NCBI RefSeq assembly: GCF_016127575.1
Contig: NZ_CP066019.1
Location: 120,001 to 152,000 of the forward strand
Origin: Cupriavidus necator
Lineage (GTDB): Bacteria > Pseudomonadota > Gammaproteobacteria > Burkholderiales > Burkholderiaceae
Direction: 5' to 3'
DNA: 32,000 nucleotides
Part shown: in pieces, positions 1 through 32,000 of the stretch
How the letters are laid out: each line of letters starts with the position of its first letter
Position numbering within the stretch: position 1 is the first letter of the stretch
The notes under the pieces: generated by a model
Told to the model about the DNA's origin: nothing
The model's database searches: none
What the model saw: only the letters and a program-made list of their open reading frames with translations
Program-made: the position numbers and the translations under genes

Positions 1-89
1 GGGCAGGCTGAAGGAGCGGCCCGCACGGCGGGTTGAGGGCGCTGGCGGGCCGCCACGGCCGGGGCCGTGGCAACGGAAAGGGCAGGAGC

Positions 90-335
90 TCAGGCGCCGT
101 CGGTGAATGCGTCGCGGCGGTCGGTGGTCCTGGCGCCGTCAGTGAACGGGTCGGCCTTGCCCAGCCTGGCGCCGCCCAGGAACGGATCGGCCTTGCCGGC
201 GTGGGCGATGCTCCCGTCCAGGCGGGCGATGTCGGAAACGGGTTCGGAGGCGTGGGCAGCGGCCGCGGCAAACGACAGGCTGACGGCGCACAGCAGGGAA
301 AGCGCCAGGCTGCGGCGTTGGGCGATGGTCTTCAT
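90..335 (-). CDS. hypothetical small secreted protein with tandem 12-aa repeats
   Basis: 81-aa ORF with a Sec-signal-like N-terminus (MKTIAQRRSLALSLLCAVSLSFAAAAAHA/SEP). The mature part is GKADPFLGGARL / GKADPFTDGART / ..DAFTDGA repeats. No family recognised. Confidence 0.45.
   Translation of the reverse strand: MKTIAQRRSLALSLLCAVSLSFAAAAAHASEPVSDIARLDGSIAHAGKADPFLGGARLGKADPFTDGARTTDRRDAFTDGA
93..200. repeat. about 3 copies of a 36-nt tandem repeat (codes the GKADPF..GAR peptide repeat on the minus strand)
   Basis: cctggcgccgtcagtgaacgggtcggccttgcccag (129-164) is followed directly by cctggcgccgcccaggaacggatcggccttgccggc (165-200). A degenerate third copy lies at 93-128. Confidence 0.7.
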
Positions 336-475
336 GGTGTGTGGTCCTTCTCAGGCAGGGTGCGTGGCGGAAGCGCCACGATGCCTGCAATGTAGGACTT
401 CACACGGGGCAGAAAAAGGGTCAATTCTCGACACACTGTCCAGGGCTCTGGACAATGTGCCGAGCCGCCGCTGGC

Positions 476-1039
476 TCAGTAGTGCATGCCGAAGATGCTG
501 GCGCCCAGCCGCGCGATCACCATCAGCAGGATCTGCGCGATCACGAACAGCACCAGCGGCGAAACATCGAAGCCGCCCAGGCGCGGTACCACGCGCTGGA
601 TCGGGCGCAGCACCGGCGCGGTCAGGTGGTCGATGGCCGGGGTGATCGGCGAATGCGGGTTGACCCACGACAGGATCGCCATCAGCAGCGTGACCCACAT
701 TACCAGGCTGATCGTCCATTTCAGCACATAGAGCAGGGCGGTCAGCAGCATGGCCGGCAGGAAGCCGAGCAGGTCGATGCCGCTGAGCAGCGCGACCAGC
801 ACCAGGAACACCATCGCGGTCAGCCATGCGCCCACCACCGTGGCCCAGTCAATGCCGCCCACCCCGGGGATGACCCGGCGCAGCGGGCGCACCAGCCAGT
901 CGGTGATCTGGAACACCCCCTGGGACACCGCATTGCGCGTAGGCAGCCGCGTGAGCTGCATCCACACGCGCAGCAACAGCGCCATGCCGAACAGGGTGAA
1001 GACGGTATCCAGCAGGAAGAGAGCGATTTCCGAGAACAT
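476..1039 (-). CDS. yggT: YggT family integral membrane protein
   Basis: Start chosen at the internal ATG (MFSEIALFLLDTVF...). About 187 aa and hydrophobic, with two YGGT-type repeats (RPLRRVIPGVGGIDWATVV and PVLRPIQRVVPRLGGFDVSPLV). Confidence 0.85.
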   Translation of the reverse strand: MFSEIALFLLDTVFTLFGMALLLRVWMQLTRLPTRNAVSQGVFQITDWLVRPLRRVIPGVGGIDWATVVGAWLTAMVFLVLVALLSGIDLLGFLPAMLLTALLYVLKWTISLVMWVTLLMAILSWVNPHSPITPAIDHLTAPVLRPIQRVVPRLGGFDVSPLVLFVIAQILLMVIARLGASIFGMHY

Positions 1040-1276
1040 CGGTGCGTTTTCCGGTGACGGGTGAAGGTGTCTGCAACCGCACAGATTCTGCCATAGCCTG
1101 ACGCCGGCACGATGCAACCGTGCGCCGGGCACATGAGCTGGCGGACATGTTTGTGCTGGCGCCTCGGTGCGCGGCCCCTATAATTGCGTGCGCCCGGTTG
1201 CGGGACCGGCCGCGCACCCGTGGTATTGCGCGTGGTTCCTGCGCTTTCCTCCTCCTTTGCGCTTTTTCGCCACCTT

Positions 1277-1735
1277 ATGCCCAGCAAGTCCGCCCCGTCC
1301 CGGAAATCCACATCGCTTACCAAGGCCGACTTCGAGGCGCTCTCGGATTTCCGCTACCAGTTGCGGCGTTTCCTGCGGTTTTCCGAAGATGCGGCGCGCG
1401 CGGAAGGGCTGACCGTGCAGCAGTACCTGCTGCTGTTGCATATCCGCGGCTGTGCCGACAAGGACTGGGCCTCGATCGGCGAACTGGCGGAACGGCTGCA
1501 GGCCAAGCAGCACGGCGTGGTGGCGCTGGTCAACCGCTGCGAGGCGGCGGGGCTGGTCAGGCGCCGGCTCAACCCCGAGGACCGCCGCGTGGTGCAGGTA
1601 CACCTGCTGGCCAAGGGCGAGCGCTACCTGAACCGCCTGGCGATGCTGCACCGGACCGAGCTGGAATCGCTGCGCGGCGCTTTCCGCGTGGCCCGCATCA
1701 CCCAGTTCAACGACGACGGCGCCGAGCGCGCCTGA
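1277..1735 (+). CDS. MarR family transcriptional regulator
   Basis: Start at ATG 1277 (MPSKSAPS...). Winged-helix MarR pattern: LTVQQYLLLLHI...SIGELAERLQAKQHGVVALVNRCEAAGLVRRRLNPEDRRVVQVHLLAKGE. A TATAAT box lies at 1179-1184 in the divergent yggT/marR intergenic region. Confidence 0.85.
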   Translation: MPSKSAPSRKSTSLTKADFEALSDFRYQLRRFLRFSEDAARAEGLTVQQYLLLLHIRGCADKDWASIGELAERLQAKQHGVVALVNRCEAAGLVRRRLNPEDRRVVQVHLLAKGERYLNRLAMLHRTELESLRGAFRVARITQFNDDGAERA

Positions 1736-1867
1736 GCCGCGGCAGGCCTGCACTGCCAGCCAGTTACAGGCAGTTACCAATCACAGGTTCCGGTGACACC
1801 CGCTGGCTGCCGGCGGCCCTAGACTCGCGCGCATTCCCCAACACGCGCAGAGCGCAGGAGTCCTGAC

Positions 1868-2539
1868 ATGTCCATCCCCCTTCGTTCGGTTGTGCTTGCG
1901 GTGCTTGGCGCCGGTGCGCTGGCCGGGTGTGCCACGCCGTATGGCTACGACAACGGGTATGGCGGAGGGTACGGCGGCAGCTATGGTGGCGGCTATAGCA
2001 GCAGCGGCTACGGCACCAGCGGCTATGGCGGCAGCACCACCATCAGCGGCTACCCGGCGCAGCAGGGCTACCCGCAGGGGTACCCGCAACAAGGGTATCC
2101 GCAACAGGGGTATCCGCAGCAAGGCTATCCCCAGCAGCCGTATCCGCAGCAGTCATATCCGGACGGCAGCTACGGCAACAACTACGGCAACCAGGCTTAC
2201 GGCGTGCGCTACGGCTGGGTCGAGGCGATCGAGGTGGTGCCCGGCCAGCCGCCTTCGACCAGCGGCGCGGGCGCCGTGGTCGGCGGCATCGTGGGCGGAC
2301 TGCTGGGCCACCAGGTCGGCGGCGGCCGCGGCAATACCGTGGCCACCATCGGCGGCGCGGTTGCCGGTGCGGTGGCCGGCAACGAGGTCGAGAAGCGCAC
2401 CGGATCCTCGGCCGCGGCTTACCGTGTGCGCGTGCGCACCAGCGACAACGCCTACCTGACGCTGACGCAGTCCAACGCCTACCAGATGCGCATCGGCGAC
2501 CGCGTCAAGGTCGAGAACGGCGTAGCCGTGCCGTACTAA
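1868..2539 (+). CDS. outer-membrane lipoprotein, glycine-zipper (SlyB/17-kDa-antigen-like) with N-terminal Gly/Tyr- and QQGYP-repeat low-complexity region
   Basis: Lipobox LAG|C (VLGAGALAGCATP) and an AGGAG RBS 8 nt upstream. Glycine zipper GAGAVVGGIVGGLLGHQVGGGRGNTVATIGGAVAGAVAG. C-terminal YRVRVRTSDNAYLTLTQ...RIGDRVKV module. Confidence 0.85.
   Translation: MSIPLRSVVLAVLGAGALAGCATPYGYDNGYGGGYGGSYGGGYSSSGYGTSGYGGSTTISGYPAQQGYPQGYPQQGYPQQGYPQQGYPQQPYPQQSYPDGSYGNNYGNQAYGVRYGWVEAIEVVPGQPPSTSGAGAVVGGIVGGLLGHQVGGGRGNTVATIGGAVAGAVAGNEVEKRTGSSAAAYRVRVRTSDNAYLTLTQSNAYQMRIGDRVKVENGVAVPY
2048..2161 (+). repeat. in-frame tandem 12-15-nt repeats encoding (Q)QGYP x7
   Basis: ggctacccg gcg cagcagggctacccg caggggtacccg caacaagggtatccg caacaggggtatccg cagcaaggctatccc cagcagccgtatccg cagcagtcatatccg. 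Copies differ mainly at synonymous positions. Confidence 0.85.
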
Positions 2540-4077
2540 GTGCCGAACAGCTGCGCGTAGTCCTCGCGCAGCTGGCGCTTGAGCAGCTTGCCCGCCGTGT
2601 TGCGCGGCAGGTCCGCGACGAACACGATGCGCTTGGGCACCTTGAACGGTGCCAGTGCCTGGCGCGCATGGGCGATCAGCTCTTCCTCGGCGGCGTCTTC
2701 ATGGCCGCGCTTGCGCACCACGCAGGCGGCCACTGCCTCGACCCACTTCGGGTGCGGCAGTGCGAACACCGCTGCCTCGGCCACCGCGCCGTGAGTGTAC
2801 AGACACTCTTCCACCTCGCGGCTCGATACCAGCACGCCGCCTGAATTGATCACGTCCTTGATCCGGTCCACCACGTACAGGTAGCCCTCGGCATCCATAT
2901 AGCCGAGATCGCCGGAATGGAACCAGCCGCCGGTGAAGGCTTCAGCGGTCAGTTCGGGCTTGTCCCAGTACTCCGTCAGCAGTTGCGGCGAGCGATGCAC
3001 GATCTCGCCCAGCTCGCCGGGCGGCACGTCCTGCATGGTCTCGTCGACGATACGGGTCTCGACGTTCAGTACCGGCCGGCCGGCGGAGGCGGGGCGCCCG
3101 GCGTGTTCGTCGGGGCCCAGCACCGTGGCCAGCGGCCCGATCTCGCTCTGGCCGTAGCAGTTGTAGAAACGCAGTGCCGGCAGCTTCTGCTGCAGCTCAA
3201 GCAGCACCGGCACCGGCATGATCGAGGCCCCGTAGTAGGCCTTGGTCAGCGACCCCAGCCGCGCCGGATCGAAGTCCGCATGGCGCAGCAGCGCGATCCA
3301 CACCGTGGGCGGCGCAAAGAAGCTGGTGATGCCCTCGGCGTGGATGGTGCGCAGGCAATAGCCGGCCTCGGGGCTGTCGGCGATCAGCGTGGTGCCGCCG
3401 CACAGCAGCAGCGGCATCAGGAAGACATGCATCTGCGCCGAGTGGTACAGGGGCAGCGCGGCCAGCGAGTAGTCCGATTCGCGGATATCGCAGGCGGCAA
3501 TGGTGCTGACGTATTCGGCCAGCAGCGCGCGATGGGTCAGCACGGCACCCTTGGGGGCCGAGGTGGTGCCCGAGGTGTACAGGATCTGCGCAGGCGTGGT
3601 GTCGGTGAGCGAATCGGACACCGGTGCCGCGGGGCCGCTGGCGGCGGCTGCCAGTACATCGCGCACCTTGCCGCCGTGCAGCGTGCCGCTGACCTTGCAG
3701 GGCAGGCCCTCGACGCGGTCGGCCAGCGCCGGATCGGCAAAGATTGCGCTGGCGCCCGACTGCGTGACGATGTACTCGGCCTCCGCGCGCGTCATCGAGA
3801 AATTGACCGGCACATGGATCAGGCCGCTGCGCAGGCAGGCCAGCCACAGCAGCACATAGGCGTCTGAGTTCTTGCCGAAGGCGGCCACGCGGTCGCCGGG
3901 GCGCAGGCCCCATTGCGCCAGCGCGCCGGCCACGCGGGCCGCGGCCTGATCCAGTTGGCGATAGGTCCAGGCCCGTTCGCCGAAGCGGATCGCGGTCTTG
4001 CCCGGGCTGCGCCGCACGGCGCGGGCAATGGCGTCGGGAATGGTGTTGCGCAGGGCGCGCTGCTGCTCTGACTGCAT
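2536..4077 (-). CDS. AMP-dependent acyl-CoA synthetase/ligase (FadD-like)
   Basis: Start at ATG 4077 (MQSEQQRAL...) with a GGAGA RBS. AMP-binding motif YTSGTTSAPKG, plus GELGEIVHRSP, WFHSGDLGYMDAEGYLYVVDRIKD and a C-terminal PRNTAGKLLKR. Confidence 0.9.
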   Translation of the reverse strand: MQSEQQRALRNTIPDAIARAVRRSPGKTAIRFGERAWTYRQLDQAAARVAGALAQWGLRPGDRVAAFGKNSDAYVLLWLACLRSGLIHVPVNFSMTRAEAEYIVTQSGASAIFADPALADRVEGLPCKVSGTLHGGKVRDVLAAAASGPAAPVSDSLTDTTPAQILYTSGTTSAPKGAVLTHRALLAEYVSTIAACDIRESDYSLAALPLYHSAQMHVFLMPLLLCGGTTLIADSPEAGYCLRTIHAEGITSFFAPPTVWIALLRHADFDPARLGSLTKAYYGASIMPVPVLLELQQKLPALRFYNCYGQSEIGPLATVLGPDEHAGRPASAGRPVLNVETRIVDETMQDVPPGELGEIVHRSPQLLTEYWDKPELTAEAFTGGWFHSGDLGYMDAEGYLYVVDRIKDVINSGGVLVSSREVEECLYTHGAVAEAAVFALPHPKWVEAVAACVVRKRGHEDAAEEELIAHARQALAPFKVPKRIVFVADLPRNTAGKLLKRQLREDYAQLFGT

Positions 4078-4172
4078 GGTGTGGTCTCCATTGTTATGGT
4101 GGGTCCAGCAAGTCTTGAAGCCAAGCGCCGAGGATAAAGGCTGCCGCCCGGCCATGGCAAGGCGGCAGCGTC

Positions 4173-4212
4173 TCGGGGTGGGACTACAGCGCGTCGGGGT
4201 GGACTACAGCGC
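4173..4212. repeat. 20-nt direct tandem duplication spanning the hydrolase stop codon
   Basis: tcggggtgggactacagcgc (4173-4192), then g, then tcggggtggactacagcgc (4194-4212). The second copy holds the real stop (cta at 4204-4206 on the + strand) and the last codons. Confidence 0.8.
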
Positions 4213-4914
4213 TTCCGACAGGAACACCAGCGCGCGTCCGTGGGCCAGCGCGGCGCTGGGCTGGTGGTAGGAGCCGCGCGCCCAGCAGTTGAAGCCGTGG
4301 TCCGCACCCTGGTAGACGTAGATCTCGCTGCCGGGTTTGCCGGCCATGGCGTCGCGCACGCCTTGCACGGCCTCTGGCGGGATGTGCGCGTCGAGCGCGC
4401 CGTAGTGGAACTGCACCGGCACACGAATGTTCGCCGCCTCTTGCAGCTGGTTCTGGATGCCGCCGCCGTAGTAGGGCACGGCCGCATCCACCAGCCCGCG
4501 CGCCGCGCTCAGGTACGACAGCAGGCCGCCGAAGCAATAGCCCACCGCCGCCACCTTGCCGGCGCCGGTGTGCTGGCGCAGCACCTGCACCGTGGCGGCG
4601 ATATCGTCCAGCGCGGCGGTGACATCCACCGCCTTGCGCAGCGCCATGCCGCGCGCCATGTCGTCGCCTTCGTAGCCCAGTTGCACGCGTGGCGCCTGGC
4701 GCCAGAACACGTCCGGCGCCAGCACCGCATAGCCGTCGGCGGCGTACTGGTCCGCCACGGCGCGGATATGCTCGTTGACGCCGAAGATCTCCTGCAGCAG
4801 CACAATGCCCGGCGCGCCGGGCTGCACGCCTGCCGGCGGCAGGCTCAGGTAGGCATCGAAGCTGCCCGCGGCGGTGTCAACGCGGATCCACTGGCTGTCG
4901 GGGATGGCTGTCAT
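4204..4914 (-). CDS. dienelactone hydrolase family protein
   Basis: Start at ATG 4914 (MTAIPDSQW...). Motifs GIVLLQEIFGVN, nucleophile VGYCFGG, catalytic-His region YQGADHGF. Confidence 0.9.
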   Translation of the reverse strand: MTAIPDSQWIRVDTAAGSFDAYLSLPPAGVQPGAPGIVLLQEIFGVNEHIRAVADQYAADGYAVLAPDVFWRQAPRVQLGYEGDDMARGMALRKAVDVTAALDDIAATVQVLRQHTGAGKVAAVGYCFGGLLSYLSAARGLVDAAVPYYGGGIQNQLQEAANIRVPVQFHYGALDAHIPPEAVQGVRDAMAGKPGSEIYVYQGADHGFNCWARGSYHQPSAALAHGRALVFLSEAL

Positions 4915-5007
4915 GGGGAAAGGCTCTCCGGAGGGGGCTGAACAGGAAAGCTGCAAGTTTGCCACTGCGCGCCGCTTCGTGCAGGGCAGGGCGCCCTGCT
5001 GCTGCCG

Positions 5008-5766
5008 TCAGTACGCGCGCGACTGCTGGTAGCGCTTGTTCCAGTTGTCGGTGTAGGCCCTGACCACGGCGGCGTCGCCGCGGATCAGCATGCCGTTCTC
5101 GGCGTTGCGCTCCTGCGCCGACTTGGTGAAGTTGAACGATCCGGTGAAGACTGCCTGGTCGTCGAACACCATCACCTTGTTGTGCGCAATCGCGGGTTTG
5201 TTGTCGATCACCACCGGCACGCCGGCATGCTTGAGGTAGGTGGCACTGGTATAGCGCTCGGACTGCTGGCTCTTGTCCAGGATCACGCGCACGTCCACGC
5301 CGCGCCGGTGCGCCTGTGCCACGGCCTCGGCAATCGGTGCGCTGGTGAACGAATAGGCCTGGATCAGCAGGCGATGGCGCGTGCTCCGGATGGCATTGAT
5401 CAGCAGCGCCTGGCAACTCGCGCCATCGGGCACGAAGCACAGCGTGTAGCCGCTGCCATCGGCAAACGGCTTGGCCGGCACCGGCTTCGCATCCGGCGGC
5501 TGGGCCGGCTTGCCGGTGCGCGCGGGAAAGTGGTTGGCGACGGCCTCGTTGAAGGTCTCGCTGATGCTGTTGGCGATGGTGTCGGTCACCTGGTCGAAGG
5601 TGGAAGCCGAGCGGGCGTGCGCCAGTAGCGCGAAGGGACTGAACGAGGTGAAGGCCGACACGGCGGCGGCCAGGCCCAGGCCCAGCACGGCCCGGCGAAT
5701 GAATCTGTAAGTCACGGCGGATCTTTGCGTCGGTGAATGACGGCATGCGCGCGCCGCGCGCCGCAT
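5008..5766 (-). CDS. phospholipase D family protein (single-HKD, Nuc-like), secreted
   Basis: HKD motif IAHNKVMVFDD followed by GSFNFTKSAQERNAENG. Signal-like N-terminus RFIRRAVLGLGLAAAVSAFTSFSPFALLAHA. The start is uncertain: ATG 5766, ATG 5814 or GTG 5715. Confidence 0.8.
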   Translation of the reverse strand: MRRAARACRHSPTQRSAVTYRFIRRAVLGLGLAAAVSAFTSFSPFALLAHARSASTFDQVTDTIANSISETFNEAVANHFPARTGKPAQPPDAKPVPAKPFADGSGYTLCFVPDGASCQALLINAIRSTRHRLLIQAYSFTSAPIAEAVAQAHRRGVDVRVILDKSQQSERYTSATYLKHAGVPVVIDNKPAIAHNKVMVFDDQAVFTGSFNFTKSAQERNAENGMLIRGDAAVVRAYTDNWNKRYQQSRAY

Positions 5767-5949
5767 GCTGTCGGGGCGGGTTCGCAGCGTAGCAGCCGCA
5801 TACGCCACTGGCAAAGCGTGATTGTGTAACAGGATCTGCGGCCGGCTATCCGGTGCAGCATCGCTGCACCGCCGCTGCCCTTGGGACTATCCGCACCCGC
5901 GCCTATGATGGATGGAACCCCCGCGGGTCCGCCCGCCAAGGAGAGGGAT

Positions 5950-6156
5950 ATGAGCAACCATACCTACAAGCTGGTCGAGATCGTCGGATCTTCACCCGAT
6001 GGCTGCGACCAGGCCATCCAGAGCGCCATTGCCAAGGCCGGTGAAACCATCAAGAACATCGACTGGTTCGAAGTGGTGGAAACGCGCGGCCACATCACGA
6101 ACGGCAAGATCGCGCACTACCAGGTCACGCTGAAGATCGGTTTCCGCGTGAGCTGA
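5950..6156 (+). CDS. dodecin family flavin-binding protein
   Basis: 68 aa starting at ATG 5950 after an AAGGAGAGG RBS. YKLVEIVGSSPDGCDQAIQSAIAKAGETIKNIDWFEVVETRGHITNGKIAHYQVTLKIGFRV matches the dodecin fold pattern. Confidence 0.85.
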   Translation: MSNHTYKLVEIVGSSPDGCDQAIQSAIAKAGETIKNIDWFEVVETRGHITNGKIAHYQVTLKIGFRVS

Positions 6157-6162
6157 GTGCGG

Positions 6163-6180
6163 CGCCGCGCTTGCGCGGCG
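6163..6180 (+). terminator. weak stem-loop after the dodecin gene
   Basis: cgccgcg-cttg-cgcggcg, 7 nt after the stop. No T-tract follows, so terminator function is doubtful. Confidence 0.3.
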
Positions 6181-6254
6181 GAATTGCGCGACGGCACGGG
6201 CTGCGCTGCCTGTGCGGATTGGTGCGCGTGCTCGCTCCAGATGCAGCCTTCGGG

Positions 6255-6291
6255 ATAAAAAAATCGGCCGACGCGAGACTGCCGTCGGCCG
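6255..6291 (-). terminator. rho-independent terminator of the TpsB gene
   Basis: The minus strand reads cggccgacg-gcagtctcg-cgtcggccg followed by ATTTTTTTAT. It sits about 43 nt downstream of the stop at 6334. Confidence 0.75.
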
Positions 6292-6333
6292 GGTGCAGGG
6301 AAACCTGGTGTCGTCAGCCCAAACGCGACCAGC

Positions 6334-8001
6334 TCAATCGAACTGGTACGAATAAGTCATGTTGATCCGCGGCGACCGACGGCTTGCATTGGTCGGCTTG
6401 TCACCTACCGGTTGTGCCACCGACAGATCCAGCGTGTAGTAGCGCCGGTCCGAGAAGCGCGCGCCAATGGCTACCGATGACAGGCTGCGGTGCGACAGCG
6501 ACACGCTGTTGGAAAACACGCGCGCCACGTCGGCCGACACATAGGGCTGGATGGTGCGCAGGTAGGTCATGTCGGGCAGGAACAGGCGGCTGATTTCCGC
6601 CGAGGCCCCCCAGCCCTTGTCGCCCGCCACTTCGCCGGCGGGATAGCCCAGCCCGAAGAAGCGTCCGCCGAAGCTGATCTGCTCGCCCGAGGCCAGGCGG
6701 TCGCCGCTGTACTGGCCCGCCGCGGCCACGGTGAGGCCGAAGCCCGCCGGCAGGTCTTTCGACTGCGACAGCAGCAGCCGCGTGCGGAAGAAGCTCAGGT
6801 CGTTGGTGTTGTTCTGGCGGCTCGCACCCAGCGCATCGAAACCCTTGTACAGGCCGAGCGTGGCGTTGCGGCTCACGCCTTCGCCGCGCTGAACGTAGGT
6901 CAGCTCCGCGGTGCCCACGCGCACGTTGGTGCCCAGCGTCACGCGCGTGCCGGTGGCGGTGTGGGTGTACCGCTCGAACTGGTCGGCGCCGTAGAAGCCG
7001 CCGGTCAGCGTGAGCGTATGCGCGTTGGACAGCAGCAGCGGATAGCTGAGCGAGCCGCCGATGCGCTTGGTGTCGTTGACGTAGCGCGGGTTGAACCCGA
7101 TCGCCTCCAGCGTGGCGTTCTGCGGCACGCCTCGGTAGTGCGAGGCATTGAGCCGCGCGATCATGCCCTCGGTGCCGAGCGGCTGCGCGTAGCTGGCGGC
7201 GTAGTACTCCTCGTTGTCGCGGCCCTTGGGGAACAGTGCCGAGACCGAGATCTGCTCGCCCAGCGGCGTCAGACTGTTGGTGGTCGCGGTGGCAATGGCG
7301 CGCAGGCCTGGCGACATGTATTCAATGCCGGTGCCGAAGGTGAACGGCTTGCGCTTGACGTCGAGCACCATCTCGCAGGCGCCGTCGGTGGTGGTCGGCG
7401 GCTGCACCGTGGCCGCCACCTGCAGCCCGGGCTGCAGGGCCAGTGCATTGACGTAGTGTTCGAAGCGGTCCTGGCGCAGCGGGCGGTCCTGCTGCAGCTT
7501 CTCGGCAATGGCGCGCAGCCGGCCCTCTGCCGGGCCCGCCTTGCCTGTGACCGTCACCTTGGCCACATAGCCTTCGACCACGGTGATCAGCACATCGCCG
7601 TTGGCAAAGTCCTGCGCCGGCACGAAGGCAAACGAGAGCGGATAGCCGCGGTCCTTGTACATCTGCGTCACCGTGTTGGCCGCTTCCAGCAGCTGCGCCA
7701 CCGTGATCTCGCGATTGGCCAGCGGCTTGAACTGCGCGGCTACCTCCTCGAACGGCAGCGTCTTCGCGCCTTCGATGCGAAAGCGGCGCGGTGTCAGGCG
7801 TGTATTGAGCAGGTCCTGCATGGCCGCCTGCGGCCGTTCGACCTGCACGGTCACGCTGCTGTCGGGCCGGGCCGGAGCAATCTTCGGGAGCGTCTGGGTT
7901 GGGTCGCCCTGGACCGGGCTGCGCGGATCGGCCTGGACCAGGCCGTGATGGAACGCGCCGACGCTGACCAGCAGCGCGGCAACGCGATGACGTGCACGCA
8001 T
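6334..8001 (-). CDS. ShlB/FhaC/HecB family outer-membrane transporter (TpsB, type Vb)
   Basis: 555 aa with a signal-like N-terminus. POTRA pattern FRIEGAKTLPFEEVAAQF...QMYKDRGYPLSFAFVPAQDFANGDVLITVVEGYVAKVTVTG. Barrel loop-6-like FGGRFFGLGYPAGEVAGDKGWGASAEISR. The C-terminus is a beta-strand ending YSYQFD. Confidence 0.9.
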   Translation of the reverse strand: MRARHRVAALLVSVGAFHHGLVQADPRSPVQGDPTQTLPKIAPARPDSSVTVQVERPQAAMQDLLNTRLTPRRFRIEGAKTLPFEEVAAQFKPLANREITVAQLLEAANTVTQMYKDRGYPLSFAFVPAQDFANGDVLITVVEGYVAKVTVTGKAGPAEGRLRAIAEKLQQDRPLRQDRFEHYVNALALQPGLQVAATVQPPTTTDGACEMVLDVKRKPFTFGTGIEYMSPGLRAIATATTNSLTPLGEQISVSALFPKGRDNEEYYAASYAQPLGTEGMIARLNASHYRGVPQNATLEAIGFNPRYVNDTKRIGGSLSYPLLLSNAHTLTLTGGFYGADQFERYTHTATGTRVTLGTNVRVGTAELTYVQRGEGVSRNATLGLYKGFDALGASRQNNTNDLSFFRTRLLLSQSKDLPAGFGLTVAAAGQYSGDRLASGEQISFGGRFFGLGYPAGEVAGDKGWGASAEISRLFLPDMTYLRTIQPYVSADVARVFSNSVSLSHRSLSSVAIGARFSDRRYYTLDLSVAQPVGDKPTNASRRSPRINMTYSYQFD

Positions 8002-8137
8002 GGCAAAACCCCTGTAAGGAAATACTGCGGCTATTGACGTCGCGTGCCACTGGCGCGGGAATTGCCGCTACCCCCGTGCGCCTGCCGTCCGATGCTGCCG
8101 GTTCAGCGCTTGGCCGCTACGTTGAATCTGGTGTGCT

Positions 8138-8173
8138 CCGCTGCCCGCGATCAGGCGATCGCCAGGGCAGCGG
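8138..8173 (-). other. intercistronic GC-rich stem-loop between the lipoprotein gene and the TpsB gene
   Basis: ccgctgccc gcgatc agg c gatcgc ca gggcagcgg. Outer 9-bp and inner 6-bp stems lie 12 nt after the lipoprotein stop. No T-tract. Confidence 0.5.
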
Positions 8174-8184
8174 CTGAGGCTGGA

Positions 8185-9597
8185 TTACTTCTGGCCGAGC
8201 GCGCCGGTCAGGCCGCCCAGCAGGCCGCCAACCAGGCCGCCGATGGGGCCGGTGGCGCTGGTGGTCGAAGTCTTGCTGGTGGTGCTGCCCGCGGTGGAGG
8301 TGGCGCCGCCGGTCACGGCGGCGACAACATTGGTGACGGGGGCCAGCGGGCTGGTGGTGCCAGTGCCCGCCGCGGCGCCGGTGACGCCGCCGACCACGCC
8401 ATTCACCACGCCGCTGACCGCGGTGGTGACCGGCGCCAGCGGCGAACCGGTGCTGCCGCCGGTGGCACTGCCAAGGCCGCCGGTGATGCTGCTGACCAGG
8501 CTGGTGACAGGCGCCAGCGGCGAACCCGTACCGCCAGCGCCTGCACCGCCAGTCAGCCCCCCGGCCAGCGCAGTCACGGGTGCCAGTACCGGGCTCAGCG
8601 CGCCCAGGCCGCCGCCGCTGGCGGGCCCGTTCACTGCGCCGCCCAGCGAAGCCACGGTCGTGCCGGTGGCGTTCACCACGCCGCCGACGCCCGAGACTAC
8701 CGGCGTGTTGGTCTGTTGCAGCGTGGTGCCGGCCGTCGCGAGCGCACCGCCCACGGCCGCCAGCAGGCTGGTGGTCGGTGCGCCCAGGCCCGTGGCCGCG
8801 CCGAGCGTCTGTGCGGCGCCGGTCAGCTGCGAGGTGATCGGCACGATCAGCTTGCTGGTGGTGGTGGTCACCTGCTCGACCGCGCCGGTCGACAGCACCG
8901 TGGTCAGCGTTTCGCCAGTGCCGCTCACCGTTTTGCCCAACTCGTTCACCACCGTGCCCAGCGGCGAGGTCAGCGGCGCCAGTGGCGCGAGCTGGCCGGT
9001 GCCAAGGCCACTGACGGCGGTACCGGTGCTGGATAAGGTCTTGCCAAGTTCGGTGACCACGTTGCCGGTGCTGGCTACCGTGGTGCCTACCGGATTATCC
9101 GAGTTCGGCATGCTGCCCAGGCCCGATTGCAGGCCCGTGGCCAGTGCCCCGATGGCATCGCCGGCGGAGGCTACGGCGTCGCCCAGGCCGGTTTGTGTCT
9201 GGGTCGGCACCAGCGGCAGGTTGCTGCTGCCGAGCTTGTCGCCAAGATCGCTGACCGTCTTGCCGGTACTGTCGAGCACCTTGCCAGTATTGTTGATGAC
9301 CTCGGCGGTCGGGGTCCGTGCGGTGGGCGTTTCGCCGCCGCCGGTATTGCCGCCATTGTTATCGCCAGTGCCACCCGTGCCGCCGCCCGTGCCACCGGTA
9401 CCGCCGCCGGCCACGTCGGTGCTGCCGCCGGAGCCACCCATGCCGCCGGTGCCATCGGTACCCGTGGTCTTGGTGCCGCCATTGGTGCCCGCCGTGTCGC
9501 TGGTGCCCATGGAGGTCGATCCGCTGCCGCTGGCGCAGCCACCCAGGGCCAGCAAGGTTGCGAGGAGTGCCGTTACGGCGAGTTGTTGTTTGCGCAT
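8185..9597 (-). CDS. Gly/Thr/Val-rich heptad-repeat lipoprotein (paralogue 1), unknown family
   Basis: Start at ATG 9597 (MRKQQLAVTALLATLLALGG|CASG, lipobox) with a GAGGGAA RBS. It has a Gly/Thr linker and 7-residue periodicity (TGKVLDS/TGKTVSD/LGDKLGS; TGNVVTE/LGKTLSS/TGTAVSG). Four C-terminal SPLAPVT repeats lie at 8332-8595. It is colinear with the ORF at 10328-11437. Confidence 0.8.
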   Translation of the reverse strand: MRKQQLAVTALLATLLALGGCASGSGSTSMGTSDTAGTNGGTKTTGTDGTGGMGGSGGSTDVAGGGTGGTGGGTGGTGDNNGGNTGGGETPTARTPTAEVINNTGKVLDSTGKTVSDLGDKLGSSNLPLVPTQTQTGLGDAVASAGDAIGALATGLQSGLGSMPNSDNPVGTTVASTGNVVTELGKTLSSTGTAVSGLGTGQLAPLAPLTSPLGTVVNELGKTVSGTGETLTTVLSTGAVEQVTTTTSKLIVPITSQLTGAAQTLGAATGLGAPTTSLLAAVGGALATAGTTLQQTNTPVVSGVGGVVNATGTTVASLGGAVNGPASGGGLGALSPVLAPVTALAGGLTGGAGAGGTGSPLAPVTSLVSSITGGLGSATGGSTGSPLAPVTTAVSGVVNGVVGGVTGAAAGTGTTSPLAPVTNVVAAVTGGATSTAGSTTSKTSTTSATGPIGGLVGGLLGGLTGALGQK

Positions 9598-9680
9598 GTT
9601 CTGTTCCCTCATTCCCGTCGTTTAAATCGCTCGGCCGCGCATCGCGTTCGTTTTCTGCGTGCGGCGGTGACGGATATGGC

Positions 9681-9695
9681 GCAATCGGTATGCCA
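9681..9695 (-). promoter_or_regulatory. candidate sigma-54 (-24/-12) promoter for lipoprotein 1 / TpsB operon
   Basis: The minus strand reads gcgcTGGCATaccgaTTGCgcc. The GG-N10-GC spacing is exact. It lies about 85-100 nt upstream of ATG 9597. Confidence 0.6.
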
Positions 9696-9749
9696 GCGCT
9701 GCGACGCGTCCTGGAGCGGACCCTGCGGAAGTCGGGGGTGGTGCCCGCA

Positions 9750-9770
9750 AAGCCTTGCCGGGCGCGGATT
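9750..9770 (-). promoter_or_regulatory. conserved 21-bp promoter-proximal element, copy A
   Basis: The minus strand reads aatccgcgcccggcaaggctt, 20/21 identical to 10074-10094 on the + strand. It is 60 nt from the 23-bp element and 54 nt from the -24 box. Confidence 0.5.
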
Positions 9771-9830
9771 CCAGGGAAGCGGTGGGACCTGCTCGCGGCG
9801 CTGCCGGGGATGGGGTGTCAGGGCGGCTGC

Positions 9831-9853
9831 GCGTTACGCGTTACGTAACGTGT
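9831..9853 (-). promoter_or_regulatory. 23-bp UAS-like element, copy A (contains palindrome CGTTACGTAACG)
   Basis: The minus strand reads ACACGTTACGTAACGCGTAACGC, 20/23 identical to copy B. It lies about 135-160 nt upstream of the minus-strand -24 box. Confidence 0.5.
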
Positions 9854-9990
9854 GTCGTCTGCAGGGAACAAGACAGCCGGAACGGCGGGCTTGCGACGAT
9901 GGCGATCCAGCCAGGCAAGCGCGCCGTGCCGCGCACTGCCACGGCCTCCCGCCACGGTCATCCGCGCCTCCGTGTTCCCATGTTCCCGGA

Positions 9991-10013
9991 ACACGTTACG
10001 TAGCACGTAACAC
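9991..10013 (+). promoter_or_regulatory. 23-bp UAS-like element, copy B (GTTACGT-AGC-ACGTAAC inverted repeat)
   Basis: ACACGTTACGTAGCACGTAACAC, about 125-145 nt upstream of the plus-strand -24 box. It overlaps the stem-loop cgtgttcc(9971-9978)/ggaacacg(9988-9995). Confidence 0.5.
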
Positions 10014-10073
10014 CTCAGGTCCGCGCCGCAACGGCATTTGTGTCCGGCCCGCAGCTACCCCGCATCACCCGGC

Positions 10074-10094
10074 AATCCGCGCCAGGCAAGGCTT
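10074..10094 (+). promoter_or_regulatory. conserved 21-bp promoter-proximal element, copy B
   Basis: aatccgcgccaggcaaggctt. It is 60 nt downstream of UAS copy B and 42 nt upstream of TGGCAC. Confidence 0.5.
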
Positions 10095-10136
10095 GCAGCG
10101 CCGCGGCCGGTTCCGTGCCGGCACCGCTGGCGCCGC

Positions 10137-10151
10137 TGGCACGCGCCTTGC
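10137..10151 (+). promoter_or_regulatory. candidate sigma-54 (-24/-12) promoter for lipoprotein 2
   Basis: ccgcTGGCACgcgccTTGCcatt is a near-perfect match to TGGCACG-N4-TTGC. It lies about 177 nt upstream of ATG 10328. Confidence 0.65.
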
Positions 10152-10327
10152 CATTGGTTGTCCAGACGCGCCGACGATCTCGCGTTCCACGGTCTTGCCG
10201 TTCCGCTTCGGAGCGGTCCGCCAGAGGAACAAAGCGGGACACCGGGGAGGCTCGTCGGCAATCCCATGCGGCGCACATAAGACAAGACGGCCGGCAGCAC
10301 CGTGGCCAACAAGACAGGAGAAGGGCA

Positions 10328-11437
10328 ATGAAAATCAAGCATCCGTCGCAGCATGGCATGACCTCACTGGCCGCGGCCGGCGTGGCCGCCCTTGCGTTGC
10401 TGATGGCAGGCTGTTCGTCCAGCGGTGGCGGCAGCGGCGCCAATCCGCGGCCGAACAGCGGCAACACCGACACGCCGGTCAACCCGGCACCGTCCGCATC
10501 GAGCGAGACCACGCCCACGGCCAAGGTGACCGAAGGCGCGGGCAATACCGTGGTGGCCACTGGCAATGCCATCAGTGACATCGGCAAGACTATCCAGGAG
10601 GCGCCGCTGCCGTTGCTGCCCACCACGGCGCGCGAAAGCGCCGGCGACGTGGTGATCAAGGCCGGCAAGGCGGTTGGCTCGCTCGGTGCCGGCGTGCGCG
10701 ATGGGCTGGGGCAGATGGGCTCGGTCGACAACCCGGTTGGCGTGACGGTGGCCAGCACCGGCAACGTGGTCCACGACGTGGGCGAGGCGTTGATCAGCGG
10801 CGGCGACCTGGTGTCTGGCCTGGGCACCGAGAAGCTGGCACCGCTGGCACCGGTGACCACCCCGGTGGGTGGCCTGGTCAGGCACGTGGGCATCGCGGTG
10901 CACGATGGCAGCTACAAGCTGAAAAGCGTGCTGTCCGAAGGCCCGGTCGCGCAGGTCACGAATTCGGTCAGCAAAGTCATCGTGCCGCTGACCAGCAAGG
11001 GCACCGACGGCACGCAGACACTGGGAGCGGCCACGCACCTGGGCGAGCCGGCCAACGGCCTGCTCTACAAGGTCGGCAATACGGTGGCTGCAGGCGGCAG
11101 CATGATCAGCAACACCCACGCACCGGTGGTCTCGCCGCTGGGCGGCGTGGTGACTGAGGCCGGCAAGACGGTCGCGGCCGCTGGCGCGCTCCTCAACGGC
11201 AATGGTCAGGGTGGCGGCAACCCGCTTGGTGGCCTGCTGGGCAACCTGCCGCTGGCCAAGGCTGGTAGCAACGGTGAGGGCGGTTCCGCGGGCGGCGCGC
11301 TCGGTCCCGTGACCGCGCTGCTGGCGCCGGTGACCGGACTGGTCGGCGGGCTGAAGCAAGGCGCACACGACAGCCAGGGTGGCAGCGGTGACCACAAGGC
11401 GTTGCAGCTGCCGCTGGTGGGTGGCCTGCTGCGCTGA
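10328..11437 (+). CDS. Gly/Thr/Val-rich heptad-repeat lipoprotein (paralogue 2), unknown family
   Basis: ATG 10328 after an AGGAGA RBS. Lipobox ALALLMAG|CSSS. Shares colinear blocks with paralogue 1: DNPVG.TVASTGNVV, LAPLAP.T, K.IVP.TS, QTLGAAT, PVVS..GGVV. Confidence 0.8.
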   Translation: MKIKHPSQHGMTSLAAAGVAALALLMAGCSSSGGGSGANPRPNSGNTDTPVNPAPSASSETTPTAKVTEGAGNTVVATGNAISDIGKTIQEAPLPLLPTTARESAGDVVIKAGKAVGSLGAGVRDGLGQMGSVDNPVGVTVASTGNVVHDVGEALISGGDLVSGLGTEKLAPLAPVTTPVGGLVRHVGIAVHDGSYKLKSVLSEGPVAQVTNSVSKVIVPLTSKGTDGTQTLGAATHLGEPANGLLYKVGNTVAAGGSMISNTHAPVVSPLGGVVTEAGKTVAAAGALLNGNGQGGGNPLGGLLGNLPLAKAGSNGEGGSAGGALGPVTALLAPVTGLVGGLKQGAHDSQGGSGDHKALQLPLVGGLLR

Positions 11438-11468
11438 AATGTCTCATCCCGGCTAGGTGTTTTCACGG

Positions 11469-11512
11469 TGCGCTGTCGCTCATCACCCCGTCGCAGCGCA
11501 TCTTTTTATTTT
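11469..11512 (+). terminator. possible terminator of lipoprotein 2 gene
   Basis: tgcgctg(11469-11475)/cagcgca(11494-11500) form a 7-bp stem with a large 18-nt loop, followed by TCTTTTTATTTT. Confidence 0.4.
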
Positions 11513-11514
11513 GG

Positions 11515-11546
11515 CTGGCATTGCGGCCGTATGACCGCAATGCCAG
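11515..11546. promoter_or_regulatory. perfect 12-bp-arm palindrome upstream of flp (candidate operator)
   Basis: CTGGCATTGCGG-ccgtatga-CCGCAATGCCAG. It lies about 260-290 nt upstream of the flp ATG and has no T-tract 3' on either strand. Confidence 0.45.
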
Positions 11547-11807
11547 GTTGCAGGCCGGTTCCCGGCCGGTCTGCCTGCTCTTTGACAACCTGTGGACCCG
11601 GGCGTGCCGGGTCGTTTCAAACGCGCGTCTTAACCCCTTTGGGTCATTGCTATCACCCGTAGGAGGGGTATGGTTGAGACATTCCATGTCTTAAAAAGAA
11701 AGCGCAGCAAGCGTGAAAAGTCGATAAAATAGCGGGCCACAGAGCACCGTGATAATCGAACGGGGGAAGCGTGATCGCGGCAACAGATCACTTCGGGAGT
11801 GGAAATC

Positions 11808-11984
11808 ATGAAACGACTCATTGCACGCTTTATTAAGGATGAGCGCGGAGCGACGGCTATCGAATATGGCCTGATCGTCGGGCTTGTTGCTCTGGCGATT
11901 GCCGTCGGCGCTGGCAAACTCGGCACCGAGCTTAACGCCAGCTTCGATCGGCTTTCGGTCACGGTTTCGGGATGGTTCAAGTAA
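11808..11984 (+). CDS. flp: Flp family type IVb pilin
   Basis: ATG 11808 after a GGGAG RBS. MKRLIARFIKDERG/ATAIEYGLIVGLVALAI is the canonical Flp prepilin leader, G/A cleavage site and EY motif. 58 aa. Confidence 0.9.
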   Translation: MKRLIARFIKDERGATAIEYGLIVGLVALAIAVGAGKLGTELNASFDRLSVTVSGWFK

Positions 11985-12005
11985 AGCCGAAACCATAAGA
12001 CCGGC

Positions 12006-12482
12006 GTGATTGCCGCGCTCCTCTGCGCGGCGACCCTCTACACAGACTTCCTCCACCGGCGCGTTCCCAACGCCTTGCTGGCGGCTGCCGTGCTGGCCCT
12101 CGGGCTGTCACTGCTCGCCGGACAGGGCATGGAACTGCCGCTAACCACGCGCCTGATCGGCGCCGGGCTGGGCCTTGCGGTCACACTGCCGGTATATGCC
12201 CTCGGGCAGATGGCGGCGGGTGACGTCAAGTTCCTGGTCGTGGCGGGGTTGTTCACCGGGCCGCAAGGACTGGTACTGGCATGGGTCGTCGGCAACCTGC
12301 TCGGGCTGGTGCACGCGCTGCTGGCGCTTGCACTGGGCGGTCGCGCGCCGGCTACAAGTCAAGCCATCGATCACCAGGACAGCGGACCTATTCCTACGGC
12401 GCAGTTTTCGCGGGCGCGCGGCATTCCATATGCCGCGTACCTGGCCGTGGGCGTGCTGGCCTGGATGGCTGCGGGCCATTAG
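12006..12482 (+). CDS. tadV: A24 family prepilin peptidase (CpaA/TadV)
   Basis: GTG start. Polytopic membrane protein with the two catalytic-Asp contexts YTDFLHRRVPN and AAGDVKFLVVAG. Lies immediately after flp. Confidence 0.8.
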   Translation: MIAALLCAATLYTDFLHRRVPNALLAAAVLALGLSLLAGQGMELPLTTRLIGAGLGLAVTLPVYALGQMAAGDVKFLVVAGLFTGPQGLVLAWVVGNLLGLVHALLALALGGRAPATSQAIDHQDSGPIPTAQFSRARGIPYAAYLAVGVLAWMAAGH

Positions 12483-12554
12483 CCGGACAGGCTAGTGGCA
12501 AGCAGGCTGCGCCGCCGGTCGGCGCGAAAGAACACCAAGGGACCGGGGTTTCAG

Positions 12555-13031
12555 ATGTTGTTGCACGCAAGGGTCAACAGGGGGATAAACCGGCGCCGCC
12601 ACGGCGCCGGCAGCGCTGCGATCGAGTTTGCGATCGTGGCGCCGGTGCTGCTCGCCATCGTGATCGGCATCGTCTACTACGGTGTGATGCTGGCGCTGCA
12701 ACAGGTGCTGACGCTGGCCGCCGAAGAAGGCGCGCGCGCTGCGCTGCGCTATCCAGCGGGCGTTTCCGGCTCAGGCCTCGCGGCCACGCAAGGCGCGCGC
12801 GTCGATGCAGCGGCTGCGATGGCGCGCGGCACGCTTCCCACATCCATCAGGAATTTGCTGTCCACCGGCAACGTTGCGCAGGCAGTGCCCTGTGCATCCG
12901 GCTCCACCGATGTCTGCGTGCAGGTTACGCTGAACCTTCCCACCACCAACATCCTCCCCGCCGTGCCGATGGTCCCGGTCCCTGCAACGCTGTCAGGCTC
13001 GGCAATGGTCCAGCTTTCTCCTGATATCTGA
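12555..13031 (+). CDS. tadE: TadE-like pseudopilin
   Basis: ATG 12555. TadE N-terminal motif GSAAIEFAIVAPVLLAIVIGIVYYG. The upstream in-frame extension in the ORF track is Arg-rich and unlikely to be translated. Confidence 0.8.
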   Translation: MLLHARVNRGINRRRHGAGSAAIEFAIVAPVLLAIVIGIVYYGVMLALQQVLTLAAEEGARAALRYPAGVSGSGLAATQGARVDAAAAMARGTLPTSIRNLLSTGNVAQAVPCASGSTDVCVQVTLNLPTTNILPAVPMVPVPATLSGSAMVQLSPDI

Positions 13032-13081
13032 GCCGCCATGCCCCAACGCCCCCACGCCATGCCCATCCAAAGGAATCCCGC

Positions 13082-14035
13082 ATGACCAGCAAGCAGATCC
13101 GACTTCTGGCGGTGGTGCTGCTTGGCCTGGCGCTGCTGCTTGCGCTGCTGGCGTGGCAAGTGGGCCGCCAGCCGGCACAGGCGCCCGCGGCATCGACATC
13201 CGCCAAACCGCTGCACGCAGTGGTGGTGACCACGCAAGCGGTGGAGGCGGGCAAGCCGCTTGCCGCCGAGGCGCTCAAGGTCGAGATGCTCCCGATCGAT
13301 CCCACCGGCGCCTACAGCGAGGTGGCACGCGTGACCGGGCAGGTGCCGCTGGTGGCGCTTGGCGCCAACGTGCCGGTGCTCGAAAGCCAGTTGCTGGCTG
13401 GCCTGGCCACGCAGGTGCGGGAGGGCGAACGCGCGGTGGCCGTGTCAGTCGATGAAGTCATCGGCGTCGGCAACCAGGTGCAGCCGGGCGACTATGTCGA
13501 TGTCTTCCTGGTGCTGCGCCGCGACCAGCAGGAGATCCCGGAAAGCCAGGCGCGCATGCTGCTGTCGCGCCTGCGCGTGCTGGCCTACGGCGTCGCCTCG
13601 GTCAACCGGCCGCAGAACGCCAAGCCGGAACAGATGATGGCGCGACAGGAGGGCGCCAAGACCGCGGTGCTGTCGGTGCCGCTGGAGCAGGTCAGCCGGC
13701 TGGCGATGGCGCAGCAGTCCGGGCGCCTGCTGCTGGCGCTGCGCAATCCGCAGGACGAAGCCATGCCCAGCGACGGCATGTTTGCCGAACCCCCGCCCGC
13801 GCTGGCCGCGCGCGCCGGCGTTCCCGCCGAAGCGCCGCGCGCGGCCCCCGACAAGGCCATGGCCGGCGTGATGCTGTCCGGCCTGGCCGCCCCCGCCGGC
13901 GCCTCTGCCCCGCGCGCGCCGGTGGCAGCGCCGGCGCCGCGGCCGCTGCAGGTTGCCGCGCCGCCCGCGCCAGCCCAGGCGAGACAAAGCGCAGGCGTGG
14001 AAGTCATTCGCGCGGGCAAGCGCGAGATCGAATAA
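13082..14035 (+). CDS. cpaB: Flp pilus assembly protein CpaB/RcpC
   Basis: N-terminal TM segment and SAF-like domain (VVVTTQAVEAGKPL...), then the RcpC part (ERAVAVSVDEVIGVGNQVQPGDYVDVFLV). Ala/Pro-rich C-terminal tail. Confidence 0.9.
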   Translation: MTSKQIRLLAVVLLGLALLLALLAWQVGRQPAQAPAASTSAKPLHAVVVTTQAVEAGKPLAAEALKVEMLPIDPTGAYSEVARVTGQVPLVALGANVPVLESQLLAGLATQVREGERAVAVSVDEVIGVGNQVQPGDYVDVFLVLRRDQQEIPESQARMLLSRLRVLAYGVASVNRPQNAKPEQMMARQEGAKTAVLSVPLEQVSRLAMAQQSGRLLLALRNPQDEAMPSDGMFAEPPPALAARAGVPAEAPRAAPDKAMAGVMLSGLAAPAGASAPRAPVAAPAPRPLQVAAPPAPAQARQSAGVEVIRAGKREIE

Positions 14036-14054
14036 GAACGTGGGCGCCGACTTT

Positions 14055-15467
14055 ATGCATATCCAGAAGAAACCAGCCCATTCGACGGCCCTGCGCCGCA
14101 GGCTGATGCAACTCGCGCTGGCCGCGATGCTGGCCACTACCGCGTGGTGCGCACTGGCGCCGCGCGCACAGGCGCAGGAAGCCGTGAACGCGCGCCAGTT
14201 GCGCCTGCTGGCCGGCGCGCAGAAAGAGATCCGCAGCGCGCAACCGGTGGAACGCGTCGCGGTGGGCAACCCGGCGGTGGCCGACGCGCTGGTGCTGCGC
14301 ACGCGCGGTGCCCCCAGCGTGCTGCTGGTGGCCAAGCAACCTGGCGTGACCGACGTGATGGTGTGGACGCGCGGCGGCGCCGAGCCGCTGACCTACAACG
14401 TGCAGGTCGATGCCATCGCGCCCGATGCCGATGGCGCCAAGCTTGGCTATTCCGCCGCCGGTGCCACCATCACCGGGCAGTCGCCCGATGCCTATGCCGC
14501 GGCGCGCGCGCAGGCAGCGGCGCGCGCGGCCACCACCGGCAAGACCGATGGCAAGCCCGGCCTGGTGGTGGATCGCTCTACCGTGCCGCTCTCCGGTACC
14601 GTGCAGGTCGACGTCAAGGTGGTGGAGATCAGCAAGACCGTGCTCAAGGAAGTCGGTATCAACTTCTTCCGCAACAACTCCGGCTTTGCCTTCGGCACGT
14701 TCTCGCCATCGACGCTGAACAAGTTCACCTTTACGCCCGGCAGCGGCGGCGCACCGGGCAGTTTCAGTGCCGACATCGCGTCGCCGATGAGCAATGCCTT
14801 CAACCTGGTGGCCGCGTCGCTGACACACGGTATCTTCGCCAATATCAGCCTGCTGGAGGCCAACGGCCTGGCGCGCGTGCTGGCCGAGCCCAGCCTGGTG
14901 GCGCTGTCCGGCCAGAGTGCCAGCTTCCTGGCCGGCGGCGAGATCCCGATCCCGGTGCCGCAGGCGCTGGGCACGACCACGATCCAGTTCAAGCCATTCG
15001 GCATCGGGCTGACGGTGTCGCCCACGGTGCTGTCGGCCGACCGCATCGCGCTGAAGGTGGCGCCGGAGGCGAGCGACCTCGACCCCTCGCGCGGCATCTC
15101 GATCAATGGCGCGGTGGTGCCCGCCATCGTCACGCGGCGCGCCGACACCACGGTGGAACTGGGTGACGGCGAGAGCTTCGTGATCGGCGGGCTGGTCAGC
15201 CGCAACACCGTCAGCAACGTCAACAAGGTCCCGGTGCTGGGCGACCTGCCGGTGATCGGTGCCTTCTTCAAGAACCTGAATTTCCACCAGGAAGACCGTG
15301 AGCTGATGATCGTGGTCACGCCGCGCCTGGTGAAGCCGCTGGCCAAGGGCGCGCCGGCGGCGCAAGCCGTTGGTGCCGATGGCCGCACCAACGGCAACCC
15401 CAATGTATGGGGCTGGTATGTGCTGGGCGAATACGCGGACCCGACTTTGCCGGGTTTCTCAAAATAG
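14055..15467 (+). CDS. cpaC: type II/III secretion system secretin family protein CpaC/RcpA
   Basis: ATG 14055 (MHIQKKPAH..., signal peptide ending AQAQE). BON-like N-domain (VAVGNPAVADALVL...). Secretin core LLEANGLARVLAEPSLVALSGQSASFLAGGEIPIP...VPVLGDLPVIGAFFK. Confidence 0.9.
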   Translation: MHIQKKPAHSTALRRRLMQLALAAMLATTAWCALAPRAQAQEAVNARQLRLLAGAQKEIRSAQPVERVAVGNPAVADALVLRTRGAPSVLLVAKQPGVTDVMVWTRGGAEPLTYNVQVDAIAPDADGAKLGYSAAGATITGQSPDAYAAARAQAAARAATTGKTDGKPGLVVDRSTVPLSGTVQVDVKVVEISKTVLKEVGINFFRNNSGFAFGTFSPSTLNKFTFTPGSGGAPGSFSADIASPMSNAFNLVAASLTHGIFANISLLEANGLARVLAEPSLVALSGQSASFLAGGEIPIPVPQALGTTTIQFKPFGIGLTVSPTVLSADRIALKVAPEASDLDPSRGISINGAVVPAIVTRRADTTVELGDGESFVIGGLVSRNTVSNVNKVPVLGDLPVIGAFFKNLNFHQEDRELMIVVTPRLVKPLAKGAPAAQAVGADGRTNGNPNVWGWYVLGEYADPTLPGFSK

Positions 15468-15513
15468 CCGCCGGCCGTGCCGGCAGGCATGGCCAACAGC
15501 TTGAGGCGGAGAG

Positions 15514-16755
15514 ATGGATTATTTTCTGTTGCACGCAACGCAGGACGAAGTGAAGGACTGGCTGGGCAAGGTCCTGGGCGGGCTGGGCACGCTGGTGGCC
15601 GAAGGCGGCGCGCAGGAAGCCTTTCTCGAGCGCGTGGCCCAGCTGCGCCCGGGGCTGGTGTTCCTGCACTTCTCGACGGAACTGGCCGGCGCGTCGGCGC
15701 GGCTGGGCGAGCAGCTGCTGCGGCTCTTCCCGGGCCTGCCGCTGGTCGCGGTGGGCCATGCCGACGAGCCCGGCATCATGCTGGCGGCGCTGCGCGTGGG
15801 CGTGAAGGACTTTATCGACCTGCGCGACGCGCCGGCCGATGCCGAGGCCGTGGTCAAGCGCCTGGCCGTGCCGGGCGAGCAGGTGCGCCAGGCCGAGTCG
15901 GCGCGCCAGGGCAAGATCGTGGCGCTGCTGGGCGCGCGCCCCGGCGTGGGCGTGACCAGCCTGGCCGTGAACCTGGCCGCGGCGGCACGCCGCCACCTGC
16001 CACTGAATGAAAAGACTGACGCGCGCGCCGAAGTGCTGCTGCTGGACCTGGGCCTGCCGGCGCGCGACGGCGCGCTGTACCTGAACCTGAGTCCGGGCTT
16101 CCACTTTGTCGAGGCGGTGCGCAACCTGCGCCGCTTCGACCAGGTCTTCGTGCAGACCGCGCTGACACGCCACGGCAACGGCGTATGCGTGCTGCCGCTG
16201 CCCGCGGCGCTGGGCGAGCTGCGCGACATCTCTTACTCCGAAGCCATCAGCCTGCTGGAGCGGCTGCGCGCGTTCTTCGACATGCAGATCATCGACCTGG
16301 GCGGCTTCGGCAATGCCGAGTTCACCGCGCAGATCGTCAAGGCCGCCGACAGCGTGGTGCTGGTGGCCGACCAGAGCGTGGGCGCGATCGTTTCGGCCGC
16401 GGAGCTGGTGCATGAGCTGCGCGCGCGCGAGGTGGAGCGCGACGACCTGCACCTGCTGGTGTCGCGCTTCGATGCGCGCCTGGGCGTGGATGCCGCGCAG
16501 ATCGCGCACCGCGTGGGTGTGCAGTCGGTGGGCACGCTGCCCGACAGCCGCGCACCGCTGGTGCTGGCCATGAACCGCGGCGCGGTGCTGGCCGACGACG
16601 ATCCGCACGACCCCTATGTGCGCGCCCTGGCCGACCTGCTGGCACGACTGGGCTACCGCGCGGCGCAGGCCAGGGAAACCAGCCTGCTGGCGCGGATGAA
16701 GGACAAACTGCCTGAGGCGCTGCGCGCGGTGCGCGTGGCACGCACTGGAACCTGA
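15514..16755 (+). CDS. tadZ: TadZ/CpaE: atypical receiver domain plus MinD/ParA-like ATPase domain
   Basis: The position before tadA fits TadZ. Receiver-like N-terminus (LVFLHFS...PLVAVGH...GVKDFI). Deviant Walker A KIVALLGARPGVGVTSLAVNLA (15931-15960). Confidence 0.85.
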   Translation: MDYFLLHATQDEVKDWLGKVLGGLGTLVAEGGAQEAFLERVAQLRPGLVFLHFSTELAGASARLGEQLLRLFPGLPLVAVGHADEPGIMLAALRVGVKDFIDLRDAPADAEAVVKRLAVPGEQVRQAESARQGKIVALLGARPGVGVTSLAVNLAAAARRHLPLNEKTDARAEVLLLDLGLPARDGALYLNLSPGFHFVEAVRNLRRFDQVFVQTALTRHGNGVCVLPLPAALGELRDISYSEAISLLERLRAFFDMQIIDLGGFGNAEFTAQIVKAADSVVLVADQSVGAIVSAAELVHELRAREVERDDLHLLVSRFDARLGVDAAQIAHRVGVQSVGTLPDSRAPLVLAMNRGAVLADDDPHDPYVRALADLLARLGYRAAQARETSLLARMKDKLPEALRAVRVARTGT

Positions 16756-16756
16756 C

Positions 16757-18073
16757 ATGACGCAAGCGATTGAATTCTCCGACAACGCCCCCGCACCGTT
16801 TCCGGTCTCGCAGGAATTCCAGAACATCAAGGAAGCGGCGCACGAGCACCTGCTGACCCGCATCGAAGAGCTCGGCGCAGAGTTCGGCCGCTGGTCGCGT
16901 ACCGCGATCCAGCGCTTTGTCGACCTGGAACTGGAGAGCTTTACCCGGTTGCGCCGCATCCCCATCAACGAGGCCGAGCTGCGCCAGATTGCCGAGGCGC
17001 TGACCAAGGAGCTGGCCGGCTTCGGCCCGATCGAAGACCTGCTCAACGACCCCGCGGTGGAAGACATCCTGGTCAACGGCCACCTTGACGTCTACGTGTC
17101 GCGCCACGGCGTGCTGGAGCGCATCCCGGTGCGCTTTACCGACAGCGGCCACCTGCTGCGCATCGTGCGCCGCATCCTGGCGCCGATCGGCAGGCGGCTG
17201 GACGAGTCCAACCCGATGGTCGATGCGCGCCTGCCCGACGGCGGCCGCATCAACGTGGTGATCCCGCCGCTGGCGCTGGAGGGTCCAGTGGTGTCGATCC
17301 GCAAGTTCCGCAAGGACCCGATGACGCCTGCTGACCTGCAGGGGCTGGGCACCATGAGCCCCGAGATCTGCGACCTGCTGCAGGCCGCGGTGCAGGCGCG
17401 CTGCAATATCCTGGTGAGCGGCGGCACCAGCTCGGGCAAGACTTCGCTGCTCAATGCGCTGGCCACCTTCGTGCCGACCACCGAGCGCGTCATCACCATC
17501 GAGGACACCGCCGAGCTGGCGCTGAACCACCCGCACGTGGTGCGGCTGGAAAGCCGTCCCGGCGGTTTCGAGGGCACCGGCGTGGTGTCGATCCGCGACC
17601 TGCTGCGCAACAGCCTGCGCATGCGCCCGGACCGCATCATCGTGGGTGAAGTGCGCGGCGGCGAGGTGCTGGAGATGCTCCAGGCGATGAGCACCGGCCA
17701 CGATGGTTCGATGGGCACCATCCACGCCAGCAGCCCGCGCGAATGCCTGTACCGGCTGGAGATGCTGGCCGGCTTTGCCGGCTTCCAGGGCAGCGAGGCG
17801 AGCCTGCGCCGGCAGATCGCCAACGCCATCGACTTTATCGTGCAGATCGCGCGGCTTTCCAACGGCAAGCGCCGCATCGTCTCGATCACCGAGATCACCG
17901 GGCTGGGCGACAACATCATTTCCACCCAGGAGCTGTACCGTCACGAGCCCTACGTGAACCCGGACGGTACCGAGACCGACCGCTGGCTCTCGCTCGGCCT
18001 GCTGCCGCACTCGCCCAAGCTGGCACGCATGCGCGGACCGGGCTTCATGCTGGACGACCGCTTCGATGTCTAG
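16757..18073 (+). CDS. tadA: CpaF/TadA secretion ATPase
   Basis: Walker A GGTSSGKTSLLNAL, Asp box ERVITIEDTAEL, Walker B RPDRIIVGEVRGGE, His box GHDGSMGTIHA. Confidence 0.95.
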   Translation: MTQAIEFSDNAPAPFPVSQEFQNIKEAAHEHLLTRIEELGAEFGRWSRTAIQRFVDLELESFTRLRRIPINEAELRQIAEALTKELAGFGPIEDLLNDPAVEDILVNGHLDVYVSRHGVLERIPVRFTDSGHLLRIVRRILAPIGRRLDESNPMVDARLPDGGRINVVIPPLALEGPVVSIRKFRKDPMTPADLQGLGTMSPEICDLLQAAVQARCNILVSGGTSSGKTSLLNALATFVPTTERVITIEDTAELALNHPHVVRLESRPGGFEGTGVVSIRDLLRNSLRMRPDRIIVGEVRGGEVLEMLQAMSTGHDGSMGTIHASSPRECLYRLEMLAGFAGFQGSEASLRRQIANAIDFIVQIARLSNGKRRIVSITEITGLGDNIISTQELYRHEPYVNPDGTETDRWLSLGLLPHSPKLARMRGPGFMLDDRFDV

Positions 18074-18992
18074 CGCCACGCTGCTGCTCGCCGCCACGGC
18101 CCTGGTCATCACCGGCCTGGGCCTGCTGCTGCTGGCCAGCGCGCAGGCGCGTGCGCGCCGCGAGCAGCAGCAGGCCTTCCTGCAGGCGCAGACCGAGCAG
18201 GTGCGCCTGCGCTATGCGCAGGCGCCGGATCCGGCGCTGCAACTGCCCGCACGCGACCTGCGCCGCCGCTGGGACGACTTCCTGCGGCGTGCCGACCTGG
18301 CGCCGACGCGCCGTACCGCCATCGTCTGGATCACGCCGGTGGTGCTGTGCACGCTGGCCGGCGCGGTGGCGGGGCAATGGCTGGGCGCGGTGTCGGCCCT
18401 GATCGTGGCGCTGGCCGTGGCGGCGTTCGCGGCCTGGAACCGCGTGCGCCGCCTGCACAAGAAGCTGTTGTCGCAACTGCCCGGGTTCCTGGACGGCGTG
18501 GTGCGGCTGATGACGATCGGCAGCAGCGTGCCGGCGGCGTTCCAGAATTCGATCGCCAATACCGAGGCGCCGCTGCGCCAATGCCTGGTGCAGGCCGTGC
18601 ACCTGCAGCGCGCCGGCAAGGAGCTGGACCAGGCGGTGCTGCAGGTCGGGCGCGTGTACAAGGTCGAGGAACTGGTGCTGGTGGCTTCCGTGCTGCGCCT
18701 GTCGGTGCGCTACGGCGGCCGCGCCGATGTGGTGATGGAGCGCACCGCCGCCTTTATGCGCGACCGCGAACAGGCCCAGCGCGAGCTGATGGCGCTGTCG
18801 GCCGAGACCCGGCTGTCGGCGTGGATCCTGGGGCTGCTGCCGCTGGTGGTGGCCGGCGGCCTGTTCATGCTGAACGCGGGCTACATCTTGATGATGTGGA
18901 AGGATCCCACCGGCAAGACGATGCTGCTGTCGGCCCTGGCGCTGGAAATTGCCGGGGCCTTCATGCTGTACCGGCTGGCCAAGTCGATCTGA
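18066..18992 (+). CDS. tadB: TadB, type II secretion system F family inner-membrane protein
   Basis: Overlaps the tadA stop by 8 nt. GspF-like domain (LPGFLDGVVRLMTIGSSVPAAF...), a C-terminal TM pair and conserved operon position. Confidence 0.9.
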   Translation: MSSATLLLAATALVITGLGLLLLASAQARARREQQQAFLQAQTEQVRLRYAQAPDPALQLPARDLRRRWDDFLRRADLAPTRRTAIVWITPVVLCTLAGAVAGQWLGAVSALIVALAVAAFAAWNRVRRLHKKLLSQLPGFLDGVVRLMTIGSSVPAAFQNSIANTEAPLRQCLVQAVHLQRAGKELDQAVLQVGRVYKVEELVLVASVLRLSVRYGGRADVVMERTAAFMRDREQAQRELMALSAETRLSAWILGLLPLVVAGGLFMLNAGYILMMWKDPTGKTMLLSALALEIAGAFMLYRLAKSI

Positions 18993-19023
18993 GCGGCATG
19001 CCAGCACGCAGACAAGAGCCAAC

Positions 19024-20061
19024 ATGGACCGCCTGACACTGATTTCGCTCAGCCTGCTAGCCGCCGCCTGCGGCGTGGGCGTACTGACGCTGCCGCTGTT
19101 GCGCGACTGGCGCCAGCGCCGGCTGTCGGCGCGCACCATCGACGGCGCGCTGGCGCGGCAGCGCGCGGCAGAAGCCGCCCAGGCCGCCCACGCCGCAGTC
19201 CCCGCCGCGTCGGGCACCCAGGCTGCGGCAAAGGCCGGTGCCGCCGCGCCGCAGGGCAGGGGCGGGGCGGCTACCGCAATCGGGGCACAACTGGGCGCGC
19301 GCGTGGGCGAGCGCATCAATGCCCACTGGCTGGATTCGCGCCTCGGGCGCGCGGTGGTGACGCCGGAAGACCAGCAGTTGCTGGAGCAATGTGGATGGTA
19401 CGGGCCGCAGTCGCGCATGCTGTTTGGCGTGCTGCGGCTGGGGTTGCCGTCGGCCCTGGCGCTCGCCGCCATGCTCTGGCACGTGGGCGCGGGCGCCTTT
19501 GCCATCGTCGCGTGGGGCTTCGGCACGTTTGCGCTGGCCTACCTGGCCCCCAAGTGGCACCTGCGCCGCCGTGCCGCGGCGCGCCTGCGCATGGTCGATG
19601 ACGAGCTGCCGGTGCTGATCGACATGCTGCGCCTGCTGCAGGGCGTGGGCCTGTCGATCGACCAGAGCCTGCAGGTGATCGTGGCCGAGTTCGGCAGCAT
19701 GCTGCGCGTGCTGGGGCCGGAGCTGGCACGCGCCAACCAGCAGTTTGCCTCGGGACGCTCGCGCGAACAGACGCTCTTGCGCATCGGCCGGCTGTTCGAC
19801 AGTGAAGACCTGAAGAGCCTGATCACGCTGCTGACGCAGGTGGACAAGCACGGCGGCGCGGTGCAGGAGCCGCTGCGCCAGTTCGGCCTGCGCATGCAGG
19901 AGGCGCGCAAATCGCGCTTGAAGGATGAGATCGGCCGGCTCACGGTCAAGATGACCGCGGTGATGGTGGTGAGCCTGCTGCCGGTGCTGCTGATCCTGAC
20001 CGCGGGCCCCGGCTTCCTCGGGGTGATCCGCATGCTGGCACATATGGGAGGGACGCGATGA
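19024..20061 (+). CDS. tadC: TadC, type II secretion system F family inner-membrane protein
   Basis: ATG 19024 (MDRLTLISLSLLAAA...). GspF-like domain (ELPVLIDMLRLLQGVGLSIDQSL...) and C-terminal TMs. Contains an Ala-rich insert (aa 35-90). Confidence 0.85.
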   Translation: MDRLTLISLSLLAAACGVGVLTLPLLRDWRQRRLSARTIDGALARQRAAEAAQAAHAAVPAASGTQAAAKAGAAAPQGRGGAATAIGAQLGARVGERINAHWLDSRLGRAVVTPEDQQLLEQCGWYGPQSRMLFGVLRLGLPSALALAAMLWHVGAGAFAIVAWGFGTFALAYLAPKWHLRRRAAARLRMVDDELPVLIDMLRLLQGVGLSIDQSLQVIVAEFGSMLRVLGPELARANQQFASGRSREQTLLRIGRLFDSEDLKSLITLLTQVDKHGGAVQEPLRQFGLRMQEARKSRLKDEIGRLTVKMTAVMVVSLLPVLLILTAGPGFLGVIRMLAHMGGTR

Positions 20062-20921
20062 CGCGCTCAGTCGGTCCGGCGCTGGGCCGGATCTCGAAAA
20101 CGGCGGCGTGCCTGCTGCTCGCGGCGCTGTCTGGCTGCGCCGCCAATCAGAACGGGGCCGCGGCCATGCATGACCAGGCCGAGGCGCAGGTGGAACTGGC
20201 CAAGCTGCGCGACAAGACCGCGCGCGCCGAATACAGCGAGCAGGCGGTCTACCTGGGCCTGATCCGCAAGATGCAGCAGGACGGGCTTTACTTCGCCTCG
20301 CTGGCTCATATCGAGGTCTACGTGAAGCGCTTCGGCTCCGGCCCGGAGATCCAGGCGATGCGCGCCGATGCGCTGCGCGAGACCGGGCAGGACAAGGCCG
20401 CCACCGATGCTTACCAGCAACTTGCAGCGACGTCGCAAGGCGAGCAGGCCGCGCATGCGCACCACGGGCTCGGCCTGCTGGCGGGGCGCCAGGATGACTT
20501 TGCGCGCGCCGTTACAGAGCTGCGCCAGGCCGCCGCGCTCGACCCCGTCAATCCGCGCATCTCCGGCGACCTGGGCTACGCGCTGATGCGCGCCGGCGCG
20601 CTGCAGGACGCGCGCGTGCCGGTGATGCAGGCGCTGGAACTGGACGCGCGCAATCCGCGTGTGATCAGCAACGCCGTGGTGTGGCTGATCGCCGACGGCA
20701 AGCGCGCGCAGGCCAACGCCATGATGCAAAAGGCCGCGCTGCCCGAAGCCACGCGCAGCGCCATCCGCAAGGAAGCCGACCGCATCGCCCGCGCCACCGC
20801 GGCGCGCGACCGCGCAGCGGCCCGTCCTGCGCCGGCAGCGCGGGCGCCATCGAAACCCGCCACCACCGCACCGGCCACCTCGGTGGCGGCCGTGGCCGCA
20901 ACCGCAGGGGCTACCCCATGA
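20058..20921 (+). CDS. tadD: TadD-like TPR lipoprotein
   Basis: ATGA overlap with tadC. Lipobox LAALSG|CAAN. TPR-like helices (GLGLLAGRQDDFARAVTELRQAAALDPVNPRISGDLGYALMRAG...). Ala/Pro-rich tail. Confidence 0.8.
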   Translation: MTRSVGPALGRISKTAACLLLAALSGCAANQNGAAAMHDQAEAQVELAKLRDKTARAEYSEQAVYLGLIRKMQQDGLYFASLAHIEVYVKRFGSGPEIQAMRADALRETGQDKAATDAYQQLAATSQGEQAAHAHHGLGLLAGRQDDFARAVTELRQAAALDPVNPRISGDLGYALMRAGALQDARVPVMQALELDARNPRVISNAVVWLIADGKRAQANAMMQKAALPEATRSAIRKEADRIARATAARDRAAARPAPAARAPSKPATTAPATSVAAVAATAGATP

Positions 20922-21265
20922 CCGCCATGTTCCGCATTGCCATCCCCGCGCTCTGCCTGCTGATGCTGGCGCCCGCCGCGCAGGCGCAGACCGACCGTGC
21001 CACGACCGAGGCCGCTGCCACCGGCATGCCGGCAGGCAGCCCGGCGCAACGCGAGATCGGTGCCGACACGCGCGCCATCCTTGCCATCCAGCGCGAAGGC
21101 ACGCAGGCTGGCCCCATGCTGCCGATGCACGGCGAGCAGGCCGCGCTGGGCTATGAGCGCTACCTGAACAGCTTCCGCTTCGCGCTGCCGGAGTTCTACA
21201 CGGGGCAGGCCAACGCCAGCACCGCGCGCGCCGGCTCCGCCGGCCAGATGCTGGGCGGCAAATGA
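20918..21265 (+). CDS. small secreted Tad-associated protein (DUF3613-like)
   Basis: ATGA overlap with tadD. 115 aa with signal peptide MTAMFRIAIPALCLLMLAPAAQA/Q. The segment TRAILAIQREGTQAG...GEQAALGYERYLNSF resembles proteins seen at this position in Burkholderiales tad loci (family name recalled from memory). Confidence 0.65.
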   Translation: MTAMFRIAIPALCLLMLAPAAQAQTDRATTEAAATGMPAGSPAQREIGADTRAILAIQREGTQAGPMLPMHGEQAALGYERYLNSFRFALPEFYTGQANASTARAGSAGQMLGGK

Positions 21266-22950
21266 GCTTGCGCCAGCCGCGGCCGCGCCGGGCACCTCGA
21301 TCCGCACGCGGCGCCATCAGTGTGATGGCGGCGCTGCTGATCGCCACCGTGGCGATCGCCGCGCTGGTGTCGATCGACGTGGGGCATGTGTTCATGCGCC
21401 AGCGGCAGTTGCAGAACGTGGTGGACCTGGCCGCGATGTCGGCGGCACAGCAACTCAAGCGAGCTGATAGCGCGGCGAATCTGAACGCCGCTGTGCTGGG
21501 TACGGTCAGGAATATCGGTGCGAAGAACGGGTATCCGTCGGGCATTGCAATGGGTTGCGGCGATGCCACCGGTGGCGGCGCGGATGCCATGACTGCCTGT
21601 CTTGGCGTGTGGGATCCGGCGAGCGGCGGGCCGAAGCATTTCAGCGCTACGTATGAAGCAACCAAGGTCTCGCCCAATGCCGTGCGCGTGCAGGCAACGC
21701 AGACCGTGCCAATCCTGTTCGTGATCGACGGCGGCAGCGGCCGGCAGCTGTTTGCTGAAGCGATTGCCAGCGGCAGTCCGCCGGTGGCGGCGTTTTCGCT
21801 GGGTACTGGGTTGCTGGACGTCTCCACCGCCAACAGCATGCTGAGTGTGTTGCTGGGCAATACGGTGAGCTTGTCGTTGGTGGACTGGCAGGGACTGGTC
21901 AATACCACCGTGACGCTGGACCAGTTGCGGCTCAAAGCGGGTGTCGGCACGGTGGACCAGCTGTTGAACACTTCATTGAATCTGCGTGATTTCTATGCGC
22001 TGGTGCTTGGCGCCGCTGGCCGCGACGCGCTGCTGACGACGATGCTGGGCAGCCCGCCAACCGCGCTCGGGGCCAGCGGGGCAGCGGCTACGGTGTCACT
22101 GGCCAGGCTGCTTGATCTTGGTTTGATGGCGCCTGCGGCATCGTCGGCGGTGGAGGTGGGCCTGAACGTGGCGCAGTTGCTGCTCGCCTCCGCGCAGGTG
22201 GCGCGAGGGGATACGGCAGTTGCCCTGCCACTGAACATACCCAATCTCCCGCTTGGCCTGGGGGGCATCAGCGCCAACCTGCGCGTGATCGAGCCGCCGG
22301 TGACGGCGGCAGGTCCGGCGCGACAGCTCTCCAGCAACCCGGACGCCTGGCAAACGACCGCAAGCTCATCCCAGGTAAAACTGACCCTGATGCTCCAGAT
22401 CACCTCAAATATCCTGAAACCGGTACTGGACGCCAACTTGAACGTGCCGCTCTATCTCGATGTGGCCAACGCCACCGCCGACCTGACCAAGCTGCAATGC
22501 GCGGCAAATCCTGGGGACCGCCGTGCCACGATGCACGTCAGAAGTGGTCTCGTCACGGCGTGCCTCACCGATGGCTGCACGGGTAGCGATGTGGTGCTCG
22601 GCCAGGCTAAGCTGGGGCTGTTCGACATTGCGGACGTGATTGCCACGGACGTCCCACGCTATGGCAGCACGGCTGGCCAGGAGGTCACGCTGGCACCGGG
22701 CGGGCATGCGCAAGTTGGTACCGCCGATCCGTTTGGCGGGTTGTTCTCGCAAGTGCTGGCCCTGAAGGTGCGGACTAGGCTGCTGGGCATCCTTAGTGTG
22801 CCCATTGATCTCGGCCCGCTACTCGCGCCGGTCGGGGCAGCGCTCGACGCATTGATCCCGCCGCTGCTCGCCAGCCTCGGCATCCAGCTAGGCACCGCCG
22901 ACCTCTGGGTCCACAGCATCGACTGCAACAATGCCGAACTGGTGTACTGA
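21262..22950 (+). CDS. tadG: TadG-like pilus assembly protein
   Basis: ATGA overlap with the previous gene. TadE/G-like N-terminus [47 protein letters not shown]. 562 aa. Confidence 0.8.
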
Positions 22951-22988
22951 GCCATGATTGCGCCAAACCGCCTGATGGCAGAAATCGA

Positions 22989-24353
22989 ATGAAGACAGAC
23001 CGCTGGGCCTACGAAAACCTTGAAGTCTACGTGTGGGAAGGCAAGTACGAGATCGCCGACCGCGTCACGCGTTTCCTGGCGCCGCTGGGCGTGGACGTTA
23101 TCCGCGCCGGCGCACTCGAAGCCTTGCCTGCCGAGCCGCGCCTGAAGCCCTGCATCGCGGTGATCAGCGTGTCGGTGATCGGCGCGGCGCGCTTTTCGCT
23201 GGACTGGGAGGCCGCGCACGGCATGCCGGTGATCTGGGTGGCAGGCCCCGGCCGCGAGGCCGATCCCGGGCGCTTTCCGCCGGAGTACGCGCATATTCTT
23301 GCCGATGACTTCACCGGCGCCGACCTGCGCAGCCAGATCGGCAAGCTGCTGCCGCAACTGCTGGCCACGGACGCGCCCGGCGAGCGCGAGGCCGATCTGG
23401 TGGCCGGCTCGCCGGCGATGCGCCAGTTGCTGCAGCATGTGGAAACCTTCGCCGACTTCGGCAGCAACGTGATGCTGTATGGCGAAACCGGCGCGGGCAA
23501 GGAACGCATCGCGCGCCTGTTCCATGAGCGCAATGGCACCTACGGAAAGGGGCCGTTCGTCGCGGTCAACTGCGGTGCGATCCCTGACGGCTTGTTCGAG
23601 TCGCAGTTCTTCGGCCATGCCAAGGGCGCGTTCACCGGCGCCTCGTTCGCGCACCGTGGCTATTTCGAGCAGGCCAACGGCGGCACGCTGTTTCTCGATG
23701 AAATCGGCGACCTGCCGCTGTTCCAGCAGGTCAAGCTGCTGCGCGTGCTGGAAGAGAACGTGATCACCCGGCTGGGATCGACCCTGGCGGTCAAGCTGGA
23801 TTTCCGGCTGGTGGCGGCGACCAACAAGGACCTGCGCGACGCGGTGCGACAGGGGCGTTTCCGCGCCGACCTGTTCTTCCGCCTGGCGGTGATCGAGATG
23901 CGCATCCCCAGCCTGGAAGAGCGTGGCCAGGCCGACAAGGTGGCACTGCTGCAGTCCTTCCTGCGCCATATGCTGGGGGAATCCGGCTTCGACGCGCTGC
24001 CGCCGATGCCTGACTGGCTCAAGGGCGCGGTTGGCACCGCCTATTTCACCGGCAATGTGCGCGAGCTGCGCAACCTGGCCGAGCGTGTGGGCATCACAGT
24101 GCAGCAGACCGGGCACTGGGACGAAGAGCGCATCCGGCCGCTGTTCCGCTCGCTGCATCCGGGTGCGTTCGATGGCGGCGAGCGCAACGACCTGCGTGCC
24201 GATACGGAAGAGCGCCGCCGCATCCTGGCCGCGCTCGATGCCAATGGCTGGCGGCGGCAGGACACGGCGGCAAGCCTGGGCATCAGCCGCAAGGTGCTGT
24301 GGGAAAAGATGCGCAAGTACCAGATCGCCGACAGCGAGGCCGAGCCGGTCTGA
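22989..24353 (+). CDS. sigma-54-dependent Fis-family transcriptional activator (bEBP) with degenerate receiver-like N-domain
   Basis: AAA+ core with Walker [15 protein letters not shown] at 23625-23642 and Walker [12 protein letters not shown], plus [12 protein letters not shown]-terminal Fis [21 protein letters not shown]. The N-terminal ~125 aa lack the acidic pocket and phospho-Asp. Confidence 0.9.
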
Positions 24354-24388
24354 CTGCACGGCTCAGAACACGCGCATCAGGACACGCC

Positions 24389-24745
24389 TCAGGGCAGGCG
24401 GATCTCCTTCACGTCGAAGTGCGATTCGCCGATCAGCTCCTTGTCGTATTCGCCGACCAGTTCCACCGTGGTCTGCGCATCCACCGGCTTCTGTGCCGGC
24501 CAGAGCTTGGCCTTGATCTTCACCTTCATCTGGCCGGTGCCGTCCGAGAACAGGTAGCGCTCGTCGCCGACGCTGCTGATGATCTTGCCGCGCAGCACGG
24601 CCTGCTGGTCGTCCTTGCCATCTGCCTGCAGCGCCTTAACGGTCATCACCGGGACGGCCGACGGGCCGGTGTACTGGGCGCTGGCGCCGGCGGCGGCCAG
24701 TCCCAGCACAAGGGTCAGGGCAGTGGCGGTCAGGATGCGTTTCAT
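24389..24745 (-). CDS. ygiW: YgiW/YdeI family periplasmic OB-fold (BOF) stress protein
   Basis: Signal peptide MKRILTATALTLVLGLAAAGASA/Q. VLRGKIISSVGDERYLFSDGTGQMKVKIKAKLWP...VELVGEYDKE is the typical BOF pattern. GGAGA RBS. Confidence 0.85.
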   Translation of the reverse strand: MKRILTATALTLVLGLAAAGASAQYTGPSAVPVMTVKALQADGKDDQQAVLRGKIISSVGDERYLFSDGTGQMKVKIKAKLWPAQKPVDAQTTVELVGEYDKELIGESHFDVKEIRLP

Positions 24746-24843
24746 GTGCGTTCTCCGAAAATTTCAAATTTGGGGCGACTGCATGCATGATGCGCGCGCC
24801 CGCCTGAACCGTTGCTGAACGGGCAGTCAGGTCGCAACGCATT

Positions 24844-26031
24844 ATGATGCGGGTTTCGCCTTTGCATCTATCGGATCCCGGATTGCGTTTCCTTCACACC
24901 GCCGACTGGCATCTCGGCCGGCTCTTCCATGCGCGCAGCCTGCTGGAAGACCAGGCCCATATCCTCGACCAGTTTGTCGAACTGGTCCGCACCGAACGCC
25001 CCGATGCCGTGCTGATCGCCGGCGACGTCTACGACCGCGCCGTGCCGCCGCCTGAAGCAGTGGCCTTGCTCGACGACGTGCTGGGCCGCATCGTCATCGA
25101 CACCGGAGTGCCGGTGGTGATGATCGCCGGCAACCATGACAGCGCGCAGCGGCTGGGATTCGGCGCGCGGCTGATGCGGGCGCAGGGCCTGCACGTGGCC
25201 GGCCGCACGCTGGCCGCGGCGGCCTGCGTGACGCTGCACGACACCCACGGCGAGGTGCGCATCTACGCGCTGCCGTACGCGGAACCGGCGGTGGTGCGCG
25301 ATGCCATGGGCACCGACCTGCCATCGCATGAAGCCGCGCTGCGCGCGCAGCTCGATGCCATCCGCGCGGTGCATCCGCCGGGCGTGCGTGCCGTGGTGGT
25401 GGGCCATGCCTTCGTGGTGGGCGGCGCGGCAAGCGAATCGGAACGGCCGCTGTCGGTGGGCGGCAGCGGCGCGGTGGCCGCGGACCTGTTCGCCGGCTTT
25501 GACCTGGTGGCGCTGGGCCACCTGCACCGGCCCCAGACGCTGGGCGGCGGGCGCGTTCACTATGCGGGCTCGCTGCTGAAGTATTCGCTGTCAGAGTGCG
25601 CGCACGACAAGTCGGTGTCGCGCATCGAACTGGGCGCGGACGGCGCGGTCGCCATCACGCCGGTGCCGCTGCAGGCGCTGCGCGATGTGCGCGTGGTCGA
25701 AGGCGAACTGGCCGCGGTGCTGGCGGCGGGTGTCGATGATCCGCAACGCGATGACTACATCCACGCGCGGCTCACCGATACGGGCGCGCTGCTGGACCCG
25801 ATGGCCAGGCTGCGGCAGGTCTATCCCAATGCGCTCGCGATCGAACGCACGGTGCTGGCGCGCACCGGCACGGCTTCGGAGGCCGGGCGCAAGTTGCGGC
25901 AACTGGGTACCGGCGAACTCTTTGCCAACTTCTTCCGCGAAGTGGCGGATGCCGAGCTGGAACCGGACCAGCGTGCCGTGCTCGACCAGGTGCTGACCGG
26001 GATCGCCGCCGCGGACAGGGAGTCGGCATGA
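24844..26031 (+). CDS. sbcD: exonuclease SbcCD, nuclease subunit SbcD
   Basis: Mre11-type phosphoesterase motifs HTADWHLG, IAGDVYDR, IAGNHDS, VGHAFV, ALGHLH. The true start may be TTG 24883 (LRFLHTADWHLG), which matches the usual MRxLHTxDWHLG N-terminus. Confidence 0.9.
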   Translation: MMRVSPLHLSDPGLRFLHTADWHLGRLFHARSLLEDQAHILDQFVELVRTERPDAVLIAGDVYDRAVPPPEAVALLDDVLGRIVIDTGVPVVMIAGNHDSAQRLGFGARLMRAQGLHVAGRTLAAAACVTLHDTHGEVRIYALPYAEPAVVRDAMGTDLPSHEAALRAQLDAIRAVHPPGVRAVVVGHAFVVGGAASESERPLSVGGSGAVAADLFAGFDLVALGHLHRPQTLGGGRVHYAGSLLKYSLSECAHDKSVSRIELGADGAVAITPVPLQALRDVRVVEGELAAVLAAGVDDPQRDDYIHARLTDTGALLDPMARLRQVYPNALAIERTVLARTGTASEAGRKLRQLGTGELFANFFREVADAELEPDQRAVLDQVLTGIAAADRESA

Positions 26032-29000
26032 GACCGCTGCATTTGACGCTGCAGGCCTTCGGTCCCTTTGCCGCGACCGAGCAGGTCGATTTCACGCGGC
26101 TGGGCGAGCAGGCCTTCGTACTGATCCATGGCCCCACCGGCGCGGGCAAGACCACGCTGCTCGACGCGATCTGCTTTGCGCTGTACGGCGATACCTCCGG
26201 CGGCGAGCGCAGTGCGCAGGCCATGCGCAGCGCCAACGCCGCGCCCGCGCTGCGCACCGAGGTGACGCTGGAGTTCAGCCTGGGCGCGCAGCGCTGGCGC
26301 GTGGTGCGCTCGCCGGTACAGGAGCGGCCCAAGCAGCGCGGCGAGGGCTGGGTGACCGAGCCGGCCAAGGCCCAGCTGGACCTGCATGACGGCAACGACT
26401 GGATCAGCAAGGCCAGCCAGCCCGCCAGGGTCAGCGACGCCGTGCGCGACTTGCTGGGTTTCGACAGTGCCCAGTTCCGCCAGGTGATCGTGCTGCCGCA
26501 GGGGCGCTTCCGTGAATTGCTGACCGCCAGTTCGCAGGCGCGCCAGGCCATTCTGGAGCGCCTGTTCCGCACCGAGTTGTACCGGCGCGTGGAAGAGCTG
26601 CTGAAGGCCGAGGCCGCCGTCATCCGCCGCGATGCCGAGCGCATCACCATCCAGCGCGACGAAGCGCTGCGCCAGGTTGGGGTGGAATCGGCGCAGGCGC
26701 TGGCAGAGGGAATCGAGGCCTTGCAGGCCGAGTTGCAGGCGCTGCAGGGGCAGGAACAGGGCGCGCGGGCCACGCTGGCCGCAGCGCAGGCGGCGCTGGG
26801 TGCCGGCGAGCAGGTGGCGGCGCGGTTGCGGGAACGCCAGCAGGCGCAGGCCGCGCACGCGGCGCTGCTGGCGCGCCAGCCAGCCATGGAGCATGAGCGC
26901 GCGCGCCTGCACGCCGCCCAGCGCGCCGCGCGTGTCAGGCCGGCACTGCAGGCGTGGCAAGCCGCGCAGCGCGACCAGGCCGCCAGCGCCGTTGCCTTGA
27001 CGCAGTCTGGCGAGCAGGCGGCGCGCGCCGCGCAACAGGCCACGCAGGCGGCTGCCGCCTTGCAGGCCGAAAAGGCACGCGCTGAAGCGCGCCAGTCCGC
27101 GCAGAGGCGGGTTTCGCAGCTGGCAGACATGCTGCCGCGCGCGCAGCAGCTGGGTGCGCAGCTGGCCGCGCTGCAGGCGGCCGAAGCCAGGCAGGTGGCA
27201 GCCGCCACTGCGCGCGAACGCGCCGCCGCACAGCTTGCCACGCGGCAAGCCGATGCCGTTGGCGCGGAGTCCGCGCTGGCGCAAGGCCAGCTTGCTGCCG
27301 CGCAGGCACAGGCCACGGCGTTGCAGCTGGCCGCGTTGCAGGAACGCGCGCGGCAGCTTGACCGTCATCAGCAAGCTGTCCGGGCACTGGATGCCGCGAA
27401 CGCACAGGCGGCCAATGCCGCCGCTGCCGAACAGCAAGCCCTGCGCCAGCGCGAGCAGTGCCGCGCCGCGCTGGCCGAAGCGGAAGCCGCCTGGCGCGCC
27501 GGGCAGGCCGCGCGGCTGGCCGCAAGCCTGGCAGCGGGCGATGCCTGCCCGGTCTGCGGCAGCACCGCGCACCCGGCACCGGCGCAGCACGTGGCGGCGC
27601 CGCTGTCGGACCAGGCGCTGGAGCAGGCCCGCCACGCCGCGCTCGAGGCTGAATCCCATGCGGTGCGCTGCACCGGCCAGCACCAGGCGGCACAAGCTGC
27701 CATTGCCCAGGCGCGCGAGCGGCTGGACGAACTGGCGCAGGCGCTGGGCGAGGTCGGCGACGAGTCCGCCCGCAAGCTGAAAGCCGAGATCACGGGACTG
27801 GAAGCGGCACTGGCCGAAGGCCGGCAAGCGGCGGCAAGCCTTGCGCAACGCGAAGCCGCCATCGTCAGCTGCCGCACGGCGCTCGCAGCGGCGGACGCCG
27901 CCAGCCGCGATGCCACGGCCGGCGCCGAGGCCGCTGCCCAGGCGCTGGCCCACTGCCGTGGCGAATGGCAGGCCAACAGTGCGCAGGTTCCCGAGGATTC
28001 ACGCGACCCCGTGGCGCTGGGCGAGGCCCTGCGGCAGGCGCAGGCTATGCTCGCCGCGCTGGAACAGGCGCTGGTCGCTGCGCAGGCGGCCGAGCGCCAG
28101 GCTGCGGCGGACGCAGCCGGGGCACAGGCTGGACTGGTCTCGGCACAGCAGGCACAGGCCCAGGCGTCTAACCGCCTGGCCGAGGCCGAATCCGTGCTTG
28201 CACAGGCGCTCGCGCAGCAAGGCTTTGCCGATGTGCCGGCCCACGCGGCCGCCTGTCTTGGCGACGATGCCATGCAGGCGCTCGACGCGACGCTGCGCGC
28301 GTTCGATACCCAGCTGGCCACAGCCGCCGACTGGCGCGAACGCGCCGAGGCCGCCGCGCAAGCGCTGGACGCACCGGATCTGGACGGCCTGCGCGCAGCG
28401 CGCGATGCGTCGGCCGCCGCGGTGGAAGCCCTGGTCCGGCAACAGGCCGAGCGCGGCCGTTCGCGCGACACGCTGCTGCAGTGCCAGCTGCGCCTGCAGC
28501 AGCTGGACGCGCAGGGGCGCGACATCGAGGCACGCTACGCGGTGCTGGGCCGGCTGGCCGAAGTCGCCAACGGCAACAACCCGCGCCGCATGACCTTCCA
28601 GCGCTTCGTGCTGGCCACACTGCTCGATGAGGTGCTGGAAGCCGCTTCGGCGCGTTTGCTGGCGATGAGCCGCGGCCGCTATGTGCTGCAGCGCGTGCGC
28701 GAGCAGGCAGACCAGCGCAGTGCGGGCGGACTGGATATCGAAGTGTTCGACCACGATACCGGCGCGGCGCGTCCGGCCAATACGCTGTCAGGTGGCGAGG
28801 GCTTCCTCGCGTCGTTGTCGCTGGCGCTGGGGCTGGCCGACGTGGTGCAGTCGCGCGCCGGCGGCATCCAGCTCGATACGCTGTTTGTCGACGAAGGCTT
28901 TGGCACGCTCGATCCCGAGAGCCTGGACTTTGCCATCCGTACGCTGCTGGACCTGCAGCAGGCAGGGCGGCTGGTGGGGATCATTTCGCACGTCACCGAA

Positions 29001-29090
29001 TTGCGTGAGCGCATCGACGTGCGGTTGGAGGTGCGCCCTGGGGTTGGCGGCAGCCGGGTACTGTTGACGGGCGTGGCGACCCTCGCGTAA
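26028..29090 (+). CDS. sbcC: exonuclease SbcCD, ATPase subunit SbcC
   Basis: ATGA overlap with sbcD. Walker A GPTGAGKTTLLDAI, a long Ala/Gln/Glu coiled coil, zinc hook CPVC at 27546-27557, signature LSGGEGF, Walker B LFVDEGFGTLD, D-loop/His ISHV. Confidence 0.95.
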   Translation: MRPLHLTLQAFGPFAATEQVDFTRLGEQAFVLIHGPTGAGKTTLLDAICFALYGDTSGGERSAQAMRSANAAPALRTEVTLEFSLGAQRWRVVRSPVQERPKQRGEGWVTEPAKAQLDLHDGNDWISKASQPARVSDAVRDLLGFDSAQFRQVIVLPQGRFRELLTASSQARQAILERLFRTELYRRVEELLKAEAAVIRRDAERITIQRDEALRQVGVESAQALAEGIEALQAELQALQGQEQGARATLAAAQAALGAGEQVAARLRERQQAQAAHAALLARQPAMEHERARLHAAQRAARVRPALQAWQAAQRDQAASAVALTQSGEQAARAAQQATQAAAALQAEKARAEARQSAQRRVSQLADMLPRAQQLGAQLAALQAAEARQVAAATARERAAAQLATRQADAVGAESALAQGQLAAAQAQATALQLAALQERARQLDRHQQAVRALDAANAQAANAAAAEQQALRQREQCRAALAEAEAAWRAGQAARLAASLAAGDACPVCGSTAHPAPAQHVAAPLSDQALEQARHAALEAESHAVRCTGQHQAAQAAIAQARERLDELAQALGEVGDESARKLKAEITGLEAALAEGRQAAASLAQREAAIVSCRTALAAADAASRDATAGAEAAAQALAHCRGEWQANSAQVPEDSRDPVALGEALRQAQAMLAALEQALVAAQAAERQAAADAAGAQAGLVSAQQAQAQASNRLAEAESVLAQALAQQGFADVPAHAAACLGDDAMQALDATLRAFDTQLATAADWRERAEAAAQALDAPDLDGLRAARDASAAAVEALVRQQAERGRSRDTLLQCQLRLQQLDAQGRDIEARYAVLGRLAEVANGNNPRRMTFQRFVLATLLDEVLEAASARLLAMSRGRYVLQRVREQADQRSAGGLDIEVFDHDTGAARPANTLSGGEGFLASLSLALGLADVVQSRAGGIQLDTLFVDEGFGTLDPESLDFAIRTLLDLQQAGRLVGIISHVTELRERIDVRLEVRPGVGGSRVLLTGVATLA

Positions 29091-29108
29091 TGCGGCGGGG
29101 TTTCCCCG

Positions 29109-29366
29109 TCAGCCGACGAATACCTGGCGGCAACGAATCGCCATCACTTGCGCTTCAAATGCGCGGGCGGCTGCCCGGGCCAGGCGCACGCGGCGCGACA
29201 GCGGGTGCGGGCGGGATGGCATGTTGGCGCCAGCCGGGGCAGGCGCGGGCGATTGCAGTTGATCCTTGCTGGGTTTCAGTCCCCACGCCTGCTGCGTGAC
29301 ATGCAGGATGCGCGCAAGCGCCACTGCATGGGGCGTGGATGAAAACGGGACATGGACGGTGGCCAT
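29109..29366 (-). CDS. hypothetical protein (85 aa), weak call
   Basis: ATG 29366 is preceded by a GAGGAG RBS at good spacing, and third-position GC is high. No recognisable family. The longer 138-aa version in the track lacks an RBS. Confidence 0.3.
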   Translation of the reverse strand: MATVHVPFSSTPHAVALARILHVTQQAWGLKPSKDQLQSPAPAPAGANMPSRPHPLSRRVRLARAAARAFEAQVMAIRCRQVFVG

Positions 29367-29637
29367 GACGGGCTCCTCGTTCTTTGTTGCCAGGCTGCCC
29401 TGCTCAGCCGGGTGGTCCGGTGGCTGCTGTGCGGGTGTTGCCTTGCCTGATTCCACAATAGCCCGTGCGACCCCCGGGCCATATCGAGTGCGAGCCGATT
29501 GTGATGTCGGCCCCGTCCTACACACGGGGTGTGCCCGTCACCCGCGCGCGCTAATCGCACAATCTGGTTAGCCGACCGCCCGGTCGGCTTGACCGTCGCC
29601 GACGCGCAGGTGTAATCTGTTCATTCTGCGAATTCAA

Positions 29638-29652
29638 GTTCGTATATCGAAC
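29638..29652. promoter_or_regulatory. inverted repeat GTTCG-TATAT-CGAAC upstream of pcaIJF (candidate IclR/PcaR-type operator)
   Basis: Perfect 5-bp arms in an AT-richer stretch about 190 nt upstream of the pcaI start. Related half-sites lie nearby (GTTAACGAAC 29659-29668; CTAATCGCAC near 29551-29560). As I recall it, the Pseudomonas PcaR box is GTTCGATAATCGCAC. Confidence 0.35.
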
Positions 29653-29844
29653 AAATCGGTTAACGAACAACCGGTCCACACCCAAAGACTCACGCAGACT
29701 GCTGGACTCGTTCAAATGGGTAGCGCCCCGCGCAGCCCGCCGCGACGAAACTCCTTCCGGCAGGATTACCGGAGACAGCCTTTCATGCGCCGCGTCTTGC
29801 GGCCCGCTCCGGTAGCCTGGCGGATCTTCCGACCTGGAACGCAA

Positions 29845-30507
29845 GTGATCAACAAGCTATACGACTCGGTGGAAGCGGCGGTGGCCGGCATCCACGACGG
29901 CGCCACCATCCTGATTGGCGGCTTCGGCCTCGCAGGCATGCCCGCGGAACTGATCGACGCGCTGATCGAGCAAGGCGCGCGCGACCTGACCATCGTCAAC
30001 AACAACGCCGGCAACGGCGACACCGGGCTGGCCGCGCTGCTCAAGACCAAGCGCGTGCGCAAGATCATCTGCTCGTTCCCGCGCCAGGCGGATTCCTACG
30101 TCTTCGATTCGCTCTACCACGCGGGCGAGATCGAGCTGGAACTGGTGCCCCAGGGCAACCTGGCCGAGCGCATCCGCGCCGCCGGTGCCGGCATCGGCGG
30201 CTTCTTCACGCGCACCGCCTACGGCACGCCGCTGGCCGAGGGCAAGGAAACGCGCATCATCGACGGCCAGGGCTATGTGTTCGAGACCCCGATCCACGCC
30301 GACTTCGCGCTGATCAAGGCCGACACCGCCGACCGCTGGGGCAACCTTACCTATCGCAAGACTGCGCGCAATTTCGGCCCGATCATGGCGATGGCCGCCA
30401 AATGCGCCATCGTGCAAGTCAGCCACGTGGTGGAGCTGGGCGAGATGGACCCCGAACACATCGTGACGCCGGGCCTCTTCGTCAAGCGCGTCGTCAAGGT
30501 CGCCTGA
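29845..30507 (+). CDS. pcaI: 3-oxoadipate CoA-transferase subunit A
   Basis: GTG start at 29845 (VINKLYDSVEAAVAGIHDGATILIGGFGLAGMP...), the canonical N-terminus of CoA-transferase family I alpha subunits. Followed by pcaJ and pcaF. Confidence 0.9.
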   Translation: MINKLYDSVEAAVAGIHDGATILIGGFGLAGMPAELIDALIEQGARDLTIVNNNAGNGDTGLAALLKTKRVRKIICSFPRQADSYVFDSLYHAGEIELELVPQGNLAERIRAAGAGIGGFFTRTAYGTPLAEGKETRIIDGQGYVFETPIHADFALIKADTADRWGNLTYRKTARNFGPIMAMAAKCAIVQVSHVVELGEMDPEHIVTPGLFVKRVVKVA

Positions 30508-30531
30508 GCGACAGGTAACAGGAGAATCCAG

Positions 30532-31173
30532 ATGCAACGCCTGACCCGCGATCAGATGGCCGCCCGCGTGGCCAAAGACATTCCCGACGGTGCCGTGGTC
30601 AACCTCGGCATCGGCCTGCCGACACTGGTCGGCAACCACCTGCCCGCAGACAAGGAAATCCTGCTGCACAGCGAGAACGGCCTGCTTGGCATGGGCCCCG
30701 CGCCCGCGCCCGGCGAGGAAGACGGCGACCTGATCAATGCCGGCAAGCAGCCGGTGACGGTCAAGCCGGGCGGCTCGTTCTTCCATCACGCCGATTCGTT
30801 CGCGATGATGCGTGGCGGCCACCTGGACTTCTGCGTGCTGGGTGCGTTCCAGGTCTCAGAGAAGGGCGACCTGGCCAACTGGCACACCGGCGCGCCCGGC
30901 GCCATCCCCGCCGTGGGCGGCGCGATGGACCTGGCCATCGGCGCCAAGCAGGTGTTCGTGATGATGGAGCACCAGACCAAGCAGGGCGAGAGCAAGATTG
31001 TGCCGCAGTGCACCTATCCGCTGACCGGCATCGGCTGCGTGACCCGCATCTACACTGACCTTGCGACCATCGACGTGACCGCCGACGGGCTGGTCGCGCG
31101 CGACCTGGTCGAAGGGCTGAGCTTCGATGAACTGCAGCGCATTACCGGCGTTCCCCTGAAGCTGGCCGCCTGA
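30532..31173 (+). CDS. pcaJ: 3-oxoadipate CoA-transferase subunit B
   Basis: AGGAGA RBS. Catalytic-Glu motif LLHSENGLLG, plus GAMDLAIGAKQVFVMMEH. Confidence 0.9.
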   Translation: MQRLTRDQMAARVAKDIPDGAVVNLGIGLPTLVGNHLPADKEILLHSENGLLGMGPAPAPGEEDGDLINAGKQPVTVKPGGSFFHHADSFAMMRGGHLDFCVLGAFQVSEKGDLANWHTGAPGAIPAVGGAMDLAIGAKQVFVMMEHQTKQGESKIVPQCTYPLTGIGCVTRIYTDLATIDVTADGLVARDLVEGLSFDELQRITGVPLKLAA

Positions 31174-31213
31174 GCGCCGGCATCACCACACACCAAAACG
31201 AGAGAGACACACC

Positions 31214-32000
31214 ATGACCGAAGCCTTTATCTGCGACGCCATCCGCACCCCCATCGGCCGCTACGGCGGCAGCCTGTCCGCGGTGCGCCCGGACGACCTC
31301 GGCGCGGTGCCGCTGAAGGCGCTGATGGCCCGCAATCCGAACCTGGACTGGAAGGCCATCGATGACGTGATCTACGGCAACGCCAACCAGGCCGGCGAAG
31401 ACAACCGCAACGTGGCACGCATGTCGGCGCTGCTGGCGGGCCTGCCGCAAGAGGTGCCGGGCGCCACCATCAACCGCCTGTGCGGCTCCGGCATGGACGC
31501 TACCGGCACCGCCGCGCGCGCCATCAAGGCCGGCGAAGCCACCCTGATGATCGCCGGCGGCGTGGAAAGCATGAGCCGTGCCCCGTTCGTGATGGGCAAG
31601 GCCACCAGCGCGTTCTCGCGCGATGCGCAGATCTTCGACACCACCATCGGCTGGCGCTTCATCAACCCGGCCATGCGCGCGGCCTACGGCGTGGACTCGA
31701 TGCCCGAGACCGCCGAGAACGTCGCCACCGACTACAAGATCAGCCGCGAAGACCAGGACCTGATGGCGCTGCGCAGCCAGGAAAAGGCCTCGCGCGCGCA
31801 GGCCGACGGCACGCTGGCGCAGGAAATAACCCCGGTCACCATCGCCCAGAAGAAGGGCGACCCGATCGTGGTCGAGCGCGACGAGCACCCGCGCGCCACC
31901 AGCATGGAAGCGCTGGCCAAGCTGCGCGGCGTGGTCCGTCCTGACGGCACCGTGACCGCTGGCAATGCCTCGGGCGTGAACGACGGCGCCTGCGCGCTGC
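31214..32000 (+). CDS. pcaF: 3-oxoadipyl-CoA thiolase, 5' partial (runs off the window)
   Basis: My own translation from ATG 31214 gives MTEAFICDAIRTPIGRYGGSLSAVRPDDLGA...ATINRLCGSGMDA (thiolase active-site Cys) ...GNASGVNDGACAL. Open to the window end and not in the ORF track because no stop is reached. Confidence 0.85.
   Translation, partial: MTEAFICDAIRTPIGRYGGSLSAVRPDDLGAVPLKALMARNPNLDWKAIDDVIYGNANQAGEDNRNVARMSALLAGLPQEVPGATINRLCGSGMDATGTAARAIKAGEATLMIAGGVESMSRAPFVMGKATSAFSRDAQIFDTTIGWRFINPAMRAAYGVDSMPETAENVATDYKISREDQDLMALRSQEKASRAQADGTLAQEITPVTIAQKKGDPIVVERDEHPRATSMEALAKLRGVVRPDGTVTAGNASGVNDGACAL

Follow-up and report, generated by a model that had tools for sequence, protein, structure and literature searches.

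The window (the whole 32-kb stretch of DNA that was analyzed) originates from chromosome 2 of C. necator H16. The three ORFs that an earlier note had placed at 6334–8001, 8185–9597 and 10328–11437 are present and encode a TpsB-type transporter and two lipoproteins, which are followed by a Tad/Flp pilus locus. The following features were found:

6334–8001, minus strand: TpsB-type Omp85 transporter, 555 aa (Pfam, AF2 and Foldseek)
8138–8173, minus strand: stem-loop 11 nt past the lipoprotein B stop, without a T-tract, in the 183-nt lipB–tpsB spacer
8185–9597, minus strand: lipoprotein B, 470 aa; lipobox LALGG|C; PF15984, E = 1.1e-72; Gly/Thr-rich linker of ~75 aa; Collagen_mid heptad domain, predicted helical, at aa 127–324; four C-terminal SPLAPVT..GG repeats, last residues LLGGLTGALGQK
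9681–9695, minus strand: sigma-54 -24/-12 promoter-like element TGGCATACCGATTGC, 84 nt before the start codon of lipoprotein B
10137–10151, plus strand: sigma-54 -24/-12 promoter-like element TGGCACGCGCCTTGC, 177 nt before the start codon of lipoprotein C
10328–11437, plus strand: lipoprotein C, 369 aa; lipobox LLMAG|C; PF15984, E = 1.6e-77; short Gly/Ser/Pro linker; Collagen_mid domain at aa 94–291; LAPVT tail ending in LPLVGGLLR
11515–11574, plus strand: 12-bp perfect inverted repeat CTGGCATTGCGG-N8-CCGCAATGCCAG with a terminator-like hairpin after it, between lipoprotein C and flp
11808–11984, plus strand: Flp pilin, 58 aa (PF04964)
12006–22950, plus strand: Tad assembly genes, namely cpaA/tadV, tadE, rcpC, cpaC secretin, tadZ, cpaF ATPase, tadB, tadC, two small ORFs and tadG
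22989–24353, plus strand: sigma-54-dependent transcriptional activator (Sigma54_activat and HTH_8, E = 1.3e-61), closing the Tad locus

The description of the 555-aa protein as a POTRA protein with a ShlB-type barrel was borne out by Pfam matches to POTRA_2 (E = 1.4e-18) and ShlB (E = 4.1e-16), both of which clear the gathering cut-offs. The protein contains a signal peptide, two POTRA domains and a 16-strand-type barrel, and the N-terminal motif QGDP/GNPxDxLPK is conserved. Modeling using AF2 led to a model (pLDDT 80.6) with two POTRA-like units and a β-barrel, whose top PDB matches in the Foldseek search were CdiB (6wim, E = 1.8e-27) and FhaC (4ql0/4qky); TpsB transporters ranked above BamA and TamA. 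By Pfam and by its predicted fold, the window transporter is a true TpsB. Its clade is nevertheless only distant kin of FhaC and CdiB (profile E ~1e-10, 14–18% identity). The L6 motif of the window protein is RFFGLGY where the classical one is VRGY, and in the profile alignment the VRGY of FhaC and CdiB pairs with GLGY; throughout the clade the motif is [FY][GA]L[GA]Y and the hallmark Arg is absent. The conserved Arg of the VRGY/F motif is important to FhaC activity (PMC5422565). Its absence suggests that the mode of transport may differ in this clade, or that its members are perhaps not classical translocators.

Both lipoproteins carry the lipoboxes described earlier and, as had been proposed, are paralogues (42–49% identity). 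Their repeat family, which had not been recognized in the earlier note, is Pfam PF15984, Collagen_mid. The 7-residue periodicity was confirmed: the hydrophobic period of 3.5 residues gave z = 13.1 for lipoprotein B and 8.2 for lipoprotein C against shuffles, and the Gly autocorrelation at lag 7 was 0.17–0.25. The four SPLAPVT-type repeats ending lipoprotein B are likewise seen in the translation. Lipoprotein B has one Cys and no aromatic residues; in general the lipoproteins carry one Cys and almost no aromatic residues, the lipobox is kept throughout the family, the short LAPVT motif has a median of 5.5 copies per protein and the C-terminus is conserved, while the linker differs strongly in length. 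The AF2 model of lipoprotein C consists of long antiparallel helices (pLDDT ~80 over aa 61–200) with disordered flanks; its confidence is moderate (mean pLDDT 59.7, core ~80) and the underlying alignment is shallow. The predicted structure of the core is an α-helical heptad bundle, not a β-helix. With regard to the TPS domain, whose presence in either lipoprotein the earlier note had named as evidence against its hypothesis, the Pfam search gave no Haemagg_act/TPS match at E ≤ 1 in lipoprotein B or C. The motif scan found neither NPNL nor NPNG in the two proteins, in agreement with the earlier reading, and no Pfam Collagen match was found in them.

To describe the neighborhood of these genes, 80 species-level loci were compared. 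A near-full-length TpsB orthologue (44–99% identity) was located 0.1–3 kb from the lipoprotein gene in 76 of them, the loci being the best tblastn matches fetched through the lipoprotein and therefore enriched for orthologues of the Tad-linked copy; since all of them belong to one bacterial order, part of the conservation is shared ancestry. The pair was found in Cupriavidus, Ralstonia, Herminiimonas, Oxalicibacterium, Glaciimonas, Burkholderia, Caballeronia, Paraburkholderia, Trinickia and Pararobbsia, and Collimonas has the same arrangement. TpsB also adjoins the lipoprotein gene in six of eight informative divergent metagenome/MAG relatives; a POTRA_2 + ShlB gene lies immediately beside the lipoprotein gene in P0013, P0020, P0018, P0031, P0032 and P0035, and in one pair among the divergent relatives the two genes overlap by 4 nt. 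The pair stays intact through at least five gene orders or orientations, and the adjacency persists down to 26–37% protein identity. Family members without an adjacent TpsB were also found (L005, L009, L043, L085, L087, BCAL2397, BCAM0695 and BCAM1598), and Pandoraea has a TpsB orthologue alone.

The absence of a neighboring TpsA gene was confirmed for the 32-kb window, in which no TpsA-like ORF was found and the longest ORF (1020 aa) is SbcC-like. Similarly, the ±10-kb surroundings of more than 85 loci yielded neither a giant ORF nor a TPS domain or NPNG/NPNL motif. The transporter had been called an orphan, and this has to be abandoned, as Collagen_mid lipoproteins are its fixed partner family. 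On the other hand, the idea that this TpsB is partnered by lipidated, TPS-less proteins instead of a TpsA is strengthened by the lack of a TPS domain in the lipoproteins together with their strongly conserved synteny with a ShlB-type gene, which had been proposed as a test.

The 183-nt gap between lipB and tpsB contains the previously noted stem-loop without a T-tract. Folding of this spacer is no better than that of shuffles (z = -0.6) and it contains no sigma-54 or sigma-70-like site, and read-through co-transcription of lipB and tpsB is likely. Cupriavidus and Ralstonia loci keep an element of the TGGCATACCGATTGC type at the corresponding position. In 75/80 loci, a strict sigma-54 -24/-12 site was found upstream of a Collagen_mid gene, and 105 of the 114 strict sites in 1.57 Mb are so placed, the estimated expectation being ~6 sites across the whole 1.57 Mb. 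In Cupriavidus sp. UYPR2.512 (L011, position 5544), a strict site occupies the spot of the window's inverted repeat. In Burkholderia, a single sigma-54 site precedes two Collagen_mid genes and TpsB, all on one strand. The activator encoded at 22989–24353 is a candidate regulator of both lipoprotein promoters, and sigma-54 control is probably common to the lipoproteins and the Tad locus. The Tad locus does adjoin the module from flp onward, as the earlier note stated, but it is not an incidental neighbor: Tad/Flp pilus genes adjoin the lipoprotein module in 73 of 80 loci. The promoter elements and the usual attachment to a Tad/Flp locus are best read as pointing to co-regulation of the cassette with Tad pili.

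Burkholderia members of PF15984 have been described in silico as Bcc-CLPs (PMC10224339), and BCAL1523/1524 were earlier described and partly characterized (PMC10224339, PMC10303873). They share the family and the lipoprotein architecture of the window proteins, and the layout BCAL1524–BCAL1523–BCAL1522 beside flp (BCAL1525) is that of the window; at locus L063, genes of BCAL1524/1523/1522 size follow the order Collagen_mid–Collagen_mid–TpsB. The Bcc-CLP locus and the window cassette are orthologous modules, although the long GTS collagen-like repeats are missing from the window lipoproteins. The up to 83 GXX repeats of the Burkholderia homologues (PMC10224339) would fit poorly inside the periplasm. 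The literature reports BCAL1524 from outer-membrane vesicles and as a factor that promotes autoaggregation and adds to virulence in Galleria (PMC10303873), and contact with host membranes co-induces BCAL1520, BCAL1523 and BCAL1524 with flp genes (PMC7970998). A TpsB–cargo relationship, sigma-54 control and order-wide Tad linkage are not proposed in these three papers. The presence of BCAL1524 in vesicles does not tell the inner leaflet from the outer one, and its aggregation phenotype could be indirect, via Tad pili.

A comparison with type Vb systems (FhaC/FhaB, CdiB/CdiA, ShlB/ShlA) indicated the same transporter family and fold (POTRA_2 and ShlB barrel) and an adjacent, Cys-poor partner whose passage presumably takes place in the unfolded state; a single transporter may have several partners. 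However, the partners here are small (330–710 aa), lipidated and predicted to be α-helical, they have no TPS domain or NPNG/NPNL motifs, and VRGY/F is replaced by [FY][GA]L[GA]Y in L6. The nearest functional parallel to the proposed role of TpsB is Slam/DUF560 (type XI; Neisseria TbpB, fHbp, HpuA), in which a dedicated β-barrel encoded beside its clients surfaces Lol-delivered lipoproteins. Slam proteins have TPR rather than POTRA domains and their clients are β-barrel/handle lipoproteins, whereas the window barrel matches ShlB and POTRA_2, not DUF560, and its candidate clients are predicted helical-bundle proteins. In the BamA–RcsF complex (PDB 6t1w), a lipoprotein is bound by an Omp85 barrel, and the disordered N-terminal linker of this lipoprotein can run through a barrel lumen while the lipid anchor remains in the membrane; the long Gly/Thr linker of lipoprotein B could plausibly have such a topology. 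BamA, however, is a general essential insertase with five POTRA domains and RcsF display needs the assembly of other outer-membrane proteins, while the window Omp85 looks like a dedicated, non-essential TpsB-type paralogue. Streptococcal Scl1/2 and Bacillus BclA share with the family only the database name and the Gly-X-X repeats of the Burkholderia homologues, which may serve as a stalk; the window domain has a hydrophobic period of 3.5 residues and a helical prediction, not that of a triple helix, and the window proteins belong to a Gram-negative envelope, are lipid-anchored and lack a Pfam Collagen match.

All these characteristics lead us to favor, with some reserve, the reading that the window contains a conserved Burkholderiales cassette of one or two Collagen_mid lipoproteins and a dedicated TpsB that exports or displays them as TPS-less lipidated adhesins, the cassette being read from putative sigma-54 promoters and mostly linked to a Tad/Flp locus. 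The lipoproteins would cross the inner membrane through Sec, receive their lipid on the lipobox Cys and be carried by Lol to the outer membrane. The TpsB POTRA domains would then capture the still-unfolded, Cys-free chain, perhaps by binding the disordered LAPVT repeats or the conserved C-terminal end, and the chain would pass through the barrel, the heptad helical bundle folding outside the cell. The N-terminal Gly/Thr(Ser)-rich linker, threaded in the pore or serving as a stalk, would leave a lipid-tethered surface adhesin that may cooperate with Flp pili when cells aggregate and adhere. To our knowledge, every TpsA cargo characterized to date is a β-helix carrying a TPS domain at its N-terminus; a predicted α-helical cargo would therefore need a new recognition mechanism.

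It is also conceivable, though improbable, that the lipoproteins are periplasm-facing accessories of an Omp85 machine whose true client is a Tad part (e.g., the CpaC secretin) or another protein. Omp85 proteins do work with lipoproteins, namely BamB–E in the case of BamA and BcpO in Burkholderia bcp loci (PMC5422565), and the Tad linkage in 73/80 loci, the co-induction of the orthologues with flp genes (PMC7970998) and an L6 motif unlike that of classical translocators fit such a machine, as does the autoaggregation defect of ΔBCAL1524 (PMC10303873), which is also expected from a Tad pilus defect. However, the pair occurs in L007, L097 and L098 with Tad genes absent on the contig stretch examined, the Tad locus of relatives already supplies a TPR pilotin-like protein, extra paralogues that stand alone and have very long repeat linkers resemble displayed proteins rather than stoichiometric subunits (PMC10224339), and TpsB transporters outrank BamA and TamA as structural matches.

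We give slightly less credence to the assumption that only regulation and niche, namely a sigma-54 adhesion island, tie the three genes, with the lipoproteins taking a general, TpsB-independent route to the surface or to the inner leaflet of the outer membrane and TpsB having an unrelated pore or transport function. The existence of Collagen_mid genes that stand alone (PMC10224339) and of a TpsB orthologue that does so as well, the absence of a recognizable TPS-type signal and the entirely genomic nature of the coupling evidence agree with it. Nevertheless, the genes have stayed adjacent despite at least five rearrangements and at protein identities as low as 26–37%, including the 4-nt overlap, and the single sigma-54 site before the one-strand Burkholderia gene trio is a pattern typical of functionally dependent partners, beyond mere co-regulation. 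Although some TpsBs are promiscuous or work with two or more TpsAs (PMC5422565) and the genome was viewed through a 32-kb window, an ordinary two-partner-secretion transporter with its TpsA elsewhere and a fortuitous lipoprotein neighbor is highly improbable given the lack of TpsA-like genes in the 10 kb on either side at over 85 loci, the lipoprotein partner conserved in 76/80 loci, the distance of the clade from FhaC/CdiB (E ~1e-10, 14–18% identity) and its clade-specific L6 motif. The favored reading of a lipoprotein–TpsB cassette suggests an undescribed route by which lipoprotein adhesins may be placed on the cell surface.

The three open reading frames described in the earlier note were found at the following positions:

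6334–8001, minus strand: TpsB, a transporter of the ShlB/FhaC type (555 aa)
8185–9597, minus strand: lipoprotein B (470 aa)
10328–11437, plus strand: lipoprotein C (369 aa)

An identical TpsB with the same neighbours is encoded on chromosome 2 of C. necator H16 (AM260480.1). The POTRA and ShlB signature attributed to this protein was borne out by the Pfam search, in which POTRA_2 (66.9 bits, aa 70–144) and ShlB (PF03865, 59.8 bits against a gathering cut-off of 22.7, aa 259–516) both exceeded their cut-offs. PF03865 or PF08479 was carried by all 120 TpsB homologues among the matches listed, and the NCBIfam search gave nothing useful for TpsB or for either lipoprotein. In the AlphaFold2 model of TpsB, built on 35 orthologues (mean pLDDT 80.6), two POTRA-like units precede a large β-barrel. 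The second unit (about aa 145–217, N-terminal to the barrel) has a β-α-α-β-β-like order; solved TpsB structures contain two POTRA domains each. A search for the H1 plug helix inside the barrel showed only a four-residue helix (aa 34–37, pLDDT about 73) within a conserved GNPxDxLPK segment near the N-terminus, and the rest of aa 1–60 was modeled with low confidence. The best PDB match found with Foldseek was CdiB (6wim; E = 1.8e-27, TM 0.65/0.67), followed by FhaC (4ql0; E = 1.3e-26), with BamA and TamA ranking behind both. In profile searches, the POTRA of TpsB4 (2mhj) was matched with E = 6e-13 and FhaC and CdiB with E of about 1e-10; identity to the latter two in structural alignments was 14–18%, so the sequence is only remotely similar to those of solved TpsB structures.

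The L6 loop deviates from that of characterized transporters. The arginine of the L6 motif VRGY/F is a hallmark of the Omp85 superfamily, makes a salt bridge to the aspartate of the F/GxDxG motif on β13 and is required for FhaC activity (PMC5422565). In profile alignments, TVRGY of FhaC and SVRGF of CdiB corresponded to FGLGY or FGLAY; in the window TpsB, the tetrad position (L6 site at about aa 445–465) is occupied by G-L-G/A-Y and the hallmark arginine is missing. The motif was readable in 76 of the 79 TpsB orthologues extracted from the fetched loci. Nearly all of these contained [FY][GA]L[GA]Y, one contained FASGY, and GRGY was found only in the Comamonadaceae copy (L007). An arginine or lysine three residues upstream of [FY][GA]L[GA]Y is conserved in the clade, and the β13 motif [AS]GDxG is kept in the orthologues, including its aspartate. 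The transporter is a TpsB by domain content and fold, yet a divergent one: two features typical of the family, the L6 arginine and a TPS-domain partner encoded nearby, are lacking.

The earlier note had left the repeat family of the two lipoproteins unrecognised; it is in fact PF15984, titled "Bacterial collagen, middle region" and called Collagen_mid (Cmid) for short, matched over its full length (1–198 of 198 in a domain of about 200 aa) with 244.4 bits in lipoprotein B (E = 1e-72) and 260.2 bits in lipoprotein C (E = 2e-77) against a cut-off of 31.1. The two proteins proved to be paralogues, as had been proposed, and share a layout of lipobox, Gly-rich linker, centre of about 200 aa and C-terminal repeats of the LAPVT type. 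The predicted lipoboxes are LALGG↓C in B and LLMAG↓C in C, and an L-x-[GAS]-C lipobox aligned in nearly all full-length family members. The residues after the cysteine are A or S and not D, which, judged by the Lol sorting rules, would fit sorting to the outer membrane. Each lipoprotein contains a single cysteine, and lipoprotein B has no aromatic residues. The length of the lipid-proximal linker varies within the family. The LAPVT motif occurs in disordered regions with a median of 5.5 copies per protein, and the C-terminus is conserved as ...LAPVTxLxGGLLGG..K/R/H. One may speculate that these repeats and the C-terminus are candidate recognition elements.

The heptad periodicity noticed earlier was recovered as a hydrophobic period of 3.5 residues (z = 13.1 for B and 8.2 for C relative to shuffled sequences). 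In the AlphaFold2 prediction, the domain consists of long helices packed antiparallel into a bundle (aa 61–200 with a pLDDT of about 80), and the flanks are disordered. Foldseek returned no significant PDB match to this model, the best being a de novo designed 6-helix barrel (E = 0.011), so that homology gave no indication of function. The flanks are rich in Gly, Thr and Ser and contain only a few GGT triplets, while the lipoproteins of the B. cenocepacia locus L063 carry (GTS)n repeats. The Pfam Collagen family had no match in either window lipoprotein, and a true collagen-like protein was ruled out by this absence together with the heptad helical periodicity. Because of the missing Collagen match and the predicted helical bundle, the name "collagen" is misleading for these proteins. 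The family is small (299 clusters at E ≤ 1e-3 in an exhaustive search of representative sequences, which carries no gene context), and a profile search with the domain alignment did not extend it past Burkholderiales-type sequences. Its annotation is inconsistent: the public precomputed Pfam field is blank for lipoprotein B (8405–9817 in L001), though hmmscan gives PF15984 with E = 1e-72, and C. necator records label its paralogue "Hemagglutinin transmembrane protein".

No TPS domain was detected by Pfam in either lipoprotein at E ≤ 1, and the motifs NPNL and NPNG are absent from both, in agreement with the earlier note. The possibility that the lipoproteins are themselves TpsA exoproteins was ruled out by the lack of a TPS match, the α-helical AlphaFold2 prediction and the 3.5-residue hydrophobic period. 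The 32-kb window likewise contains no TpsA-like ORF, as had been claimed. PF05860 was not found in any called gene of eight of the fetched loci (L001, L007, L091, L093 and L095–L098), and none of the 98 loci contained a large frame bearing NPNG or NPNL. A hidden nearby TpsA was rejected, since neither a TpsA-like ORF in the window nor a giant NPNG/NPNL frame in the loci was found.

The co-occurrence of lipoprotein and ShlB-type genes, which had been suggested as a check, was evaluated with a small Collagen_mid domain alignment searched against one genome per species (GTDB). This retrieval alignment comprised 4 sequences and was biased to members carrying GT[GE]xL[AS][PA]LAP. It yielded 80 loci, each extended by 10 kb on either side, in the genera Cupriavidus, Ralstonia, Herminiimonas, Oxalicibacterium, Glaciimonas, Burkholderia, Caballeronia, Paraburkholderia, Trinickia and Pararobbsia. 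In 76 of these loci, tblastn with the window TpsB located a near-full-length orthologue (44–99% identity) about 0.1–3 kb from the lipoprotein gene; among the four loci without one is a 2.5-kb contig. The pairing also held in six of eight informative cases among the most divergent family members (P0013, P0018, P0020, P0031, P0032 and P0035), in one of which the two genes overlap by 4 nt. Most loci contain two Collagen_mid genes and one TpsB gene, and the following arrangements were observed:

Cupriavidus: TpsB←Cmid, divergent from Cmid→
Ralstonia: Cmid←, divergent from Cmid→TpsB
Burkholderia, Trinickia and Paraburkholderia: Cmid→Cmid→TpsB
Herminiimonas, Oxalicibacterium, Glaciimonas and Collimonas: Cmid→TpsB
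Metagenome contig L093: TpsB→Cmid

Being best matches, the 80 loci over-represent orthologues of the copy linked to Tad, and as all belong to one order, the counts represent non-independent events; the five rearranged layouts are a stronger argument than the counts. Solo lipoprotein paralogues were found in five loci (L005, L009, L043, L085 and L087), three of the five paralogues of B. cenocepacia are solo, and the TpsB orthologue of Pandoraea is also solo. In Pandoraea pulmonicola (L092, 10001–11788), the gene for this 50%-identical protein has a flavocytochrome c sulfide dehydrogenase gene on one side and sox genes on the other, with no Collagen_mid or Tad gene within 10 kb. For some TpsBs, several clients are known to share one transporter (PMC5422565). 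The solo copies are compatible with such an arrangement, and they also leave room for independence of the two genes. In L097, a second Collagen_mid gene (2743–3768) is inserted into a thiamine operon, flanked by thiG and by a TMP-TENI (thiE-like) gene, some 3 kb upstream of the Cmid-TpsB pair; such a site is unusual for an adhesin-like lipoprotein.

Tad/Flp genes (flp, cpaA, tadE, rcpC, cpaC) adjoin the Cmid-TpsB module in 73 of the 80 genome loci and in L091, L093, L095 and L096. They are absent from the contig stretches available for L007, L097 and L098, and therefore the lipoprotein-TpsB pair is the core and the Tad locus a frequent partner. The strict sigma-54 -24/-12 element was defined as TGGCAY-N5-TTGC. 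In 75 of the 80 loci, such a site lies upstream of a Collagen_mid gene and in the correct orientation; over 1.57 Mb, 105 of 114 strict sites were located upstream of a Collagen_mid gene, with about six expected over the whole sequence. In the window, the relevant features are as follows:

9681–9695, minus strand: sigma-54 -24/-12 site for lipoprotein B, in the divergent 730-bp intergenic region
10137–10151, plus strand: sigma-54 -24/-12 site for lipoprotein C, in the same intergenic region
11515–11574: perfect 12-bp inverted repeat CTGGCATTGCGG-N8-CCGCAATGCCAG, just 3' of the lipoprotein C stop codon
22989–24353: sigma-54 enhancer-binding protein (454 aa; Sigma54_activat and HTH_8), closing the Tad locus

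As the element and an enhancer-binding protein are both present, the module would belong to the sigma-54-controlled genes, with the Tad-linked protein as its putative activator. Pfam gave no match in the N-terminal region (about 135 aa) of this protein, and sigma-54 activators flank two further Collagen_mid family members. No separate promoter-like element was found directly before the TpsB gene, and in Burkholderia a single sigma-54 site precedes Cmid-Cmid-TpsB; for these reasons, co-transcription of the lipoprotein and TpsB genes is likely. A terminator-like hairpin follows the inverted repeat at 11515–11574. At the same spot in Cupriavidus sp. UYPR2.512 (L011, 93% identical, position 5544), the sequence TGGCATTGCGGTTGC upstream of flp matches the strict sigma-54 element, whereas the -12 part in H16 is CCGT. 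Based on this comparison, the flp promoter may be of the sigma-54 type in relatives and altered in H16. An SbcD/SbcC-like nuclease pair (24844–29090) lies right after the Tad regulator, at the right-hand end of the island.

The 183-nt spacer between the lipoprotein B and TpsB genes contains a stem-loop without a T-tract, as described before, and is no more structured than shuffled sequences. The scan for sigma-70 promoters and terminators stayed at chance level. In the Rfam search of window positions 5.5–12.5 kb, only one sub-threshold match was obtained (mir-9195 at 9861–9949, minus strand; 27 bits against a gathering cut-off of 90.5); this match to a eukaryotic miRNA in the divergent intergenic region is almost certainly a chance GC-rich hairpin. 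Three genes 3' of TpsB were placed outside the module because they are conserved only within Cupriavidus:

4204–4965, minus strand: dienelactone hydrolase
5008–5814, minus strand: secreted-looking PLD-family protein (PLDc_2, HKD motif)
5950–6156, plus strand: dodecin

The best-supported interpretation is that the adjacent Collagen_mid lipoproteins have in TpsB a device dedicated to their translocation across, or display at, the outer membrane. They would be lipid-tethered adhesins or aggregation factors, with sigma-54 controlling their expression together with that of Flp pili. Burkholderia members of the family were surveyed in silico as "Bcc-CLPs", with linkers expanding to as many as 83 GXX repeats (PMC10224339), and a linker of that length would be too long for a periplasmic tether. 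The main rival explanation keeps the physical coupling and regards the lipoproteins as accessory subunits of an Omp85 machine that serves Tad or another client; the frequent Tad linkage speaks for it and the stretches without Tad genes speak against it. The B. cenocepacia lipoprotein BCAL1524 is reported to occur in outer-membrane vesicles; it promotes autoaggregation and has a part in virulence in Galleria (PMC10303873). Neither the aggregation phenotype of ΔBCAL1524 nor the occurrence in vesicles distinguishes the exporter model from that of accessory subunits. A purely regulatory association of the two genes could accommodate the solo copies, but with the pair maintained through five layouts it is less likely. 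A distant TpsA as the real cargo is much less likely, the lipoproteins being the only constant partners found.

Among known systems, the nearest functional analogy to the proposed export by the window TpsB is that of surface lipoproteins by Slam/DUF560 (type XI). BamA-dependent display of RcsF is a further one, and in both cases the barrel family and the clients differ. Slam consists of a 14-strand barrel with N-terminal TPR, whereas Pfam detected only POTRA_2, ShlB and a weak POTRA in the window TpsB. Neither TpsA proteins nor true collagen-like proteins include the PF15984 partners. A broader proposal, which we hold tentatively and consider possible rather than probable, is that the TpsB clade has been repurposed for dedicated surface display of α-helical, lipid-anchored adhesins. 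Such display would do without a TPS domain or β-helix folding to drive export, relying on a modified L6 and on a signal that is either C-terminal or a short LAPVT-type repeat. In function it would resemble Slam/type XI secretion, on a type Vb scaffold, and be wired by sigma-54 to Tad/Flp across Burkholderiales, including pathogens of the Burkholderia cepacia complex.

The genes were already annotated and the lipoprotein family described. Compared with the literature searched, the order-wide TpsB-lipoprotein pairing, the consistent lack of a TpsA, the promoters of the sigma-54 type, the linkage to Tad and the L6 deviation are new. The Bcc-CLP survey did not identify bcal1522 as a TpsB and proposed no transporter-cargo relation (PMC10224339); beyond it, nothing was found on a TpsB-lipoprotein link, a TpsB-Tad link or BCAL1522. 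In B. cenocepacia L063, genes for 557, 474 and 561 aa are ordered Cmid-Cmid-TpsB, and these sizes match BCAL1524, BCAL1523 and BCAL1522. Contact with host membrane vesicles induces BCAL1520, BCAL1523 and BCAL1524 together with flp pilus genes (PMC7970998). The module has medical relevance through this induction of BCAL1523 and BCAL1524 by host-membrane contact and through BCAL1524, a vaccine candidate with links to aggregation and virulence. BCAL1522 is probably the exporter of BCAL1523 and BCAL1524, and RpoN with a Tad-linked activator probably controls both, which offers direct handles for experiments. The names "collagen-like triple helix repeat protein", "hemagglutinin transmembrane protein" and "heme utilization-related protein" mislead for all three genes.

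Two-partner secretion is defined by the handshake between TPS domain and POTRA and by β-helical cargo. A class of lipidated, helical partners without a TPS domain, deduced here from genomes, would be surprising for type V secretion, and the hypothesis lends itself to direct study in tractable organisms. If true, a TpsB clade with small helical lipoproteins as its only constant partners would widen the substrate range of Omp85/TpsB transporters and would represent a second, unrelated Gram-negative solution for placing lipoproteins on the surface, alongside Slam.

Follow-up and report, generated by a model that had tools for sequence, protein, structure and literature searches.

How two divergently oriented surface lipoprotein genes are switched on, and whether they answer to one regulator, is the question raised by a 730-bp intergenic region of Cupriavidus necator, which was investigated within a 32,000-nt stretch of DNA (the window). 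The minus-strand gene (lipoprotein A, 8185–9597) encodes a collagen-like protein of 470 aa with the lipobox LALGG/C and a match to PF15984 at E=1e-72. The plus-strand gene (lipoprotein B, 10328–11437) encodes a protein of 369 aa with the lipobox LMAG/C (PF15984, E=2e-77) that is 100% identical to C. necator protein P0121. Both proteins carry a lipoprotein signal peptide, the Collagen_mid domain and G/T-rich tracts, which places them in the PF15984 family, and as paralogues they share 45% protein identity. Downstream of lipoprotein A lies a gene for an ShlB/FhaC-type outer-membrane transporter (TpsB-like; 6334–8001, minus strand; Pfam POTRA_2 and ShlB). On the opposite side the gene for Flp pilin (11809–11984, plus strand), recognized by a G/ATAIEY motif in its translation, is the first of a Tad cluster that was identified from Pfam matches and extends to approximately 22950. 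This order of lipoprotein, TpsB and flp/tad genes is kept in Cupriavidus, Ralstonia, Oxalicibacterium, Polaromonas, Collimonas and a Herminiimonas/Janthinobacterium-like genome. Because lipoprotein B is followed by a terminator-like hairpin (11550–11574, plus strand), it is probably a monocistronic unit apart from flp. No near-identical DNA was found among plasmid records.

Putative sigma-54 promoters of the divergent genes

A first-pass annotation, made from the letters of the window alone, had described mirror-image sigma-54 boxes with GG-N10-GC spacing, and both the coordinates and the spacing proved correct. Promoter A, TGGCATACCGATTGC, runs from 9695 to 9681 on the minus strand and promoter B, TGGCACGCGCCTTGC, from 10137 to 10151 on the plus strand. 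These -24/-12 elements read TGGCAT-N5-TTGC (A) and TGGCAC-N5-TTGC (B), match the consensus exactly and are the sole exact matches to TGGCAYN5TTGC in the 32 kb, where 0.33 were expected and two or more were reached in 4 of 100 shuffles. Both boxes were kept with at most small changes in 10 of 10 aligned genomes (Cupriavidus and Ralstonia pickettii), and a sigma-54 box was also present at the orthologous place in R. solanacearum, Oxalicibacterium, Collimonas, Polaromonas and loci L012, L018 and L017, the last being Herminiimonas/Janthinobacterium-like. We infer from the boxes that both lipoprotein promoters would be sigma-54-dependent. No sigma-70-like promoter was found in 9500–11900, nor was a sigma-54 promoter found upstream of the window's flp. 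TGGCAC also occurs at the TpsB gene and was rejected as a promoter, there being no TTGC at the correct spacing, and a sigma-54-like match downstream of gene B in locus L001 was rejected as it lies inside a terminator-like palindrome.

Transcription starts were placed 12 nt downstream of the C in the -12 GC, that is at 9669 (minus strand) and 10163 (plus strand). The resulting putative 5' leader of lipoprotein A (9598–9669, approximately 72 nt) is highly conserved, with 50–90% invariant columns. That of lipoprotein B (10163–10327, 165 nt) is conserved and has a structure predicted by RNAalifold, in which 5 of the 37 pairs show compensatory changes. Rfam returned no family for 9000–12200 at the E-value threshold, and a known RNA element was rejected for this region as the two sub-threshold matches, both to microRNA families, were attributed to chance.

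A putative GTWAC enhancer element and its conservation

Upstream of each box the first-pass annotation had also noted a 23-mer built from GTTACGT/ACGTAAC inverted repeats. The two copies, ACACGTTACGTAACGCGTAACGC (reverse complement of 9831–9853) and ACACGTTACGTAGCACGTAACAC (9991–10013), are indeed identical at 20 of 23 positions, and GTTACGTN3ACGTAAC was found twice in the window at up to two mismatches as compared to 0.00 expected. The proposal that the 23-mer is an activator site was supported by comparison across genomes, but the conserved enhancer is larger, comprising TGTTCCC, 14–15 nt and an oriented 17-mer GTWACGTWRCNNGTWAC. This 17-mer appears to be the functional core, usually with the half-site-like TGTTCCC before it, and is an oriented array of GTWAC pentamers that holds the dyad GTTAC-N7-GTAAC. 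The putative enhancer A (9833–9870, minus strand) contains the 17-mer GTTACGTAACGCGTAAC at 9849–9833 within an invariant block (9833–9858), along with GGGAACA at 9864–9870, which is TGTTCCC in the orientation of the gene. Putative enhancer B (9973–10011, plus strand) contains TGTTCCC at 9973–9979 and the 17-mer GTTACGTAGCACGTAAC at 9995–10011 within an invariant block (9988–10011). From enhancer centre to inferred start the distance is approximately 172 nt for gene A and 160 nt for gene B (157–192 nt elsewhere), in keeping with the 100–200 nt upstream of a promoter at which a dyad-symmetric enhancer is expected. TGTTCC-N10-GGAACA on side B was observed to be a dyad itself. No convincing IHF site was found between enhancer and promoter, and the GTWAC motif was not found upstream of flp or of the enhancer-binding-protein gene (22989–24353) in the window.

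In the ten-genome alignment both 17-mers were 100% identical, and the longest invariant runs of the intergenic region, 26 nt (A) and 24 nt (B), were the 23-mer regions. Flanking DNA had 0–15% invariant columns and the spacer at 9890–9969 had 0%. Alignment of orthologous intergenic regions, which had been suggested as a check, thus retained both 17-mers and both boxes, and the 21-mer described below was only partly kept. The orthologous lipoproteins share 64–89% identity across the species in which the 17-mers are invariant, and neutral DNA of the duplication's age would be randomized since the paralogues are only 45% identical.

The core 17-mer was also found upstream of the sigma-54 box in Oxalicibacterium, Collimonas and the Herminiimonas/Janthinobacterium-like genome, and looser GTWAC arrays precede sigma-54 boxes in Polaromonas, R. 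solanacearum and Caballeronia and, weakly, in Burkholderia. The layout of enhancer and sigma-54 box is present in C. gilardii and less clearly in B. arboris, where a related gene (possibly BCAM0695-like) shows ACGTAAC and GTTACGT elements together with a sigma-54-like box that departs from the consensus at one position. R. solanacearum has promoters separated by only about 310 nt, with one common central array in place of two. Within approximately 261 kb of reference loci every 17-mer match (up to one mismatch) was located 157–180 nt upstream of a TGGCAY-N5-TTGC box in the same direction. Clusters of at least three GTNAC pentamers numbered 22 as compared to 1.45 in shuffles, many of the loci being related and the counts therefore not independent events, and each of the 22 precedes a PF15984 gene or, in R. 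solanacearum, flp. The motif recurs before non-homologous leaders and genes.

In metagenomes, where many loci are likewise related, the exact Cupriavidus-type 18-mer was followed 100–215 nt downstream by a box of the same orientation in 48 of 127 cases, and in 48 of 65 on contigs of 60% GC or more. Neither of the two controls yielded a box, with 0.012 expected per scanned 115-nt stretch. Among 55 distinct sequence classes the distances from element to start cluster at 159–161, 169–173, 180–183 and 191–192 nt. These clusters are one helical turn apart, as expected of enhancers that work from one face of the helix, and a few outliers fall off this ladder (146, 157, 167 and 177 nt). A second metagenome target class consists of DUF7696 genes with the same 18-mer and sigma-54 box, and neither enhancer-binding-protein nor tad genes were found within their flanks of up to approximately 15 kb per locus. 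While the layout is ordinary in kind, the GTWAC element had not been described as a motif before, and it recurs across Burkholderiales.

A second pair of islands, the 21-mers (reverse complement of 9750–9770 and 10074–10094), is identical at 20 of 21 positions, and the reported spacings, 60 nt from 23-mer to 21-mer on both sides and 54 nt and 42 nt from 21-mer to -24 box, were reproduced. Their reading as footprints of the shared regulator was not supported, because the 21-mer is kept only in part and is missing from R. solanacearum and the low-GC relatives. Rather than a second copy of the 23-mer site it is part of a lineage-restricted element of approximately 31 bp that occurs only in Cupriavidus and R. 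pickettii and is partly conserved there. Middle element A (9744–9776, minus strand; inner core GCAAGGC) contains the first 21-mer and was picked out by inverted repeat I8 (27 nt, 89%). Middle element B (10068–10098, plus strand) contains the second and, in every Cupriavidus and R. pickettii locus, begins 82–83 nt beyond the 23-mer start. The pair matches at 20 of 21 positions in this strain but at only about 17 of 21 in the closest relative. When the intergenic region was resampled with a Markov model, 3 of 300 runs produced an inverted 21-nt match of 20/21 or better, meaning that one island alone is unexpected only at a level of approximately 1%. The weight lies on two collinear islands together with two boxes and, above all, on cross-species conservation. 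As an IHF site the 21-mer was unsupported, the best matches to WATCAANNNNTTR still differing at 3 positions, a level reached by background hits about 12.6 times per kb, and as a shortened sigma-54 box (GGCAAGGCTTGCA) it was rejected on inspection on account of a spacing 2 nt too short.

The candidate activator and competing explanations

A sigma-54 enhancer-binding protein is encoded at 22989–24353 (plus strand). It matches PF00158 (Sigma54_activat, E=1e-61) and PF02954 (HTH_8, E=2e-11) and carries Walker A, Walker B and GAFTGA motifs, with LFLDEIG in its sequence, and accordingly has the AAA+ domain with GAFTGA loop and the C-terminal Fis-type HTH of a sigma-54 activator. No receiver was recognized by Pfam in its N-terminal domain, which appears to be without a phospho-acceptor Asp. 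NorR, NtrC and other named families were rejected as all NCBIfam scores were far below the cut-offs; some databases automatically name the protein 'NorR'. It is 58% identical at 98% coverage to protein P0120, the termini of which match published gtrR cloning primers, and it matches PDB 7VBS at E=1e-164 over residues 7–452. Full-length likeness and the same genomic position mark it as an orthologue of GtrR (BCAL1536). In C. necator, R. solanacearum and metagenome contig L042 alike, the Tad cluster ends with the gene for this enhancer-binding protein, whose recognition helix, ending in [YF]QI, is invariant among approximately 115 orthologues of 57–100% identity. A GGDEF/EAL gene adjoins the locus in R. 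solanacearum and Oxalicibacterium; none was found in the 32-kb window. By synteny and analogy the protein is a plausible, and likely, activator of both lipoprotein promoters. C. necator probably has many enhancer-binding proteins, and 20 are predicted in B. cenocepacia (PMC5295037).

The explanation that we consider to have high probability, drawn from sequence comparison, is that of two independent sigma-54 promoters in the 730-bp region, each driven from its own GTWAC enhancer approximately 160 nt (B) or 172 nt (A) upstream, with a Tad-linked activator and an ancient inverted duplication. A dimeric enhancer-binding protein would bind the GTWAC arrays through its Fis-type HTH and give rise to an AAA+ ring, which would in turn act on the closed sigma-54 holoenzyme complex through DNA looping; looping would explain why enhancer distances differ by whole helical turns. 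The activator would most likely be the 22989–24353 protein, encoded last in the neighbouring Tad/Flp cluster, and both surface lipoproteins would therefore switch on together with, or alongside, the pilus. Both modules would stem from an inverted duplication that predates the divergence of Cupriavidus and Ralstonia, and the earlier suggestion that a whole promoter-plus-gene module was duplicated in inverted orientation is supported, the main reading having agreed with every comparative test run. A wider proposition, for which we see even chances, is that Tad-cluster enhancer-binding proteins of the GtrR family all have the GTWAC array as their cognate enhancer. The main role of GtrR, published as a regulator that works at sigma-70-type promoters, would then be that of a sigma-54 activator dedicated to an adhesion module conserved throughout Burkholderiales. 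If true, this module would include PF15984 lipoproteins, flp in some lineages and the DUF7696 protein, with enhancer position quantized by helical turns.

It is possible, if rather unlikely, that promoters and enhancers are real and the GTWAC arrays are bound by another enhancer-binding protein encoded elsewhere, the Tad-cluster protein controlling other genes. The DUF7696 targets, with 18-mer and sigma-54 box and neither tad nor enhancer-binding-protein genes in flanks of up to approximately 15 kb, point in this direction, as do the missing motif upstream of the window's flp and enhancer-binding-protein gene and the different genes reported as GtrR targets in Burkholderia. The Tad-linked protein is however favoured by its synteny with PF15984 genes in Cupriavidus, Ralstonia and contig L042, by an invariant recognition helix that parallels the invariant motif, by the GTWAC array upstream of R. 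solanacearum flp and by the joint induction of the cluster and an unlinked paralogue in Burkholderia.

It appears improbable that the palindromes are instead operators of a repressor or classical activator outside the enhancer-binding class, the true enhancer being elsewhere, for example in TGTTCCC/GGAACA or the 21-mer element. The fixed orientation of the 17-mer and its helically phased position about 160–192 nt from sigma-54 boxes in many lineages are enhancer behaviour, and it is the sole element common to all lineages, the 21-mer element missing in most. This holds even though dyad symmetry alone does not tell the class of the binding protein, TGTTCC-N10-GGAACA on side B is equally a dyad and the middle element is conserved as well within Cupriavidus. 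Least credible is that the similar islands have no function and either persist from the duplication or arose by gene conversion between sides A and B. Such an origin would suit the 21-mers: local conversion or chance could account for their 20/21 match in this strain, which drops to about 17/21 in the closest relative, and a match of this kind arose in approximately 1% of resamplings. For the 17-mer it is effectively refuted, as the 17-mers are invariant in spite of orthologous proteins at 64–89% identity, paralogues at 45% and flanks with 0–15% invariant columns, and the motif also precedes non-homologous leaders and genes.

Comparison with known systems

At NtrC-type enhancers, for example that of glnAp2, a -24/-12 promoter is served by dyad-symmetric 17-bp sites (TGCACC-N5-GGTGCA) more than 100 nt upstream, and activation by an AAA+ protein with Fis-type HTH proceeds through looping and depends on the face of the helix (Bush and Dixon 2012, cited in PMC4371752). 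The preferred reading of the present locus, sigma-54 promoters under GTWAC enhancers, resembles this system in the -24/-12 box, the upstream 17-bp dyad sites and a Fis-type HTH AAA+ candidate activator. It differs in that the recognition sequence is a GTWAC pentamer array, that the candidate has no Pfam-recognizable receiver domain and that the targets are adhesin-like lipoproteins. NorR sites (GT-N7-AC) at norV/norA promoters are short dyads at which an enhancer-binding protein acts upstream of a sigma-54 promoter, as is putatively the case here; however, the 22989–24353 protein is without a GAF domain and the motif spacing is unlike GT-N7-AC.

With B. cenocepacia GtrR (PDB 7VBS/7VBW) the candidate shares 58% identity over its full length, the terminal position in the Tad cluster and an identical recognition helix. 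In PMC12838280, PMC9684580 and PMC8174753, which summarize Yang et al. 2017, GtrR (BCAL1536) is described in the RpfR-GtrR complex as a global regulator in quorum sensing and c-di-GMP signalling, with binding to the bclACB and cepI promoters, and these targets are not known sigma-54 promoters. The papers searched describe neither a GTWAC enhancer nor sigma-54 targets for GtrR, and the GTWAC motif offers a check on what GtrR really binds. In R. solanacearum, RpoN boxes were independently predicted at RSp1093/RSp1094 (Ray et al. 2015, PMC4371752), and these boxes, TGGCATAGCAATTGC and TGGCATAGCGCTTGC, match loci L019 and L010. The two genes are, like those of the window, a divergent pair, orthologous to them and adjoining the megaplasmid Tad locus; in PMC4371752 they are only 'hypothetical' with no enhancer described, and they have one common central array as opposed to two here. 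The lipoprotein genes neighbour a Tad cluster of the type on which virulence of R. solanacearum depends (Wairuri et al. 2012, cited in PMC4371752).

In the Burkholderia cepacia complex, collagen-like lipoproteins linked to Tad pili are reported to act in adhesion and virulence and to be candidates for vaccines (PMC10303873), and no account of their activation was found in the literature searched. The combination of a defined enhancer motif and a candidate activator provides a directly testable regulon, and the motif allows more members to be sought in any genome, R. solanacearum flp and DUF7696 genes being examples. The helical-turn ladder of enhancer positions in turn constitutes a clean natural data set on how looping is constrained at sigma-54 promoters. 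Contact with host membrane induces the PF15984 genes bcal1523/1524 and bcam0695, at two loci, together with flp genes in B. cenocepacia (PMC10224339, PMC7970998), and BCAL1524 is present in outer-membrane vesicles and promotes auto-aggregation and virulence (PMC10224339, PMC10303873, PMC7970998). Promoters of these collagen-like proteins (Bcc-CLP) are not described in the same three reports, and bcal1523 and bcal1524 are in tandem whereas the two genes of the window are divergent. BCAL1523, BCAL1524 and BCAM0695 nevertheless belong to the same PF15984 lipoprotein family as lipoproteins A and B, with an ShlB-like gene and an flp cluster as neighbours.

The predicted divergent promoters and their upstream elements

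The window is from Cupriavidus necator, to whose proteins P0001 and P0121 are 100% identical. Lipoproteins A (470 aa, 8185-9597, minus strand; side A) and B (369 aa, 10328-11437, plus strand; side B) are divergently encoded and share 45% identity; each belongs to PF15984, 'bacterial collagen, middle region', with E-values of 1e-72 and 2e-77. To the left of the pair lies a ShlB/FhaC-type (TpsB) transporter gene (6334-8001). On the right, flp (11809-11984) and a gene for a prepilin peptidase are joined by a complete Tad cluster whose last gene is TadG (21262-22950), followed by a sigma-54 enhancer-binding protein (22989-24353).

The mirror-image sigma-54 boxes reported in the first-pass annotation were confirmed in position and sequence on both strands, reading TGGCATACCGATTGC on side A (9695..9681, minus) and TGGCACGCGCCTTGC on side B (10137..10151, plus). 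No other stretch of the 32-kb window fits TGGCAYN5TTGC exactly (2 matches vs 0.33 expected), and no sigma-70-type promoter was detected between the two lipoprotein genes. The identities given for the duplicated islands, 20/23 for the 23-mers (reverse complement of 9831-9853; 9991-10013) and 20/21 for the 21-mers (reverse complement of 9750-9770; 10074-10094), were also correct, as were the 60-nt gaps between islands and the 54- and 42-nt gaps to the -24 boxes. A repeat search of the window also picked up the two islands, listing them as inverted repeats I15 and I8. Because one 20/21 inverted match turns up in ~1% of resampled intergenic regions, these within-window statistics are suggestive, not decisive.

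Footprinting was performed on nine orthologous loci from eight Cupriavidus and Ralstonia pickettii (protein identity 64-89%). The -24/-12 boxes of both sides were found in all nine. Of the four islands, the 23-mers retained their palindromic 17-mer cores, GTTACGTAACGCGTAAC on side A (9849..9833) and GTTACGTAGCACGTAAC on side B (9995-10011), without change in any genome, while the 21-mers were invariant only in a GCAAGGC core. Nowhere in the intergenic alignment was an invariant run longer than those at 9833-9858 (26 nt) and 9988-10011 (24 nt), and not one column was invariant in the central spacer (9890-9969). The short flanking elements GGGAACA (9864-9870) and TGTTCCC (9973-9979) were likewise invariant, so that in gene orientation each predicted enhancer consists of TGTTCCC, then 14-15 nt, then the 17-mer. 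These conserved blocks are under selection: with paralogues only 45% identical in protein, DNA this old could not be recognised as similar had it been free of constraint.

The 21-mer is the core of a ~31-bp element (9744-9776 and 10068-10098) of loose pattern CYGCAA-N17-19-TTGCRG with an inner GCAAGGC, fixed at 82-83 nt after the 23-mer start. In Cupriavidus and R. pickettii it can be made out on either side, and it is absent in R. solanacearum and low-GC relatives, whose interval is AT-rich. It bears no resemblance to the GTWAC motif of the enhancers, and comparison with IHF sites gave no convincing match. The proposal that it is a footprint of the same regulator as the 23-mer is thus not supported, the element being unlike GTWAC, lineage-restricted and invariant only in its core. 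It is instead regarded as a putative accessory site particular to this lineage, with an architectural role or serving a second regulator.

Several further features were observed around the pair. The inferred 5' leaders (10163-10327 and 9598-9669) are both strongly conserved, with a GGA-rich stretch at the end of each, close to the ribosome-binding site; the 165-nt leader of lipoprotein B has a conserved predicted fold with 5 compensatory pairs and matched no Rfam family. A sigma-54-like box with one mismatch, TGGCGCGGGAATTGC (8051-8065, plus), lies in the gap that separates lipoprotein A from the TpsB gene, is aimed antisense into the 3' end of lipoprotein A and is kept in loci L001, L002 and L006. 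Downstream of lipoprotein B and before flp come first a long palindrome (CTGGCATTGCGG-N8-CCGCAATGCCAG) and then, at 11550-11574, a terminator-like hairpin, the whole spanning 11510-11574; in L001 the palindrome happens to be an exact sigma-54 consensus match. GC falls to 53-55% across the flp region (11440-11990).

Distribution and spacing of the predicted GTWAC enhancer

Other genera have kept the module, in which a PF15984 lipoprotein gene stands with a ShlB-like transporter gene and flp/tad genes, and in each of them GTWAC pentamers lie 5' of a sigma-54 box preceding the lipoprotein gene. Upstream element and box read GTAACGTTACACGTAAC and TGGCACAGCGTTTGC in Oxalicibacterium (L013), GTAACGTTACGG...GTTACG and CGGCACGCATGTTGC in Polaromonas (L014), GTTACGTTACATGTTAC and TGGCACGCTCTTTGC in Collimonas (L015), and GTTACGTTACAAGTAAC and TGGCATGCAATTTGC in the Herminiimonas/Janthinobacterium-like locus (L017). 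The same ingredients occur in Caballeronia insecticola and, less clearly, at a PF15984 gene in B. arboris. R. solanacearum has the same divergent pair at a promoter separation of just ~310 nt, with one central array (ACGTTACGgCGTAACGTGACACGGAAC) between the two promoters and a further array 5' of flp. Across ~261 kb of reference loci, all matches to GTWACGTWRCNNGTWAC (at most 1 mismatch) lay 157-180 nt before an inferred start with a same-direction sigma-54 box. Clusters of at least 3 GTNAC pentamers numbered 22, vs 1.45 in shuffles, all within these upstream regions.

The second R. solanacearum array (GTTACGGTACGTTACGTGACACGCGTGAC...) is situated ~270-300 nt 5' of flp (L019:7540-7579, L010:6895-6933), with only a weak sigma-54-like box (CGGCCACGATGGAGC) in between; in this species the regulon may thus extend to the pilin gene. 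In Pandoraea pulmonicola (L016) a close ShlB-like transporter homologue stands alone beside sulfur-oxidation (sox) genes, at a locus without PF15984 gene, tad cluster or motif, so the transporter is not strictly tied to the module.

A metagenome scan with CGTTACGTANCNCGTAAC gave 141 matches on 120 contigs, 127 of them with enough flank. A sigma-54 box followed 100-215 nt downstream in motif orientation in 48/127; the same stretch upstream or in opposite orientation held 0 boxes each, against 0.012 expected by chance in every 115-nt stretch scanned. All box-associated matches were on contigs of at least 60% GC (48/65; 0/62 at lower GC). PF15984 genes follow about half of them, often as divergent pairs with tad genes, and contig L042 also has the enhancer-binding protein (83% identity). 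Counted over 55 distinct intervening-sequence classes, the inferred start tends to lie 159-161, 169-173, 180-183 or 191-192 nt from the centre of the enhancer, a ladder of ~10.6-nt steps on which side B of the window occupies the 160 rung and side A the 172 rung. Such spacing is as would be expected of a looping activator requiring one helix face.

The scan also returned other arrangements. In a second target class, a 93-114-aa DUF7696 (PF24751) protein is encoded behind GTTACGTAACCCGTAAC and a sigma-54 box (TGGCATGTCGTTTGC and variants), at 192 nt (L027, L036, L037, L054, L064, L079, L086, L133, L135) or 181-182 nt (L070, L122), with the 17-mer preceded, ~20 nt away, by a TGTCACGCG element; the flanks examined contained neither tad genes nor a gene for an enhancer-binding protein. 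Contigs L060 and L111 encode lipoproteins with genuine collagen Gly-X-Y repeats (GATGPTGDPGATG...); here too the enhancer is present, and a sigma-54 box of GGGCA type follows 169-170 nt downstream. Contigs of ~51% GC (L047, L097, L104, L110, L117, L120) carry 2-4 copies of the same 18-mer in non-coding DNA, ~176 nt apart (e.g. L117:3259-3295 and 3446-3470), with neither sigma-54 box nor PF15984 gene nearby.

Candidate activator and relation to known systems

In the 22989-24353 protein the AAA+ sigma-54 interaction domain is intact, with GAFTGA, Walker A and Walker B motifs all present, and there is also a Fis-type HTH. The first 135 residues gave no hit to a Pfam receiver domain and seem to have no phospho-acceptor Asp. 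Aligned along its full length, the protein shares 58% identity with P0120, whose termini (MRNTPAI... and ...TRESE) agree with the published cloning primers for gtrR (BCAL1536) of Burkholderia cenocepacia, and it matches PDB 7VBS/7VBW at E=1e-164. The recognition helix (...[YF]QI) is invariant across ~115 orthologues from Cupriavidus, Ralstonia, Paraburkholderia, Caballeronia, Burkholderia, Pandoraea and Pigmentiphaga, an invariance that parallels that of the motif. In B. cenocepacia, host-membrane contact co-induces BCAL1520-1524, the flp genes and the unlinked PF15984 gene bcam0695 (PMC7970998, PMC10224339). On account of its domains, GtrR orthology, helix invariance and this co-induction, the protein is the best candidate for, and on balance probably is, the activator of both promoters.

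The reported partner of B. cenocepacia GtrR is RpfR, a sensor of c-di-GMP and BDSF (PMC12838280). In R. solanacearum (L019:1-724) and Oxalicibacterium (L013:1-1720), the lipoprotein/Tad locus has as its neighbour a GGDEF/EAL gene for c-di-GMP turnover. These neighbours recall RpfR-GtrR; the window is without such a gene.

Sigma-54 promoters with upstream enhancers are a known promoter type. For the R. solanacearum orthologues RSp1093 and RSp1094, a 2015 paper already lists RpoN boxes; it gives no enhancer and calls the genes 'hypothetical' (PMC4371752). The literature searched contained no description of the GTWAC enhancer or its link to PF15984 genes, and no sigma-54 regulon for GtrR. The predicted GTWAC-enhancer promoters are thus a well-supported new instance within this known type, and the enhancer gives a useful regulon prediction.
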